Shown piece by piece: positions 1 to 64,000 of a DNA stretch of 64,000 nt. The number at the start of each line of letters is the position of its first letter. Positions within the stretch are counted from its first letter, which is position 1. A program made the translations under genes and the position numbers. The notes under the pieces were generated by a model that made no database searches, was not told the DNA's origin, and was given only the letters and a program-made list of their open reading frames with translations. Source of the DNA: a virus; IMG/VR virus record IMGVR_UViG_3300020370_000003, positions 17,399 to 81,398 of that record. The stretch is one strand, 5' to 3'.

Positions 1-136
1 CGTAAATTTCAATGCTTTCTACAACTAGGTTTTCCATAAACTTCTGCTCTTGAGCAGAACCATTAATGTTTAATCTAGCAGAATTAGTATAGTCAGACTG
101 TACATAATCCTGTGCTGGTGTATTTGAATATGCCAT
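1..136 (-). CDS. gp14: Neck protein gp14 (N-terminal part, runs off window)
   Basis: ATG at 136 directly after the gp13 stop; translates MAYSNTPAQDYVQSDYTNSARLNINGSAQEQKFMENLVVESIEIY, the EQ..MENLVVESI.IY motif of the T4-like gp14 N-terminus; gp13-gp14 synteny. Confidence 0.85.
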   Translation of the reverse strand, partial: MAYSNTPAQDYVQSDYTNSARLNINGSAQEQKFMENLVVESIEIY

Positions 137-137
137 A

Positions 138-944
138 TTAACCTATTAAATCTATAGGTGGAAGTTCATAACGATCACGGAGTTCTTTCTCCATGTCTTG
201 TTTAAACGTAGATGCATCTTCTAAGATCTGACGACCATTAAGTGTAACTCCACCTAACATTTGTATGCCATCATACTTACTTAAGTTACGACCCCACTGT
301 TGTTGGAAAAGTGCTTCCACATAATCTTTTAACCAGTTATCATTATAAATTCCTGTATTTGTTTCTGGGTCTTGACGCATAGTGCAATCAACCATAATAT
401 AATCACCAGTAGTAATATCATCCCAATCAAAATCAAGACTTAACTTACCACCATGTTCATTCCATTTAATTCTACGATTTTGTTGAGAATTAGTTACCCA
501 ATCTAAAGTCTCAAGATACTGAGAAGTCATATAATAATGTAATATCTGACCATGAGTCATAGCATAGATATCATTCAAAAAGATCTGATACTTAATATTG
601 AATATGTTACCAGGAACTATACTAGATGCACCAATGTTTGTGTACACATGATTGATACCTAGCATTCCAGGTGGTGTAGAAACATAGTTATTAACACCAT
701 ACCAAGCAGTAGAACCTTGTTGAGTTTCTGATTTTGCAGCAGTTTTAATTGCATCAGTAACTTCTATCTTCATCCAAGCTTGATAGCTTCCATTATAATG
801 ATACTCTTGATAGTAATCAATTGCTTCTTCAACTAAATCATCCAATTGCTCAGTGGCAACGTTGATATCTATCGTAGGATATCCTAACCTGCGAAGAGCA
901 TAATCCTTCAATTCAGTTTTAGTTGCTGGTCTTGTAGCTGACAT
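138..944 (-). CDS. gp13: Neck protein gp13 (head-tail adaptor)
   Basis: ELKDYALRRLGYPTIDINV...QWGRNLSKYDGIQMLGGVTLNG motifs characteristic of T4 gp13. Confidence 0.95.
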   Translation of the reverse strand: MSATRPATKTELKDYALRRLGYPTIDINVATEQLDDLVEEAIDYYQEYHYNGSYQAWMKIEVTDAIKTAAKSETQQGSTAWYGVNNYVSTPPGMLGINHVYTNIGASSIVPGNIFNIKYQIFLNDIYAMTHGQILHYYMTSQYLETLDWVTNSQQNRRIKWNEHGGKLSLDFDWDDITTGDYIMVDCTMRQDPETNTGIYNDNWLKDYVEALFQQQWGRNLSKYDGIQMLGGVTLNGRQILEDASTFKQDMEKELRDRYELPPIDLIG

Positions 945-949
945 TTATC

Positions 950-3900
950 TTAAGCGAATGATTGGATAGTCAAATTAGTAACATCATTAGCACCAACGGT
1001 TTCTCCCTTCTTGAAGAATCCGTCAACATTATCAACGGTAACTGAAGTAGCACCTAGAGCAGTAATAACTCCTGTTGAACCTGAAGTACCACCTGTAACG
1101 GTTGCACCCACTTCCATCGTTGCGATGTCAGATAGTGTGAAGGTTGCATTAACAAATACTGCAGCAGTGTTCAATGAAGAACCATTACCGTGGATGGCTG
1201 ATACTGGAATTGTGCAACTGTTGCCATGTATAGCAGCGACTGAAGTCTGTGCATCATCATTACCACCTACAATACTTATAACTTCGGAGTTTGCATAACC
1301 AGAACCATCAGTGTTAACTGTAACAGCAGTAACATTTCCACTTGCATCAGCAGTAACGTTAAGTGTCAATCCAGTTCCTGAACCAGATGATGTTGTTGCA
1401 ACATTACTGAATGTACCCTCAGTCCATCCAGTACCAGCATTACTAATGGAACCAAGTGTATTAACACCAGTTGCATTTGCGTTAACGATAGTAACTGTTT
1501 CAGAAGCAGCATAACCAGTACCATCATCATTAATTGTTACTCCAGTTACAGCACCGTTACCATCAACTGTAATATCTACAGTTGCAGATGTATTGGAACC
1601 TGTTGTTGCAATACCACTTCCAGCAGAATAACCTGTACCAGCAGTAGCAATAGAACCAAGAGTCTTAATACCAGTTGCGTTAGCGTTAGTAATAGTCAAT
1701 GTCTCACCAATAGCATATCCAGAACCAGCATTATTAACAGAAACGTTAATGATTGCTCCACCAGATGCTGTAATGTTAAGTGTAGCACCTGTTCCTGAAC
1801 CAGATGATGATGTAGCAACACCAGTTGCTGTAGTGTATCCAGTACCACCAGCCAATGTACCCAAGTTAAGAGCAGAAACACCACCTAGATTTGGGTTGGT
1901 TAATGTTAGTGTATCAGTTATTAGATAGTCACTACCAGCAGCATTAAGTGCAAGACCTGTAATAGCACCGTTTCCATCAACAGTAGTATTAACAGTTAAT
2001 CCAGAACCAGTACCACCAGTTGTTGCTACACCAGATGCATTAGAGTATCCTCCAAGACCACTAGCAGTAATAGAACCAATAGTTGTAACAGAACCTGGTG
2101 TTGGGTCTCCAGATAGATTCAGTACTAATGTAGTTGAAGTTGCAAGGTTGTTAAGCATTGCACTAAGTTGTTCAAAAGCATTATCAAGTTTTGCTTGTAC
2201 TCTTGCTTCTGTGTAATAAAGATTTGTACCTTCTGCAAGAGCAGCAGTATTATGATTATTAAGGTTGGTTGCCTGTGTTGCAGAACCAGCAGTACCAGAT
2301 GTATCTTGGTTACCTGCTGTATTAACACCTGGAAGACTGATTGATGCAGTACCATCAAATGCAACTCCACCAATATTAACTGAAGCAGCTAAGGCAGTAG
2401 CAGTAGCAGCATTACCAGATGTATCCTGAGTACCACTAATGTTAACACCAGCAAGATCTATATTTGCTGAACCATCGAATGCAACTCCACCAATATTTTT
2501 AGATGCATAGAATTTTGTTGCTGTATCAGCATTACCAATGAATGCTCCACCAAAACTAGGTGCAGTTACTCTTCCGTTAGCAGCATTAAAGAGGAAAGTA
2601 GACCTACTCTTAACTCCTAGATTACCAGTTGCATCAGTAGCAAACAGTACGTTGCAAGTTGTATCAGTCTGCTCATCAGAAACTGTAACTGTTGTTGCTA
2701 TGTCTGCTGTACCTGTAAGGTCTCCAGTAATAGCAGTTATGTTTGCAGCATCTGCATATATTCCTTGCCATCTAACTGAAGTAGTACCTAAGTCATATGT
2801 GCTATCAGCAGCAGGATTTAAATCTTTAGCAGTAGAAGTTGCAGCAACTAAGTTACCCGTAACATCTCCCGTGAGTGATGCTGTAATTACATTAGCAGCA
2901 AAGTTACCAGAACCGTCACGTAGAACAAGGTTGTTTGATGCGTTAGTGGACGCTGAAGCGACGTTAATCGTTGTATCACCTGATACACCATCTGCGTTGG
3001 TAAGAGTGATTCCAGACGATGCTGTCGCCTGTAAGGTACGTTGTGCATATGTACCATTCCCTGTTCTTACAACATAACCAGTACCAGACTGTGCAGCAAG
3101 TGCAGATATATCTGTATCATTAAATGTTGTTGTTAGTGTAACAGCAGCAGAACCATCAATGGATACATTACCATCAACTACACCATCAAGTGTTAATACT
3201 CTAGCAGTTTTCCAAGCATCAGCAGAAGTTGCGTTACCTAAGAATCCAGCACCAGCACCAGCAGCACTAGCAGCAGTGATTTGATTAGCAGCAAAGTCTC
3301 CAGAAGAATCTCTGTTAACAACTGTGGATGCAGTGTTTGCACTTGCAGTTGTCATATTATCTAAACGGTCAACGTTTAGGTTATTAACTTTTGTTGTAGA
3401 TGTAATAACAAATGGAGCAGTACCATCAGCAATTTGGAAAATACCTTGACCATCAACTGTTAGAGTGCCATCAATATTTGCATTGTTATCTACATCAAGT
3501 GAAGTACCAGCACCAGTAAGATTTAAAGAACCAGCTCTTAGAGCACCGTCTGTACCAGCATGTACTTCAGAAGTATTTGTTGCGTCTGTTAAAAATGCGA
3601 ACTGGTTTGATGAGTTATCAAATCCAAAGAAACCAATCTTAGCAGAACTATCATAGTAACGGAACTCAACACCACGGTCTTTAGCATCATCACTTGCAGG
3701 TGCAGTGTCTCCACCAAGAGTTATGATAGGGTCATCTAGAGTTGTTACTGTAGAATTGACAGTAGTAGTTGTACCATTAACAATTAAATTACCACCAACA
3801 GTAAGGTCATTATGTAATGTTGCATCACCAGTAGAATTGGTTATCTTAAATGCATTTCTTCCATTGCCTGTATCATAAACTGTAAAGTCTCCACCAATCC

Positions 3901-6900
3901 AAGTCTTCTTCTGAACAGTTAAACCACCTTGAGATTTAAGAGCAGATGCTGTGGCATTTAATGAAGCTGCATCTTGAGTACTACTAATATTAAGTAAACC
4001 AGCAACATCAGCATCACCATTAAAATCACAATTCTGAGTTACTATAAGATCTGCATAACATCTTACATCAGAATTAACAGCAACTTGTTTATTAACAGAA
4101 AGACCACCGTCAATTACTACACCAGCAACAGGATTCCAGACACCTGATATATCACATTGAGTAGTATTATCTAAGTTTGCTACTGGGCTAACACTAAATG
4201 AAGTACCAACTCCAAGTCCACCTTGACAAGTTGTAAGTCCATATAGGTTTGCATTCTTGTCATTCATATTGACATGGAAGGCAAGGTTTCCACTTGTATC
4301 CTTGACTTCAAACATATCATTGGTTATCTCACCTTCAATACTAACTCTACCTAAGATGTTAGTAACAGTACTAGAACCTACAGTACCAAGAGTTAGATTT
4401 CTCTTAATGTAAGTATCACCAGTTTGTGTGTCAACAGTAAATCTATCTTCTGTACCAGCAGCATTTTGAATTTTAAAATCTTTATTATCTGCCTTGATGG
4501 TAACATCATCTTTTAATGTAGTAGCACCATCAACATTAAGTGTAGTATCAAAATCAACAGCACCCTTATTGTTTAAGTCTCCTTCATTTACTGCATTACC
4601 AGTAGCAGAAGCAATAGTAAACTTATCAGTTGTACCAGAACGAACTGCAAAGTTACCATCAACATCTACAGTTCCATTAAATTCTGAGTTATCACCAACT
4701 GTTAGAGTTCCTACAATATCTGTATTACCTGTAGCACCTAGAACACTAAACTTAACTGTATCTCCAGAGTTCTTCTTACCTACAAATAAACCTTCTCCAG
4801 ATCCAGTACCACCAACATGTAGTGAGGTGTTAATACCAGCACCACCATAAACTCTTAAGTTAGAAGTGTTATGATTTGAATAACTTGGAGTGTATGCACC
4901 AACAGAACCAGCACGTAGTTTATATCTGACAGATAGGTAGTTCCTTAAACCATAGTTCTCAGTTGCATCTTCTTGCTGGTTAAAGTCACCGTTAAGATAC
5001 AAGTCACCATTAAACAATACATTCTTATCAAAGTATGCACCACCATCTACTCTTAATGCACCATAGTCACTATTTTGAATTGTATGTGGAGCACCAGATA
5101 GAATATCAGGATTGTCTGTAGACTCAAAATGTACTAGGTCAGCAACATTTAATTTACCTGCACTATCTGTATCACCATTATCTGTATCAACTGTAAACTT
5201 ATCTACTGCAGCAGCAGTTTGAATTTTGAAGTACTTAGCATCTGCTTTAATAGTAGTGGCATCAGATACTGTTAAAGTACCAGCAATAGCAGTGTTACCA
5301 GATGCTGCTACAACATTAAACTTGTTAGAATTAATATTAAGGTTATTAGTTATATCAACAACACCATAGAATGATGCATTACCAGTTGTTGATTGTAGTT
5401 CTACTCTAGTAGTTCCACTACCATTATTTAATTGAAGTGTCTTAGATGCACCTTGAATAGTAAGGCTGTCATTAAAACGACCTGTACCATGAGTAACAAG
5501 GTTTGTATCTATATCTACTGAACCACCAATATTAACATCATCACCTATACCAGCACCACCTGCTATTACTAAGTCTCCAGTAGTATTTGAAGTTGAGTTA
5601 GTATTAGTTGTAAGTTTTAAGTTTCCAGCGATGATCCCTGCATCTGTTCCAGAGAATACTTCGGAGGTATTTGTGGCATCGTAGAGGAATGTAAACGTTC
5701 CTGAATGTCCTCCAAGATCGTTGGCTGAATCGTCGTAACCAAAGAATCCAACCTTTGCCGAAGCGTCATAATATCTGAATTCAACTCCTCTATCTTTACT
5801 GTCATCTGACGCTGGAGCAGTATCACCACCAAGAGTAATAATAGGATCATCCAACGTAGTAACTGTTGAATTAACTGTTGTAGTCGTTCCATCTACTTGT
5901 AAATTTCCTCGTATAGTTACTAGTCCAGTAATATCCCTATCATCATTAGGGTCAATTAATATATCACCAGTACCACCCAGATAGTTAGCTTGGAACCTTA
6001 AATCTTCTACATGAACTTTACCATTAGCATCATTAGCAGCAATACTAACTTTATCTTCTGCACCAATGATTACATGACTTTCACCAGAACCTAAGTTAGT
6101 TGCAAAAATACTTACTGTTCTATTAGATGCAGAATCTTGTGTGGACTGTATGGTTAAATTACCATCACCAGTCTTGTCTATAGTTTGTGCAACCGTCCCA
6201 TCAAGGGTAATGTCAGGGTCTGAAATGTAAGTTCTTACATTGATATCAACTTCTCCAGCACTACTGTCACCAGTATTATTAGCACCGAATAAAAGATTCC
6301 CTGAAGTATCGTTAACTTTAACATAGTTTAAATAATTAAAACCTCTATAACCAGTACTTGCTGTGAGTTCCTGATCTAATTCAAAATTCTCTACAGAATT
6401 CCCATCAGCAAAACCAATTTGTCTATTTTGTATTTGAGCATTATCAATACCATTAGCAGCAATAGTAACGTGACCTGCTGCAGATACATCAAAATCTTCT
6501 TGTGCAAAAGATGCAAGTCCTTTCTGCTTTGTACTAACAGCAGCTAAGAATCTCCACTGTCCAGCATCACTACCATCTGTGTGAGTTGGTTCTCCTTGTC
6601 CAGGTGCAATATCTGATTTTGCTTCATAGAGATTGCCACCAGCAGTAATTTTATCGAAACGGTAATACTGAGTTCCGTTATCAAATGCTGCTACTTCAGT
6701 TCCCTCTACTGCTGTAGCAATAGGTATGTCTGCAGCAGCAGTAAATCTACCATAATCATCAACAGTAAATGCTGTAGTATTAACTGTCTGTGAACCAGCT
6801 ACTGAGGTAAGTGATGCTGTATTATAATCAGCAGGAGTAACAGCAGTTGTTATTAAATCAATTGTTGGGTTTCCACTTATACCACTACCATCTGAAATAG

Positions 6901-7543
6901 CAATTCTAGTAGCACTACCTTGTAGTGTTCTAGTTGCCATCACATTGGCAGAAGTTCTAGCAATCAATCCAGTTGTAGTAATACCAGCAATTGCAGCAAG
7001 GTCTCCGTCATATGGCATAGCAGAAGAACCTTCTACTGTACCGTCTAGACCATATGCAGCAAGAGTTGTTGGATTAGAAGCATTAGAAATTCTACCTTTA
7101 GCATCTACAGTTACTTTTGTGTATGTACCAGTAGAAGCAGATGTACCATCATAATGCGGTAAAGTTGTAACTAATTCTAATGATGTTTGGAGATTTAAGT
7201 TAGAAGAACCATCAAATACACCAGAACCTTGAACATCATCAGAGAGTTGAATCTGACGTGTTGAAGCAAGTCGTGTAGCAGTAGAAGCATTACCAATTAG
7301 AGTTGATGTAATAGTCGCTGCAGCAAAATTACCATCAGCATCCCTTTGAACCAATGTGTTTGCAGTATTTGACGTTGACTCAACAGGACGCTCATATCTC
7401 AAAGAGTTCCACGCTGAAACGCCATCACCAATTTTAAATCGACCAGTGTCTAATTCTATCCCTAATTCACCTTGAGCAAGTGTTGGGTTGGAGTTTGCCC
7501 ATTCCTGAGCACCACCTCTTCTTAACTGTATTCTATTTGCCAT
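950..7543 (-). CDS. Tail fibre / fibre-like structural protein (2197 aa) with Mtd_N/hyaluronidase-type N-terminal anchor
   Basis: N-terminus IQLRRG..EW...NPTLAQGELGIELDTGRFKIGDG is the common phage fibre anchor motif; G/T/A/N-rich beta repeats, internal duplications; late promoter upstream. Confidence 0.8.
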   Translation of the reverse strand: MANRIQLRRGGAQEWANSNPTLAQGELGIELDTGRFKIGDGVSAWNSLRYERPVESTSNTANTLVQRDADGNFAAATITSTLIGNASTATRLASTRQIQLSDDVQGSGVFDGSSNLNLQTSLELVTTLPHYDGTSASTGTYTKVTVDAKGRISNASNPTTLAAYGLDGTVEGSSAMPYDGDLAAIAGITTTGLIARTSANVMATRTLQGSATRIAISDGSGISGNPTIDLITTAVTPADYNTASLTSVAGSQTVNTTAFTVDDYGRFTAAADIPIATAVEGTEVAAFDNGTQYYRFDKITAGGNLYEAKSDIAPGQGEPTHTDGSDAGQWRFLAAVSTKQKGLASFAQEDFDVSAAGHVTIAANGIDNAQIQNRQIGFADGNSVENFELDQELTASTGYRGFNYLNYVKVNDTSGNLLFGANNTGDSSAGEVDINVRTYISDPDITLDGTVAQTIDKTGDGNLTIQSTQDSASNRTVSIFATNLGSGESHVIIGAEDKVSIAANDANGKVHVEDLRFQANYLGGTGDILIDPNDDRDITGLVTIRGNLQVDGTTTTVNSTVTTLDDPIITLGGDTAPASDDSKDRGVEFRYYDASAKVGFFGYDDSANDLGGHSGTFTFLYDATNTSEVFSGTDAGIIAGNLKLTTNTNSTSNTTGDLVIAGGAGIGDDVNIGGSVDIDTNLVTHGTGRFNDSLTIQGASKTLQLNNGSGTTRVELQSTTGNASFYGVVDITNNLNINSNKFNVVAASGNTAIAGTLTVSDATTIKADAKYFKIQTAAAVDKFTVDTDNGDTDSAGKLNVADLVHFESTDNPDILSGAPHTIQNSDYGALRVDGGAYFDKNVLFNGDLYLNGDFNQQEDATENYGLRNYLSVRYKLRAGSVGAYTPSYSNHNTSNLRVYGGAGINTSLHVGGTGSGEGLFVGKKNSGDTVKFSVLGATGNTDIVGTLTVGDNSEFNGTVDVDGNFAVRSGTTDKFTIASATGNAVNEGDLNNKGAVDFDTTLNVDGATTLKDDVTIKADNKDFKIQNAAGTEDRFTVDTQTGDTYIKRNLTLGTVGSSTVTNILGRVSIEGEITNDMFEVKDTSGNLAFHVNMNDKNANLYGLTTCQGGLGVGTSFSVSPVANLDNTTQCDISGVWNPVAGVVIDGGLSVNKQVAVNSDVRCYADLIVTQNCDFNGDADVAGLLNISSTQDAASLNATASALKSQGGLTVQKKTWIGGDFTVYDTGNGRNAFKITNSTGDATLHNDLTVGGNLIVNGTTTTVNSTVTTLDDPIITLGGDTAPASDDAKDRGVEFRYYDSSAKIGFFGFDNSSNQFAFLTDATNTSEVHAGTDGALRAGSLNLTGAGTSLDVDNNANIDGTLTVDGQGIFQIADGTAPFVITSTTKVNNLNVDRLDNMTTASANTASTVVNRDSSGDFAANQITAASAAGAGAGFLGNATSADAWKTARVLTLDGVVDGNVSIDGSAAVTLTTTFNDTDISALAAQSGTGYVVRTGNGTYAQRTLQATASSGITLTNADGVSGDTTINVASASTNASNNLVLRDGSGNFAANVITASLTGDVTGNLVAATSTAKDLNPAADSTYDLGTTSVRWQGIYADAANITAITGDLTGTADIATTVTVSDEQTDTTCNVLFATDATGNLGVKSRSTFLFNAANGRVTAPSFGGAFIGNADTATKFYASKNIGGVAFDGSANIDLAGVNISGTQDTSGNAATATALAASVNIGGVAFDGTASISLPGVNTAGNQDTSGTAGSATQATNLNNHNTAALAEGTNLYYTEARVQAKLDNAFEQLSAMLNNLATSTTLVLNLSGDPTPGSVTTIGSITASGLGGYSNASGVATTGGTGSGLTVNTTVDGNGAITGLALNAAGSDYLITDTLTLTNPNLGGVSALNLGTLAGGTGYTTATGVATSSSGSGTGATLNITASGGAIINVSVNNAGSGYAIGETLTITNANATGIKTLGSIATAGTGYSAGSGIATTGSNTSATVDITVDGNGAVTGVTINDDGTGYAASETVTIVNANATGVNTLGSISNAGTGWTEGTFSNVATTSSGSGTGLTLNVTADASGNVTAVTVNTDGSGYANSEVISIVGGNDDAQTSVAAIHGNSCTIPVSAIHGNGSSLNTAAVFVNATFTLSDIATMEVGATVTGGTSGSTGVITALGATSVTVDNVDGFFKKGETVGANDVTNLTIQSFA

Positions 7544-7579
7544 TTTATTGGAACAACTCTATAAAACATGCTTCCAAGT

Positions 7580-7587
7580 TATTTATG
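7580..7587 (-). promoter_or_regulatory. T4-type late promoter (CATAAATA)
   Basis: NATAAATA box about 36 nt upstream of the fibre ATG, just downstream of a terminator. Confidence 0.7.
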
Positions 7588-7591
7588 TCAT

Positions 7592-7620
7592 TAAAAAGGG
7601 GGAACTTAATCCCCCCTTTA
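7592..7620 (-). terminator. Rho-independent terminator
   Basis: Minus strand AAAGGGGGGATTAAGTTCCCCCTTTTT: G/C stem followed by T-tract, right after the stop of ORF 7622-7858. Confidence 0.8.
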
Positions 7621-7621
7621 A

Positions 7622-7858
7622 TTATTCTTCAGTAGTGAGATTATCCGCTATCTCTTCCTCTGGTCTTGGAGGTACTTCTTGATAATATTGAAGTGCCTCT
7701 ATAGCACCTTGAAGCTTTAGTGCTACTATTTCATTATCTTTAATTTTCTTTGCCAGCTCTTCATTTTCTCTAACGGTATTATTAAACCGTTCTTGAAACT
7801 GTGCCAGCATCGCTTCTTGGGACACCTTTTCTACAGGTGCGGTTGCATCATCTGTCAT
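7622..7858 (-). CDS. Small coiled-coil hypothetical protein
   Basis: 78-aa ORF in the operon, helical E/K/Q-rich segment (LKLQGAIEALQ). Confidence 0.75.
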   Translation of the reverse strand: MTDDATAPVEKVSQEAMLAQFQERFNNTVRENEELAKKIKDNEIVALKLQGAIEALQYYQEVPPRPEEEIADNLTTEE

Positions 7859-8081
7859 TTTTGTCTTGGACTAACGTTAGTAAAAGTGATTTGATGTCAC
7901 TCATCTCTGATTTTAACTCAGAAACTTCATTTTGTAAAGCTATCTGCTCTCCTCTTGCTTTCTGTTCAGCATAATACGTTTTCATATACTTATCATAAGC
8001 ATGCTTATCAGCAGACTCAATACATCCAGAGGTGGTGTCTTTCCACCATCCATCTTTATCTTTTATAGGTAAATAACCCAT
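7848..8081 (-). CDS. Small hypothetical protein with C-terminal coiled coil
   Basis: 77-aa ORF translationally coupled to the DUF4815 gene; C-terminal heptads LQNEVSELKSEMSDIKSLL. Confidence 0.8.
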   Translation of the reverse strand: MGYLPIKDKDGWWKDTTSGCIESADKHAYDKYMKTYYAEQKARGEQIALQNEVSELKSEMSDIKSLLLTLVQDKNDR

Positions 8082-11000
8082 TATATAGCAAGAGCAATTG
8101 CTCGTAGATCCATTATCTTAGGTACACTAGCTTGGTTTTGAGATACAAACAATATCTTAATTTGATACTGTGTAAAGTCTAATCCGCTAATTTCATATCC
8201 ATAATCCCTATAAACTTCTTCATCAGTAGTTGCTGGAATTACAGAATCACCACCAGTAGGGAAGAATTCCCATCCTAAAGTCTCTATGTTATCAGTAGAA
8301 CCTGCAGGTAGCACTCTATATAGAGGCTTGATATGTGTATCTGGTGGTCGGGTAGCACTAAACATTAATTTAATAGCACCAGATGGATTGGTAAGAGTAG
8401 CAATCTTAGTGATGTAAACCGCTTCATGCTCATCACCAACTGGTAATAATGCAGAATTAATATTAGTTGGACTATTGATTCTATTAGATGTTAGAATAAT
8501 AGACATCCTATCTGTATCAATTATAGGTGATACATTTTCCTTTTCACTCTTAAGTGTTAGATCTAATCTAAATGACTTAGAACCTGACAACTCAGCAGAT
8601 TCATTAATCTGTGAACATATTAATTGTGGAGATAGGAACTCATTATAGTCATTTAATACTACATCAAAAAACTCACCTGTATTTGAGAATGAATTTTGTG
8701 ATAGTGCTTGTCCATCCCCAATAGATGTTCCACTAATAGTATTAACTGTACCATCTACTGAAGTCTTAGGTAATATAAGTTTTTGAATTTGTGGTGTCAA
8801 AACTTCATACTGAATATTTTGAGATGCTTCAATATGATTACCACCAGATTTAATTCCCAATCTAGCAATTGAGTTTGTTGTTAATTCATAAGAATCTAAT
8901 GATGGTGCTAGAATTGCAGCATGAGTTTTATTCAATTCTGGTAATGGTATACCATCTAAGTTGTAGCAATGTACTCTACTATCATCAGTATGAGTAACAG
9001 CAGTAGTTCCATCTACACCTCTTTCATAAGCAGTAATAGTTTTACCATCACCACTAATAGCAGAGTATGAAATAATCTCATCATCTATTTTAATATAACC
9101 AACATTTGCTGTTCCAACAGTACCACCATTAATGATAGTATGGAATGCAGTACCATCATTAACTTGAATACTTGTATCAGCAGCAGATATAGATGACGTT
9201 AGATATGTTGTAGAAACTTCTGAAGCAATATCAACAAGAGTTACATTATTATCATTATCATGCATTCCATGATTTGAATGGAATACTTTAACCTTTCTCT
9301 GAGCACTTGTATATGTTGGAGATGTTGAAGGATATGCATCACTAACAGCACCTGTCTCAATTACATCACCACTATATGATATAGCATTAACTGTTGCAGT
9401 TACAGAAGATTCACCACCTGTAATAGTTTCAGTAGATGCAGTAAAGTCAGTAGAAACATACTTAAGTGTAAGTGTATTAGTTCCTGGAGTCCAAGTAACA
9501 ACTTCTGCAGTAGGAGATGTTGCTGAGTTACCAGTAATTGTCTCACCAACACTGAAGTCACCAGATGCACCAGTTACAGTCATATCAGCAAGTGTCTTAG
9601 ATGATACCAATCTATTAGAAATAACACCACCAGTATTAGAACCAGCAGACCATGTTCCTGAGATATCATTAATTGTTAAAAGAACACCACCAGCACTAGA
9701 AGCAACTGCTTTAATAGTACCTTCAGCTAATGTTGTCTTTTGATAAACACGAGCACCAGCACTGAATGGTAATGTTGTAGAGTTCATAACCAACTGCAAT
9801 TCAGGTTGGAATGTTTGAATTGCATCAGGTTGTAATATAATCTTACCTCTATTACCTCTATCTAATGGAGCATTATTTAAAGTAACTCTAGAAGCAACTG
9901 ATGTATTAAATACTGCTCTGTTAACAATGAACTTCATATCTTCATATTGGTCAGCAGTCCATGTTGTTGCGTTCTGTGACTTGAATAGAACACCAGCATA
10001 AGGCTGTTCAGATATAGTTCTGTCTCCAGTAATATCCAATTCACCCATTCTAGAAATCCAAACTTTATATGTATTGGAATCAGAGAATAGAACAAAACAA
10101 TGTTCTTGAGATTGAGGAATATAAACTGGTGCTCTAAATGTAAATCTAGTTGCAACAGCACCTGTCTCAGAGATCTGTACTTGTTCTGGAGTTAATGTTG
10201 TATCAGAGAAAGGAAGAATCGTAGTTGTAGGATATCCATTCTCCATAGTTCTAACTTGCATAGAGATAGGAATATTAACATCCTTAGTAGCAAAGTAGAT
10301 ATCAACTGAAGTAATAAATGTACCACCTTCTTCATCAACCAAGAATGATTGTGCTAGTGGATCCCACCAACCAACCTGACGAGTTTCTTCTCTAATAGTT
10401 GTAGTAATACTCTGACTTTGAGTTTGAGTATCTTGAGTAACCTCTGCATTTCTAATAGAGAGGATAACTTCTTGAACTGTATTTAAAGAACCAGTTGACC
10501 TATACTCTACCTGTGCAGCAGAATCTACAGTTCCTGGAAGTCTAGAATCATTTTCATTAGTAGTAAATCTTAATAATCTTGTACCAGTAGCCCAACGAGG
10601 ATTAGTATCAATTCCAGCATCAGGTATATAGAATGATGCTCTATACTGTCCTCTTCTGTCTGAAATACATCTACGATCTTTAACAACTGCTCTAGCACCT
10701 GAAGCACCTTGAAGTACTTCTCCAACTTGAACATTACCAAAGTATTCACCTACAGCTTGAGCAGCAAGAGACTCTGTGTTGATGTTAATAAAGTTAGTTG
10801 TTGATGCATATGATGAAGGAAGTTCCGTATCATCATAAGGATTGTATGTGAAGTAATCGTTAGGTGCAGCAACTTGTAACTTACACCCACTAGTCAAACC
10901 AGTTACAGTTTCACCTTCAACAAATGGTGTGGAGTTTGTTCTGGAATCAGTAGTAGAATCCTTAATAACCTCAATAATTTTAGGTGTTAAATAAGCATCA

Positions 11001-14000
11001 ACTCTTTGTCCATCAAAGAATACAAAGAATGATGTTCTAGGCTTCATACGAACAACATTAACATCTACGTTTCTAGAACGAATCCAAGGAATTGCTGTAG
11101 ATGAAAGAACTGAATCACCAGCACTAACTCTATCAATCCTTGGAACAACTCTTGTTCTAATACCAGATCTAGTTTGATTAGTTACAGATTCAACTCTTGT
11201 TGTTTCCATAACTGCACGACCCCAACCACCTGGAAGACGGTTAGGTTGTCCTGAATTCCAACGTCCTGTACTTGTTGTCTGCTCTCCAGTCCAAGTAGTC
11301 TGCCAACTACCCCATTGTGTTGGTGCAAAACCATTTTGATCAACATTAAAGCTAGCAGCAGTTGACTCAAAATCACCTTCTAAGTTCTGTACATTCTGTG
11401 GTACTCTATTTGTTTCAACCCAGTCATCAGATGCTGGAGTTAAATCAATACGTCCAATATAAGCAAAAACGTTAAATGGGTTTACATTTTCAACTCTTGA
11501 AGCATATGGTTGTATAATTAATGGTTCCTCTTCATATGGTAATGTTATAATAGGACCAGTCTTCTGATAGTTCTGAGATAATGAATCATTAACAACTAGA
11601 GAAACATTTGTTGTATAGTGAGAAGGACGGCAAAGACCATATGAGAAATCTAATGCTGCAGCCCAATCTTGTGACTTAGTAAGAGACTTAGAATGATCTG
11701 TAAAGTCATCTACAATGAATCCATTCTTTAAACGATTCTTACCAGAAGCATCAGTTATCTCAACGTTGAATGTATCAGTCTCTAACATATTAAGAGAAGT
11801 ATAATACTCAACACTACCAAGGCGTTTTTCAATAGCCCCGATATCTCTCATAGTAAATCTCTTATTATCAGACTTGATAATAGTTACATCATCAGCAGGT
11901 TCAAATCCATAAGGCTTGTGTCTTAAGACTGCTAACTGCATACCATCTTGTAAACCTTCTGGTTCAAGTGGAATCTCTGCAGACTTACCTTTAATTATTT
12001 GGAATTCACCATTAGGTAGTATATAAATTTTATCAATTCTTCTTAGATACCAATCAATATCACACTTAAAGTTACTATTGATTTTAGGTACATCAAATAA
12101 CGTAGCAGATGGTGTTCCTGAAGTTGGGAATACTCTTGACTTAAAGTCAAATGTAGAACAATTTACAAATGCTGGAGAAGAAACTGATCCTGTTCCTGTA
12201 TAAAGATTCTTACAACCTGGACGGAAGTCTAAGTAATCTGCTAAGAACTTCTCTCCATATATTGTTACATCCTTATAATCAGTATTCAAGTAAGACTGTC
12301 CACCGAAGTAATCTCCAGTAGCAGAATGACTATAATAATCTAATACGATTTTTAATTTTCTAATAGGAGTTGCAAAACCTTTTCTTCTTACTAACTTAGA
12401 AGGTCCATAGAAGAAATCAGTTTGACCATTCTCCAAAACATATCTGTCAGTAATTACCTTTGAACCTTCGATAATAGATCCAACAGCATCATTAATAATA
12501 CCACTAATAGCAAGGTTATTACTATCAGTACCCTCAACTGTCTCACCAGATACAAAATTACCATCAAGATATATGATAGTTAATTTTAAAGTACTTGTAT
12601 TAAAGTCAACAACCATCGCTCTTGCTTTGGATGTCTTACCTGTAACTACAGTACCAGTAGCAAAGAAAGTTGGTTCAACTAATGTAATAGATGGTACTAT
12701 AGGATCGTTTTCGTCTAAAGATTCGTATATTGCATGAATCTTATATCCATCCATCAATCCAAGAGAAAGTTCTCTATCCTCAATTCTTGTACCATAAAGG
12801 TTTGAATATGTTAATCCATAATTTAACTTATCTTTATTAGAGATAGTCTTATTAACTTTCATAACAAACATCTGTTGTGCTGCTTTTGTCTTTCTAGCAG
12901 TCACGTTCTTAGAAACAGTTGCTGTTACTTTAATAGATGTAATGTTTGTTAGGTTATCAATCTGGATAGTTGTTTTATCAGCAGAAGTAAATGTTGTATA
13001 TCCTAAAGCACCAGAGTTTGCAGTATCAATTGGAAGTTGATCACCAATAGGATAAGTACCATTAGTACCACCCATTACAGTTAATGTGTAGTTCTCATTA
13101 GTAATTGCTTCAAACTGTTCATTCTCTGGAAGAGTGATTGATACAGAATCTGATGCAACAGTCTGAGCATCAAATGTTCTACGACAAACCATTGATTCAT
13201 CAGAGATACTTTTGATGTATGGCTTAGGCATTTGACTCAATAGAGATGAATCTAAAGTATCAACTAACTTAGACCTATAACGAATTAGAGTTGTATATGT
13301 TCCTGCACTAGGATAGTTAGAACCTGGAGGAGTTACATTAACTGTCTGTGCTGAATAATCAAAAATAGTTAAAGTATTACCACTACCTAAAGCTGCTGGT
13401 GTTATAAAATCAACAGTAACATATGTTGTTGCAGAGAAGTATATTCTATCTCCTGGTCTTAGGTCAGCAGCAAAGTTTGATTGTAAACCTGTAATCTTTT
13501 CAGAACCACCAGTAGCATCATAAGTAAATGTTGCACCCTGAACAATCTTAGCATCATCTAATCTAAGATCTGATGTAAATTCTATTGCTTGAGTACTCTC
13601 ATCTCTTGCTACAAGTTGTCTTGCATCCGAATATTGATATACATGTGTATTACTAATTACATCTAATACTTCACCATCAAGAAGTAATGATTCACCTTTT
13701 TGGAAAGTACCTTCTACTTGATATAACTGGAAATGGCTACTAGTGGTAGCAGATATAATATATCCTTTAGCACCTGATGTCATACCAGTAAGTACTGAAC
13801 CCTGAGAAACGGATTTAGATGAAGCTATTTGAACTACAGTAATCATCTGTATATCAAATAGATTTAATTTATATCTATCATCCGCATCACCAAACGTACT
13901 ATTAGGATCTTGAACAAATTCACATGAAGAAACTCTAGCATATCCAATTATATTACCTTGAGCATCACCAGGAGTTGCTGTAAATTCATCATGCAATTCT

Positions 14001-15259
14001 ACAGTCTGATATGCATTACTAATAGTAGAACCAGAAACATTAGGGAATCCATAGAGATTACTAATATGTGAATAGTTACCTAACGTAAATCCTATATTAG
14101 TATTCTGTTGTGAATTAGTATCTCTAGGCTTCTCCAAATCAATATAAGTTGGAGCCATAGTTTTGATTCTATAACCCCTAACATATGCAGTTCCTGGACC
14201 TATCTCAATAGAATAAAGATTTTCTGCAGCAGTAAATCCACTACTGGTTGTTTCTCCAGCAGTATATACACCGTTATTAAACCCATCATTTAGGTTATCT
14301 CTCATAGAGATCTGGAAGTCTTGTACAACATAGTCTCCAGACTCTTCATATGTTCTTAATGCTAATGATTTTTCTAACTCACCAAAAGCAGTACGGTCAA
14401 CAAGTTTCTCAATCTTATCACCGTTAATACGAAGTAATTCGATGAAGTCTTTATCAGCATCATCTGTAAGTAATTTCTTAATTAAGTTGGTTGTTATTCT
14501 GAACCTATGAGCACCAGGAGCAGCATAATTAGATGTGCCTGCAGCGTTATCATTGAGTGATAAGTCATCTTCTGGGGTGACAATTGACTCAAGGATTTCG
14601 AGTCCAATTCTATATTTTGGAGAGGTTCCATATTGATCAAGAAGGATATACTGATAGGGTACGTCAACAAAGAATCCTCTGATGAAATAAACACCAGGTT
14701 GCACATAAGCAACAGAACCCTTTAAAATTGAAGCAGTAGGTAGAAGTTGTGCGAATGGTGAACCAACCTCAATCAAAGTACTACCAAAGGTAATGTCAGA
14801 TTCAGTGACTAATTGTTCGTTATTTGAGAAAGTAGTTTGGTTATTTGCTGTACCACCAGACTCAATATACTTCACATATATTGTGATATAACCTTTCTCA
14901 GATTCTGTTGCAGATATACTATAAAGTACTTGTGCTTTAACACCAGAGGCTAGACCTGTAATTATCTTACCGTCAAGTTGACTACGATACGCTTCTACGT
15001 CAGCACCCAAGAAACTCTCTTGAAGTAATATACAGTCAACTGATTTATCATAACCAATCTGGCCAGGTATGACCATCGCACCATCTTTAAAATTGTACGA
15101 CCCCATATTCTCAATCTGATTCTGCATAAGAGATTGAGAAGTCGTAAGTTCTCTTGCCTGTATAGGGAAGCCAGGACGGAACAGCACTCGATAAAAGTTT
15201 TTACTCTTATCAAAGTCGTCGTAATACGGTGTTACGTTTAAGTTAGTATTTTGTGCCAT
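8081..15259 (-). CDS. DUF4815 / VrlC-like large tail-baseplate structural protein (2392 aa)
   Basis: N-terminus NLNVTPYYDDFD..KNFYRVLFRPGFPIQARELT, LKNGFIVDDF, DPLAQSF and LFKSQNATTW motifs of this family; position after gp8. Confidence 0.85.
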   Translation of the reverse strand: MAQNTNLNVTPYYDDFDKSKNFYRVLFRPGFPIQARELTTSQSLMQNQIENMGSYNFKDGAMVIPGQIGYDKSVDCILLQESFLGADVEAYRSQLDGKIITGLASGVKAQVLYSISATESEKGYITIYVKYIESGGTANNQTTFSNNEQLVTESDITFGSTLIEVGSPFAQLLPTASILKGSVAYVQPGVYFIRGFFVDVPYQYILLDQYGTSPKYRIGLEILESIVTPEDDLSLNDNAAGTSNYAAPGAHRFRITTNLIKKLLTDDADKDFIELLRINGDKIEKLVDRTAFGELEKSLALRTYEESGDYVVQDFQISMRDNLNDGFNNGVYTAGETTSSGFTAAENLYSIEIGPGTAYVRGYRIKTMAPTYIDLEKPRDTNSQQNTNIGFTLGNYSHISNLYGFPNVSGSTISNAYQTVELHDEFTATPGDAQGNIIGYARVSSCEFVQDPNSTFGDADDRYKLNLFDIQMITVVQIASSKSVSQGSVLTGMTSGAKGYIISATTSSHFQLYQVEGTFQKGESLLLDGEVLDVISNTHVYQYSDARQLVARDESTQAIEFTSDLRLDDAKIVQGATFTYDATGGSEKITGLQSNFAADLRPGDRIYFSATTYVTVDFITPAALGSGNTLTIFDYSAQTVNVTPPGSNYPSAGTYTTLIRYRSKLVDTLDSSLLSQMPKPYIKSISDESMVCRRTFDAQTVASDSVSITLPENEQFEAITNENYTLTVMGGTNGTYPIGDQLPIDTANSGALGYTTFTSADKTTIQIDNLTNITSIKVTATVSKNVTARKTKAAQQMFVMKVNKTISNKDKLNYGLTYSNLYGTRIEDRELSLGLMDGYKIHAIYESLDENDPIVPSITLVEPTFFATGTVVTGKTSKARAMVVDFNTSTLKLTIIYLDGNFVSGETVEGTDSNNLAISGIINDAVGSIIEGSKVITDRYVLENGQTDFFYGPSKLVRRKGFATPIRKLKIVLDYYSHSATGDYFGGQSYLNTDYKDVTIYGEKFLADYLDFRPGCKNLYTGTGSVSSPAFVNCSTFDFKSRVFPTSGTPSATLFDVPKINSNFKCDIDWYLRRIDKIYILPNGEFQIIKGKSAEIPLEPEGLQDGMQLAVLRHKPYGFEPADDVTIIKSDNKRFTMRDIGAIEKRLGSVEYYTSLNMLETDTFNVEITDASGKNRLKNGFIVDDFTDHSKSLTKSQDWAAALDFSYGLCRPSHYTTNVSLVVNDSLSQNYQKTGPIITLPYEEEPLIIQPYASRVENVNPFNVFAYIGRIDLTPASDDWVETNRVPQNVQNLEGDFESTAASFNVDQNGFAPTQWGSWQTTWTGEQTTSTGRWNSGQPNRLPGGWGRAVMETTRVESVTNQTRSGIRTRVVPRIDRVSAGDSVLSSTAIPWIRSRNVDVNVVRMKPRTSFFVFFDGQRVDAYLTPKIIEVIKDSTTDSRTNSTPFVEGETVTGLTSGCKLQVAAPNDYFTYNPYDDTELPSSYASTTNFININTESLAAQAVGEYFGNVQVGEVLQGASGARAVVKDRRCISDRRGQYRASFYIPDAGIDTNPRWATGTRLLRFTTNENDSRLPGTVDSAAQVEYRSTGSLNTVQEVILSIRNAEVTQDTQTQSQSITTTIREETRQVGWWDPLAQSFLVDEEGGTFITSVDIYFATKDVNIPISMQVRTMENGYPTTTILPFSDTTLTPEQVQISETGAVATRFTFRAPVYIPQSQEHCFVLFSDSNTYKVWISRMGELDITGDRTISEQPYAGVLFKSQNATTWTADQYEDMKFIVNRAVFNTSVASRVTLNNAPLDRGNRGKIILQPDAIQTFQPELQLVMNSTTLPFSAGARVYQKTTLAEGTIKAVASSAGGVLLTINDISGTWSAGSNTGGVISNRLVSSKTLADMTVTGASGDFSVGETITGNSATSPTAEVVTWTPGTNTLTLKYVSTDFTASTETITGGESSVTATVNAISYSGDVIETGAVSDAYPSTSPTYTSAQRKVKVFHSNHGMHDNDNNVTLVDIASEVSTTYLTSSISAADTSIQVNDGTAFHTIINGGTVGTANVGYIKIDDEIISYSAISGDGKTITAYERGVDGTTAVTHTDDSRVHCYNLDGIPLPELNKTHAAILAPSLDSYELTTNSIARLGIKSGGNHIEASQNIQYEVLTPQIQKLILPKTSVDGTVNTISGTSIGDGQALSQNSFSNTGEFFDVVLNDYNEFLSPQLICSQINESAELSGSKSFRLDLTLKSEKENVSPIIDTDRMSIILTSNRINSPTNINSALLPVGDEHEAVYITKIATLTNPSGAIKLMFSATRPPDTHIKPLYRVLPAGSTDNIETLGWEFFPTGGDSVIPATTDEEVYRDYGYEISGLDFTQYQIKILFVSQNQASVPKIMDLRAIALAI

Positions 15260-15263
15260 TCGT

Positions 15264-16796
15264 TTAGAACTCGATTACGATTTTAATGTCTTCTACTTGG
15301 TCGTTTGCACGACTAATTGCTCTCCTATTATCTATGTAAACAACCTGACCGCTATTTGACTTAATCTCTGGTTTTGCATATCCAGAATTAAATCTCATAC
15401 CCAAATCATATTCAGTATTATTAATAGTTCTAGAAGAAGAGTTTGGAACAGCAGGGAAGTTTACATCTGGTTGCCCAGCTGCACCTGAAGTTGCACCACT
15501 TATAACGTTAGATCCATCAAACTCATTCTGTGTACCAGTAACTTCTGGGAAGATACCATCAATTTCATTTTGATAATACTTCAAGACTTTTGTTGTAGCA
15601 TTCCAGGATATAACCCTTCCACGTGCAGTAACGTTTGTACCACCAACAACTCTAGTTTGAGTGATAATTTCGTCAGGGACATAGTTACCTTGGAATGTTG
15701 GATTGAATATAACTGCTTTAGTAGCAGAAACTGTAAGATCTGATATCAACTCAGTTGTACCAAACTTAAGAGGATTGGATATTAATCCAATACGACGGTA
15801 GTCATTATCAACTGGGAAGTCACCAGCACCCTCATCATATGAGAGTTTAGCGTTAATCATAACTCGGAATGCACCAAGTTCGATAACAGTGTCGCTACCA
15901 TGACCACCTGGAGGTGGGATGATTACATCGACTTGACCACCTTGACCAGTACCAATACCAGTAATATTGTCAACAGAAATTTTACCAAAGGTATATCCAG
16001 TACCACCACTAGTAACAGTAGCAGAAATAATTTTACCTCCATCGACAACAATAGAGACCCTACCGCCAGTACCATCACCGTTAATAGAAACATTATCGTA
16101 AGTACCGTTATTGTAACCTGTACCTGCAGCATTAATAACTACAGTATCAACTTCACCCTCAACAGCATTTGTCTTCACTGCATCATTAGTGAATACAGGC
16201 ATATAATCGTTCGAGAAGAACTTAAGAACAGATGCAACAGGAATAGTGTACATATACTTCCATCTATAACCATCACCAGTAGTAACAATAGAGGTAGAAG
16301 TACCAGTAGGTTCAACCGTAGAAGGTTTTCCGTTAGGATCGCTAGGAGAAGTACCGTTATAGATGCACTTATAAACTTGATACTGAGAATTTACAACGTA
16401 AAAGTCAGAATCATATAGTTTAGTAGCACCAGAAGCAGCAGTTTTACTTGGAGAATAGTCATGTCTATACATGTCATAGGTGAAACCTAATCCACCAGTA
16501 GTTTGTTCTGGGGAAACCCAGTCAATTCTACGAGAGACTTGAACAGTATCAGAAGCGAGGACTCTCTTCAACGATATCATGTCATCGTAAGAACCCGAAA
16601 ATTCGGAAAATGAATCAACTGCCTGTGGAGGCGAGTTTTCATTATCCCACGATTGTGGTCTACCTATAAAAAGGTATACACGATCTCGTGTAGCACCTGC
16701 ATCCGTATCGGATTGCGTTGGGTCTGGACCTTCGAGAGCCTTAATAAATTTTAATGCTGAAAAAATCCTAAATTGATCAGTTAATAGAGCTGCCAT
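15264..16796 (-). CDS. gp8: Baseplate wedge subunit gp8
   Basis: YLFIGRPQSW, YVVNSQYQVYKCIYNG, DGYRWKYMYTIP and C-terminal YIDNRRAISRANDQVEDIKIVIEF match T4-like gp8. Confidence 0.93.
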   Translation of the reverse strand: MAALLTDQFRIFSALKFIKALEGPDPTQSDTDAGATRDRVYLFIGRPQSWDNENSPPQAVDSFSEFSGSYDDMISLKRVLASDTVQVSRRIDWVSPEQTTGGLGFTYDMYRHDYSPSKTAASGATKLYDSDFYVVNSQYQVYKCIYNGTSPSDPNGKPSTVEPTGTSTSIVTTGDGYRWKYMYTIPVASVLKFFSNDYMPVFTNDAVKTNAVEGEVDTVVINAAGTGYNNGTYDNVSINGDGTGGRVSIVVDGGKIISATVTSGGTGYTFGKISVDNITGIGTGQGGQVDVIIPPPGGHGSDTVIELGAFRVMINAKLSYDEGAGDFPVDNDYRRIGLISNPLKFGTTELISDLTVSATKAVIFNPTFQGNYVPDEIITQTRVVGGTNVTARGRVISWNATTKVLKYYQNEIDGIFPEVTGTQNEFDGSNVISGATSGAAGQPDVNFPAVPNSSSRTINNTEYDLGMRFNSGYAKPEIKSNSGQVVYIDNRRAISRANDQVEDIKIVIEF

Positions 16797-16822
16797 TTCC
16801 TAGTGACTATTGTCCTCTTGTT

Positions 16823-16830
16823 TATTTATG
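16823..16830 (-). promoter_or_regulatory. T4-type late promoter (CATAAATA)
   Basis: Intergenic, about 27 nt upstream of the gp8 start. Confidence 0.7.
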
Positions 16831-16831
16831 T

Positions 16832-19800
16832 CTATTTGGAACGAACTATAGTTGAATACTCAATTCGTTGAATTCTATATCTCGCTCCACTATTACCAAC
16901 TGCATCTTCACCACCTAATATTGCTTGAGCAGCCGCTCCAGTTCCAGTGGTATCACCAGCAGCAGGAGTGAATGTTACTGTAGGATGAAGAGCATAAAAC
17001 CCATCAACACTTTGTACTATTCCAAATCCACCACTAGTAAGAGTAATATCTTTTACTTGGTCACCAGCAGTTGTCATATTAATAGTACCTGTTGCTGTTA
17101 TATCTCCAATATCTTCAACAACTAATGTTGGTGGTGCAGTATAGTTAGTTCCTGGATTCTGCAATACAAAATCTACTACAGTTGTATTGTATGAAAATTC
17201 ATATAAGTAACCATTCACACCCTTATTAACATCACCAGTATTATATGGAGTTATATCTTTAAGTTGTAAAATACTATTTACAGGATCCCAAGAAACTACT
17301 GTTCCTCTTACACCTGAAACAGAACCAGTTACAATTTCATTAACACCAAATGACAAATTATTTGAAACACTAGGATCTAAGAACAAATTGACAAGTGCCT
17401 CATGTTCTACACCATCAGTCAATGTTCCAGCAGCACTAATGGTTGCGTATTTAAACGGAATAGCAGCATCTTTAATCTGGTCACCAACTTGGAATAGAGT
17501 TGTGTTTTGTCCACCAAGAGTTTCTTCAATACCATATAATGAGAAATACATACCACCATCAAGACTAATTTGATTTTCAAAAGTTGTGCCAGTATTAACA
17601 AGATCTATAATTCCATCTCCAGCACCATCCAATTCATCATCATCTTCAAACTTCTTATCTATCATAAGACCAATAGGAACTGTTAATGTAACAATACCTG
17701 GTCCTCCAAGGTCATCTAACAGAACATGAGGGTTAAATCCACCAGGAGCACTATTAGCAACACCAGCATCAAACTGAACAATAGCATCTTCAGTTGATGG
17801 TCTACCACCATCAATAAATGCTAATTCATCTACTTCAAATGTAACTAGAAGTTCTCTCGTAAATTTATTAAAGTCATAAACTTTAGCAACCTTATTACTA
17901 GCATTCTCAACTTTTCTAATAACTCTGTCACCTACATTAAATTCATATGCTGATGAACCATCAGGATTATTCTGTCCAATATCAAGAATAACTCTTTGGT
18001 CATAGTTAAAGTTTACACCTCTGGTTAGTCCTGAGAATTTACCAGGAGCTTTATTTGTATATGCTATTGTTTCCTTATTAAGGATAACAGTACCAGAACC
18101 AGGATATGCGTCTGTAGAATCAACATATATTGTTGTATCTGATGGATCAACATCTTTAACAAGACCTGTAAGATAATTAGCACCTGAGTTGTATGCCTGT
18201 CTTGCTCTAGTCTTACGTTTAAGGTTAACAAGTTTAGTGAATATAACTGATGGTGGATTAATATATCCATTACCAGGGTCTGTAACTACTATTTCACTAA
18301 TAGAACCTTGAGCAATTCTTGCTTCTGCTTTTGCTCCTATACCTCCACCACCAGTAATTAAAATATAAGGAGGTTCTTCATAGTATTCACCAGCATCAAC
18401 TATAGAAATATTTTTAATTTGTCCTAATGTGTCAACAGCTGCAGCACCTTCAGCACCTTGTCCACCACCACCTTCAAATATAAGAGTTGGTGGAGATGAA
18501 TACTCTCTACCACCATTCATTAAAGAAAGACCAGTAACTGTTTGTACTATAGGACTACCAGTACCACCACTACCTTCTCCACCTAAAATTCTTGCTGTAG
18601 CAGGACCAAAATAATTATCTCCCATTTTGGTCATCTTAATATAATCAATCTGGCCAGGATTTGCAGCACTTAAAACAATTTCACCTTCTGCCCCACCTGG
18701 AAAAATGTCTGCTGCCTGTGGAAGAGTGTCTCCTTCAAATATTGCTTTCCCATAAAATCTAGAACCAATAACATATGGGTATACAGGATTACCTGAACTA
18801 TCCTCTGTCATAAAGTAAGCATATGTTCCATTTGGATACTCTGGAGTTACAGCAAACCTACCATTATACTCATCAAGAGTACCTTGATTATCCCAAATAT
18901 TATCTTCAACTAGATCACCCATCACATAACCATCTTGAACAGTTCTTACCCCTATTCCAGCAGATGTATAAGCAAAGAAATATAATGCTAATGGTGCATC
19001 TACAGGAACTAGAAATCTTATCTCTCTAGAAGAAGCCGCATTAAATCCAGAATTATATGCAGCATACGTTACTTCAGATCCTTCTAACCAATAACTAATA
19101 CCAACTCCATTATACAAATATGATGAATCTTGAGGAGTAGATGATACATGCCATCCATCTTCTGTTGTAGATAGTAACATCTGATTGTTATACAACGATG
19201 CATCATTCTGTTGGAAGATATATGTATTACCTCTTAAAAGATTTAAGAATGAAACCTGACTGCCATCAAAATTGTAAGTACCATTAGCAAGAGTTACTGC
19301 ATAAGTTACCGTTGTTGGTGTAGTAATTTGTGGTCTTGCACCTGCTATTTCAGCACCTGTTTTTAATCTATAACCACTAGTTTCTCTTGCAGCTGAACCA
19401 CTACTATTATATCCATAAGGACCATAAATTGGATAACCATCATAAGACATACCTAAGATCTTAGAGTGTCCATCAGCATGTCTACTGTAATCTGGTGAAG
19501 CACCACCAGAATAATAATCAGTAATATAATAATCATTAGTTGGTGTATGTGCTTCAACTGTAGGGTCTAAGATCATATAACCTTCATGACCTTCATGACC
19601 AGACATATATCTGTGATTCTTACAATAGTAGTAAATACGATTAGTCTCATCCTCATTCATTATAAACAGAGGTTGTAACTCATTCTCATAATCTGTAGAT
19701 GGTGCTGCACTTGCACCTGTACTATTATAATAAAGTGACCCACCATTCAATAAACCATCCTGTGTAGTACTGAACTGCATAGGATGACCATCTGTATGAT

Positions 19801-20986
19801 GTTCTCCAGGAGAATTAGTAGGATCAGATTGATTCCATTTAATTAAATAATTTCTTTGAACTTTAATATCTTCAGGAGAAAGATAATATTGACCTGGAAC
19901 AAATGGACCAAACTCAGCAGCATCCGTTCCAAAATCAATATAAAAAATACCATTAGGGAAATATGTTACTGGTTCTGCAATTCTAAAACTAAAACCAGTA
20001 GAACCTAAAAGTACATCATCCTCAGTAAATGTATTTTTAAGATCTCTTAGATATACATGTGTAATTACTCCTAGATTATTCTTTACAATCTTTGCAATTT
20101 CTCCTCTACCATTACCTCCAATTTCATCTACTGTTCTACCAACTTCAACAACACCTAAAGTTTGATCAACATTTTCAACTTGCAACATTACATTATCAAA
20201 TTCTACCTTAATATTCCAAGTAAATTGTTGTTGCTTACCCCACTCAAAAACACCATTTTTAGAAGCGAATTCGCCAATAGTTTTACTAGACTGATAATAA
20301 TAAACTGCATTATCAACTACAGTATGATGCACACTACTATTTTTAATATGAGTATGCTTTACAGCATCTATTGTAAATCCTGGAGGTGGACTTCCATCTG
20401 GACCCCATTCTGGTGTATGAAGTAATCCACCGTTCGCTAATATACCAGTAACTTTATCTAATTGTTCTTCTCTAATACTAGGGTCTGGTACATCTTTACC
20501 ACCCCTGAATATAAATTCTTGATTAAATGGTCTATCTACTAAGTAACTTTGACCACCTGGTTCTCTTTCTTGATCTATAATAGAAGGCTTAGGACTATTA
20601 TCAGAAGTAATAGTAATCCTATCCGAGTTGGCACTAAATGTTCCTACAGTTGGAGAGTTTGGATGAGTCTGCCATATCTTATTAATATCAAATGAACTAA
20701 CAACATTAGGAGTATCCTGAGATGGAATTATTTGTAATCTTAAAGGATCGTATCCTTTACCTCTTTCTAAGACTCTAACGTGTATTATCTTACCAGATTC
20801 TTCATCAATAATAGGATACAGTAATGCTGCCTGGTCAGGTGTACCACAACCAGTAATAGTTAAACGTGGAGGATCCTCTTGAGAATATGAATCCCCTCCT
20901 TCAACTACTCTTACCGCACGAACTCCAAAAACTTCATCAAATATAGGTTCAATTACAGCACCACTTCCAGGAACAGTTCTTGCCAT
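16832..20986 (-). CDS. Baseplate-associated structural protein with YHYH-type domain and cupredoxin-like inserts
   Basis: GHSKILGMSYDGYPIYGPYGY...LDEYNGRF..TPEYPNGTYAYF (YHYH-family motifs); GG.GY..PP.I.I.GGGG repeats; lies in the baseplate operon. Confidence 0.75.
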   Translation of the reverse strand: MARTVPGSGAVIEPIFDEVFGVRAVRVVEGGDSYSQEDPPRLTITGCGTPDQAALLYPIIDEESGKIIHVRVLERGKGYDPLRLQIIPSQDTPNVVSSFDINKIWQTHPNSPTVGTFSANSDRITITSDNSPKPSIIDQEREPGGQSYLVDRPFNQEFIFRGGKDVPDPSIREEQLDKVTGILANGGLLHTPEWGPDGSPPPGFTIDAVKHTHIKNSSVHHTVVDNAVYYYQSSKTIGEFASKNGVFEWGKQQQFTWNIKVEFDNVMLQVENVDQTLGVVEVGRTVDEIGGNGRGEIAKIVKNNLGVITHVYLRDLKNTFTEDDVLLGSTGFSFRIAEPVTYFPNGIFYIDFGTDAAEFGPFVPGQYYLSPEDIKVQRNYLIKWNQSDPTNSPGEHHTDGHPMQFSTTQDGLLNGGSLYYNSTGASAAPSTDYENELQPLFIMNEDETNRIYYYCKNHRYMSGHEGHEGYMILDPTVEAHTPTNDYYITDYYSGGASPDYSRHADGHSKILGMSYDGYPIYGPYGYNSSGSAARETSGYRLKTGAEIAGARPQITTPTTVTYAVTLANGTYNFDGSQVSFLNLLRGNTYIFQQNDASLYNNQMLLSTTEDGWHVSSTPQDSSYLYNGVGISYWLEGSEVTYAAYNSGFNAASSREIRFLVPVDAPLALYFFAYTSAGIGVRTVQDGYVMGDLVEDNIWDNQGTLDEYNGRFAVTPEYPNGTYAYFMTEDSSGNPVYPYVIGSRFYGKAIFEGDTLPQAADIFPGGAEGEIVLSAANPGQIDYIKMTKMGDNYFGPATARILGGEGSGGTGSPIVQTVTGLSLMNGGREYSSPPTLIFEGGGGQGAEGAAAVDTLGQIKNISIVDAGEYYEEPPYILITGGGGIGAKAEARIAQGSISEIVVTDPGNGYINPPSVIFTKLVNLKRKTRARQAYNSGANYLTGLVKDVDPSDTTIYVDSTDAYPGSGTVILNKETIAYTNKAPGKFSGLTRGVNFNYDQRVILDIGQNNPDGSSAYEFNVGDRVIRKVENASNKVAKVYDFNKFTRELLVTFEVDELAFIDGGRPSTEDAIVQFDAGVANSAPGGFNPHVLLDDLGGPGIVTLTVPIGLMIDKKFEDDDELDGAGDGIIDLVNTGTTFENQISLDGGMYFSLYGIEETLGGQNTTLFQVGDQIKDAAIPFKYATISAAGTLTDGVEHEALVNLFLDPSVSNNLSFGVNEIVTGSVSGVRGTVVSWDPVNSILQLKDITPYNTGDVNKGVNGYLYEFSYNTTVVDFVLQNPGTNYTAPPTLVVEDIGDITATGTINMTTAGDQVKDITLTSGGFGIVQSVDGFYALHPTVTFTPAAGDTTGTGAAAQAILGGEDAVGNSGARYRIQRIEYSTIVRSK

Positions 20987-20992
20987 ATTTTA

Positions 20993-22219
20993 TTAACCGA
21001 TTACGTTGATTACGCCATTCATAGCAGCGTGTAATGTACACTGATAATAAAGAATAGCTGGGGCATCCATAGGAACAGTCCAATAAAGAACAGCAGTTCC
21101 ACTACCAGTTTGACCAGCAGTATATGGGTTACCACTCAAACCTTGACTACTCTGTATTCTAAATGGGTGTGCAGATGCTTGAACAGTATTATCAAAAGCA
21201 TATGTCATACCCTTCATAACAGAAAGAGTTGCATCAGCAGTTGCAGATGAAAATCCAGGTCCAGCAAATGTATAGTCAGATGAACCAGAAGCATTTACTT
21301 CCCACCAAGTAATAGGACTGCGTGTAACAACCCAATTAGTACCATTATAAAATAATGAATCTCCTTGCACTAAACCACCAACATCAGTATCTGTTAAAGC
21401 AGCAAATGTGGTAGTAAGAGTTCCAGAAAAATCTACTGTTAAAGTATCACCAACAACTGTTGTTGTTATATTAGTTCCACCAGCAACTGTTAATGTATCA
21501 ACTTGACTATTAGCAGTTGTAGACCCAGTATCACCAGCAACAGTAGCAAATAAGTTTACAGAACTAACTCCAGCAGCATCATCACCTGGTTTCCATTTAG
21601 CAGCAGTTGAATCCCATTTAAGAACTTGATTATTTGTAGGAGCAACAGTAGTTGTATCAATATCTGCTAATAAATCAACACTAGAATACTCAGTAATAAG
21701 TTTTGCTCTTACATCACCAACACCACCTGTAGTAATATTAATGTTAACATATGGATTATCATCACCATCTACAGTAAAGAAAAATCCACCATAAGCTGCA
21801 GCAGAAGGTGCATTACCCAATGCTGGAAATTCATTTTTGTAACCTATTCTCGTGGGGAAGTCAAAATCTCCAGTCGCACCATCAAAAGTAGCAGTAACAC
21901 CGCCAGCAGAGATAGTAACATCTCCTGTCCCATTGGGAGCGAGAGAAATGTTTCCATTACTTGAGGATATGATAGAATTTCCATTTACATCCAGTCCTGA
22001 TGTTAAAGTTGTAAGATCTGACGGTAAGAAATTACTACCATTATAGCGGAGAACTTGACCAACAGCAGGGTTTATGACACTAAGTTGTATATTAGTACCA
22101 TTACCAATTGCGGAATATATCTCATTGAAATTGTCGTTAATCTTGTCGCCTCCACCACGCAGGGTATCCCCTGTGTTATCATTAGCTACCGTACCAAGAT
22201 TTAGTGATTGTTTGGCCAT
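20993..22219 (-). CDS. gp9/gp10-like baseplate wedge tail-fibre connector with C-terminal plastocyanin-like domain
   Basis: N-terminus MAKQSLNLGTVANDNTGDTLRGGGDKINDNFNEIY is the T4 gp9/gp10 N-terminal motif; C-terminus HPF...YYQCTLHAAM. Confidence 0.8.
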   Translation of the reverse strand: MAKQSLNLGTVANDNTGDTLRGGGDKINDNFNEIYSAIGNGTNIQLSVINPAVGQVLRYNGSNFLPSDLTTLTSGLDVNGNSIISSSNGNISLAPNGTGDVTISAGGVTATFDGATGDFDFPTRIGYKNEFPALGNAPSAAAYGGFFFTVDGDDNPYVNINITTGGVGDVRAKLITEYSSVDLLADIDTTTVAPTNNQVLKWDSTAAKWKPGDDAAGVSSVNLFATVAGDTGSTTANSQVDTLTVAGGTNITTTVVGDTLTVDFSGTLTTTFAALTDTDVGGLVQGDSLFYNGTNWVVTRSPITWWEVNASGSSDYTFAGPGFSSATADATLSVMKGMTYAFDNTVQASAHPFRIQSSQGLSGNPYTAGQTGSGTAVLYWTVPMDAPAILYYQCTLHAAMNGVINVIG

Positions 22220-22239
22220 TACTCGCTACATTTTTTAGT

Positions 22240-22247
22240 TATTTATG
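22240..22247 (-). promoter_or_regulatory. T4-type late promoter (CATAAATA)
   Basis: Overlaps the stop of the giant ORF, about 21 nt upstream of the next ATG. Confidence 0.7.
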
Positions 22248-25200
22248 GTGTTTCAGGGTCTACTAACTCTTCACCATATTGTGAAAGGTCAGGAGCAGTC
22301 CAATCATCAGGAACTGATGTCTCAACCTCAATATTAGGATTTTGATATCCAGTACCTTGGTTATTAATAACAACTCCACCGACACCAACTAGTGCGTTAA
22401 TATCTCCTTCAAAACCAGATATAGAGTCAACTCTAACATTTGGTCTGCTTGTGTATCCAGATCCACCTGAAGTAACCTGTACACTATTAATAAATCCTGA
22501 AGTTAAATTTGCCTGTGCTTGTGCGTTCTGTCCGAACACAGAACCAAGATAGTCAAATGTAATTAGAGAGTTTGAAGACTCAATAACAGCAACCTCTCTG
22601 TCTGATGTCTCACCTTGGATGTCAATAAAGTCACCAGGTTCGATAGGTGGAATAACTTCAGCAGCATCAACGTCTGCCTCAGAACCAACGTAGGAGAATC
22701 CAACAAATGTAGAACCTACACGAGGAATCTCAGAGAAAATGATACGTGAACCAACCAATTCAAAACCAACGCCTGGTTCCTGAATAACACCGTTAAGTGA
22801 AACGATGATATTATTCTCAGGTCTGATAGTTGTGGACTGAACACCATCCGTAAGCGTTAGTGAGTAGAATACATCATTACGCTTGAGGTTGAATGACTGA
22901 CGTAAGGAGTCAAACTCGAATGAGATATCATCCAACTGTCTCAACTTACCTACGTAGAATCCTGTAAATGATGCTCCTAAATCTGGTGGTTCTGTGAACT
23001 GAATAGAATCAGAGAACGCTGTATAAGCAGAAGACGCACCAGGTGGTTGAAGAATACCATTAACAAATATAAGAAGATGTCCAGCTGGATCTGGTAGGTA
23101 CTGAGTACCATTACCAGTAGAGAGTTTGAATGTAGTTTGAACTCCATCAAATCCCTTAAATGCTCTCTTAACACGTGCGAGAAGTGGAACTTTATTTACC
23201 ACGATTGCCTTATAATCATCAGCACTGATAATTGCATCCTTAGTAACAAATGTTCCTTTGATATTACTTAGATAAACTCTCTTAAGAGTACCGCTATCAC
23301 GTATATCCTGAATTAAAGCTGAACCAGCACCAGGTGTGACAACCCTTGTAGTTACAGATGCGTAACCAACTGGGAAGTTATTTCCAACTCCATAATCACC
23401 TACGAGATCTCCATTTGTAAGAGGTGTTCCTTGGAAATCAGCAACATATAAGAAGTTGTTATCTAGATCAACTTCAGAAATTATTGCATAATTATCAAAG
23501 TCCTGTATACCACCAACAACCTTATAAAGTCTACTACCAACAGTAAATTCATTCAATCCACTAATGACTGTAATACCCAAGCGTGTATATCCAGCAGATG
23601 CGATTCTATCACCAACTGATATATCAAAACCATCAAACTTATTAACTTCAATATATTGTCTAGAAACTTCAGGATAAACAACAGAAGTTGTTTCAAATGA
23701 ACCTAATAGAGTTTCAGTATCAACTGTTAAAGTACCACCTGTATTATCAAGTACAGCAGCTTCTGTACGTATAAATTCGGTTGGAGTAGCAGTTGCACCA
23801 CTAGTGTATGCCTTAAATGGAACCGATGCCTCAAATGTACCCTTAAGGTCTATAATTTGAAGACGATCTGTAATTACACTAATCTGTCCTGTTGGTGGTA
23901 ATTGTGCTCTATCAGATTCAACTATATCAAGAGCTGCAAATGTACCAGCACTCATTATCACATCTACGTATCTGTAGTTCTCATCTTCCCATAATCCATG
24001 AACAGTTCCATTTACAGCATTATCAGATACCTTTCTAATAGTTTCACCTATCCAGAATGGTCCATCTGTTATCTCAGCATCAAATCGTAATCTCTGATAG
24101 ATGTTAACAATCTCACCTTCATTAACAGTCATAGTTTCTAATTCTGCATATGCACCACTATTAAATCCATACAAGTAATCAGAATCATTTAATCCACCAC
24201 CTAAACCAATTGGTACTTCTCTAGTTCCATATGTGTAGGTAGGCATACTAATACCATTGTTAACAGTGATATTAGTGTAGAATGTATCTAAACCTAGTTG
24301 TCCTTTTAGAATATCTAAGTTACTTCTGATACATCTAGTTACTGACTTATCGTTATAGTATGCAGAAGAGTTAGCATCAAAGTACTTAATATAACTTGCA
24401 GCAGGTGAAGGTGATGTGAGTGTATCACTTATTGCCTGACTTGCATAAGTTTCTAAAGCACTTAAAGCATAGGTCTTAACATTGTACTCAGTATCTGCGT
24501 AGAATATTTCACCAAGTTGAGAAGTGTATGGGTCAATAGTACCAACAGATAATTTAGCACCCCACATAAACATACCACTTGCACCATCACCCAAGTATGA
24601 TAAAGAATTAGTAGTATCATACATTAAGAATTGAGCACGTAATTCACTAAATCCAAAGGATATAGTTGTTGTAATATATGCTCTATACCATCCATTACCA
24701 TAAGGTACTGAACCATATGCATCACCACTTATACCACCTTGAGGTTGGAATAATGTTCCAGCAGTTCCTGTAGCAAGATCTAAGTCAAAGAATACATCTT
24801 GCTGACCAACTGTACCAGCATCCATAACAAGACCGAATCTAACTTTATTAAATTCATCTCCTTTAAAGAATACTGAGAATGTATATTGCTGATTATCATC
24901 ATCAGTAGCTGCTCCACCTTCGTCAAAACTATTGTTAGTATCATCAAACTTAATAGTTCCATCATCCCACGTATCATAAGATGTTAAACTATAGTTTCTA
25001 CTAGTATAGTGATAACCATTACTCTGATAAGCAATTAATTTTTCTGCAGTTTGTGTACCATCTGGTGCTTGTGCAAAATCATCACTAATAACAATATAAC
25101 CAGGAAGCCAATTAAATCTTATTTGCTCTGGATTTGAGAATAAGTTAGGTGCAGATACCTGACCTTGGATATTAGATTGTATATTCTTAGCAAAAGCAAT

Positions 25201-28200
25201 AGTTCTAACATTTGCTGGTTTGTTAAACCAAGTATATGGATAACCAACTCCACCCACTTTAACATTTGCTACAACACCAGAACGTGTTCCTTCTAGTCTA
25301 TCGTTTGCTTCCCAAGGAGAACCATACCATTTTCCAACAACTAAGAAACTACCTTCACTCTTATATTCAAGAACTACAGCAGATCCACCACCAGCTCTTT
25401 GACTGAATATCATCTCACCAACTTCAAAAGCACCAGTAACATTTTCAATTTCAATATTATGTGCTACTACTGTATCAGTAATATCAGTTGTAATTAAATC
25501 ATGTACTAAATTAGTAACAATGGTATTGAGCCAATCATCATACAACCAAACAGAAGAACCGAACTGCTGTGCTACAAGAGTTGTAATCTCTTCTTTATAG
25601 TAACTCTGGTTATAAAGTAAGTTCTTAGCAGCACCTCTCATTGCCAACTTACCAGGAGCAAGTATATTAAGAGCAATATCAACCAATTCTTTAAACCTAG
25701 TAACAACTGGGCTCATATCAACTGGTGTTAATCCATCTCTATATGCTTCTATAGTAGTATAGTTAAAGTTATATGCTGGAGGAACCTCATTAGAATCTTT
25801 AGTGTACAACCTATTAAGAATTGCATGCTCACCTAACCACTTCATCTGCTCAATAGCATATGTTGTTGCTAATAACTCATCTTCGATGAAGTTAATTTGC
25901 ATTGTAGTGGATAGATAATTTTCCATTGCAGCAATAGTGCTATTATTTCCACCTGTTTGTAAGTCAGAAATAATACCCAACATAATAAGAGATAGGTCAC
26001 GTTGACATGTTTGAACACCACCTGGTTCTGGATATAAGAATGCATTGTAGTAAGGACCACCTTCTGCTAATTGGAATTGGAATTCATTACTTACTAATGT
26101 TGTTATTTCATCAGCAATTGATTTTCTATTAAAGTATAATCTATCAGCAGATATTGCAAAGTCATTATTTGTAGGAGCAATGATATCATTAGCAGTTTCA
26201 ACTAAACTATCAATTGCTTCCTTAACATCAGCACAATCACCAGGAGAGACTATTCCAGCAGCAACTGCACTTACAAATGTATGTGCTTGAACATTAGTTG
26301 TAGCACCAACATTAAGTGTAATTGTTGTTGCATCAGCAGCAAGGATTTCCAAATTGCTACCAGACGCAGGGTCAGTTGATCTTGGATATGCAGCCTGAGA
26401 TGATGTAACTGCACTAACGTTAACTGTAATTGTTGTACCAGTTACAGCACTAATTGCTAGAACACCATTATTCATATCTGACGTATTAGTAGACGCAGGG
26501 TCAGTAGGACGTGGATATGGATGATTAGAAGAATGATTATCAGCATCACAAGTAAATGTAATTCCAAAATCAGCAATACTAATTGTATTACTTGTAGTCA
26601 AACTATGTGATCCAATTTCTAATTCTAAATTACCATTTGAAGGATTATATGTTGTTCCTGTTGCTGCAGTAAATGGTCCACCAGAGTCTGCAGTAATGGC
26701 ATCAGTAACACCACTTACAAAAGTATGAGTTCCTGTACCACCAGCACAACTGAATGTTAAAGAAGCATTTGCGACATTAACATATCTTCCAACTTCAAGA
26801 CTATGAGTTCCGATAGTTGCAACAAGAATACCAGTTGCAGGATCATAAGTTGCTGATGAAGCTGTAAATGTAGATGATGTTGATTGTGTAATACCCCAAT
26901 CACCAACTATAATTTTATCAGTATTATCATAAGTTAAATTACCAGTTATCGCTTGCTTCATGTAATGTGCAAGACGTAAATGTGCATATGCAGATTGGAA
27001 TAACTGTAAGCGAATATGTAAGATTACATCATTAGCACCAAGATATCTCCTAGCAACGTTAACTGTATTAAAGTTACCACCTTGTCTAAGGTCTTTAATA
27101 AATTCGGTAAGAATTAATGCTAAGTCAGTCTTACACTGTAAAGTACCATTTCCACTACCATCAGCATTTCTAGGCATATCCAGAACAAGATCTGGATATA
27201 AAGTCAACATATCATAAGATGCTTTATCTACAATAGGACCAGCATTTGCTTCTACTAGATCTGCAGCATCTTGGAATCTATACTTACCATTACTACCAAT
27301 TTGATTTGCATATATTATATCATCAGTAGAATTGTGTAATGAAACTGGGAATGTTTCTTCCAAATATGCATATACACGTCCACCAAGGAATTCATTATTT
27401 GGATCTGAAGATAATTTTGATACAGAACCAAGATGATCTATAGGTGATGGATTATTAGCATCTTCTAAAGTATCAGTAACTATATCAATTAAGTTTTCTA
27501 CAGTTGCTTGAACATCTACACAATCACCTACACTATAATCCATAACAGTAACACAATTAGTTTCTGCAGAAACAAAAGAATGCTTAGTTAAGAGCTTCTT
27601 AACTGCACCAGGGTCAGCACTTGAGAATGTGTGAGCACTTGCTGGTTGATAAGAAACATTATTGCTACTTGCATTACCAGTAAATGTATGTGCATAATCA
27701 CCACCAGTTACAACTGCTGCTCTCTTAATACAGTTAGTTGCATATGTTTTACCAGCTACGAATGTATGTGTAGTAACGTTAGTAGAAGGTGATATATCTA
27801 AAACTTGAACTTGGAAGGTATATGATGTCAATCCTGTAGATAGAACCTTCAACCACTTACCACTTGCAGGGTCAGTTGCTCTTGGATATCTGTGCTCAGT
27901 AGCATTACCGTCCTTAGTACATGTAAATGTTAATGAATTATCATCAAACTTAATATACTCACCTGCATCCATATTATGAACAACATTAGTTGTAACAGTC
28001 ATTATTCCTGTCCAACCACTATATGTTATTCCAGTTGGTGTGTACTTATCATATACTGTATAGAAAGCATGTTCTGTGGTATTACTAATAGCACCATTAG
28101 ATATATTAACAGTAACAGAAGTTGAAGTTGTGGCAGTAATAGGATGAGATTTATTATAACCCCAGTCACTTGTACGAGGATAGTAGTGAATAGTATTACC

Positions 28201-31200
28201 ACCATCTTGAGCACAAATAAATCCAAATGATTGTTTAGCAATTTTAATACCATCACCAACCTCAAGTTCATGAGCACCAATATCAATGGTCAACATTCCA
28301 GTAGTAGGATCATATGCTGTTGTTGAACCAGCTGCTAATGAAGGATTGTATCCTTTGATAGGAGACTTACCAACATTAACCTTAATCATACCATTCTGTG
28401 CTCTAACACCATTAGTTGCAGCACTTAAGAAAGCATGAGTAGAAGTATCTGAAGATATTCCTACATTAACATCAAATGTATCATTAGTCTTATTTGAAAT
28501 AGCTAACCATCTTCCACTTGAAGGGTCAGTTGCTCTTGGATACTTATGGTCCGATGTATATCCATCTAGGTTACATCTAAAAGTTAATGACTCATCAACA
28601 AGTTGGATGTAATCTCCATTATTAAGTCCATGAGCAGTCAATGTAATTGTCATTACACCTGTTGAAGGAACAAATGCAGCGTTACTAGCAGTACCTGAAC
28701 TATAATATACGTCAGTTACAGGAATTGATTTCTCAGCACCATAAGGATCTGTTGCACGTGGATATGTCTTAGTGGCAGTATTGCCATCCATATCACAAGT
28801 GAACTGTAAAGTATTATTCTGTATAACAATACTAGAACCTTTACGCATTCCATGTTGACCAATCGTTAAAGTCATATCACCTGTTGATGCATCGTAAGTA
28901 GCAGCAGATGGTGTAAATGTCTGATTAGTTCCAGGTGTACCTACATTAACTGTTATTGAAGTAGCATCTGTAGCAATAACTGGCAATTCTTTACCAGAAG
29001 TACGAACATCATGTCCAGGTCTAGGATAAGATTTAATGGACTGGTTATTGTCCATTGTACATGTAAATCTAATTGACTCATCTTCAATGATTACGAAATC
29101 ATCAGTTGTAATATCATGAGCAAGAAGGTTTATCTGTAAATTACCATTACTTGTATCGTATGTTGCAGTATCTGGATTGTATGGTTTATAATTTTTATTG
29201 AATGAAGTAGGACCAACATTAACAGTAAATGAGTTTGTATCAAACTTAGTAATTGGTAATACTTGCTTAGATGAAGGATCTGTAGTACGTGGATACGTAT
29301 GATTTGAAGCTCTATCATCATATTCACATGTCATGGTCAATCCATGATCATCAATAGCAATTGCTCTACCTTTCTTCTTAAAGCATCCACCCTTAGCACC
29401 TGTAAGAGTATGTGTATAAGCACCACCAGTTCTAATTACAGCACGAGTTAATCCATTTGTTACAGCAGATTGGAATTGGTGAGTGGTAGTATTAGAAGAA
29501 GTACCGACATTAACAACAAAGGTATCTTTAGTAACACTAGATACTTCCAAATATGTGTCGCTAGCTGGGTCAGAAGAACGTGGATATGTATGATCAGTCT
29601 GATAGTTATCTTGTAAACAACGGAATGTTATTGAACCATCGTCAAATTTAACCATGTCTCCATTTTCAAATCCATGATTAGGAACTGTTACAGTCATTAA
29701 ACCAGTTCCAGGAGTAAATGCAGCAGTAGTTATAGTGAACTTCTCACCACCAGTAACAAATTCATGTGTATAATCACCACCAACAGTAAATGCTTTATCT
29801 ACTGTTAGTCCACCCTTCCAAACGTGAGTATATTGTCCACCACACTTAATAGCATCTGCACTAGCAGATTGGAATACGTGAGTTGAAGTATTTGAAGATA
29901 TACCAACATCAACTGTAATTACACCAGTTGGTCTCTGCATACTGTTTGCAACAAAGTTTACAAAGGTATGAGTTGATGTATCACTAGACTTACCAATAAA
30001 GACATCAAATGTATTTGTCAGAACATTATCTAATGGTAACCACTCAAAGTAAGATGGGTCTGTACGTCTTGGATATGAATGGTTTGTAGCATCATCGTCT
30101 TTAGCACAAGTGAATGTTACTGCATTTTCGTCTAATCTAACCTTATCATTTGCCTTAATTAACCCATTAGCAACTGCTGATACCCATACGTGAGTTGTAT
30201 TATTAGAAATAGGTTGATCACCAAATGCACTTCCAACAGTCATACTGAAATCGTTAGCACTTGTGCGAAGAATTGGGAAGAATCTTCCACTAGCAAAATC
30301 ACTAGGTCTTGGATATGAATGGTTGGTAGAATTACCATCTTCAGCACAAGTAAAGACTAAAGAGTTATTAGCAATCTTAACCATGTCACCAGTTACAAAT
30401 CCATGATTAGCAGATGTTACAAATAGTTCACCTGTTGCTGGATTAAATGATGTACCACTTTCTGCAGTCTTTGTAGTTGGAGCAGTTAATCCATGACCAT
30501 CCATAGTTATGGTCATCATACCTGTAGTTGGATTATATGCTGCATCAGTTGGAGTATGAGTTGTAGTCTTAACATCCTGAACATAAGTTGCAGTATTGTA
30601 TGCATAGTCAGCACCACCAGGAGCATTAGAACCAGATGCACGAGGATATGTCTTATCTGTTGTCTGACCATCAAGATCGCAACGGAATGTTAATGAATCT
30701 TGCTCGATGTATACAGAATCACCAGCTCTTGTAATACCATTTTGAACACAACTTACAAATGTGTGAGTATAATCACCACCAGTAATTACAGCACCTGATA
30801 AAGATGAATGATAGTTATGAGTACCAGCATGACTAATTGCCGTATCTGGTGCTTCGTTAACGTTTACCGTAATGGTTGTTGCATCCTTAGCAGTAATATT
30901 CAATGAAGTATTGTATGCATAGTCTTGATTATCACTTGTATTAGCACCATATGATCTTGGATATGACTTCTGAGTAGAGAATCCATCTCCACCATAATCA
31001 CAAACAAATGTGATTGAATTATCTTTTAATCTTATACTAGTTCCAACTGAAAGACTATGTGTACCAATGGTAAGTACTAAGTCTCCAGATACAGGATCGT
31101 AGCTAGCATTAGAAACATCAAAGTCTAATTGTGGTGAAGTTCCTACGTTAACATCAAATGTATTATCAGTAACGTTAGAAATTAGCATCCACTCCCCAGA

Positions 31201-34200
31201 CTTAGGGTCAGTAGATCTTGGATAAGTATGCTCACTACCGTGTTGGTCTAATGAACATGTTAATGATATTGCATTATCAGCAACCTTAACCTTATCCCCT
31301 ATCATGAATCCATGATTAGGAATTGTAAGTGTCATTACACCAGTTGATGCAATGTAATTTACATCAGTTGCTGTATGAGTGGTAGAATCCTTAATCCAAT
31401 GATTACCAATAGTCAAGTCCATAATACCTGTCTCAGGTACATAGACAGCAGCAGAAGGTGTATATGCTGAGAACTTACTCTTACCAACATTAACAGTAAA
31501 GGCATTATTATTCTGCCTAATACCGTCAGCTAATCCAGAAACGAAGCTGTGTGTATAAGCACCAAATATAGTTCTACCAACAAATACATCAAATGTAGTG
31601 TTAGTTGAAGCTTCTACAACACTCCATCCTCTTCTAAACACTGGGTCAGTCTTACGAGGATATGCATGGTTTGTAGCATTACCATCTTTAGTACAACTAA
31701 AGGTAATAGCACCTTCTTCAAATCTAACTAACTCACCAGCAACTTTCATGCAAGGGTTAGTAGTTACACCAACACATGTATGCTCACTAAGGTCTTGAGA
31801 CTTACCAATAAACAAATCAAATGTATTATCAGTTCTATTCTGTGCAGGTAACCATTCATCTCTTGCAGGGTCACCTGAGCGTGGGTAGAAGTGGTCTGTT
31901 GTCTCATCATCCAATCCACAACGGAATATAAATGCACCATCATTAAGTCTAACAAGGTTACCATTGTATACCTGATGACCAGATGATGTAATAGTTAACA
32001 TTCCAGTAGCAGGGTCATAAGCAGCACCAGTACAATTTCTAGTACTTGGTGGGCTTAATAATGCACCGCAAGTAACAGTCATCATACCTGTTAATGGGTT
32101 GTATGATGCATCAGTTGCAGTCCTATTAATTTCAGAAATATTAGTAACTTCAACAGCAGTACCACGAGCAGGGTCAGTTAATCTTGGATATGCATGATCG
32201 GTTGCTTGACCGTCCATATTACATGCAAAGAGGAATGCCCCATCTCTAAGTCTAATGCTATCACCAACCATTAAATTCATATTTCCACCTAATCCAGGAG
32301 AACCAGGAGCAGAAGTGGTAATTACTAATGCACCAGTTACAGGAGTATAGTTTGCACTAGAAACATCGTATGCAATATTATGTGTCTTACCAACATCTAA
32401 AGTAATTGTATTATCCTTATGAATAATACCATTAGGATCTGCAGACTTAAATGTATGTAATGAAAGGTCAGTAGATATACCAACATTTACATCAAATGTA
32501 TTAGTAGTTACATTAACAATCTTATGTAACCTACCGCTAGTTGGGTCTGTAGAACGTGGATATCTATGTTGAGTTATGTTGTTGTCCAACAAGCACTCAA
32601 ATGTAAGTGAATCATCAGCAATACGAACTTTATCACCATGAGCAAATCCATGACTAAACACTGTAATTGTTAGTAAACCTGTTTCTGGTGTGTATGATGC
32701 ACCATTTGCAGTATGAGTAGTTCCTTCATATAGAATAGGAACACTATCCTGATAAATGAAATCATTCGCTCTTGGATATTTCTTAACAGACTGCAATCCA
32801 TCCATAGTACATCTGAATGGAAGACTACCTGTAGCAACCTTAATATTTGTACCAGCTCTCAATCTATGCTCACCAATAGTCATCTTAAGAAGACCTGTTG
32901 AACCACTGTATGTTGCAGCAGTAGGATTGAAAATTACGTCTGGTGTTTTACCAACATCAACTTGGAAAGTTGTTGAGTCAACAACAACAACATCTAACCA
33001 ACCTTGACTTGCATGGTCAGAAGCTCTTGGATACTTATGCTCAGACCTATTCTGATCCATAGTACAAGTAAATGTTAGAGACTCATCTTCAATTTGAAGT
33101 TTAGAACCTGCTGTAAGATTATGAGCACTACCAGTTGTACATGTAAGCATACCAGTAACAGGGTTATATCCACCACCATTAATTGATAATGATGTTTCAC
33201 TAAACAAACCATGTGATGCTTTTAATATTTTTAATTCGCCAGTTGCAGCATTATATTCTGCTCCTGAAGGTGTGAATTTAGATGCTGCATTACCACTAGA
33301 CTCTGTAATACTAGTATCAAATTTCTGCTTGTGTCCATGATGACCTTGAACATCCCAAGCATCATTGGTTATGATATATCTTAAAATTTGATTTAATTTA
33401 CCATATGTCCAAACAGTTTCTACAATTTCATTTTCAACGTTGAGTAATTTAACATTGTTTATATCTTCTCTGTCAACATAGTATGATGCAGCAGTCCAAA
33501 TCTTTTCATTACTACCATTACGTAAATCAGATGCAATAGACTTACAAATATCTTTAACATCATCTTGACAATTTACACTACCATTAATGACAGTGAAATC
33601 TGGGAATTTCTGTTCTAATAGATATACTGCCTCTTGAGCAATGAAGTCTAAGTTGGATTCAATCAATGTAGCAGCATTGTAATACCTGTTAGTATTTCCA
33701 ACAAAACCTCTAGAAACTGCTCTACCAACATTAACTGTAATTGTAGTACCAGTTACTGAATCAATTGTTAATGCTACTCCATGTGCAGGGTCAGTTGGTC
33801 TTGGATATCTATGCTCAGTTGTATGATTATCTTTATCACAAGTGAATGGTAACTTATCAGTACCAATAGTTACAGTATTAGATGTTGTAAAACTATGAGA
33901 TCCAATAGTCAATACTAAAACACCAGTCTCACCATTATACGTTGCATCAGTAACATCCTTTATAGTTCCATCGTTAAATGTAAGAGCAGCGTTTGAAGTA
34001 CCAGCTACAAATGTATGGTCACCAACATAACGAACAGTAGAAATTATAGCATCGTTATTGAAATATTCTCCCTTTGTGAATGACTCAGAACCAGACCAAT
34101 CTTGTACCCATTGCTGACCATCTTTACCATCAAAGTGAAGTAACATCTTAGTAGCACTATCACCTTGGAATATTCCAGCTAAAGGTGTAAATGCAGCTGC

Positions 34201-37200
34201 ATATCTGACAGTATTAGAGATTCTTACCTCATCAATATGACCGATAAATCCAGTTCCAAATGCATAACCAACACCAATAAACAGTGGTTTAGCAGTATAA
34301 GTTGTGTTATCAGTTCCAGTACCAACCTCAACACCATCAATATACATCTTACCAGATGTACCTGTTCTAGTGTAAGCAACATGAGCCCATGTATCAGCAG
34401 TTAGAGATGTTCCAACAGAAGTTACAAGATCTGCATTATTAACATTCCAACGAACTTGACCACTTTCGAGATATACTCTCAATGCAACTTCATTAGCACT
34501 TGAAACTCTTGTATCAAAAACATCGATAGTTCCACTTAATGAAGAAGAATCAGGACGTATATAGAATTCAAAAGTAAAGTCACCACTACTAAATGCAATT
34601 TCATTAGTTGTTTGACACCAGATATAATCTGTTGTTCCAGCAGTTAATTGTAATGAAGCAGCACCATACTTTTTCTGTGCGGTATCAATCTGAGCACTAC
34701 CAGCAAAAGTAAAATCAAAATAGTCTTCACCATTAGACTTAGTTCTACCAATCTTACCAAGATATACTGTATTACGTGCTTGGTTATATCCAATAACTTC
34801 AGCCTTAGTATCTCTAGATCTTATAACTTGACCAGAACTAAAGAATCCAGTTCCTTCTCTATCATAGAAGGACATCTTTCTAACTTTACCAGTTTCACCA
34901 GTTACAAATTCATTAGTATTATTACCATATTCAATCTTATAATTACGAATATTTTCATTAAGTTGTAACGTTCCTGTTAAATTATTAAATGGAACAATAT
35001 AATTATTAATCTGTTCATTAGCTGGGAAGTTACCATTATAAGGAGTTAGATTATCGGTAGCATCAACAATACTTACTGCAGATGATGCAATATCATCTAA
35101 AACAACATTTGGATAAGTCTGAGATGTAATTCTGTTGAATAATAATCCAAAGAATGAAGAACCAGGAGAGATATCAACCTGACCAATAAATTCTTGAGTT
35201 ATAGGATCTTGATAAGCAGATGTTGAAGTAATTCGTGCTATAACACCAGACTGTGCTCCATAGATAACATCATTCAACTGAATATCAAATAATCCAGGTG
35301 TTGATGTATATGTACCTGCAGTCTTACTTAAAGTTAGTTGATCAGTAACCTCAATTTTAGTACTATAAAGTGGAGTATTATCTTGCTGATTCGCTGCAGT
35401 TGTACCAAGAACATTTCTTACAACTGTAAGTGATGTGGATTCTGCATTATCTACAGTGCCTACAAGAGTAAAGATTTCAGATCCTACTTGATAATTAACA
35501 TTAGCAACAAATGTTCCTACAGGTACTGGTTGGTCAGTAGATGCAGTTGGGTCAATAACTTCAAATACAGTTGTAGAAGGACCAATAGAATACCTTAATT
35601 TAGCAATAGGCATCTCTTGTCCAGTTTCTAAGTTAACTGCTTCAACCTTTGCAGTATTACCTTCTAGGTTTGTAATATTTTCACCAAAAGTAAATAGTCC
35701 GATACTTCCAACTGGAGTTATAGATGCTAAGTTTCCAGCAAATCCTGTTGCTACAACGTTACATAATTCACCAAGTATAAAACTACCATCAGTTATATAA
35801 CCAGTAACTACATTACCAACTACTTTCAATACAGTAAATCTAGCATCAGTAGAACTACCCTTAATCTCATTACCAAGACCAGGATAAATTCCACTAGGAT
35901 TATTGAATGTCATTTCATATCCTTGAATAGCATCAATGGTAACAGAAGCATATTTAACACTTGCTGGTGGTCTTGGTGGTTCATTGAATACTATAGAATC
36001 CTGTTGGATTGTAAATGCTGTCTCTGGGTTTTGTACAACACCATTCAAGACAACCATTAACTGATTTGCGTTAGCAACAACAGTACCACCATTAACTGTT
36101 AATGGGAATGAAGTCTTAATACCATCAAACTGGTCTGATATATCATCAACTCTCTGTACAACAGAAGTTAGAATGTTCTCAGAAGATGTCAATCTCTTCT
36201 GTCTGAATAGTACTTCTGTATTATTAAACTCAGTATAAATTGGATCTACAAGAGCAAAGTTTTGAATATTTGGAACAATTGCTTCTTGAGCAAGTTCTAC
36301 AGACTTAGTAAGTTCAAAGAAAGTATCTTTATTAGGAATCTCTCCATACTCATTCAAGTTCAACTCACCAAACACCTTAAACGATGCAGGGTGAACGTTT
36401 CTGATTAGAATTTCTTTCCACTCACTGATAGAAACAGCAGACTTAACAGCATAAGAGAAGTCCTGATAGTAGTAAGAGTCTTGAATCTTTTGAATAATTT
36501 CAGATGGTTTACCAACATCATCAATAAACTGACCAGTAGTCTTAGTTATAGAACCAATATCTAGAACACCACGAGCAAACTTAAGGTCACTAATAGTACC
36601 AGAAGACTTAGAAATAACACCAGTTATTTGTTCACCTTCTGAAAATACACCATCATAATTAACAATCTTAAGAATTCTAGGTCCAATCTGCCAACCAGAG
36701 TTGGTTGAAACATATCCTTGTGCTGTTGATGTCTCTAATGAATCACCCTGATAAACAAGTTCACCTTCAAGGAAGGTAGAAGTAATAACATTAGCAGTAG
36801 CAGCACCACCAAATGATTCAGTTAAGATACTCTGACGACCATCACCAGCGTTAACAAATGATAATGCATCACCCAATTCTGCGTTTTGAGGAGTAATAGC
36901 GATCTTTAATTGATCATCTTCTAGAGAGTTTGCACTACCAGAAATTGCATAATAAGTAGTATTTGGATTAAGACGACCTGTTGCACCAGCAGCTAGAGGA
37001 TAATCAGCACCATCTCCAGTATCTGTTACAGCAACACTAATTTCAGCACCATTAGTAATACCATGTGGATAAGCAAACTGTAATAAACCTAAGTCAAGGT
37101 TAACAACATAGTTAAATGAAGACCTAAGACTTACAGAAGGAGTGGAAGAATATCCAGCACCTGGGTCTTTAACTTCAACAATATCCAATCTACCATTCTT

Positions 37201-40200
37201 AATAGTTGCTTCAGCAGTTGCTCCAGATCCACCACCACCTGTAATAACAACAGTAGGTGCTAATGAATATCCAGAACCTGGATTAGTAACAGTAATACTT
37301 TCAAGAATACTTGTAGAAGTTAACTGAGCATTAAGTGGGAATGTAATCTCAGGACGTAAAGTATAGTCATGAGGATAATCATAACCAAAGTTATTATTCT
37401 TAAGTTTCTTAATCTTACCAACCTTATCACCCTTAGTGAAGATAGATGCTTCAGTACCGAAAGGTGGAATAACAACTGATAAATCTGCACCAGATCCAGT
37501 TAAACCAGCACCAAGAATACCAGAAACACCTTCAACGTCAATTGTAGCAGAAGTGTATCCTTTACCTGGAGATGTGACAAGAACTTCTTGAATCTGACCT
37601 GGAATGGTTATACCTTCATCATCTTGTCCATCTGCAACAGTAATTTGAACAAATCCACCTTCACCATCACCAGCAATAGGTACACCATTATATGTTCCTA
37701 CAGCATATTCAGTTCCTGGTTCAATAATTTGAACTCTTTCAATCTTTCTTGTAGATGCGATACCAGTAACAATAGGTAACTTAGTATAGAAACCACCTGG
37801 ATTAATGATACGGATATCTCCAATAGAACCAACTGCTTTTAATGAACTTGTAGTATATGAAGTTCTTGAAATATCACCAATACCTTCTGGCTCATTTAAT
37901 AATGGGAATTTAAATACATCAGCACCACGAGTAATTGTTTGACCAGAAGTACTGCTAATTGTAAATGTACCAGTATAAGGTGAATCTGTTACATCAAGAT
38001 AACTATCAGAAATTACAGGAGAATCAGCACCAGTTCTAGAAGGATCGAAATAGTAGGAAATATTAGTAACTATATCACTATCAACTTTCAACTTAACTGA
38101 TGGATTTGGTTCTCCTTGACCAGTTAAACCAGGAGTTCCAATTCTTTCAATAGAGTTGAATGAATATTCCAACTTATAAAGATTATCCTTAGCAAAAGAT
38201 AAATTACCACCAACAAGTGTAGAATGAGCTAAATCAAAGATATACTGATGTCCATAGTACATCTTTAGAGTTGGAGACTTAACAAATATACCAACACTAG
38301 CAGCATTAGTTGCAGGAGCAGTTATAGCAGTTTGTGGTAATTTGTAAGTAAATTCAAGTGGACTTACAACAGTATCAACAGCAAATGCACCATCATACTC
38401 ATCGTAAACAAGACCACCATCTGTTTGTGATGGGTTACCATCAACATAAACAATTTCACCTTCAGACAAGTAATGACTTGTTCCTGTAATTACATAAACT
38501 TCATCACTATTAGCAACAGCAGTTATTTGAAGTATTCTTTCTAGATTAGAAATCAATGTAATCTTAGTAACACCTATTAAATTTGTTATCTCACATGTAT
38601 TGTAATTAGCATTGAAAGATATATCGCTAGATGTAAGTGAAACTACAGATCCAACAATAAACGATGAACTACCACCAATTTCATCAATTCTAACTGAATA
38701 GTCACCTACATTAAATGGTTTAAATCTAGCAAAGTCATCTAAGTTATTAGTACCACCAATATTAGCAGGAGCATCATAAGTGGACATATCAATATCAAAT
38801 GTTCCAGGAGTTGTATTGTTTACCTGTGCGAAGGTATATGCCTTCATTTCATTAACATCATTTGGAATAGGACCAACTATTCCATAAGTATCTTGTTCAT
38901 TAAATTGCTCACTAACTAAAATACCAGTGTTTAAATCATTAGTCCAAGGATTATTCTGAACAGCAACATAAATTTTTCTGTTAGGTATATCAGATTTAAT
39001 GATATATCCACTATTAATAAAGTTACCATTAGAAAGATTATTAAGTCTTAACTTAGAACCAGTAGTAAATATGAACGGTTGATTTATAGTTAACTCTTGA
39101 ATATTATCAATTTTAACTGTATTAGTAACCTTAAAGAAATATCTATCCTTAACTACAGCAGATACTTGTAATTTTTGAGAACCTGGAGAAGGAACAGTCG
39201 CTGTTCTAGAACTCCAAATATCATTAGTATAAGTTAATGTCTCTGTACCTGGAGTCATTGTTATAGTAGCATCATCAAAGTCTAAAGTTTGTAGACCTGC
39301 ATCACCTAACGCAAAATCAGCTTCACCTATTGTCATTGAAGATCCAGTAACAGGAGTTACAGAAGTTCTGACAAATCCTAATTGAGTATTAGTTTGTACA
39401 CCTTTATCACCCAATCTAGTAGAATCAGCATTCTTATCTACTTTTAAATTCCATCCATTATGGTCAATATAATCATACTTGGTTAAATTATTAGTAAACC
39501 AAGCAGTGTCTGTCCAAGCAAATCCTAATGCAAATGATGCAACAGGAGGTAAACTCGAAATATCAGAAGGTACAGTTACAGTAACTGCTCTATTTCTCAA
39601 TCTAATATTATCAATGAAGAATTGACCTTGATAATTTTGACTGAAATCTGTAGCACCAGCACCAAAACCAACCTGGTTACCAAAGTACAAGTCCTTAGTA
39701 GCAAAAGAAGTATTTGATAATGTACCTGTTATTACTTCTATACCATTAACAAATGCTTTAAATACATTACCTTCTTTCCTTACAGCAATGGTTTGCCAAC
39801 TATTGTCAGCATACATTGTTGTTTGTGTGGATGATTGTCCAGAACCATTAATTAACTGAGTTGTTTGATTGGTAATAACCATCTGCAACTCACCAGAGGA
39901 ATTATCATATCCTAACCATAGTCCACCAGTAGCATCTCTAGCACCACCGATACCCATTATAGTTTGGACATTTTGTGATAAAGTCTGAGATTGTGACCCA
40001 GATTTGTATATAAAGAACTCTAAAGTCCAATCATTTGCTAATGTTGTACCTAAATCAGATCCAGCAACCTTAAGATAAGAATTTTCCCATGTAGAACTAG
40101 ACCCAGCTGGTTGATAACCATAGATCTTTGCCATATTATCATCATAAGTTATAGCATTACTTGCTCCAACTGAAGTTAAAGTATAGTTGCTAGTTAGATC

Positions 40201-43200
40201 TGTTTGCTCATTAGCAGCAAAATCGAATATAAACTCATTCCTATTCCATTGAGTTTGACCAGAAAGGTAAACATCACCAGAATTATCAGTATTAACTGAA
40301 TGAACGGTTATACCTTCAATACGGTTTTTATTAAATTCATTAGTTGTATGATTCTTAATAATACCATTATATCCAATCTTAACTGAATCTACAGTTTTAA
40401 CACCAGTTGTAGTATTGTCTCTACTAAATGCAACGTTTAAATCTCCAAATATATCGATAGAACTCCTATCTGCCATAGTGATATCTCTACCAGGAGCAAC
40501 ATAACGATAATTCCAAATTATATCACCAGTTCTACTAACTTTACAAACCCAAAAACTATCTTTCTGTGTAGGATCAGACTTAAATCTTAATGAACAAGAA
40601 ATATAACACTCATTAAATTCGTCAAAGACAAGACTACCATCAACTAATGAATATACAGATGTACTATACTCTTTAATAAAGTCTATATTAATTGCACTTG
40701 TAGTTAAAGTTGCTTTACCAAATGCAAGATTAACATCGGTAGTAGATTGATTTAACCCTACTTCCATTAAGAAGTATAATTCTGTAGCTCCTGAAGTAGT
40801 CGTTATGACCTTCATATCTACAATCTTTTCAGATTTACTAGTAGATACAAGCTTTCTCTTAATAGCAAAATTACCAGTACTATCAATAGATGCTAAGAAT
40901 GCATCATATGGGTTACTGGAATTTGTATTAGTATAACCACCAATAATGAAACGAGTATCACTCCATTTTTGAATTGAAGTTACATAGTCAGCACGAGTAG
41001 CACCAGAGATACCAGCATATCCTTTTTGGAACTGTAATCCAGCACTCAATCCATTTTCTGTCTGAGTATACTTAGCAAGTATAACATCTGGATTATATGC
41101 ATTAAGTAGATTAGAATTTGGCTTATTATTACCAACCACCCAAACATCAAGACCATCTACATAAAGTTTTTGAAACTCTGTATAGTATTGTCCATCAGTA
41201 CTCTCTAGAGTATTCTCCCACTCTTTAACACCTGTAGCAGATAATTTAGCAACAAAACCTACTGAATTTCCAACAGCATCTTTTGTTTTACCACAAATAA
41301 AGATCTCTTTATTATCACTAACGTAAGTATCATTAATTTTAACATAATTCTGATTTCCAATTTTAGAAAGATAATAATCCGCTTTCTTAAAGACCTGTGG
41401 ATGAGATAATATAACACGAGGATTAGATGTATATCCAGAACCAGAATTTAAAATATTAACTTGATCAATAGCACCAACAGTTGATACAACTGCTTCTAAT
41501 TTTCCAGAAGTACCATCACCATCAATTGTAATAGTTGGTGGAATATCTGTATTGTATCCAGAACCTCTTTGGTCAATAACAATCTCTTCTATACCTTTAT
41601 ATTGACGAACTACAAACGTTTTGTTTGTATTCTGCATTATAGGAGTATAATCTATATAAACAACATCACCAGCAATTAGATTATGAGGATCTGCTGTCTG
41701 TAAGACACCATAATTAGCACCACTAATATTCTCAAAATCATATGCAGCAACTGCTTCACCCTTGATTTTTGAAATACGAGCAGATACACCAGCTCCATCA
41801 GTATCGGTATTATCAAATATTAATCTATCATCTACCTGATAATTCTTACCTGTGTTCTCAACAGTAAATCCAGTAACAGAAGCATCTTCAAATTTAGTTG
41901 TTGTTTCAACTTCAATATCAACTTTAGAGTCAAATTTAACTTTAGGGAAGTAATCAAATAACTGTAAAGGTGACTCCTCAAACATTTGATCGGGGTCAGC
42001 AGTCTCTTCTGGACCTATAATTCCATCTCTATTTTCATCCTCTACTTCAAACAACAAGATCTCACCATCTTCAGTTGTTAAAGCAGCAGTAGAAGCATTA
42101 GGAACCCTTTCAACATCAATATCAACATTCTCATAAGGGTCTCTATAACGTACAACTCCAGTTGGTATATTCTGCTGAATTGCATTTGCACTAAGGTTCC
42201 ATTCATCAACAACAGAGTTGAAACTTGGTCCTATAACATATGGGAAAAGTGGACTACCTGCATCAGTAGCATCAATAGTAACGAAATAAGCATAAGCACC
42301 ATTAGGGAAGTCAGGAGTCTTACAAAAACGACCATTATACTGGTCTAAGTCACCTAATCCAAAACTATACTCATAGTCTTCTACAAAATTACCAGCAGGT
42401 TCTTCTGTTAATAATGGACCAGCAGTTCTATTTGGAGTTGGATTAATAGTATCATCATAAATTAATTCATCCTTTAATTTGTAAGAAGTTCTAAGTCTTA
42501 CGGTAGCAGAACTTTGGTCAGTAGGATCAACGTATCCATAAGGACCGTAAATTGGATTACCATCAAATGCCCAACCGATAATTGGAGAGTGAGATAACTG
42601 CTCTTCTTGTTCTAGAATATTTCCTGTGCCAATTTCTTCATAAAGGTTATCACCAAGGATATACCTCATCTTTTGAGGGTTTGAAAGGTGAGCATACTCA
42701 CCACCATACTCATTATTGTAACCAGTAAATACAGAACCTTTAGCAGTATCAAACTGTGAAGTTGCTTGAAGGTTATAATTCCATTGGAATACATTTGCAG
42801 TAAAAGTAGCATTTTGACCAACGGAAGTCAAATTAATAATAGTACTACCTTGGATGTAGTTAATACCTTTGTTAACAATCTCAATATTGGTAACCCTACC
42901 AGCATTTTCACCGTCTGTGTCAATAGTTGCTCTTGCAATTGCACCAAATCCAACACCTTGAACAGATACTTCAGGTGCAGTAGTATATCCAGATCCAGCA
43001 GAAATGATAGCAATAGATATAATTCTACCATCATTAACAATTGCTTGTGCAACAGCACCTTTACCAGAACTTAGTGTTACTGTTGGACTTGAAGTGTATT
43101 GAACACCACCATTAGTAATACCAATAGACTGAATAGGTCCACGAACAGATGCAGTACCAGCAGCACCATTTCCACCACCACCAACAATAGTAATAAGTGG

Positions 43201-46200
43201 TTGTGAAATATACCCAGAACCGCCTGAGTTGATTAGAATACGTGAAACTGACCCTTTAGTGATAATAGCAGTTGCAGCAGCACCAGAACCACCTCCTCCA
43301 ACGATTGACACCAATGGAGATGAAGTATATCCAGAACCGCCATTAGTTACAGTAATTTCACTAAGAGAACCGTTAACTACAACACTTGCAGTTGCACCTT
43401 CTCCTCCACCACCTGTCATAGTAATTGCAGGAGGAGATGCAGCATCATATCCAGATCCAGAATTAGTAATGCTAACATCGGTTACAGCACCAAAGGTTTT
43501 TGCTTCGGTTGACTTATAAGACCAAATTGATACACCATTTACCCAAGTACCAATCGGACCTGAAGAAATAGCATTCTTAGTTGAAATTGTAGTAGGTACT
43601 TTAGGGAACCTATTTAATTTACGTTGATTACCTGGAAGTAGAGCAGAACCAGGGAATGGACCTATCTCATAGTTAGGAATACCTGTAGAAGCAACATAAA
43701 CGTAATTATCATTAAAGAATGAGTTTTGTATGTTAGTGGTATAAGGACTAACTGCATTATTAACAGCAGAGTTGACAGATTTACCTTTATTAAGGTCAAC
43801 AGATACTAAAATATTACCCTGTGGTATAACAGTAGCAGGTTGAGGTAGATTATACTGGAATATAAGGTCGCTATCCCTAGAAGTTACTAAAAATGTTCCG
43901 TTATAGATGATTGGGTTAGCACCATAAATGGTAACCTGATCTCCAACCAATAAACCATGAGGATTGGTACAAGTTATAGTAGCAGACTGATTATTAACAC
44001 CACCATAAGTTACAGTGTCAACATCAATCAATTTTTTGACGTTATACAACCAAGTAGTAAGATCTGGACCAACACCAGTACCACCAAGCTTGGAAACCGT
44101 TAATTTATCTCCAGGTAAGTAATAAGAACCTGTATCTGTTAATGTAGTTTGTTGAGCATCAACAATACCAACAATATTCATTACAACTTCTTGAGCAGTT
44201 CCCTTATTAAGATAAACTCTAAAGTTTGATGTTACTTCAGTAGCAGAATCCCAATCTTCAACTACATTATTGACTGAACGAGTACATTCAATAAACTGGT
44301 TAAGTGATTTCTCCTTATACTGTACAAGTTCTGAACCAGTTCCAGTACCGATTAAAAATTCACCGTTTCTTTCTGGCCAACCGATAGTAGAGTCAACTGT
44401 AATAATACCATCGGTAAAATTCAAAGGCTCTGCAAGTTTAGTCTTATATGGAACTGTAAACGTACCATTAATAGTTTCTTCAGAAAGAACCAATTCATAT
44501 ATTGTTAGTTCTGAAGTTTTAATAGAAATAAAGTTTTCTACAAGAGCACTTGCTGCTTGAACATTATCATCTGCTATATCTCTATCTTGTATTAATAAAG
44601 CATCTTTTATATTATTAGAATCACCACTAACCAACGTTGCCCGAAGAATTGTATCAATAGACCAAGTAGCATCAGAAGGCTTAATTATTTGGTCTTTTGG
44701 ATATGAAATACTTACAGTTTCACCATATAATAACTTAAAGAGATAAGCAATACTATAAGAAGTACCTTTAGAAGCATAAAAGTCCTTAATAGTCTTAATT
44801 GCTGTTCTAACGTCAATTTGAGAGTAATCTAGAGAAGGTACATCAGGTAAGAACTGTTCTGTATACTTATCAAGCAATCTCTTGATGAATAACGCATCCA
44901 AACATTTAACAGGAGTATCTGTAACTGCTGTAGATGCTACTGTAACATCAGAGAATACTGCATTACCATCTTCAGAATATTCTTTAATACCACTTGCTGC
45001 TCTAGCACATCCTTCAAATTTTGCTTTACTATATCCAGTACCATTTTGATTTACTGTAAATCCAGTAACTTCATTAAGTCCAACTGTAGCAGATGCTTCT
45101 GATGAAGGTGGTTCTTGAATAAAGATAGTTGGAGGTTCAGTTGCACTATATCCAGAACCAAAATTGGTTATATTAATATCAATAATCTGACCATTGAAAA
45201 TAGATGCAACAGCAGTAGCTCCAGTACCACCAGCATAGTTACCAAGTTGATCTACTCTTTCATCAACAATATAAACCGATGGAACATCTTGATATCCACT
45301 ACCACCATTTAAAAGTTCAATATCTGTTACTCTTCCATCACCATCAACTTTTGTTTGGAGAATTTGTGCTCCTGTTGGATCTACAACAGCAACTCTAGGA
45401 GTTCCTACGTACCCTTGACCAGCATTTAATATCTGAACAGAAGTAATTCTTCCGTCTGTTAATACTGCTCTTAATGATGCTCTAATGCCATCTACTTCAG
45501 TAGGTTCATCAATATAAATGTCAGGTACAGTTGTATAACCAATACCACCATTAGTTACAGTTATACCACCACTAATAGAACCGTTAGATATCGTTGGAGG
45601 GTCAATTTTACCGCCTCCAGGTTGCCTAAAGCTAAGTCTAGGTGTGAATGTATATCCACTACCTGAATTAAGTACTTCTAGTCCACTAACAGCACCATTT
45701 GTAACAGTTGCTCTAATACTTGCTGTTGTAGAACCTGGTTTTGTAGGTGATTGAACATCTACTAGAGGTGGGTTTGTATCACTATACCCATATCCTCCAT
45801 CAAGAAGAGAAACACTCTTAATACCATTAACTAATGCTGTTGCAGCTGCCCCAGATCCATTTTCAGATTTAATAGAAACTTTTGGTGGATATTCAAACCT
45901 ATAGTTACTACCATTAGTATTTGTAGAAATACCAGTTAAAGTACCAGCATCATCTATACGTGCATATCCAATAGCACCTGCACCAAAAGAAGGAATTGGT
46001 GCTTCAACAGAGTATAATGATAAGAATCTACCATTTAAAGGTGCGTCTTTAAATATAAACTGATTTCCATCAATAAAGAAGTCTACTTTTGGAATAAGAA
46101 GTTCATTATCATAAATCGCTAAAACATACTCATCTATAACAGGTTCGTATAAAGCACCATCTCTTGTTATAGTAAATTGACGATTACCTTCACCAAAACT

Positions 46201-46872
46201 ATTAGATAAATTATCAATTGCAACAATATTACTTTCAACAAAACCACTCAAATATGTAATGAAAGTTAAATCTGCTCCATCAGCATCGAGTTTTGTTCTA
46301 GGAGCAGTTGTGAAGATTATATCAGTACCTTCTACAGTATAATCTATATTAGGAATTAGAATCTCACCATAAGACTGTACAATCAAATGTTGTGCAGAAG
46401 GTGGAGCTACGGGATTATTTTGAGAAGTTAACGGGAATTTTTGAGTAGTTCCATCAAACAATGCCAATGGACTTGCAAGACCCAACCACTTTAATTTAAC
46501 CTGTTCGTATGAAATACCTGGACTTAAAGCAATATTAGGAGCATGACTTACAGATTCATAGTAAATTACTTCATCACCAATCAGAATAGATCCATCGTTC
46601 TCTAAAAATGGGTCTACACTCTCTACAACTACTGTATCAGTATCTACTCCAAGAGGTTCTACTATCTTCGTTGCACCATCAAGTATTCCTATATCCAGTT
46701 TATCAATATCCAGATATTGTAAGAAATTGTTTAAAATATTTTGTCCTAGTCCAGTTTTCTCCTGCGATCTATAATAATATTCAATGAATTTATTAAAGAG
46801 AGGATACTCATCCTCAACGAACGCTGGAGTCAGTGACTTAACTGACTGGGAGACTTTATTGATATTTGCCAT
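22243..46872 (-). CDS. gp7: Giant gp7-like baseplate wedge protein (8209 aa) with YHYH, LamG, helical and nested YPR domains
   Basis: Uninterrupted 24.6-kb ORF directly after gp6; wedge motifs IKDFYASKGT..SIAYLFKLLYGE and KIQDSYYYQDFSY...VHPASFKVFG; YHYH motif HSPIIGWAFDGNPIYGPYGY; two LamG-like segments (WTLEFFI...FIDNIRL and FTFEFYI...HIDEVRIS). Confidence 0.8.
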   Translation of the reverse strand: MANINKVSQSVKSLTPAFVEDEYPLFNKFIEYYYRSQEKTGLGQNILNNFLQYLDIDKLDIGILDGATKIVEPLGVDTDTVVVESVDPFLENDGSILIGDEVIYYESVSHAPNIALSPGISYEQVKLKWLGLASPLALFDGTTQKFPLTSQNNPVAPPSAQHLIVQSYGEILIPNIDYTVEGTDIIFTTAPRTKLDADGADLTFITYLSGFVESNIVAIDNLSNSFGEGNRQFTITRDGALYEPVIDEYVLAIYDNELLIPKVDFFIDGNQFIFKDAPLNGRFLSLYSVEAPIPSFGAGAIGYARIDDAGTLTGISTNTNGSNYRFEYPPKVSIKSENGSGAAATALVNGIKSVSLLDGGYGYSDTNPPLVDVQSPTKPGSTTASIRATVTNGAVSGLEVLNSGSGYTFTPRLSFRQPGGGKIDPPTISNGSISGGITVTNGGIGYTTVPDIYIDEPTEVDGIRASLRAVLTDGRITSVQILNAGQGYVGTPRVAVVDPTGAQILQTKVDGDGRVTDIELLNGGSGYQDVPSVYIVDERVDQLGNYAGGTGATAVASIFNGQIIDINITNFGSGYSATEPPTIFIQEPPSSEASATVGLNEVTGFTVNQNGTGYSKAKFEGCARAASGIKEYSEDGNAVFSDVTVASTAVTDTPVKCLDALFIKRLLDKYTEQFLPDVPSLDYSQIDVRTAIKTIKDFYASKGTSYSIAYLFKLLYGETVSISYPKDQIIKPSDATWSIDTILRATLVSGDSNNIKDALLIQDRDIADDNVQAASALVENFISIKTSELTIYELVLSEETINGTFTVPYKTKLAEPLNFTDGIITVDSTIGWPERNGEFLIGTGTGSELVQYKEKSLNQFIECTRSVNNVVEDWDSATEVTSNFRVYLNKGTAQEVVMNIVGIVDAQQTTLTDTGSYYLPGDKLTVSKLGGTGVGPDLTTWLYNVKKLIDVDTVTYGGVNNQSATITCTNPHGLLVGDQVTIYGANPIIYNGTFLVTSRDSDLIFQYNLPQPATVIPQGNILVSVDLNKGKSVNSAVNNAVSPYTTNIQNSFFNDNYVYVASTGIPNYEIGPFPGSALLPGNQRKLNRFPKVPTTISTKNAISSGPIGTWVNGVSIWSYKSTEAKTFGAVTDVSITNSGSGYDAASPPAITMTGGGGEGATASVVVNGSLSEITVTNGGSGYTSSPLVSIVGGGGSGAAATAIITKGSVSRILINSGGSGYISQPLITIVGGGGNGAAGTASVRGPIQSIGITNGGVQYTSSPTVTLSSGKGAVAQAIVNDGRIISIAIISAGSGYTTAPEVSVQGVGFGAIARATIDTDGENAGRVTNIEIVNKGINYIQGSTIINLTSVGQNATFTANVFQWNYNLQATSQFDTAKGSVFTGYNNEYGGEYAHLSNPQKMRYILGDNLYEEIGTGNILEQEEQLSHSPIIGWAFDGNPIYGPYGYVDPTDQSSATVRLRTSYKLKDELIYDDTINPTPNRTAGPLLTEEPAGNFVEDYEYSFGLGDLDQYNGRFCKTPDFPNGAYAYFVTIDATDAGSPLFPYVIGPSFNSVVDEWNLSANAIQQNIPTGVVRYRDPYENVDIDVERVPNASTAALTTEDGEILLFEVEDENRDGIIGPEETADPDQMFEESPLQLFDYFPKVKFDSKVDIEVETTTKFEDASVTGFTVENTGKNYQVDDRLIFDNTDTDGAGVSARISKIKGEAVAAYDFENISGANYGVLQTADPHNLIAGDVVYIDYTPIMQNTNKTFVVRQYKGIEEIVIDQRGSGYNTDIPPTITIDGDGTSGKLEAVVSTVGAIDQVNILNSGSGYTSNPRVILSHPQVFKKADYYLSKIGNQNYVKINDTYVSDNKEIFICGKTKDAVGNSVGFVAKLSATGVKEWENTLESTDGQYYTEFQKLYVDGLDVWVVGNNKPNSNLLNAYNPDVILAKYTQTENGLSAGLQFQKGYAGISGATRADYVTSIQKWSDTRFIIGGYTNTNSSNPYDAFLASIDSTGNFAIKRKLVSTSKSEKIVDMKVITTTSGATELYFLMEVGLNQSTTDVNLAFGKATLTTSAINIDFIKEYSTSVYSLVDGSLVFDEFNECYISCSLRFKSDPTQKDSFWVCKVSRTGDIIWNYRYVAPGRDITMADRSSIDIFGDLNVAFSRDNTTTGVKTVDSVKIGYNGIIKNHTTNEFNKNRIEGITVHSVNTDNSGDVYLSGQTQWNRNEFIFDFAANEQTDLTSNYTLTSVGASNAITYDDNMAKIYGYQPAGSSSTWENSYLKVAGSDLGTTLANDWTLEFFIYKSGSQSQTLSQNVQTIMGIGGARDATGGLWLGYDNSSGELQMVITNQTTQLINGSGQSSTQTTMYADNSWQTIAVRKEGNVFKAFVNGIEVITGTLSNTSFATKDLYFGNQVGFGAGATDFSQNYQGQFFIDNIRLRNRAVTVTVPSDISSLPPVASFALGFAWTDTAWFTNNLTKYDYIDHNGWNLKVDKNADSTRLGDKGVQTNTQLGFVRTSVTPVTGSSMTIGEADFALGDAGLQTLDFDDATITMTPGTETLTYTNDIWSSRTATVPSPGSQKLQVSAVVKDRYFFKVTNTVKIDNIQELTINQPFIFTTGSKLRLNNLSNGNFINSGYIIKSDIPNRKIYVAVQNNPWTNDLNTGILVSEQFNEQDTYGIVGPIPNDVNEMKAYTFAQVNNTTPGTFDIDMSTYDAPANIGGTNNLDDFARFKPFNVGDYSVRIDEIGGSSSFIVGSVVSLTSSDISFNANYNTCEITNLIGVTKITLISNLERILQITAVANSDEVYVITGTSHYLSEGEIVYVDGNPSQTDGGLVYDEYDGAFAVDTVVSPLEFTYKLPQTAITAPATNAASVGIFVKSPTLKMYYGHQYIFDLAHSTLVGGNLSFAKDNLYKLEYSFNSIERIGTPGLTGQGEPNPSVKLKVDSDIVTNISYYFDPSRTGADSPVISDSYLDVTDSPYTGTFTISSTSGQTITRGADVFKFPLLNEPEGIGDISRTSYTTSSLKAVGSIGDIRIINPGGFYTKLPIVTGIASTRKIERVQIIEPGTEYAVGTYNGVPIAGDGEGGFVQITVADGQDDEGITIPGQIQEVLVTSPGKGYTSATIDVEGVSGILGAGLTGSGADLSVVIPPFGTEASIFTKGDKVGKIKKLKNNNFGYDYPHDYTLRPEITFPLNAQLTSTSILESITVTNPGSGYSLAPTVVITGGGGSGATAEATIKNGRLDIVEVKDPGAGYSSTPSVSLRSSFNYVVNLDLGLLQFAYPHGITNGAEISVAVTDTGDGADYPLAAGATGRLNPNTTYYAISGSANSLEDDQLKIAITPQNAELGDALSFVNAGDGRQSILTESFGGAATANVITSTFLEGELVYQGDSLETSTAQGYVSTNSGWQIGPRILKIVNYDGVFSEGEQITGVISKSSGTISDLKFARGVLDIGSITKTTGQFIDDVGKPSEIIQKIQDSYYYQDFSYAVKSAVSISEWKEILIRNVHPASFKVFGELNLNEYGEIPNKDTFFELTKSVELAQEAIVPNIQNFALVDPIYTEFNNTEVLFRQKRLTSSENILTSVVQRVDDISDQFDGIKTSFPLTVNGGTVVANANQLMVVLNGVVQNPETAFTIQQDSIVFNEPPRPPASVKYASVTIDAIQGYEMTFNNPSGIYPGLGNEIKGSSTDARFTVLKVVGNVVTGYITDGSFILGELCNVVATGFAGNLASITPVGSIGLFTFGENITNLEGNTAKVEAVNLETGQEMPIAKLRYSIGPSTTVFEVIDPTASTDQPVPVGTFVANVNYQVGSEIFTLVGTVDNAESTSLTVVRNVLGTTAANQQDNTPLYSTKIEVTDQLTLSKTAGTYTSTPGLFDIQLNDVIYGAQSGVIARITSTSAYQDPITQEFIGQVDISPGSSFFGLLFNRITSQTYPNVVLDDIASSAVSIVDATDNLTPYNGNFPANEQINNYIVPFNNLTGTLQLNENIRNYKIEYGNNTNEFVTGETGKVRKMSFYDREGTGFFSSGQVIRSRDTKAEVIGYNQARNTVYLGKIGRTKSNGEDYFDFTFAGSAQIDTAQKKYGAASLQLTAGTTDYIWCQTTNEIAFSSGDFTFEFYIRPDSSSLSGTIDVFDTRVSSANEVALRVYLESGQVRWNVNNADLVTSVGTSLTADTWAHVAYTRTGTSGKMYIDGVEVGTGTDNTTYTAKPLFIGVGYAFGTGFIGHIDEVRISNTVRYAAAFTPLAGIFQGDSATKMLLHFDGKDGQQWVQDWSGSESFTKGEYFNNDAIISTVRYVGDHTFVAGTSNAALTFNDGTIKDVTDATYNGETGVLVLTIGSHSFTTSNTVTIGTDKLPFTCDKDNHTTEHRYPRPTDPAHGVALTIDSVTGTTITVNVGRAVSRGFVGNTNRYYNAATLIESNLDFIAQEAVYLLEQKFPDFTVINGSVNCQDDVKDICKSIASDLRNGSNEKIWTAASYYVDREDINNVKLLNVENEIVETVWTYGKLNQILRYIITNDAWDVQGHHGHKQKFDTSITESSGNAASKFTPSGAEYNAATGELKILKASHGLFSETSLSINGGGYNPVTGMLTCTTGSAHNLTAGSKLQIEDESLTFTCTMDQNRSEHKYPRASDHASQGWLDVVVVDSTTFQVDVGKTPDVIFNPTAATYSGSTGLLKMTIGEHRLRAGTNIKVATGSLPFRCTMDGLQSVKKYPRANDFIYQDSVPILYEGTTHTANGASYTPETGLLTITVFSHGFAHGDKVRIADDSLTFECLLDNNITQHRYPRSTDPTSGRLHKIVNVTTNTFDVNVGISTDLSLHTFKSADPNGIIHKDNTITLDVGKTHNIAYDVSSANYTPVTGALVITTSAPGSPGLGGNMNLMVGDSIRLRDGAFLFACNMDGQATDHAYPRLTDPARGTAVEVTNISEINRTATDASYNPLTGMMTVTCGALLSPPSTRNCTGAAYDPATGMLTITSSGHQVYNGNLVRLNDGAFIFRCGLDDETTDHFYPRSGDPARDEWLPAQNRTDNTFDLFIGKSQDLSEHTCVGVTTNPCMKVAGELVRFEEGAITFSCTKDGNATNHAYPRKTDPVFRRGWSVVEASTNTTFDVFVGRTIFGAYTHSFVSGLADGIRQNNNAFTVNVGKSKFSAYTPSAAVYVPETGIMDLTIGNHWIKDSTTHTATDVNYIASTGVMTLTIPNHGFMIGDKVKVADNAISLTCSLDQHGSEHTYPRSTDPKSGEWMLISNVTDNTFDVNVGTSPQLDFDVSNASYDPVSGDLVLTIGTHSLSVGTSIRLKDNSITFVCDYGGDGFSTQKSYPRSYGANTSDNQDYAYNTSLNITAKDATTITVNVNEAPDTAISHAGTHNYHSSLSGAVITGGDYTHTFVSCVQNGITRAGDSVYIEQDSLTFRCDLDGQTTDKTYPRASGSNAPGGADYAYNTATYVQDVKTTTHTPTDAAYNPTTGMMTITMDGHGLTAPTTKTAESGTSFNPATGELFVTSANHGFVTGDMVKIANNSLVFTCAEDGNSTNHSYPRPSDFASGRFFPILRTSANDFSMTVGSAFGDQPISNNTTHVWVSAVANGLIKANDKVRLDENAVTFTCAKDDDATNHSYPRRTDPSYFEWLPLDNVLTNTFDVFIGKSSDTSTHTFVNFVANSMQRPTGVITVDVGISSNTSTHVFQSASADAIKCGGQYTHVWKGGLTVDKAFTVGGDYTHEFVTGGEKFTITTAAFTPGTGLMTVTVPNHGFENGDMVKFDDGSITFRCLQDNYQTDHTYPRSSDPASDTYLEVSSVTKDTFVVNVGTSSNTTTHQFQSAVTNGLTRAVIRTGGAYTHTLTGAKGGCFKKKGRAIAIDDHGLTMTCEYDDRASNHTYPRTTDPSSKQVLPITKFDTNSFTVNVGPTSFNKNYKPYNPDTATYDTSNGNLQINLLAHDITTDDFVIIEDESIRFTCTMDNNQSIKSYPRPGHDVRTSGKELPVIATDATSITVNVGTPGTNQTFTPSAATYDASTGDMTLTIGQHGMRKGSSIVIQNNTLQFTCDMDGNTATKTYPRATDPYGAEKSIPVTDVYYSSGTASNAAFVPSTGVMTITLTAHGLNNGDYIQLVDESLTFRCNLDGYTSDHKYPRATDPSSGRWLAISNKTNDTFDVNVGISSDTSTHAFLSAATNGVRAQNGMIKVNVGKSPIKGYNPSLAAGSTTAYDPTTGMLTIDIGAHELEVGDGIKIAKQSFGFICAQDGGNTIHYYPRTSDWGYNKSHPITATTSTSVTVNISNGAISNTTEHAFYTVYDKYTPTGITYSGWTGIMTVTTNVVHNMDAGEYIKFDDNSLTFTCTKDGNATEHRYPRATDPASGKWLKVLSTGLTSYTFQVQVLDISPSTNVTTHTFVAGKTYATNCIKRAAVVTGGDYAHTFTGNASSNNVSYQPASAHTFSSADPGAVKKLLTKHSFVSAETNCVTVMDYSVGDCVDVQATVENLIDIVTDTLEDANNPSPIDHLGSVSKLSSDPNNEFLGGRVYAYLEETFPVSLHNSTDDIIYANQIGSNGKYRFQDAADLVEANAGPIVDKASYDMLTLYPDLVLDMPRNADGSGNGTLQCKTDLALILTEFIKDLRQGGNFNTVNVARRYLGANDVILHIRLQLFQSAYAHLRLAHYMKQAITGNLTYDNTDKIIVGDWGITQSTSSTFTASSATYDPATGILVATIGTHSLEVGRYVNVANASLTFSCAGGTGTHTFVSGVTDAITADSGGPFTAATGTTYNPSNGNLELEIGSHSLTTSNTISIADFGITFTCDADNHSSNHPYPRPTDPASTNTSDMNNGVLAISAVTGTTITVNVSAVTSSQAAYPRSTDPASGSNLEILAADATTITLNVGATTNVQAHTFVSAVAAGIVSPGDCADVKEAIDSLVETANDIIAPTNNDFAISADRLYFNRKSIADEITTLVSNEFQFQLAEGGPYYNAFLYPEPGGVQTCQRDLSLIMLGIISDLQTGGNNSTIAAMENYLSTTMQINFIEDELLATTYAIEQMKWLGEHAILNRLYTKDSNEVPPAYNFNYTTIEAYRDGLTPVDMSPVVTRFKELVDIALNILAPGKLAMRGAAKNLLYNQSYYKEEITTLVAQQFGSSVWLYDDWLNTIVTNLVHDLITTDITDTVVAHNIEIENVTGAFEVGEMIFSQRAGGGSAVVLEYKSEGSFLVVGKWYGSPWEANDRLEGTRSGVVANVKVGGVGYPYTWFNKPANVRTIAFAKNIQSNIQGQVSAPNLFSNPEQIRFNWLPGYIVISDDFAQAPDGTQTAEKLIAYQSNGYHYTSRNYSLTSYDTWDDGTIKFDDTNNSFDEGGAATDDDNQQYTFSVFFKGDEFNKVRFGLVMDAGTVGQQDVFFDLDLATGTAGTLFQPQGGISGDAYGSVPYGNGWYRAYITTTISFGFSELRAQFLMYDTTNSLSYLGDGASGMFMWGAKLSVGTIDPYTSQLGEIFYADTEYNVKTYALSALETYASQAISDTLTSPSPAASYIKYFDANSSAYYNDKSVTRCIRSNLDILKGQLGLDTFYTNITVNNGISMPTYTYGTREVPIGLGGGLNDSDYLYGFNSGAYAELETMTVNEGEIVNIYQRLRFDAEITDGPFWIGETIRKVSDNAVNGTVHGLWEDENYRYVDVIMSAGTFAALDIVESDRAQLPPTGQISVITDRLQIIDLKGTFEASVPFKAYTSGATATPTEFIRTEAAVLDNTGGTLTVDTETLLGSFETTSVVYPEVSRQYIEVNKFDGFDISVGDRIASAGYTRLGITVISGLNEFTVGSRLYKVVGGIQDFDNYAIISEVDLDNNFLYVADFQGTPLTNGDLVGDYGVGNNFPVGYASVTTRVVTPGAGSALIQDIRDSGTLKRVYLSNIKGTFVTKDAIISADDYKAIVVNKVPLLARVKRAFKGFDGVQTTFKLSTGNGTQYLPDPAGHLLIFVNGILQPPGASSAYTAFSDSIQFTEPPDLGASFTGFYVGKLRQLDDISFEFDSLRQSFNLKRNDVFYSLTLTDGVQSTTIRPENNIIVSLNGVIQEPGVGFELVGSRIIFSEIPRVGSTFVGFSYVGSEADVDAAEVIPPIEPGDFIDIQGETSDREVAVIESSNSLITFDYLGSVFGQNAQAQANLTSGFINSVQVTSGGSGYTSRPNVRVDSISGFEGDINALVGVGGVVINNQGTGYQNPNIEVETSVPDDWTAPDLSQYGEELVDPETP
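27544..33283 (-). repeat. Array of 18 nested ~105-aa YPR domains (protein-level repeat)
   Basis: 18 occurrences of F.C..D.....(H/K).YPR, each with a matching Y.P.TG opening and H.F closing segment. Confidence 0.85.
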
Positions 46873-46877
46873 CTAAG

Positions 46878-48908
46878 TTAGAAACAACTAGAAGTGAGAG
46901 AACCTGTATTATTAATTGAAGTAACTTCAACTAGAGTTGGTGCTTGATTAAACACCTTTGGTGTCAAACTATTTAGAGGTACAGTAGGAGGTGGTGTTGT
47001 ACCAACTGGAGCTACTGTGACTTCAGGATTAATGACGTTGATTATTGTTCCAGGAGTTGATGCTGGAATAGTAGAACTGTTAGAAGGTATAAACAGAGTT
47101 GGCAACTGCAAATCTGTTGGTAATAAAGTAATGTCAATTACACTACCTGTGCCAGTAACAGCATCAGAAAGATTTAAATTGGTAGTTGCTGGAACATTAT
47201 CTCCAGCTCCTATTATATTGATTGGTCCTATGCAAATATCACCAGTTTCATAATTTATAGAACCTGCGGAAGTATTAGTGTATACCTTCTTATTTCCAGT
47301 ATTATAGAAGGTTCTCAACTTACCAAAACCATCATCTTCAAACTGTTGATCAACACCAGGTCTATCTGCTGTTCTAAAATTACCAGATAGTATCACTGGT
47401 TCTTTCTTACAACCAGTAGTATCACTATCAACGTTACTTGGAGCACTATCATATAGGGATGAACCTGTTGATATACAATAAGTATTAGTTTGATTTGTTT
47501 GAGGTTTAATATACTTCAAAAGTGATGTTTGCACAGAAACATCACTAATTGCCTTATTAGATAAGGTAATTGCTTTCTGGAATTGTTGATTTCTAAATGT
47601 TGAGTTAAAGTTATTGATTTGAGTTTGAGTTGCCCAATCATTAACAGAACTCTGTATATTAGTCTTAATTTCAGACGTATTGTTAGTTACTCCAGTATCA
47701 TACAAAGCAAATACTTTAGGATATACATAAAGTTCATCTGGGTCAATAACTACAGGGTCAATAGATGCCATTGCATAACTTCTAAGATCTGAAGCAATAG
47801 TCTTCTTAGTAGCATCATTTAGAGATGAACCTGTTTTAGTCTTAATTGCAATATAAACCTTACCGTAAATTGGTGGATTTAATGAGTCACCACCATAAGC
47901 AATAACAGAATCTGCATTAGAATATATTTTCTTAGTAATTACAGCATAATCTTGTGCTGTAACTGCTCTATATTGAGAAGAGTAATATCTAGGAGCCATA
48001 TACTTGATAGACTCTACAGTCTCAGAAGGAGACCCCTGTTGTGATTTTTCCTTTGTTGTTAGAGTAACATCTCCGTTTGGAGGTGTAATTCCAAGACTAT
48101 CATTAAGAGAACCTATAAAGGTAAACTTCTGAACTTCATTTGCTTCTTGACCAGAAGTAACTAAGTACTCTAAATTAATTATTTCACCGTCTTTAAGTTT
48201 TCTACCAACACTATCATCACCAAACCTTATTTCGTATCTTTGGTCTTCTCCTTCAGCAATAAAGTAAACCCTAGTGGAAGCAGTCAAATTAGTAACTGTA
48301 TCAACTAAATTGTACAAATCTGATGTAGTAGATGCTTCGTTTGGTTTAACAGTAACCGTTAAAGTGTCTATATCTGCATCTTCAGCAGGAACTATGTAAT
48401 TTTGACTCTCAAAACTACTTACAGTATATGAAAAGTCTACAATAGATCCTTCACGAATCATTAGATTATCAAATATTGCAATACCAGTGGTCGTATTAAC
48501 CTCTACAGTAGTATCAGCAAGTACATTCCATATGTAATTACCTCCACTTGCTACAGGCCCCTTAGAAAGCGTTAAACTACTAGGATATGCACCATTTGTT
48601 TGTGAAGTTTGTACCTCTAAATGTAAACATCCCTTAGAACATGTAATTGACCTTGGAACGTAGTTTAAAAGCTTTGCTATATTAACAATATTATCTCGCA
48701 ATGTCGCAGAAGGAAGAAATGCCTCATTCATTGACATATTAGCATTAAATGCACTATAATAAGTGTTATATGCTAAAGTATCGATAAGATAGGACAATCC
48801 TGACCCTTCAAAATCATAATCAGAAAACTCATTTCTAGTTCTCAGATAAGTTTTGATAGATGATTTAATATCCTCAAAATCTAATGCTGTCAGATTATTC
48901 GGTTGCAT
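46878..48908 (-). CDS. gp6: Baseplate wedge subunit gp6
   Basis: LDFEDIKSSIKTYL...FSDYDFEGSGLSYLIDTLAYNTYY, QYRAVTAQDY and PPIYGKVYIAIK motifs of T4 gp6. Confidence 0.95.
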   Translation of the reverse strand: MQPNNLTALDFEDIKSSIKTYLRTRNEFSDYDFEGSGLSYLIDTLAYNTYYSAFNANMSMNEAFLPSATLRDNIVNIAKLLNYVPRSITCSKGCLHLEVQTSQTNGAYPSSLTLSKGPVASGGNYIWNVLADTTVEVNTTTGIAIFDNLMIREGSIVDFSYTVSSFESQNYIVPAEDADIDTLTVTVKPNEASTTSDLYNLVDTVTNLTASTRVYFIAEGEDQRYEIRFGDDSVGRKLKDGEIINLEYLVTSGQEANEVQKFTFIGSLNDSLGITPPNGDVTLTTKEKSQQGSPSETVESIKYMAPRYYSSQYRAVTAQDYAVITKKIYSNADSVIAYGGDSLNPPIYGKVYIAIKTKTGSSLNDATKKTIASDLRSYAMASIDPVVIDPDELYVYPKVFALYDTGVTNNTSEIKTNIQSSVNDWATQTQINNFNSTFRNQQFQKAITLSNKAISDVSVQTSLLKYIKPQTNQTNTYCISTGSSLYDSAPSNVDSDTTGCKKEPVILSGNFRTADRPGVDQQFEDDGFGKLRTFYNTGNKKVYTNTSAGSINYETGDICIGPINIIGAGDNVPATTNLNLSDAVTGTGSVIDITLLPTDLQLPTLFIPSNSSTIPASTPGTIINVINPEVTVAPVGTTPPPTVPLNSLTPKVFNQAPTLVEVTSINNTGSLTSSCF

Positions 48909-49327
48909 TATCCAGCTCTTTGTAAAACAAATTTAACTTCTTCAACAATAGGTATACCTACAATTTGATATGTTATAGTTACTGCTAGTTTATTATTTCC
49001 CGAAAAAGGAACAGCATTAACTTCTCTAAGTTGTACTCTACTTTCATGTTGATTAATGGTATTTATTATCTCACTCTTAATTGCGTCTACACTAAACGCA
49101 TCTAGAGGTTCAAATAACATAGCATATACTTGGCAACCTATAGTCGGTTGAAATAATTTCTCACCAGGTGATGTCATTACCAAATTTCTGATAGACTGTT
49201 TTATAGCATTATCATCTTTGACGAGAGATACATCGTCAGTAAATGGATTTTTGCCAAAAGCCATACCAATATCTTTAAATGACCTAGACTTTGCTAGATC
49301 TTTACTACTAATCGGTTTCAGTGCCAT
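48908..49327 (-). CDS. gp25: Baseplate wedge subunit gp25
   Basis: AIKQSIRNLVMTSPGEKLFQP.IG...LFEPLD...ESRV motif of gp25/GPW; adjacent to gp6. Confidence 0.93.
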   Translation of the reverse strand: MALKPISSKDLAKSRSFKDIGMAFGKNPFTDDVSLVKDDNAIKQSIRNLVMTSPGEKLFQPTIGCQVYAMLFEPLDAFSVDAIKSEIINTINQHESRVQLREVNAVPFSGNNKLAVTITYQIVGIPIVEEVKFVLQRAG

Positions 49328-49466
49328 TATCTTTAGGTGACTTATTATTAATATCTCTTCTCATCAATTTATCACTTCTGGGGTCTGTAATCAAATACTT
49401 ACAGTACTCCCACCCATTCTTTTTAAACTCATCGCTCATATCAACTGGTCTATTAGCAACAGACAT
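49308..49466 (-). CDS. Small hypothetical protein (52 aa; not in ORF track)
   Basis: MSVANRPVDMSDEFKKNGWEYCKYLITDPRSDKLMRRDINNKSPKDNGTETD; preceded by late promoter GATAAATA; overlaps the gp25 start. Confidence 0.7.
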   Translation of the reverse strand: MSVANRPVDMSDEFKKNGWEYCKYLITDPRSDKLMRRDINNKSPKDNGTETD

Positions 49467-49487
49467 AATATTAGGAGATATCCTTTA

Positions 49488-50126
49488 TTATTTATCGTGG
49501 ATAACAGTCCTTTCAAAAGAGATATTAAATGAGAGACTTATTCTTTCATTATCAGTTGTATTAGTCTGAATACCATGCATTAACCATCCAGGAAATAGCA
49601 TTAGGTTTCCTTCTTCGGGTTTGTACTCATGACGAGGAGTTAAATTAGAAAATAACTTAGATGTGCCTAAATGAGGGTTTGGAGTTTCAAAGAATAAATT
49701 TCCATCCTCTCCATTGGTCTTAATATAATAAACACCCGATATATCAGTTGCACCATGATGGTGTATATGTCCGTAATTACCTTTTTTGAATAAAGAGAAC
49801 CAAGATTCTGCAATTGAACAATTTCCGTTATAATTTAAATATTGGCAATAGTTTATGATATGTTTTGATAGTTCTTCAACAAATACATTCATTTGATGAT
49901 TCTTAACTACATTCAATTTAAACCATATGTCAGACAAGTAATGACTTGACCAACATTCATTCATTTCAAATTCAGTCTTTTTCAAAGCACTGAACATTTC
50001 ATGTTGAATTGCATCAAAATTACCCACCTTAGAGGAATAGATGGGTGTTGGATATAGATTTTGGATTACATCATCATTATTGAGGATAAACCTATCACTC
50101 ACATGAGCTGGATTTACATCAGGCAT
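49488..50126 (-). CDS. 2OG-Fe(II) oxygenase (TIGR02466-type)
   Basis: LYPTPIY N-terminus, ESWF...HIHHH..DISGVYY, LMLFPGWLMHG, ERISLSFN. Confidence 0.88.
   Translation of the reverse strand: MPDVNPAHVSDRFILNNDDVIQNLYPTPIYSSKVGNFDAIQHEMFSALKKTEFEMNECWSSHYLSDIWFKLNVVKNHQMNVFVEELSKHIINYCQYLNYNGNCSIAESWFSLFKKGNYGHIHHHGATDISGVYYIKTNGEDGNLFFETPNPHLGTSKLFSNLTPRHEYKPEEGNLMLFPGWLMHGIQTNTTDNERISLSFNISFERTVIHDK
49489..49496 (-). promoter_or_regulatory. T4-type late promoter (GATAAATA)
   Basis: Upstream of the 52-aa ORF / gp25 / gp6 operon. Confidence 0.65.
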
Positions 50127-50851
50127 TAACGAAACCTTTTAGAGAATGTCATTTCCTCAACAAAACCTTTAAGAGCACTAAGAACCAACTTTCTGAAAGA
50201 TACACTTGCTTCACCCTGTATTTCCTCAAACATGTACATATTCAAGCGAAATGCGTAATTTGCTTCTACTACTATAGCATTAACATCTCCTTGGTCAACT
50301 TTGATCATAGTATCAAGAACTCTTCTATAAGAATCTTTAAATCCTTTCTTATCTGTTATCTCAGGGAACTCGTAGAATGCCAATCCTTTATCCTTTAAAC
50401 CTAAAGCATTTTTAGCAATACCACCAAGAATAACACCACCAGACAGATCTCCCATGTATCTTGTGTAATGATGTGCTATTAATAGTTTTGGATTCTCATG
50501 TGCTACCTCTTTAATACGATTTATATACTGCTGAGTTGCTTCAGTAGGATATATCTTTTCTCTCCACATATTACCCCAAAAATACTCACAGTCTTCTGCT
50601 AATGCATCATGTCTTGCTAAACCATTTAATCTCATAGGTCCAACATAAGGGTCATCCTTAAGCCTTTCCATTTCAGACTCCATAGCATGATATACAAAGT
50701 AAAAATTGGCAATTAATTGACTATAGTTACTTTCATTGACAACTCCCTTAAGAAATTGCTTGACAAAGGTAGTATTCTCTGCCATAGTGTGAGCTTTCTT
50801 TGTTCCCATCTTTAATTGTAGGGAAAATGGACCCTCTTGTAGTGTTGTCAT
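50126..50851 (-). CDS. ho1: Heme oxygenase (phage auxiliary metabolic gene)
   Basis: GTKKAHTMAENT.F (proximal His), HHYTRYMGDLSGG distal helix and EANYAFRLNM match cyanobacterial Ho1. Confidence 0.95.
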   Translation of the reverse strand: MTTLQEGPFSLQLKMGTKKAHTMAENTTFVKQFLKGVVNESNYSQLIANFYFVYHAMESEMERLKDDPYVGPMRLNGLARHDALAEDCEYFWGNMWREKIYPTEATQQYINRIKEVAHENPKLLIAHHYTRYMGDLSGGVILGGIAKNALGLKDKGLAFYEFPEITDKKGFKDSYRRVLDTMIKVDQGDVNAIVVEANYAFRLNMYMFEEIQGEASVSFRKLVLSALKGFVEEMTFSKRFR

Positions 50852-50853
50852 AA

Positions 50854-52413
50854 TTATTCAAAAAATAAATTGCCTGAAAGAACGTATCTACCATCAATAG
50901 GTGATTCTGGTACTTTATGACTCATTCTGCCATCAAATAGAATCAATTTACCCTCTGCTGGTTCAATTACCGAATCATTGTCTTTAAACATAAGTGGTGG
51001 ACTACCTTCTGGGCATTTAATGTAGTATGCAAAGGAACGTGTGGAAGTTCTATGATTATGCCAATCAATTTTTGTACCTTTATCATATCTAACACCCCAG
51101 ATCTCTGCATTAACTGGATACAGTCCATTAACTGCACTATTGTAATTTTCAGGAAATAGGACTAAACGCATCCAATTCCACAACTTCTCCACTTCTGGAC
51201 ATCTAACGTGGGCATCCCAACCAGTCATATGAGCTTTACACGCTTGTGGTGTAAATTCAAATGGTGGTTGTTTATCAATCCACTCCTCCATTCCTTTATT
51301 ATCTCTTGCCCAAAATGGATATTCCCATTCATCTAGGACAAATTCATGATGTTTTGGCACTTCCTCTTTTCCTCCTCCTAATACAGTTTTTCCTCTACGA
51401 TTCTCATCAGGTGAAAAGTACTTCCTAAAATCTTGATAGTTAATCTGCATTTCATCAGTATGATTAAATCCCTTTGAACTATACTTCATTTGTGGTTGAA
51501 ATGATGAAATTATAGGTGTAACTTCCTTTGGTTCCCTACCTTTAATCTCAACCTCATGTGCATATGTTATACATTGGGATATATCTCTACCTGAAGGTAC
51601 TTTTCCATGTATATCTCGTTTAAATTGTCTCTGTTGTTCACCATTAAAATCAACAATACGATTTAGATCTGTCGTTCTATATTCTTCAAGTTCAGGCTCT
51701 CTATGACTGATACTTCCTAAAATGGGAGGAGTCTCATAAAAATCCGTTTTAGTATCAAGAAATATATTTCCAGATACGCTAATTCTATCTTCATCACACT
51801 CAAAAAACGGATTTACCGCATGTTTTAAACTAGAAGGGAAGAATAACATAGTTCCTTCTCTTCCTTTATCCATTTTATAAACATATCCCTGAAGTTTGCC
51901 TAACATATCCGTAAAGGCAAATTCAAAGTCAGATACTACATTACCATTTCTATTTTGTCCAATATGGAGATCATTCTGCACTTTTGAATCCGTAGGTATC
52001 TTCAACCAAATAACGAAACTGTAAACACCAGAATGATTGTGTAATGGATTGAATTCGTGTTGTTTTTGGTAATTTACCCACCAATTATTCAAATAATATG
52101 GATGTTTCCCCTCAACAGGTATATGACGACCTAGATTATCATAAGTATCGCCATACTTATCACATAATGGTGATAAAGTATTTTTCCAGAAGATATTATC
52201 AATATCTTCCAATCGATAACTGTTATGTATATGACCTACTAAGGTTTTGTTATGAATTTCTTTTTTCTGTTCAATACACTTCCAAATATGGTCAATTTGT
52301 TGAGGTTGTAACTCAATTTCTAACCATCCCCCTACATTGGGTATTACCGCAGTAACACCTTCCCAGTCTGTAGGTATTTTATGTGCAGTATCTTCATAAC
52401 TATGTTGTTCCAT
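50854..52413 (-). CDS. Tandem two-domain 2OG-Fe(II) oxygenase
   Basis: Domain 1: WVNYQ..HEFNPLHNHSGVYSFVIW...FFPSSLKHAV...RISVSGN. Domain 2: WG..Y....DWHNH...SFAYY...LFDGRMSHKV...RYVLSGN. Confidence 0.85.
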   Translation of the reverse strand: MEQHSYEDTAHKIPTDWEGVTAVIPNVGGWLEIELQPQQIDHIWKCIEQKKEIHNKTLVGHIHNSYRLEDIDNIFWKNTLSPLCDKYGDTYDNLGRHIPVEGKHPYYLNNWWVNYQKQHEFNPLHNHSGVYSFVIWLKIPTDSKVQNDLHIGQNRNGNVVSDFEFAFTDMLGKLQGYVYKMDKGREGTMLFFPSSLKHAVNPFFECDEDRISVSGNIFLDTKTDFYETPPILGSISHREPELEEYRTTDLNRIVDFNGEQQRQFKRDIHGKVPSGRDISQCITYAHEVEIKGREPKEVTPIISSFQPQMKYSSKGFNHTDEMQINYQDFRKYFSPDENRRGKTVLGGGKEEVPKHHEFVLDEWEYPFWARDNKGMEEWIDKQPPFEFTPQACKAHMTGWDAHVRCPEVEKLWNWMRLVLFPENYNSAVNGLYPVNAEIWGVRYDKGTKIDWHNHRTSTRSFAYYIKCPEGSPPLMFKDNDSVIEPAEGKLILFDGRMSHKVPESPIDGRYVLSGNLFFE

Positions 52414-52563
52414 TTAACGTCCTTGCCCTCTATATCTCTTGGACTTCCCATTACGAGAAGTTGCACTAATTATAGTGTTCTGAGATTTACCTTGACGAGT
52501 TTTCTTAGGTCTTGCTGGAACATAATTACCTGAATCGTTCCACGCACCTTTTGCTTTTGCCAT
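52414..52563 (-). CDS. Small basic hypothetical protein (49 aa; not in ORF track)
   Basis: MAKAKGAWNDSGNYVPARPKKTRQGKSQNTIISATSRNGKSKRYRGQGR exactly fills the gap between PAAR and the oxygenase; K/R-rich. Confidence 0.8.
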   Translation of the reverse strand: MAKAKGAWNDSGNYVPARPKKTRQGKSQNTIISATSRNGKSKRYRGQGR

Positions 52564-52565
52564 AA

Positions 52566-53111
52566 TTAAATTCCAATGTATACATTTGCACTACTGCCTG
52601 CAATTACTGATTTACAGGGATATTCAGTAGTTCCGTTACCTAATGGGTCACCTATTCTTGCTACGTATTTACCGTTAATTCTAACGGATTTTGACGAAGC
52701 AAATGCCTTACGTTTATGCCCTGTAGAGGGTTCACGACCAGCTGCAGTACCTACTACGCAATGATGTGCTGGAGTTTGCTCTGTATTAGTGCAATCTTCA
52801 TTTGCAGACTTAGTAGTATGTATTGTAGGTGTAGAATGAGGAATTAACTCATCTCCATCTAGTATTGGTATTTTACCATTAATTACCACATTTGTCACCT
52901 GCGTACTTGAATCTGGTAATTGTCTCTCTGGTGGCCACCAAGTAGTAGGATCCATCTCCTCAACAGTCTTTGGGACTATATTAGCATCCAAAGGTGAATG
53001 CGGACAATTAGAAAGAGTACCACCTCCAAACCCAGGATGATGTATTGAAGGTAAAGAAGTACCGTGTCCAGTACAACTTCCGTTATATGTTGCAATAGAT
53101 TGTGTACTCAT
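52566..53111 (-). CDS. PAAR-repeat spike-tip protein (gp5.4-like), extended
   Basis: CTGHG N-terminus, V.INGK.P...GD, SKSVRINGKYVARIGDPL, IAGSSANVYIG. Confidence 0.85.
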   Translation of the reverse strand: MSTQSIATYNGSCTGHGTSLPSIHHPGFGGGTLSNCPHSPLDANIVPKTVEEMDPTTWWPPERQLPDSSTQVTNVVINGKIPILDGDELIPHSTPTIHTTKSANEDCTNTEQTPAHHCVVGTAAGREPSTGHKRKAFASSKSVRINGKYVARIGDPLGNGTTEYPCKSVIAGSSANVYIGI

Positions 53112-55465
53112 GGTAGATATTCTCCTGTATTAAATGGATTTCCATACTCCGCAATTGCATCACTCCATACATTAGCGGATTTAGTTAATGAATTGTACAT
53201 AGGTAGTGTTCCTACAGCATTCCATGTTTTACATCCAGATCCAAGAAGCGGTGACATAGTATATGTTGTAACAGTATTTCCGCTACTACTATTGACATTA
53301 CCTGTATTAGGAGGACTACATCCTATATGTCCACACCCACTATTAACAGGTGTACATGTTAATGTGACATTAATGTCTACTTTCTTGGTTGCATCAGCTC
53401 TATATTGACGCATATGGTATTTAGTATAGGTAGAAGCATGCGGTAAACCGCTAAAACGACCTTGTACAGTAGTAACCATGCGTTCACGGTTAACAGCATA
53501 CGCAGGAACTGCCACTTGTGTTATATCTTCTATGTCTTGTAACCGCATTTCTTTGTTACGATCCTTTTCATGTACCAATACATCACCAAACCAAGCTGGA
53601 TATACGTCACCTACATGCAATAATGAGTAATTAACTGCGAATCTTGCGTCAAATTCTTCCATAGTTGCACTCTTATAGTGATATTGAGGCACTTTTTGCA
53701 CTCTATTTAAGTCTGGATCTTGTTTTAAGTCGATTCTTGGTGCAAAATCAACATCAGTCTGCTGTCTAGGATGTCTTAACCAACAATCTGCTACTTTACT
53801 CAACATTTCTGCGTCCATTCCACCAGGTATTGAGTTAAGAATGTCCTGAAAATCACTAACATCCGTATCTCTATACGCTGCATTCTCAATAATAGTAGTT
53901 TCTTCCTTAAAAACGTTCTGTACATAAATTTTTGGTAATTGTCCACCAACATGAGAATATCCTGAACCGCCACGACTTACTTTAACTCCTGTAAGTACCC
54001 CATTAGTCCATGCTGCTTTGACTTCTGCTTGTGTTCCATTAGCAGCCTGCGGTGGAGTTACTATAAGTTCTGGTATTCTTCCATATTCATTCCATCCAGA
54101 TCCACCATCTACAAGTTGCACACCAGTTAAAATACCATTAGTAATAGTTACATCAACAATTGGGTTTCTAAGTACATTATATGTGTCTGGAGCGTTCTGA
54201 TCTACGTCTGCAGGGACATATTGGACGGATTTATCCAAAAATTCGTAAAATCCGACTAAAATTGCCCGATCTGGGACTCTAAAACCCGCTTTTACCGTAA
54301 TAACATGGTTTCTATTGCTAGTATACTGCGTTTCTTTAGCAAAATCGCTCCCATTTCCATCAATATAAGCAATATGGTAAGGAAAATTGTCTAAATCGGT
54401 GTGAAATACTCTCTTAACTGTATGTCCGTTAATAGTGTCTCCAGCACGTAAAACATCGAACCCTTCTTGCCCTTCCGTAGCTTGGTACGCTTGTACTGTC
54501 TTTACTCTTAAATTTAAATTTAGTACGGAGGTACTATTATTAGGATGCGTATGTGTATACTCTAAAGTAAACGTTTGACCAGCACTATAGTTTACTCCTG
54601 GTGATAAGATCTCTGAAATAGTCCACGAAGTACCTGAAAATGTTGTTGTTGCCCCACTATCGTCATATACTGCCTTAATTCTTGCCTTTACACTGAAATT
54701 TGTGGACGCTCCCGAATTTAGGGTAAAGATTTTAAAGTCATCAAAGAACTCATCCCCTGCCATATAAGGATTATCACCAGAAATGTACTCTGTACCGACT
54801 ACAGTGTTCTCGTTCCATACGTCAGTCCATGTGGTTCCGTCGTCAGAGACCTCAAAATCAGAAACTCCATTAGGTAACGTGGTTGAAAGCGAGTTATAAC
54901 TGAATACAACCTTCTTACTAAGACTTCCTATTGAAAATAGAGTCGGATGAGGGCAGTCGGGGTCGGCACACCCACATTCAGCAGCACCAGGTACATCGTA
55001 TCTTATTGTGGTTGTCGCAGGGGTACATGTAAACGCCCCACAAGGGTAACAAGTGTCTGTAGATGAACTTGCACCTGTCTGAGTATTTGTAACGGTCTCA
55101 GTCTCTATATGATAGCAAGGAGTACCTACTACACCTGCATCGTTTGAAGTGTCATACAGATAGGAGAACCATGTATCTGAGAAACCGTGGTCATATGATA
55201 GACCATCTGGATAATAATCGAAATATAATGTCTCACCACATGCTGACTTAGTATACTTACCACAATTCGCTACACTACTACCACTTAATGCGATAGATGG
55301 GTACATTATCGTACTACCATCCCTTCCAGGGATATTATACGCTCCTCCCCTTATCGCATTACTTGGATATTCCTTAAATTCTACTAATGTAACTCCTTCT
55401 CCTGTTCCAGGCTCAAACCTTTCACAGGAAGTAGAACTACAATCATTCTGTGGGCTGCACCCCAT
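53108..55465 (-). CDS. Cys-rich putative structural protein (785 aa)
   Basis: Contains the baseplate-type GGSG(W/Y) repeats seen in the other structural genes; Cys clusters at both ends; coupled to the PAAR gene. Confidence 0.7.
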   Translation of the reverse strand: MGCSPQNDCSSTSCERFEPGTGEGVTLVEFKEYPSNAIRGGAYNIPGRDGSTIMYPSIALSGSSVANCGKYTKSACGETLYFDYYPDGLSYDHGFSDTWFSYLYDTSNDAGVVGTPCYHIETETVTNTQTGASSSTDTCYPCGAFTCTPATTTIRYDVPGAAECGCADPDCPHPTLFSIGSLSKKVVFSYNSLSTTLPNGVSDFEVSDDGTTWTDVWNENTVVGTEYISGDNPYMAGDEFFDDFKIFTLNSGASTNFSVKARIKAVYDDSGATTTFSGTSWTISEILSPGVNYSAGQTFTLEYTHTHPNNSTSVLNLNLRVKTVQAYQATEGQEGFDVLRAGDTINGHTVKRVFHTDLDNFPYHIAYIDGNGSDFAKETQYTSNRNHVITVKAGFRVPDRAILVGFYEFLDKSVQYVPADVDQNAPDTYNVLRNPIVDVTITNGILTGVQLVDGGSGWNEYGRIPELIVTPPQAANGTQAEVKAAWTNGVLTGVKVSRGGSGYSHVGGQLPKIYVQNVFKEETTIIENAAYRDTDVSDFQDILNSIPGGMDAEMLSKVADCWLRHPRQQTDVDFAPRIDLKQDPDLNRVQKVPQYHYKSATMEEFDARFAVNYSLLHVGDVYPAWFGDVLVHEKDRNKEMRLQDIEDITQVAVPAYAVNRERMVTTVQGRFSGLPHASTYTKYHMRQYRADATKKVDINVTLTCTPVNSGCGHIGCSPPNTGNVNSSSGNTVTTYTMSPLLGSGCKTWNAVGTLPMYNSLTKSANVWSDAIAEYGNPFNTGEYLP

Positions 55466-56141
55466 TGGTCTTACCTTCTAGTTTATCAACTCTCTTGTTA
55501 AGTGCTCCTATAAGGAAACTTAAACCTTGAGCTTGTTGTTCCATACTAATCACCCTTGAATGTATTACACCATCAAGTCTTGTCTCAAATGACTCCATTT
55601 TAGTATGAAGAGCATCAAAGTTCTCTTGTAAAGTCATAAACTTAGATCTGCCTTCAGGACTAATCATAAACTGTTCTAGTATCCTTTCAGGTCTTTCCAT
55701 TTCACCAAGATACTTCTCCATACCCTCTAGACGTTTATGAAGTACCTCAATACACTGATTAAGTGCAACGTGTGCTTCTTGGTTATCCTCAAAACAGTAC
55801 TTAATCCATTCCCAATCTATTTCATCACCATCTGCAGAATTAGGAATAGGTACGTCTACTCTAGCATCTCCTTTCATAAGGTCATCTAAAAAATCATCAA
55901 TTTTATCTCTCTTATCTAACTCCATAGCAGTACCTATACCACCCTTCTGTATCTTATCAATATCTGGAGGTAGGTCTTCATCTGTTAGTTGTCTTTCATA
56001 AGGAACTGCCATCTCCTTCTTTGCCAATTCCATTGCTGCTAGATATTCCTCATTATCTTGTTTATCAAGTTCTGTAGGATTATCAGCATCAAATGGTGAA
56101 GGGGCATCAGTAGCTACTTTAGGTAGTTGTTCTTCAGTCAT
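55443..56141 (-). CDS. Hypothetical acidic coiled-coil protein
   Basis: 232-aa ORF overlapping both neighbours in operon fashion. Confidence 0.75.
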   Translation of the reverse strand: MTEEQLPKVATDAPSPFDADNPTELDKQDNEEYLAAMELAKKEMAVPYERQLTDEDLPPDIDKIQKGGIGTAMELDKRDKIDDFLDDLMKGDARVDVPIPNSADGDEIDWEWIKYCFEDNQEAHVALNQCIEVLHKRLEGMEKYLGEMERPERILEQFMISPEGRSKFMTLQENFDALHTKMESFETRLDGVIHSRVISMEQQAQGLSFLIGALNKRVDKLEGKTNGVQPTE

Positions 56142-56292
56142 CTTTCAATAATTTAAGAGTGTTTTCATCTATACTATAATTTAGCACTTCACCAACCTCC
56201 CAATTTAGTTCGGAGTATACCTCCTCTGGAACGTAGATGATAGGATCTCCATACTCATCCTCTTCTATATTTAATGTAAATCGTTTGGACAT
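56134..56292 (-). CDS. Small AbrB/SpoVT-like protein (52 aa; not in ORF track)
   Basis: MSKRFTLNIEEDEYGDPIIYVPEEVYSELNWEVGEVLNYSIDENTLKLLKDD; I.VP.EV...L.W..G..L pattern of the swapped-hairpin fold. Confidence 0.65.
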   Translation of the reverse strand: MSKRFTLNIEEDEYGDPIIYVPEEVYSELNWEVGEVLNYSIDENTLKLLKDD

Positions 56293-56295
56293 ATT

Positions 56296-56511
56296 TCATA
56301 GGCGATTAAATTGGTTATTTGGATCAGGTGTACTAGTCTTCCATCTTTCCCATAAGGTATATAGTTCCTTCAAATCTTTAGTTATACCATGTTCTATAGC
56401 ATGGTCTGCACATTCGTACATACGTTGTTCTAAATGACCTTCCTTTCGTATGAGTTGCTCTAAGCACCACGTACGGTCATCTTGAAAATCTTGAAAAAAC
56501 TCTGGGGGCAT
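56296..56511 (-). CDS. Hypothetical protein
   Basis: 71-aa ORF, first gene of the late block. Confidence 0.75.
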   Translation of the reverse strand: MPPEFFQDFQDDRTWCLEQLIRKEGHLEQRMYECADHAIEHGITKDLKELYTLWERWKTSTPDPNNQFNRL

Positions 56512-56704
56512 TTTTTATACTGGGAAATTTTTTTAAATATTTTTATATATCACTTGCTTCTGGGAACCTTTGTAGGTTAGGGTAGTTTGCTTTTTAATAT
56601 AAGGGCCGCATCAAAGACCGAGAACCCCCATCACCACTGTGTTTTGGGCGGAGTTCTTTACATTTAATAACCTAATTTAACTGTCTGAGTGTTACATAAG
56701 CATT

Positions 56705-56731
56705 AAAAAGGGAGTGCTGTTTAACACTCCC
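56705..56731 (-). terminator. Rho-independent terminator ending the early region
   Basis: Minus strand GGGAGTG-TTAAACAG-CACTCCC-TTTTT immediately after ORF 56741-56971. Confidence 0.85.
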
Positions 56732-56740
56732 ATTCTAACA

Positions 56741-56971
56741 TTATGCTGCTAAATTGTCAAGAACTGACTGGTCAATCTCTGTCACGTTTGTAACATTTTT
56801 CAACCACTTATTTATGTGGCGAGATGTAGTAACTGACCAAAACTTAGAGGTTCTAACATAACCCTCAGAGGGTAAATACGCTGCAACTGGTGTTCTATAA
56901 CTGAAGAAGATTTGTGTTCCGTCGTTGATAGTAACTTCGTTCTGATTTGCTGCGATTGGTGTTAGTTTCAT
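56741..56971 (-). CDS. Small early hypothetical protein
   Basis: FFSYRTPVAA...RTSKFWSVTTSRHINKWL; has its own promoter and terminator. Confidence 0.85.
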   Translation of the reverse strand: MKLTPIAANQNEVTINDGTQIFFSYRTPVAAYLPSEGYVRTSKFWSVTTSRHINKWLKNVTNVTEIDQSVLDNLAA

Positions 56972-57002
56972 TTAGGATTAATCCTTTGTTTGTTACTCTC
57001 TT

Positions 57003-57061
57003 ATTATAACCCCTCAGAGGTAACTAACAACAACCTCTGTGCCACTTTGTCTACTGTCACA
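57003..57061 (-). promoter_or_regulatory. Early promoter with palindromic upstream element, copy 1
   Basis: -10 TATAAT at 57008-57003; TGTGACAGT-N6-AGTGGCACA at 57061-57038. Confidence 0.8.
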
Positions 57062-57121
57062 CCTTATGTGTTACTTAAGGGGGCAAGATCTTACATGGGT
57101 TTGTGTTACCTCTCAAGGTAA

Positions 57122-57150
57122 ATTGTAGCATAATTTGTGATACTTTGCAA
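57122..57150 (-). promoter_or_regulatory. sigma70-type promoter
   Basis: TTGCAA-17 nt-TACAAT with extended TGn. Confidence 0.65.
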
Positions 57151-57210
57151 GAAATGTGTGATTTCTACGATATACTTGACAGTCGGTAATTAACGTGCTA
57201 AGACTACATT

Positions 57211-57303
57211 TTCTCCACAGGTTTTCCACAGGTAATTAACACTCAACCTAGTTTATTTAACCATTTAATTGTTTTCCACAAAAACACGATTAACTGTGGA
57301 AAA
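57211..57303. other. Cluster of four DnaA-box-like 9-mers (candidate origin / DnaA-binding locus)
   Basis: TTCTCCACA 57211, TTTTCCACA 57222, TTTTCCACA 57272, TGTGGAAAA 57295, with an AT-rich spacer in non-coding DNA. Confidence 0.55.
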
Positions 57304-57306
57304 GTA

Positions 57307-57447
57307 TCATTTAGTGACCCATAATCTGTTCTCTCTGATATACTCCCACTGTATAATGATTAACTCCTTAAGTGTTATAAACACATAGTTAATCTGTTCT
57401 CCGTATGTAACATTGTAGTGAGGGTAATCCTTTTTGTTAATTGTCAT
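57307..57447 (-). CDS. Small hypothetical protein (46 aa; not in ORF track)
   Basis: MTINKKDYPHYNVTYGEQINYVFITLKELIIIQWEYIRENRLWVTK; ATGA overlap with the upstream gene. Confidence 0.6.
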   Translation of the reverse strand: MTINKKDYPHYNVTYGEQINYVFITLKELIIIQWEYIRENRLWVTK

Positions 57448-57722
57448 TGTACGTCCTCATATCTTCCCTCTTGTGATTTATAACTAGACGGAGTAATTAC
57501 ATCCTCTTCCGTGTTAGTTTGTAATTCTAATTCATTCCAGTAAATGTTACTAACTAACAGGTTAACTTCGTTATATGGATAACAACTATGTTTTGCAATT
57601 TCAGGGTCTTTTTGCCATCTATGGAGTGTAAGAGTTATATACATTTTGTCAATGAAATTAACCTCTCCTATTTCATCTCTCCATTTGACAATTTGTCCTT
57701 TCTTAAACTCATTTAGTTGCAT
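57444..57722 (-). CDS. Hypothetical protein (start corrected to MQLNEFKKG)
   Basis: AGGAGG RBS before ATG 57722; the longer track ORF overlaps the upstream gene. Confidence 0.75.
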   Translation of the reverse strand: MQLNEFKKGQIVKWRDEIGEVNFIDKMYITLTLHRWQKDPEIAKHSCYPYNEVNLLVSNIYWNELELQTNTEEDVITPSSYKSQEGRYEDVQ

Positions 57723-57732
57723 GTAATCCTCC

Positions 57733-57921
57733 TTAGTGATTATCAATAATATCCCAAAACCATCCGATTGATTTGATATAATCAAAGCATGAAAAACGTG
57801 GGAGATCTTTATATCTATCACCCCTAGAGTTTCTAACACCGTCCATGTACAATTCTAGGTCACTAATTGTTTCAAACGTACCATGTAATTTGTCGTCTGA
57901 ATCATATACTTTATACTGCAT
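57733..57921 (-). CDS. Hypothetical protein
   Basis: 62-aa ORF packed in the early operon. Confidence 0.75.
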   Translation of the reverse strand: MQYKVYDSDDKLHGTFETISDLELYMDGVRNSRGDRYKDLPRFSCFDYIKSIGWFWDIIDNH

Positions 57922-57923
57922 GA

Positions 57924-58115
57924 TTAGATGTGTATGTAATAACGAAGGTCACCAGATATCTCACCATGAATGTTATTTTCTGGGTCATCTTTTAACCTAC
58001 AAAATCTTCTTACTGGCACAACTGCGATACAATCTTCATCCCAACATAGGGCATCTTGTTGTAACATATCGTCAGAAAATGATTGTAATTCTGTTAACAA
58101 ATCAAGGTAAGTCAT
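57924..58115 (-). CDS. Hypothetical protein (MTYLDLL family; start could be 58196)
   Basis: N-terminus resembles ORF 61959-62156 (MTY..L...L). Confidence 0.65.
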   Translation of the reverse strand: MTYLDLLTELQSFSDDMLQQDALCWDEDCIAVVPVRRFCRLKDDPENNIHGEISGDLRYYIHI

Positions 58116-58195
58116 AGTGTCGTTTGTGTTAAATTGGTGGACATAACTATCCCATCCTGTTGTTAATGTATTCCAAGGGATTAGGATAGGGTGCA

Positions 58196-58516
58196 TTACT
58201 TATAGTGTACCATATTGTCGAGGTTGTTAACATTTTCACTCGGCAAATCTGTGCCACTCTTAGTAACATACTCCTTAATAATAGCGTATGCTTGATTAAA
58301 AATAGGAGTGAAATCTAATTCCCCTCGCAAACAATGAGCGAGTTCATCTATCTGCTCTGATGTTAAACAATGGTCAGGATGTCTAATATCACATAGAGGG
58401 ATAGTATGCTCTACTAATTCATTTAAATTAATAGTGATTTCGTAGTCACGATATACTGGCATGGGTGGATTAGGGTGTCGTTGTTGATAATCAGGAGTGA
58501 TGATTACTTCGGGCAT
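58196..58516 (-). CDS. Hypothetical protein (start MPEVIITPDY)
   Basis: ATG 58516 follows a terminator and a CTAAATA box; the track start 58558 lies inside the terminator. Confidence 0.7.
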   Translation of the reverse strand: MPEVIITPDYQQRHPNPPMPVYRDYEITINLNELVEHTIPLCDIRHPDHCLTSEQIDELAHCLRGELDFTPIFNQAYAIIKEYVTKSGTDLPSENVNNLDNMVHYK

Positions 58517-58532
58517 AATGTTATTTAGAGGC

Positions 58533-58564
58533 AAAAAAATCGGGGCGTGGATAACCACAACCCT
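58533..58564 (-). terminator. Rho-independent terminator
   Basis: Minus strand GGGGTTGTGG-TTAT-CCACGCCCC-GATTTTTTT. Confidence 0.7.
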
Positions 58565-58589
58565 AACATATTGTTGATAGATCTATACA

Positions 58590-58718
58590 TTATTGGCATA
58601 AATCTTCAAATCTTGCTTTAGCAATAGACTCACATTGTTCTTCATCAAATTGAGGATATTCTTCTAATACTTCCTCAAATAGTGTTTCTAATATGCTCTC
58701 GTGATGTAATACTGACAT
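58590..58718 (-). CDS. Small acidic hypothetical protein (42 aa; not in ORF track)
   Basis: MSVLHHESILETLFEEVLEEYPQFDEEQCESIAKARFEDLCQ; fills the gap between the upstream gene and the terminator. Confidence 0.75.
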   Translation of the reverse strand: MSVLHHESILETLFEEVLEEYPQFDEEQCESIAKARFEDLCQ

Positions 58719-58720
58719 AA

Positions 58721-58897
58721 TTAAATTGCCTCAAATTGGTTTACAATAACATCCTCTAATTCTGATATTCTATTATCATCAATTAGGGAAAGATAGTCTA
58801 CTAAAATCTCATTTAAGAGATTCTCTCGTTTATACTCAGGATAGTCAGATAGTAGACAATCTATAACATCTGACTTGAGATTTAATGCTCTTGACAT
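58721..58897 (-). CDS. Small acidic hypothetical protein (start MSRALNL)
   Basis: AGGAG RBS upstream of ATG 58897. Confidence 0.7.
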   Translation of the reverse strand: MSRALNLKSDVIDCLLSDYPEYKRENLLNEILVDYLSLIDDNRISELEDVIVNQFEAI

Positions 58898-58902
58898 AAT
58901 AA

Positions 58903-59130
58903 TTAAACTCCTACTAATGATACTGAATTTGCATAATCTTGTTTTAGATGTAAACAAGTCTTATGAATTTGGAAGAGTAAAGACATATCAACTCCCTCCC
59001 AATCTGTCCACTCTGATACATAATCCCAAGCGTCAAAATCGCCTGTATTATCAACATTTAGTGGGCATGATTTAAACTCTAAATCTTCATCAATCCAGAA
59101 GATTCTTCCAAAAGCGTCACTACTATACAT
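58903..59130 (-). CDS. Hypothetical protein (start MYSSDAFG)
   Basis: GGAGG RBS upstream of ATG 59130. Confidence 0.75.
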   Translation of the reverse strand: MYSSDAFGRIFWIDEDLEFKSCPLNVDNTGDFDAWDYVSEWTDWEGVDMSLLFQIHKTCLHLKQDYANSVSLVGV

Positions 59131-59383
59131 TGTAAGTAACCTCCGTTGATGATACAAATTGATGGCAATTTGAGTGGTCTACGTTGTTATCAACGTACTT
59201 AAATGTATGAATCTTGTCATACACTTCGTTGACATACTGTTGAGTAGTCATAATTCTTTTGGACATAGTTTTGCCCATAAATGTTAACACCCTTAGAACT
59301 TTGTCGTGATGTTTAACATTATCCCATGTTTTTACAGGATAGTAGTCACTAACCATGTGACCAGATTTTGAAGAAAGTTGCAT
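59123..59383 (-). CDS. Hypothetical protein
   Basis: 86 aa, GGAG RBS, overlaps the next gene. Confidence 0.75.
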   Translation of the reverse strand: MQLSSKSGHMVSDYYPVKTWDNVKHHDKVLRVLTFMGKTMSKRIMTTQQYVNEVYDKIHTFKYVDNNVDHSNCHQFVSSTEVTYNV

Positions 59384-59416
59384 AATAAACTCCGTAATGT
59401 GTGTAATTAAATGTTA

Positions 59417-59728
59417 TTAAACTTGGGACATTGCCAAGTCTTTGAGATAATCTTCAGCACAATCTTGTGCGTCAAAAATGTTATCAAAAGAACCGAGATT
59501 GACTGATGTACCTATAAGGCAACCTTTAGAGTCATCATAGTTCATAGACTCAACCTTGAAAAGGTCTCCACCGTAGTGATAGATTGAGAGATTAGGGTCT
59601 AGAGTATTCTCACGTCTGTAAGAATCAAATGAAGAGGTTCTCACACCCTGAGACCACTCGAAACCTAGATAGTCGTCACATAGATTGACGCACTGTTGAA
59701 AAAGAGTTTTAGAATTTGAATTTGACAT
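59417..59728 (-). CDS. Hypothetical protein
   Basis: 103 aa, first gene after early promoter copy 2. Confidence 0.75.
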   Translation of the reverse strand: MSNSNSKTLFQQCVNLCDDYLGFEWSQGVRTSSFDSYRRENTLDPNLSIYHYGGDLFKVESMNYDDSKGCLIGTSVNLGSFDNIFDAQDCAEDYLKDLAMSQV

Positions 59729-59796
59729 AATTTTGAAATTGAATGTTTGTTACCTTTGATAATCAAGTGATTTTGCTCTTCCTTGATTATGTACTT

Positions 59797-59856
59797 AATA
59801 TAGCATAGATTTGACCAAAAATCAAGCGACTTTGTGCCACTTTGTATGCTGTCACT
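59797..59856 (-). promoter_or_regulatory. Early promoter with palindromic element, copy 2
   Basis: -35 TTGATT, 17 nt, extended -10 TGC-TATATT; AGTGACAGC-N6-AGTGGCACA upstream. Confidence 0.8.
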
Positions 59857-59860
59857 AGGT

Positions 59861-60070
59861 TTATCTGATGTAACCGTTTTCGGTTACCATGAAAGCATCT
59901 AGTCTAGGGATATCCAAATCAGCGTCATCAAAATCTATTTTAGCACACCCATAGACTCCCCACTCGCTCAACTCTTGAACGAATTCTGCCCAGTTAGCAC
60001 ATACACATGCTACATTCTGAAAGTTTTCAACCTCTAGAATTCTGTTGATGATGGTTTGAGTTTTTGACAT
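59861..60070 (-). CDS. Hypothetical protein
   Basis: 69 aa, lies between two promoter elements. Confidence 0.75.
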   Translation of the reverse strand: MSKTQTIINRILEVENFQNVACVCANWAEFVQELSEWGVYGCAKIDFDDADLDIPRLDAFMVTENGYIR

Positions 60071-60095
60071 AATGCTCTTTGAATCTTATATACTC

Positions 60096-60155
60096 ATTAT
60101 ACACACGCAACCACCCCAAATGGGAAAAATATGTGCCAGTTTATCCACTGGCACA
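60096..60155 (-). promoter_or_regulatory. Early promoter with perfect palindrome, copy 3
   Basis: TGTG-TATAAT; TGTGCCAGT-N6-ACTGGCACA at 60132-60155. Confidence 0.85.
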
Positions 60156-60170
60156 AGATCTGTTGACTGT

Positions 60171-60419
60171 TTATTTAACTACATTTAGTCTAGGAAATTG
60201 TTGGGTTACGTTATCAAGTAACTCTTCAAATAACTCAGGGTCATAATCATTAATGTTCTCTTTTAACTCGTTTGATGTAAACTGTTCGTATGTAAATACG
60301 AGGTCATCATACACATATTGTACGAGTGTTTTAGTGTCCATACCATCAACAATTATCTCTGCGAACTGTTCAATTAGTTCCTTCTTTTGTTGTGGTGTGA
60401 ATGATACTTTGTTAGTCAT
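60171..60419 (-). CDS. Acidic hypothetical protein (paralog of 61116-61373)
   Basis: ELIEQ....VDGMD...L...V...L...EL...I......ELLDNV pattern shared with 61116-61373. Confidence 0.8.
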   Translation of the reverse strand: MTNKVSFTPQQKKELIEQFAEIIVDGMDTKTLVQYVYDDLVFTYEQFTSNELKENINDYDPELFEELLDNVTQQFPRLNVVK

Positions 60420-60727
60420 TAGTCGTGAAATCCTGTAATGAATGGTTCGGGGTTAATGTTAGTTAAGGCATCTATCTCTGCCTCGTGAATATCAACTGCT
60501 GTCTCTAACTTCTCAAAGATGTTATCAACATCATTATTAAAGTTCTCATCATCAGTATCATCACTGTTCTGAATGTACCCTTCTAAAACATATAATATGG
60601 TGCTAATTTGGTTGACAGTTAGTGATACTGGCAACTCACATTCTTCAATGCCACGTTGTAAGATAGTCTTAGCATCTAACTCACTATTAGTGGCATTAGG
60701 ATTTGCTGATTGTTGATACTTAGTCAT
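60419..60727 (-). CDS. Acidic hypothetical protein
   Basis: Start MTKYQQSANPNATNSELDAK with GGAG RBS and ATGA coupling. Confidence 0.75.
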   Translation of the reverse strand: MTKYQQSANPNATNSELDAKTILQRGIEECELPVSLTVNQISTILYVLEGYIQNSDDTDDENFNNDVDNIFEKLETAVDIHEAEIDALTNINPEPFITGFHD

Positions 60728-60888
60728 GCTAATCTCCATGAGGTTTTTGTTACTGAAGACCTACAACATTGGCAGGTTAATGCACTCCAACTGAAGTGAA
60801 ATACGAGTGCTGTTTGTGAACAACAAGGGCATTTTATCCACTTGCCGTTATTACCAGCACGAGTGTATCTTGTGACGTTATTTGTCAT
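60724..60888 (-). CDS. Small zinc-ribbon protein (54 aa; not in ORF track)
   Basis: MTNNVTRYTRAGNNGKWIKCPCCSQTALVFHFSWSALTCQCCRSSVTKTSWRLA; two CxxC motifs; GGAGG RBS. Confidence 0.8.
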   Translation of the reverse strand: MTNNVTRYTRAGNNGKWIKCPCCSQTALVFHFSWSALTCQCCRSSVTKTSWRLA

Positions 60889-61116
60889 TTATGCCTCCCA
60901 ATAAAGTGCATTAAACTCGGCAATGTTTAGGTGTTCATCATCATGTACACGACCTAATTGCTCATCATCACCTTCACAATCAAAGATGAATTCCTCACAG
61001 AAGTATTCAACTGAGCAACCTAATTTCTCTGCTGCTCTTAAGAATTCTCCTATATGTTCATCACTTAAATCTAACTCATCAATGCAAAATGCAATGTCAC
61101 GTTCTAACTGAGTCAT
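60889..61116 (-). CDS. Highly acidic hypothetical protein
   Basis: 75 aa, D/E-rich, GGAGG RBS. Confidence 0.75.
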   Translation of the reverse strand: MTQLERDIAFCIDELDLSDEHIGEFLRAAEKLGCSVEYFCEEFIFDCEGDDEQLGRVHDDEHLNIAEFNALYWEA

Positions 61117-61373
61117 CAGAATTTACCTCCATTGTTGTTAATGTCAAGTACAGTTTCGTTAGTTACGTTATCAATTAACTCATCTAATGTTTCCTCATCC
61201 CATGTATATTTAATCTCATCACATAACTCTTCCCTAGATTCAATTTCTCTTAAATCTTGTGTTAGAGTTTGTGTTACAAATGAAATCAAATCATCCATTT
61301 CCATACTATCAACTTGTAACTGAACTGTCTGTTTAATTAGTTCATCCCACTGAGGTGTAGTTAGTTCTCTCAT
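61116..61373 (-). CDS. Acidic hypothetical protein (paralog of 60171-60419)
   Basis: ELIKQ....VDSME...L...V...L...EEL..EI......ELIDNV. Confidence 0.8.
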   Translation of the reverse strand: MRELTTPQWDELIKQTVQLQVDSMEMDDLISFVTQTLTQDLREIESREELCDEIKYTWDEETLDELIDNVTNETVLDINNNGGKF

Positions 61374-61375
61374 TG

Positions 61376-61507
61376 TTAGTTACCCCTCTTAATTTGTTTT
61401 TGTAATTTGTTAAATTGTTTAGATTCTTTAGGTGTTAATCCTGAAAAATAGTTGAGAAGATTGCCTTCGTAACTATCAAATAGTGCATCTAATTGTTTGT
61501 TCTTCAT
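61376..61507 (-). CDS. Small hypothetical protein (43 aa; not in ORF track)
   Basis: MKNKQLDALFDSYEGNLLNYFSGLTPKESKQFNKLQKQIKRGN fills the gap exactly. Confidence 0.65.
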   Translation of the reverse strand: MKNKQLDALFDSYEGNLLNYFSGLTPKESKQFNKLQKQIKRGN

Positions 61508-61509
61508 TG

Positions 61510-61761
61510 TTATACACCCCACTCAAATCTTGGGTTTTCAAGTATAATATCTCTCACTCTTTCTCTGTCTAAACTATCACCATCACCCCAAGAATAATGA
61601 ACATATTCTAAGTCACCCTTCTCAATCCTTTTCTTATATGTAAAGAAGGCATCATAAATGTGACCCTTAGTTAATCCTTGAATAGGGTATAAATCACTGT
61701 TTGGTGCATAGAAATCCCAAACATAATTTACAAACTTGTTTAATTCTTTGATAGTTGGCAT
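61510..61761 (-). CDS. Hypothetical protein
   Basis: F..YV.DFY.P...LYP...GDSLDRERVRDI; AGGAGG RBS. Confidence 0.8.
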   Translation of the reverse strand: MPTIKELNKFVNYVWDFYAPNSDLYPIQGLTKGHIYDAFFTYKKRIEKGDLEYVHYSWGDGDSLDRERVRDIILENPRFEWGV

Positions 61762-61880
61762 TACTTTTTACCCTCCTTAGTTGTAGATTTGATTGAAAGA
61801 TTAGATAAGAAGTAATAACGAATTGTTGGAGTTGGATTTACCAACTGTTCATACACTTCTTTTGAAAGACTTGTGTTCAT
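61761..61880 (-). CDS. Small hypothetical protein (39 aa; not in ORF track)
   Basis: MNTSLSKEVYEQLVNPTPTIRYYFLSNLSIKSTTKEGKK, first ORF after promoter copy 4, TAATG coupling. Confidence 0.55.
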   Translation of the reverse strand: MNTSLSKEVYEQLVNPTPTIRYYFLSNLSIKSTTKEGKK

Positions 61881-61905
61881 AGGTTGAATTCGTTTGAACA
61901 TTCTT

Positions 61906-61963
61906 ATTATAAGGGATATTCAGGGTGAATGGGAAAATAGTGGACAGTTTGAGATCTGTCACG
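61906..61963 (-). promoter_or_regulatory. Early promoter with palindromic element, copy 4
   Basis: TATAAT at 61911-61906; CGTGACAGA-N6-ACTGTCCAC upstream. Confidence 0.75.
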
Positions 61964-62156
61964 CCTTAATTGATACCATTATATCAGGTGCTAAGGTAAG
62001 ATATACTAAAGGTGGAAATGTTGGTTCAATATCAATAACCTCTAGTGAATTAGCAGGATAATATCTACCATTAGAATCATCATAAAAGGTGACTTCAGTG
62101 TTACTTTGTTCATCATTTAACTTGCTTAAATGTTCTGCTAATTCTTTATATGTCAT
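61959..62156 (-). CDS. Hypothetical protein (MTYKEL family)
   Basis: 65 aa, AGGAGG RBS. Confidence 0.75.
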   Translation of the reverse strand: MTYKELAEHLSKLNDEQSNTEVTFYDDSNGRYYPANSLEVIDIEPTFPPLVYLTLAPDIMVSIKA

Positions 62157-62389
62157 ACAATGTCCTCCTTAAGTATAAACCAATCTTGACGAAATACTAT
62201 CTCATTATCAACTTCTTCCCCTAACTTGTTAAATGATTTGTTTAAACAAGGAACACCAAGTTTCCCATCTGGGTATAAACTATCGAGCATAATCTTGAAC
62301 CATTGGTTATTAGCATCATGCTCAAATTGTTCTAAATCAGGAAAGAAAGATTGACTCCAATTAGTCTCATTGTATGTTAAGTTAGTCAT
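62153..62389 (-). CDS. Hypothetical protein
   Basis: 78 aa, GGAGG RBS. Confidence 0.75.
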   Translation of the reverse strand: MTNLTYNETNWSQSFFPDLEQFEHDANNQWFKIMLDSLYPDGKLGVPCLNKSFNKLGEEVDNEIVFRQDWFILKEDIV

Positions 62390-62390
62390 G

Positions 62391-62621
62391 TTAATCCTCC
62401 GTTGGTGTGATGTACTTTAGTGCCTTATCATCAGTTGTTTCTAACAATTTACCTACCTTATATTCAAATCCATCACATCTTTCAACCTCCTCATAATGTT
62501 GGCAATGTTCAAAATCAGATGCAATTCTTTTTGCTTCAGTTTTATTATTTGCACCAACTGTTACTGAATAATATACAATTTTCTTTGCTTCAAATGTGTA
62601 AGCATTTAATAAATCAGACAT
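62391..62621 (-). CDS. Hypothetical protein
   Basis: 76 aa, GAGG RBS; Y.V.V.A....EA..IA motif. Confidence 0.75.
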   Translation of the reverse strand: MSDLLNAYTFEAKKIVYYSVTVGANNKTEAKRIASDFEHCQHYEEVERCDGFEYKVGKLLETTDDKALKYITPTED

Positions 62622-62645
62622 TGGAATTTACCTCATAATGTGAAT

Positions 62646-62670
62646 AAAAAAGGGGGAATTCCACCCCCTA
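62646..62670 (-). terminator. Rho-independent terminator
   Basis: Minus strand AGGGGGTGGAATTCCCCCTTTTTT. Confidence 0.75.
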
Positions 62671-62675
62671 AGTAT

Positions 62676-62777
62676 TTAACTGTTTGCAACAAAGTCATCA
62701 ATAATTTGTACAACTTCTGCTGCTGTTTGTGCATCTTCAAGTAGATTGAATAGTGCAACTTCAGGATTAAATGCCAT
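62676..62777 (-). CDS. Microprotein (33 aa; not in ORF track)
   Basis: MAFNPEVALFNLLEDAQTAAEVVQIIDDFVANS, followed directly by a terminator. Confidence 0.6.
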   Translation of the reverse strand: MAFNPEVALFNLLEDAQTAAEVVQIIDDFVANS

Positions 62778-62840
62778 GATTGTAGTAAAGAAAGGAACAT
62801 CAAATAGTAGTTTTAAGTCATACTTAGGACTAAGGATTGA

Positions 62841-63167
62841 TTACCTTAAGTATAGGTAACCACCTGCCCAATCTGCTCTTGCGAAACACTTTTCACGTTG
62901 ATTAATGATTCTTAAATCATATCTAACGTGCTTTGCTGGTGACTTCCAAGATGCTGGTTTGTAAACTTCGCCAGTGTTCTTATCAATGAAAGCATGAACA
63001 CCTCCATCAACTTGAATAATTTTGATGTACTTCTTACCTACTTTAGTTTCAAACTTTACAGGACTATTTGAATCAGGGTAACGTGAATTGTAGTTTGCTT
63101 CAAGAGCATCCACCAAATCCATTGCCCACATTTCAACTCTTGTTTGTAATTGGTTTGAGACTGTCAT
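62841..63167 (-). CDS. Early hypothetical protein (start corrected to MTVSNQL)
   Basis: GKKYIKI...VHAFIDKNTGEVYKPASWKSPAKHVRYDL; promoter copy 5 lies inside the track's N-terminal extension. Confidence 0.8.
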   Translation of the reverse strand: MTVSNQLQTRVEMWAMDLVDALEANYNSRYPDSNSPVKFETKVGKKYIKIIQVDGGVHAFIDKNTGEVYKPASWKSPAKHVRYDLRIINQREKCFARADWAGGYLYLR

Positions 63168-63194
63168 AAAGGTGTCTTTGTTTGGTACTCTGTT

Positions 63195-63252
63195 ATTATA
63201 GGTCATTTTAGAGGCAGTGGGTAGAATAGTGGTCACTTTGATTACTGTCCTA
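63195..63252 (-). promoter_or_regulatory. Early promoter with palindromic element, copy 5
   Basis: TATAAT at 63200-63195; TAGGACAGT-N6-AGTGACCAC upstream. Confidence 0.7.
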
Positions 63253-63403
63253 GTGTGTAGGAACCTAACATAGTATTACCATATCTTACTTCAGCATATC
63301 CATACTCTACAGATAGGTCTAAGCATAAACCCCAACAATCATCTAGATTAACAAATGATGAATTCTCATAGGGTGCGGATGGACAGTGAACAGAATATCT
63401 CAT
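63242..63403 (-). CDS. Small hypothetical protein (53 aa; not in ORF track)
   Basis: MRYSVHCPSAPYENSSFVNLDDCWGLCLDLSVEYGYAEVRYGNTMLGSYTLGQ, bounded by promoter copies 6 and 5. Confidence 0.75.
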   Translation of the reverse strand: MRYSVHCPSAPYENSSFVNLDDCWGLCLDLSVEYGYAEVRYGNTMLGSYTLGQ

Positions 63404-63429
63404 AGTTTTAAAATTCGTTTGATACTATT

Positions 63430-63488
63430 ATTATACACACAGAACCACCCCAAATGGGAAAATAGTGTGCAGTTTGAGATCTGGCACA
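63430..63488 (-). promoter_or_regulatory. Early promoter with palindromic element, copy 6
   Basis: TGTG-TATAAT; TGTGCCAGA-N6-ACTGCACAC upstream. Confidence 0.8.
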
Positions 63489-64000
63489 CTAAACGTATGC
63501 TCTTGGTGGAATACCCTCTATAAAGATATATGAAACAACAGACTGTAATCTCTTTGCTATTCTCTCACCATACTTACCTGATATTGGTACACATATTTGA
63601 CCAAATCTTTTATGGTATAAGTTATACTGACCAGCAGGTATTTTACCCTCCTTCATTGATACTCTATCCTTCTCATGTATCCTAATAACTCTACCTATTG
63701 TCTGTGCCATTTCAATGGTAGGTAGATTTCTAAGCATTACTGAATGAGTCAAACCAGGAACATTTATCCCTTCTGATAGTATAGAATAGTGGAAGATTAC
63801 AAACTTCTTAGTATCATCTTTGCCCCAATCTGTAAGAGTTTGGAAGAACTTTTCTCTACCAACTTTCTTACCATTAATAACAGCACCATACTTAGATGTG
63901 ATGTGTAAAATGTTATATTGCTGTGAATATAACCATGACCTAATATCAGTATGTGTGAGCATATTCCATAGTATTCTTGTTGTTGGAGCAGACACAAGTA
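63489..64000 (-). CDS. SF2 (DEAD/ResIII-like) helicase, C-terminal part (starts beyond the window)
   Basis: Motif V ILSEGINVPG and motif VI QTIGRVIR; frame open to the window edge. Confidence 0.85.
   Translation of the reverse strand, partial: LVSAPTTRILWNMLTHTDIRSWLYSQQYNILHITSKYGAVINGKKVGREKFFQTLTDWGKDDTKKFVIFHYSILSEGINVPGLTHSVMLRNLPTIEMAQTIGRVIRIHEKDRVSMKEGKIPAGQYNLYHKRFGQICVPISGKYGERIAKRLQSVVSYIFIEGIPPRAYV

What the first reader, a model, noticed from the sequence alone, without database searches (positions are those of the whole stretch)
27544..33283. Recursively nested (matryoshka) domain tree: 18 copies of one domain inserted into each other's loops, 7 levels deep
Seen in the translation: the repeat unit has four ordered segments, A (.TPT.A.Y.P.TG.L.LT...HGL), B (GD.I.I.D.SLTF.C..D.....H.YPR.TDP), C (..L.I..V/T.TF.VNVG) and D (S....HTFVSA..NGI). 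The copies are not tandem. New copies open after A, in mid-C, after C, or in mid-D, and the missing segments reappear later in last-in-first-out order. Manual parse: 1[2[3[4][5[6[7]][8[9[10]][11[12]]]][13]]][14[15[16][17[18]]]], with all 18 A, B, C and D segments accounted for. Orphan closing strands stack consecutively at about 29750-29885 (THVFQSA / THVWKGG / THEFVTG) and 27544-27705 (AHTFTGN / AHTFSSA / KHSFVSA). Segments A and B of domain 1 are about 1,280 aa apart. Inference: one polypeptide folds into a branched, dendritic appendage on the baseplate, built by repeated insertion of a domain-coding cassette into permissive loops. I do not know of a described protein with this depth of branching self-insertion.
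Basis: partly seen in the sequence, partly recalled or inferred. Interest (0 to 1): 0.92.

Follow-up and report, generated by a model that had tools for sequence, protein, structure and literature searches.

The report
Nested beta-barrel tree in cyanophage gp7
A giant baseplate protein of a T4-like cyanophage carries 18 copies of one small beta-barrel domain inserted inside one another seven levels deep, which appears deeper than the six levels reported for cyanobacterial RNA polymerase in a recent large survey of domain insertions.

Summary
The region is aa 4531-6443 of an 8,209-aa ORF on the minus strand (window 22243-46872). This ORF sits at the gp7 position, between gp6 and gp9/10, of a T4-like cyanomyovirus. 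Segment HMMs find exactly 18 A and 18 B pieces and no extras. With the C and D pieces, the 72 tokens parse as a perfectly balanced bracket string, depth 7, against 0 of 200,000 shuffles.

Two AlphaFold2 models (pLDDT 94 and 84) and structural alignments indicate that distant pieces close single barrels. A deliberately orphaned closing strand stays disordered.

Phage S-SSM5 is 71% identical upstream of the tree. At the same loop it has one contiguous A-B-C-D barrel where this phage has the 1,912-aa tree. P-RSM4 has a four-barrel nested tree at a different loop.

I found no mid-D insertion site. Some relatives reach 26 barrels and depth 9.

Recursive self-insertion is already described for cyanobacterial RNA polymerase Si3 (six levels). 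This is therefore a new, more extreme member of a known kind, in a different fold and setting. Function is inferred only.

The parts
22243..46872 (-). Giant ORF of 8,209 aa, a gp7-position baseplate wedge protein. It contains a Baseplate_wedge match (aa 684-729), a YHYH domain (aa 1360-1536), a LamG domain (aa 4086-4224), helical modules and the barrel tree.
   Evidence: synteny with S-SSM5 and P-RSM4
27547..33282 (-). Domain 1, the root, whose span equals the whole tree (aa 4531-6442). Pieces: A 33205-33282, B 29275-29373, C 29212-29274, D 27547-27591. It encloses domain 2 (inserted after A) and domain 14 (inserted between C and D).
   Evidence: Orthologous contiguous barrel in S-SSM5. A1 and B1 co-map to one split domain in P0007 and P0012.
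29383..33195 (-). Domain 2. Pieces: A 33115-33195, B 33016-33111, C 32950-33012, D 29383-29421. It hosts domains 3 and 13 between C and D.
   Evidence: D2 is assigned by motif only (GGAY-THTL)
29746..32931 (-). Domain 3. Pieces: A 32866-32931, B 32758-32862, C1 32722-32757, C2 32389-32418, D 29746-29775. It hosts domain 4 in mid-C and domain 5 between C and D.
   Evidence: D3 is assigned by motif only (GGDY-THEF)
32422..32721 (-). Domain 4, a contiguous leaf barrel (aa 4718-4817).
   Evidence: 158 bits, full length
29794..32364 (-). Domain 5. Pieces: A 32308-32364, B 32170-32271, C1 32122-32169, C2 31483-31512, D 29794-29835. It hosts domain 6 in mid-C and domain 8 between C and D.
31516..32121 (-). 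Domain 6. Pieces: A 32062-32121, BCD 31516-31740. It is split after A by domain 7.
   Evidence: AF2 pLDDT 94.3, pTM 0.85. PDB barrels align over model range 1..213. A BFVD homologue has TM 0.91.
31741..32031 (-). Domain 7, a contiguous leaf barrel (aa 4948-5044).
   Evidence: model residues 30-133; Z 7.6-7.7 to E1 FCCH and the phi92 endosialidase barrel
29845..31470 (-). Domain 8. Pieces: A 31399-31470, B 30634-30726, C1 30568-30633, C2 29902-29928, D 29845-29895. It hosts domain 9 after A and domain 11 in mid-C.
   Evidence: Its A and B both best-match one contiguous domain of P0012.
30730..31383 (-). Domain 9. Pieces: ABC 31141-31383, D 30730-30774. It hosts domain 10 between C and D.
30781..31116 (-). 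Domain 10, a contiguous leaf barrel at depth 7 (aa 5253-5364).
29941..30564 (-). Domain 11. Pieces: A 30487-30564, BCD 29941-30156. It is split after A by domain 12.
   Evidence: Its A and B both best-match one contiguous domain in P0009 and P0014.
30157..30474 (-). Domain 12, a contiguous leaf barrel at depth 7 (aa 5467-5572).
   Evidence: 146 bits
29446..29745 (-). Domain 13, a contiguous leaf barrel (aa 5710-5809).
   Evidence: 162 bits
27598..29181 (-). Domain 14. Pieces: ABC 28939-29181, D 27598-27639. It hosts domain 15 between C and D.
   Evidence: AF2. At least 12 single PDB barrels align over model range 1..535-537.
27667..28920 (-). Domain 15. Pieces: AB 28744-28920, C1 28702-28743, C2 28369-28395, D 27667-27699. 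It hosts domain 16 in mid-C, and domains 17 and 18 between C and D.
   Evidence: AF2. VIA rows span model range 89..514. The sub-tree is conserved at 51-57% identity in six orthologues.
28402..28701 (-). Domain 16, a contiguous leaf barrel (aa 6058-6157).
   Evidence: model residues 163-265; Z 8.6 to E1 FCCH 4p22_B; Z 8.4 to the phi92 endosialidase barrel 4hiz_A
28048..28326 (-). Domain 17, a contiguous leaf barrel (aa 6183-6275).
   Evidence: D17 strand E374-378
27724..28050 (-). Domain 18, a contiguous leaf barrel (aa 6275-6383).
   Evidence: model range 378..492
33283..33690 (-). N-terminal part of the helical module whose loop carries the tree (aa 4395-4530).
26893..27543 (-). C-terminal continuation of that helical module (aa 6444-6660).

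Best explanation
The region encodes one branched tree of 18 homologous beta-barrel domains of about 100 aa each. The fold resembles the E1 FCCH domain, the phage endosialidase barrel and FAD-binding barrels. The tree lies inside the gp7-like baseplate wedge protein of a T4-like cyanomyovirus.

Each barrel is built from four interdigitating segments, A to D. The first strand pairs with the end of the last segment, so the N and C termini are adjacent. That geometry lets a complete copy sit in a surface loop of another copy.

Three loops accept copies: after the A hairpin, at the tip of the C1-C2 hairpin, and between C and D. Repeated duplication and insertion at these loops produced a single tree, seven levels deep, rooted in a loop of a helical module. 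The host barrels are completed only when their later segments emerge, up to about 1,900 residues downstream.

Shown in silico: the balanced order of the segments, the discontinuous barrels in two AF2 models, and the empty-site and other-site states in related phages.

Inferred, not shown: the tree is a stiff, doubly tethered, branched surface appendage of the baseplate. With six gp7 copies per virion, as in T4, that would be about 108 barrels. It may take part in contact with the host surface.
For: Segment grammar:
- The region holds 18 A and 18 B HMM hits and no extras.
- The 72-token string is fully balanced at depth 7, against 0 of 200,000 shuffles of either kind.

Covariation:
- An analysis of 456 contiguous copies couples A with B, C2 and D, and couples D with A strand 1 and B (for example pairs 6-100, 36-101, 20-35, 23-75, 46-88). 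All four segments therefore belong to one barrel.

AF2 model of aa 4913-5125 (domain 6 holding domain 7):
- pLDDT 94.3 and pTM 0.85.
- Most PDB barrels align to model residues 30-133. Three align 68-82 residues across the range 1..213; one of them matches a contiguous 76-residue stretch (8vjh_D), the other two chain ranges of about 220 residues.
- A BFVD model of a homologue matches the whole module at TM 0.91.

AF2 model of aa 5895-6443:
- pLDDT 83.5 and pTM 0.68.
- The only stretch below pLDDT 50 is residues 533-549, which is the deliberately orphaned D1. D15 and D14 are strands.
- At least 12 single barrels align 67-95 residues over 1..535-537 (domain 14). Two align over 89..514 (domain 15). 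Leaves align at 163-265 and 378-492.

Evolution:
- S-SSM5 SSSM5_094 is 71% identical over aa 3-4103 and 55% over aa 6878-8207. It has one contiguous A-B-C-D barrel between the same helical flanks.
- P-RSM4 has that single barrel plus a four-barrel nested tree at another loop.
- There are 144 A[ABCD]B modules with regular spacing in the 121 proteins, that is the query, an identical fragment P0001 and 119 homologues.
- 27 homologues parse cleanly from HMM tokens alone, at depths 4-9.

Baseplate context. The S-SSM5 orthologue group, T4-GC969, is an experimentally identified virion structural protein (PMC3037559).
Against: - There is no experimental structure.
- I could not see model coordinates or contact maps. 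Discontinuity is read from the first and last aligned residues in VIA-align rows.
- The closing strands D15 and D14 have only moderate confidence (pLDDT about 60-68).
- The deep part of the tree (domains 1-5 and 8-13) was not folded, and AF2 jobs are exhausted.
- Seven short C2 and D tokens are motif calls without HMM support.
- A covariation-based test of which A pairs with which B was uninformative: 79 of 144.
- Domain-by-domain orthology to the 35-38%-identical relatives is noisy.
- Nothing here tests function. Structural Z scores of 7.6-8.6 to known barrels are in the range the tool itself calls common.
Confidence: 0.87

Rival explanations
1. The region is a linear beads-on-a-string array. 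In this reading the orphan A hairpins, B-C-D pieces and D strands are degenerate partial repeats or linkers, and they do not complete distant barrels.
For: Partial repeats are common in fibre proteins. Seven C2 and D tokens are weak. The A-B covariation pairing test gave no signal.
Against: - Piece counts balance exactly and the order is last-in-first-out, against 0 of 200,000 shuffles.
- Covariation shows that A and D are integral strands of the barrel.
- In the AF2 models, single PDB barrels span ranges 1..213, 1..535 and 89..514.
- Only the partnerless D1 is disordered.
- S-SSM5 has the root domain contiguous.
Confidence: 0.04
2. The sequence order is nested, but the stacked closing strands fold differently. 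They might be exchanged between barrels (first-in-first-out or domain-swapped), or they might form their own sheet. The object would then be a strand-swapped rod rather than a tree of autonomous barrels.
For: All D strands are homologous, so sequence alone cannot assign them. D15 and D14 are only moderately confident in the model. Stacked D strands share a GG-x-Y-T-H turn.
Against: - The VIA ranges end at residue 514 for domain 15 and at 535-537 for domain 14, which matches last-in-first-out.
- The last D is disordered when its A-B-C partner is absent.
- First-in-first-out pairing would require crossing connections.
- D1 keeps the same 19-residue spacing to the helical flank as the single D of S-SSM5.
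Confidence: 0.07
3. The pattern is an assembly or gene-calling artefact, in which mis-joined repeats create an apparent nested order.
For: Repeat-rich genes are prone to mis-assembly. I do not know the source of this window.
Against: - The frame is open for 8,209 aa.
- DNA copies are only 60-80% identical, too diverged to collapse or mis-join.
- Six metagenomic orthologues have the same token order in the domain-15 sub-tree at 51-57% identity.
- The cultured phage P-RSM4 has a nested tree of its own.
Confidence: 0.01

Closest known systems
Si3 insertion of cyanobacterial RNA polymerase beta-prime (RpoC2): recursively nested sandwich-barrel hybrid motif domains
   Same: Homologous small beta domains are inserted into one another. 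Several are built from distant parts of the chain, and some nodes bifurcate. The architecture is reported as eight domains in six levels (PMC13114784). The crystal structure shows four discontinuous SBHMs (PMC10895346).
   Different: - The fold is different: no RNA polymerase or SBHM chain appears among the listed structural matches.
- The setting is different: a virion baseplate protein rather than the trigger loop of an enzyme.
- The tree here is larger and deeper: 18 domains at 7 levels, with relatives reaching 26 domains and depth 9.
- At least three insertion loops are used per domain, and there are circular permutants.
- The size varies strongly between related phages, from 1 to 18 barrels at one loop.
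Beta-barrel domain of phage endosialidases (phi92, PDB 4hiz; Pfam End_beta_barrel PF12195)
   Same: It is one of the best structural matches to the leaf barrel: Z 8.4, 81 residues, rmsd 2.3, and Z 7.7. From my own knowledge, it is itself a domain inserted into another domain of a phage host-recognition protein. There is a weak sequence hit, E 0.017.
   Different: The sequence match is below any curated threshold. The endosialidase has a single barrel and no self-nesting. The conserved C...YPR..D...H signature is specific to the cyanophage family.
First catalytic cysteine half-domain (FCCH) of ubiquitin-activating enzyme E1 (PDB 4p22, 2v31; Pfam PF16190)
   Same: It is the top structural match: Z 8.6, 76 residues, rmsd 2.5. 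Pfam PF16190 is precomputed on several homologues. From my own knowledge, FCCH is also an inserted barrel.
   Different: In this window the Pfam hit scores 12.1 bits against a cut-off of 29.5. The biological context is unrelated, and FCCH is a single insertion.
Orthologous gp7-position giants of cultured cyanophages: S-SSM5 SSSM5_094 (6,171 aa) and P-RSM4 PRSM4_106 (6,603 aa), annotated as virion structural protein
   Same: They have the same gene position, about 71% identity over the first 4,100 aa and 54-55% over the last 1,330 aa. They share the same helical module and the same barrel family.
   Different: At the loop where this window has 18 nested barrels, they have one contiguous barrel. 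P-RSM4 instead carries a four-barrel tree at another loop. The pair of barrels at aa 6667-6875 is absent in S-SSM5.

Membership tests
Recursive (nested) domain-insertion architecture, as in RpoC2 Si3 | The repeated units are homologous domains. | tested here: met
   18 A and 18 B HMM hits, with decoys near zero. Leaf copies are 35-52% identical.
Recursive (nested) domain-insertion architecture, as in RpoC2 Si3 | Host domains are discontinuous: they fold from segments separated by a complete inserted domain. | tested here: met
   This was tested in silico only. AF2 models were combined with VIA ranges 1..213, 1..535-537 and 89..514. The orphan D1 strand is disordered. Coordinates were not visible to me.
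Recursive (nested) domain-insertion architecture, as in RpoC2 Si3 | An inserted domain is itself a host, over several levels. | tested here: met
   The stack parse gives depth 7 with 0 violations. Three levels were folded. Levels 4-7 rest on segment order alone.
Recursive (nested) domain-insertion architecture, as in RpoC2 Si3 | The architecture is confirmed by an experimental structure. | not testable with these tools
   No PDB sequence relative was found. The only weak profile hit is iota-carbonic anhydrase.
T4 gp7-type baseplate wedge protein | The gene lies between gp6 and the gp8, gp9 and gp10 genes. | tested here: met
   gp6-like lies at 46878-48908, gp9/10-like at 20993-22219 and gp8 at 15264-16796. 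S-SSM5 and P-RSM4 have the same order.
T4 gp7-type baseplate wedge protein | Sequence match to the baseplate wedge family. | tested here: met
   PF23786 Baseplate_wedge scores 36.2 bits against a cut-off of 27, at aa 684-729, but only as a partial match to the profile.
T4 gp7-type baseplate wedge protein | The protein is present in the virion baseplate. | not testable with these tools
   The literature reports only that T4-GC969, the cluster of the S-SSM5 orthologue, is an experimentally identified virion structural protein (PMC3037559).
E1_FCCH (PF16190) and End_beta_barrel (PF12195) sequence families | Pfam gathering score is reached. | tested here: not met
   E1_FCCH scores 12.1 bits against 29.5. 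End_beta_barrel gives E 0.017 for one of six leaves. The likeness is at fold level only: Z 7.6-8.6.
Tandem-repeat fibre array (beads on a string) | Contiguous units with a regular period. | tested here: not met
   Only 8 of the 18 domains are contiguous. DNA copy spacing runs from 225 to 1,044 nt. Partial profile hits occur in bracket order.

The most novel reading that the evidence does not exclude
Self-insertion of this barrel is an ongoing, lineage-specific way of building and diversifying a baseplate appendage. Phages whose gp7 flanks are about 71% identical carry 1, 1+4 or 18 barrels, at different loops, and relatives reach 26 barrels and 9 levels. This would be the deepest natural recursive domain nesting known. 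The resulting doubly tethered, branched barrel tree would act as a multivalent host-surface contact organ whose topology, not just its sequence, evolves with host range.
Probability: 0.35. Interest if true: 0.82.

Novelty: new member of a known kind. Interest (0 to 1): 0.68.

Why it matters
If the models hold, this is a natural protein in which a domain cannot finish folding until about 1,900 further residues, forming 17 other domains, have been made. That makes it an extreme test case for co-translational folding and for domain-parsing software. Pfam sees nothing in the region.

The published maximum is six levels, found in a survey of 2.7 million domains. This protein and its relatives would extend that to 7-9 levels, in a different fold.

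For phage biology, it explains much of the size of the unannotated 6-8 kaa virion structural proteins at the gp7 position of marine cyanomyoviruses. It also shows that these proteins differ between close relatives by whole sub-trees. Such differences are a plausible, testable substrate for host-range evolution in viruses that control Prochlorococcus and Synechococcus.

Tried and rejected
- Pfam on the region returned only a sub-threshold E1_FCCH hit. A sequence search of the PDB returned nothing. A leaf profile against the PDB returned only a weak, probably spurious iota-carbonic anhydrase match.
- Foldseek against the PDB gave no hit with E <= 0.001.
- A covariation-energy test of whether the outer A prefers the outer B over the inner B was uninformative, 79 of 144. 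I place no weight on it.
- Best-match mapping of each domain to the 35-38%-identical orthologues is noisy. Only 5 of 28 split-domain tests co-mapped A and B, against about 1.6 expected by chance.
- Megablast of the region against phage records found only a 44-nt match.
- Pfam on the helical flanks found no family, including no phycobilisome-protein match.
I did not send that string again, and I re-ran the covariation analysis reading everything from files.
I had intended a three-piece test of A1 + B1C1 + D1, built on alignments A4 and A5. Nothing was folded.
Under that reading the last D would close domain 14, but it is the disordered one, and domain 14 ends at model residue 535-537.

Full report
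**What is there.** The coordinates lie inside a single 8,209-aa ORF on the minus strand, window 22243-46872. The finding corresponds to aa 4531-6443. Pfam finds nothing significant in this stretch. PHROGs matches tail fibre and virion structural protein families.

The ORF lies between a gp6-like gene and a gp9/10-like gene, followed by a YHYH protein and gp8. It carries a Baseplate_wedge (PF23786) match, a YHYH domain and a LamG domain. The gp6 neighbour is 72-73% identical to gp6 of Synechococcus phage S-SSM5 and of Prochlorococcus phage P-RSM4. In those phages the same position holds 6,171-aa and 6,603-aa proteins annotated as virion structural protein. The S-SSM5 protein belongs to cluster T4-GC969, which Sullivan et al. 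2010 list as an experimentally identified virion structural protein (PMC3037559). The gene is therefore the enlarged gp7-position baseplate protein of a T4-like cyanomyovirus.

**Checking the observation.** A profile built from five contiguous copies hits the giant protein in full-length and partial form. A-only hits lie at aa 4531, 4917, 5136 and 5437. Hits beginning at B lie at 5045, 5373, 5575 and 5833.

I then collected 120 giant homologues and extracted 467 contiguous copies. From these I built separate HMMs for A, B, C1, C2 and D and calibrated them on locally shuffled decoys. In the region these HMMs give exactly 18 A and 18 B hits, all well above decoy scores and with no extras. They also give 14 of 18 C2 strands and 15 of 18 D strands. 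The remaining seven pieces are short, diverged and recognisable only by motif.

The 72 ordered tokens parse under a stack grammar, in which each domain runs A then B then C2 then D and a new A may open at any time. The parse has no violations, nothing left open, a single root and a maximum depth of 7. None of 200,000 shuffles of the tokens parsed. None of 200,000 shuffles of the 33 contiguous pieces parsed. At the DNA level the copies are 60-80% identical with irregular spacing. This is therefore neither a tandem array nor a recent duplication.

**The tree.** My parse is 1[2[3[4][5[6[7]][8[9[10]][11[12]]]][13]][14[15[16][17][18]]]]. It differs in two respects:

- Domains 14-18 lie inside domain 1, between C1 and D1.
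- Domains 17 and 18 are siblings.

Insertions occur after A (4 cases), between the two C strands (4 cases) and between C and D (9 cases). I found no mid-D site.

**Is the nesting structural?** A covariation analysis of 456 unique contiguous copies (Meff 284) couples A with B, C2 and D, and couples D with the first A strand and with B. The four segments therefore interdigitate in one barrel, and the first and last strands are neighbours. That accounts for two things: a whole copy can sit in a loop, and circular permutants exist.

The module A[ABCD]BCD recurs 144 times in the 121 proteins (the query, its identical fragment P0001 and 119 homologues), with very regular spacing. I aligned 26 such modules and folded aa 4913-5125, which is domain 6 holding domain 7. 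The model has pLDDT 94.3 and pTM 0.85 and is all-beta.

- VIA-align places most PDB barrels on model residues 30-133, the inner domain. These include the phi92 endosialidase barrel, E1 FCCH, FAD-binding barrels, EF-Tu domain 2 and lambda gpJ.
- Three chains align 68-82 residues across the range 1..213. One is a contiguous 76-residue stretch of the phage Chi tail tip. This is expected only if the N-terminal hairpin and the C-terminal 80 residues form one barrel.
- A BFVD model of a cyanophage homologue superposes on the whole module at TM 0.91.

For the other two insertion types I folded aa 5895-6443, using six orthologues and 21 metagenomic fragments as the alignment. This construct holds domain 14 with 15[16][17][18] inside it. 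It also holds the D1 strand, deliberately left without its partner as an internal control. The result is pLDDT 83.5 and pTM 0.68.

- The only stretch below pLDDT 50 is residues 533-549, which is D1.
- D15 and D14 are modelled as strands, at moderate confidence.
- At least twelve single PDB barrels of about 100 residues align 67-95 residues over the range 1..535-537. That range equals A14-B14-C14 plus D14.
- Two align over 89..514, which is domain 15.
- Leaves align at 163-265 (Z 8.6 to E1 FCCH, Z 8.4 to the endosialidase barrel) and at 378-492.

This pattern fits last-in-first-out closure and my assignment of the last D to domain 1. I could not see coordinates, so these statements rest on alignment ranges, DSSP and pLDDT.

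**Evolutionary evidence.** S-SSM5's protein aligns at 71% identity with aa 3-4103 and at 55% with aa 6878-8207. Between the same helical flanks it has one contiguous A-B-C-D barrel (its aa 4531-4628). In the window protein, A1 abuts the N-terminal flank and D1 abuts the C-terminal flank. D1 has the same 19-residue spacing to the conserved G-D-C as the single D of S-SSM5. The difference in protein length, 2,038 aa, is almost exactly the extra 17 barrels plus a second pair of barrels at aa 6667-6875.

P-RSM4 also has the single barrel at this loop. It carries in addition a balanced four-barrel tree, 1'[2'][3'[4']], at a different loop of the same helical module.

Among metagenomic orthologues, the domain-15 sub-tree is conserved at 51-57% identity with the same token order, while other sub-trees differ. 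In some relatives, the A and B pieces of split domains 1, 8 and 11 both best-match a single domain, and that domain is contiguous for 8 and 11 (the signal is modest).

Twenty-seven homologues parse without any violation from HMM tokens alone. They hold 8-26 domains at depths 4-9. The barrel family is small: 699 clusters at 50% identity among 1.84 billion representatives. In all 150 listed representatives it occurs in more than one copy per protein.

**How it probably works.** Two things are shown in silico. The barrel has adjacent termini, and three loops tolerate a full copy. Two things are inferred. New copies arise by duplication of a cassette and its insertion into these loops, because tandem duplication alone cannot give this order. 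Each inserted barrel is held by two strands. The long paired strands at model residues 155-166 and 262-272, and at 2-5 and 206-209, look like such stalks. Two tethers would give a stiffer and branchable array than beads on a string.

By analogy with T4, six gp7 copies would display about 108 such barrels at the baseplate. A role in contact with the host surface is plausible for three reasons. Other proteins with this barrel are annotated as tail fibre or tail protein. A LamG domain lies next to the tree. The nearest structural relative is an endosialidase barrel. This role is untested.

**Comparison with what is known.** Recursive insertion of homologous domains is already described. The Si3 insertion of cyanobacterial RNA polymerase has discontinuous SBHM domains in its crystal structure (PMC10895346). 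A 2026 survey of 2.7 million domains reports it as eight domains in a six-level recursive architecture, singled out as the example of extreme complexity (PMC13114784).

The present case differs in fold, in setting, in size (18 domains, 7 levels, or 8 counting the helical host) and in variability between close relatives. I found no paper describing this architecture in cyanophage gp7. The search covers open-access literature only. I therefore class it as a new member of a known kind.

**Limits.** All structural evidence is predicted. Levels 4-7 rest on segment order alone. Seven short tokens are motif calls. 

Noticed in passing
window 33724-34026 (aa 4283-4383) and 26413-26736 (aa 6713-6820): Two circularly permuted copies of the barrel, ordered D-A-B-C. 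This fits adjacent N and C termini. The same permuted copy exists in S-SSM5 and P-RSM4 (token string DAB...).
   Followed up: partly
window 26248-26874 (aa 6667-6875): A further barrel appears to be split inside B, between ...SLTFSC and YPR, by the permuted copy. This would be a fourth insertion site. The whole two-barrel unit is absent from S-SSM5, where the alignment jumps from its aa 4850 to 4853.
   Followed up: partly
window 33283-33690 and 26893-27543 (aa 4395-4530 and 6444-6660): The tree sits in a loop of a helical module that recurs downstream (for example aa 6876 onward, with the motifs C.DV...I..L and DL..GGN). In P-RSM4 a second loop of the same module carries a separate tree. Pfam finds no family in these flanks, although PF00502 is precomputed on some homologues.
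   Followed up: partly
window 34027-34617 versus L001 (S-SSM5 protein aa 4078-4384): The order of the LamG domain and the permuted barrel is swapped between this protein (LamG, then barrel) and S-SSM5 and P-RSM4 (barrel, then LamG). One domain may be inserted in the other.
   Followed up: no
leaf barrels, e.g. window 28402-28701: Invariant positions across copies are a Cys in B, Y-P-R..D in B and a His in D. A His at the end of A is nearly invariant. This could be a metal or structural site assembled from segments that are far apart in split domains. It was not testable without coordinates.
   Followed up: no
alignment A3 (six leaf barrels): A profile of the leaves gives a weak three-fold repeated match (total E 1.5e-4) to iota-carbonic anhydrase 7c5x over profile positions 7-54. 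It is probably spurious but remains unexplained.
   Followed up: no
window 16832-20986 and 20993-22219: Downstream neighbours are a gp9/10-like connector (408 aa) and a 1,384-aa protein with YHYH matches. The order is the same in S-SSM5 and P-RSM4.
   Followed up: no
proteins P0137, P0140, P0144, P0150 and others: Complete genes of 640-750 aa on long contigs also consist of several of these barrels and carry a precomputed E1_FCCH hit. The barrel is therefore not confined to gp7-position giants.
   Followed up: no
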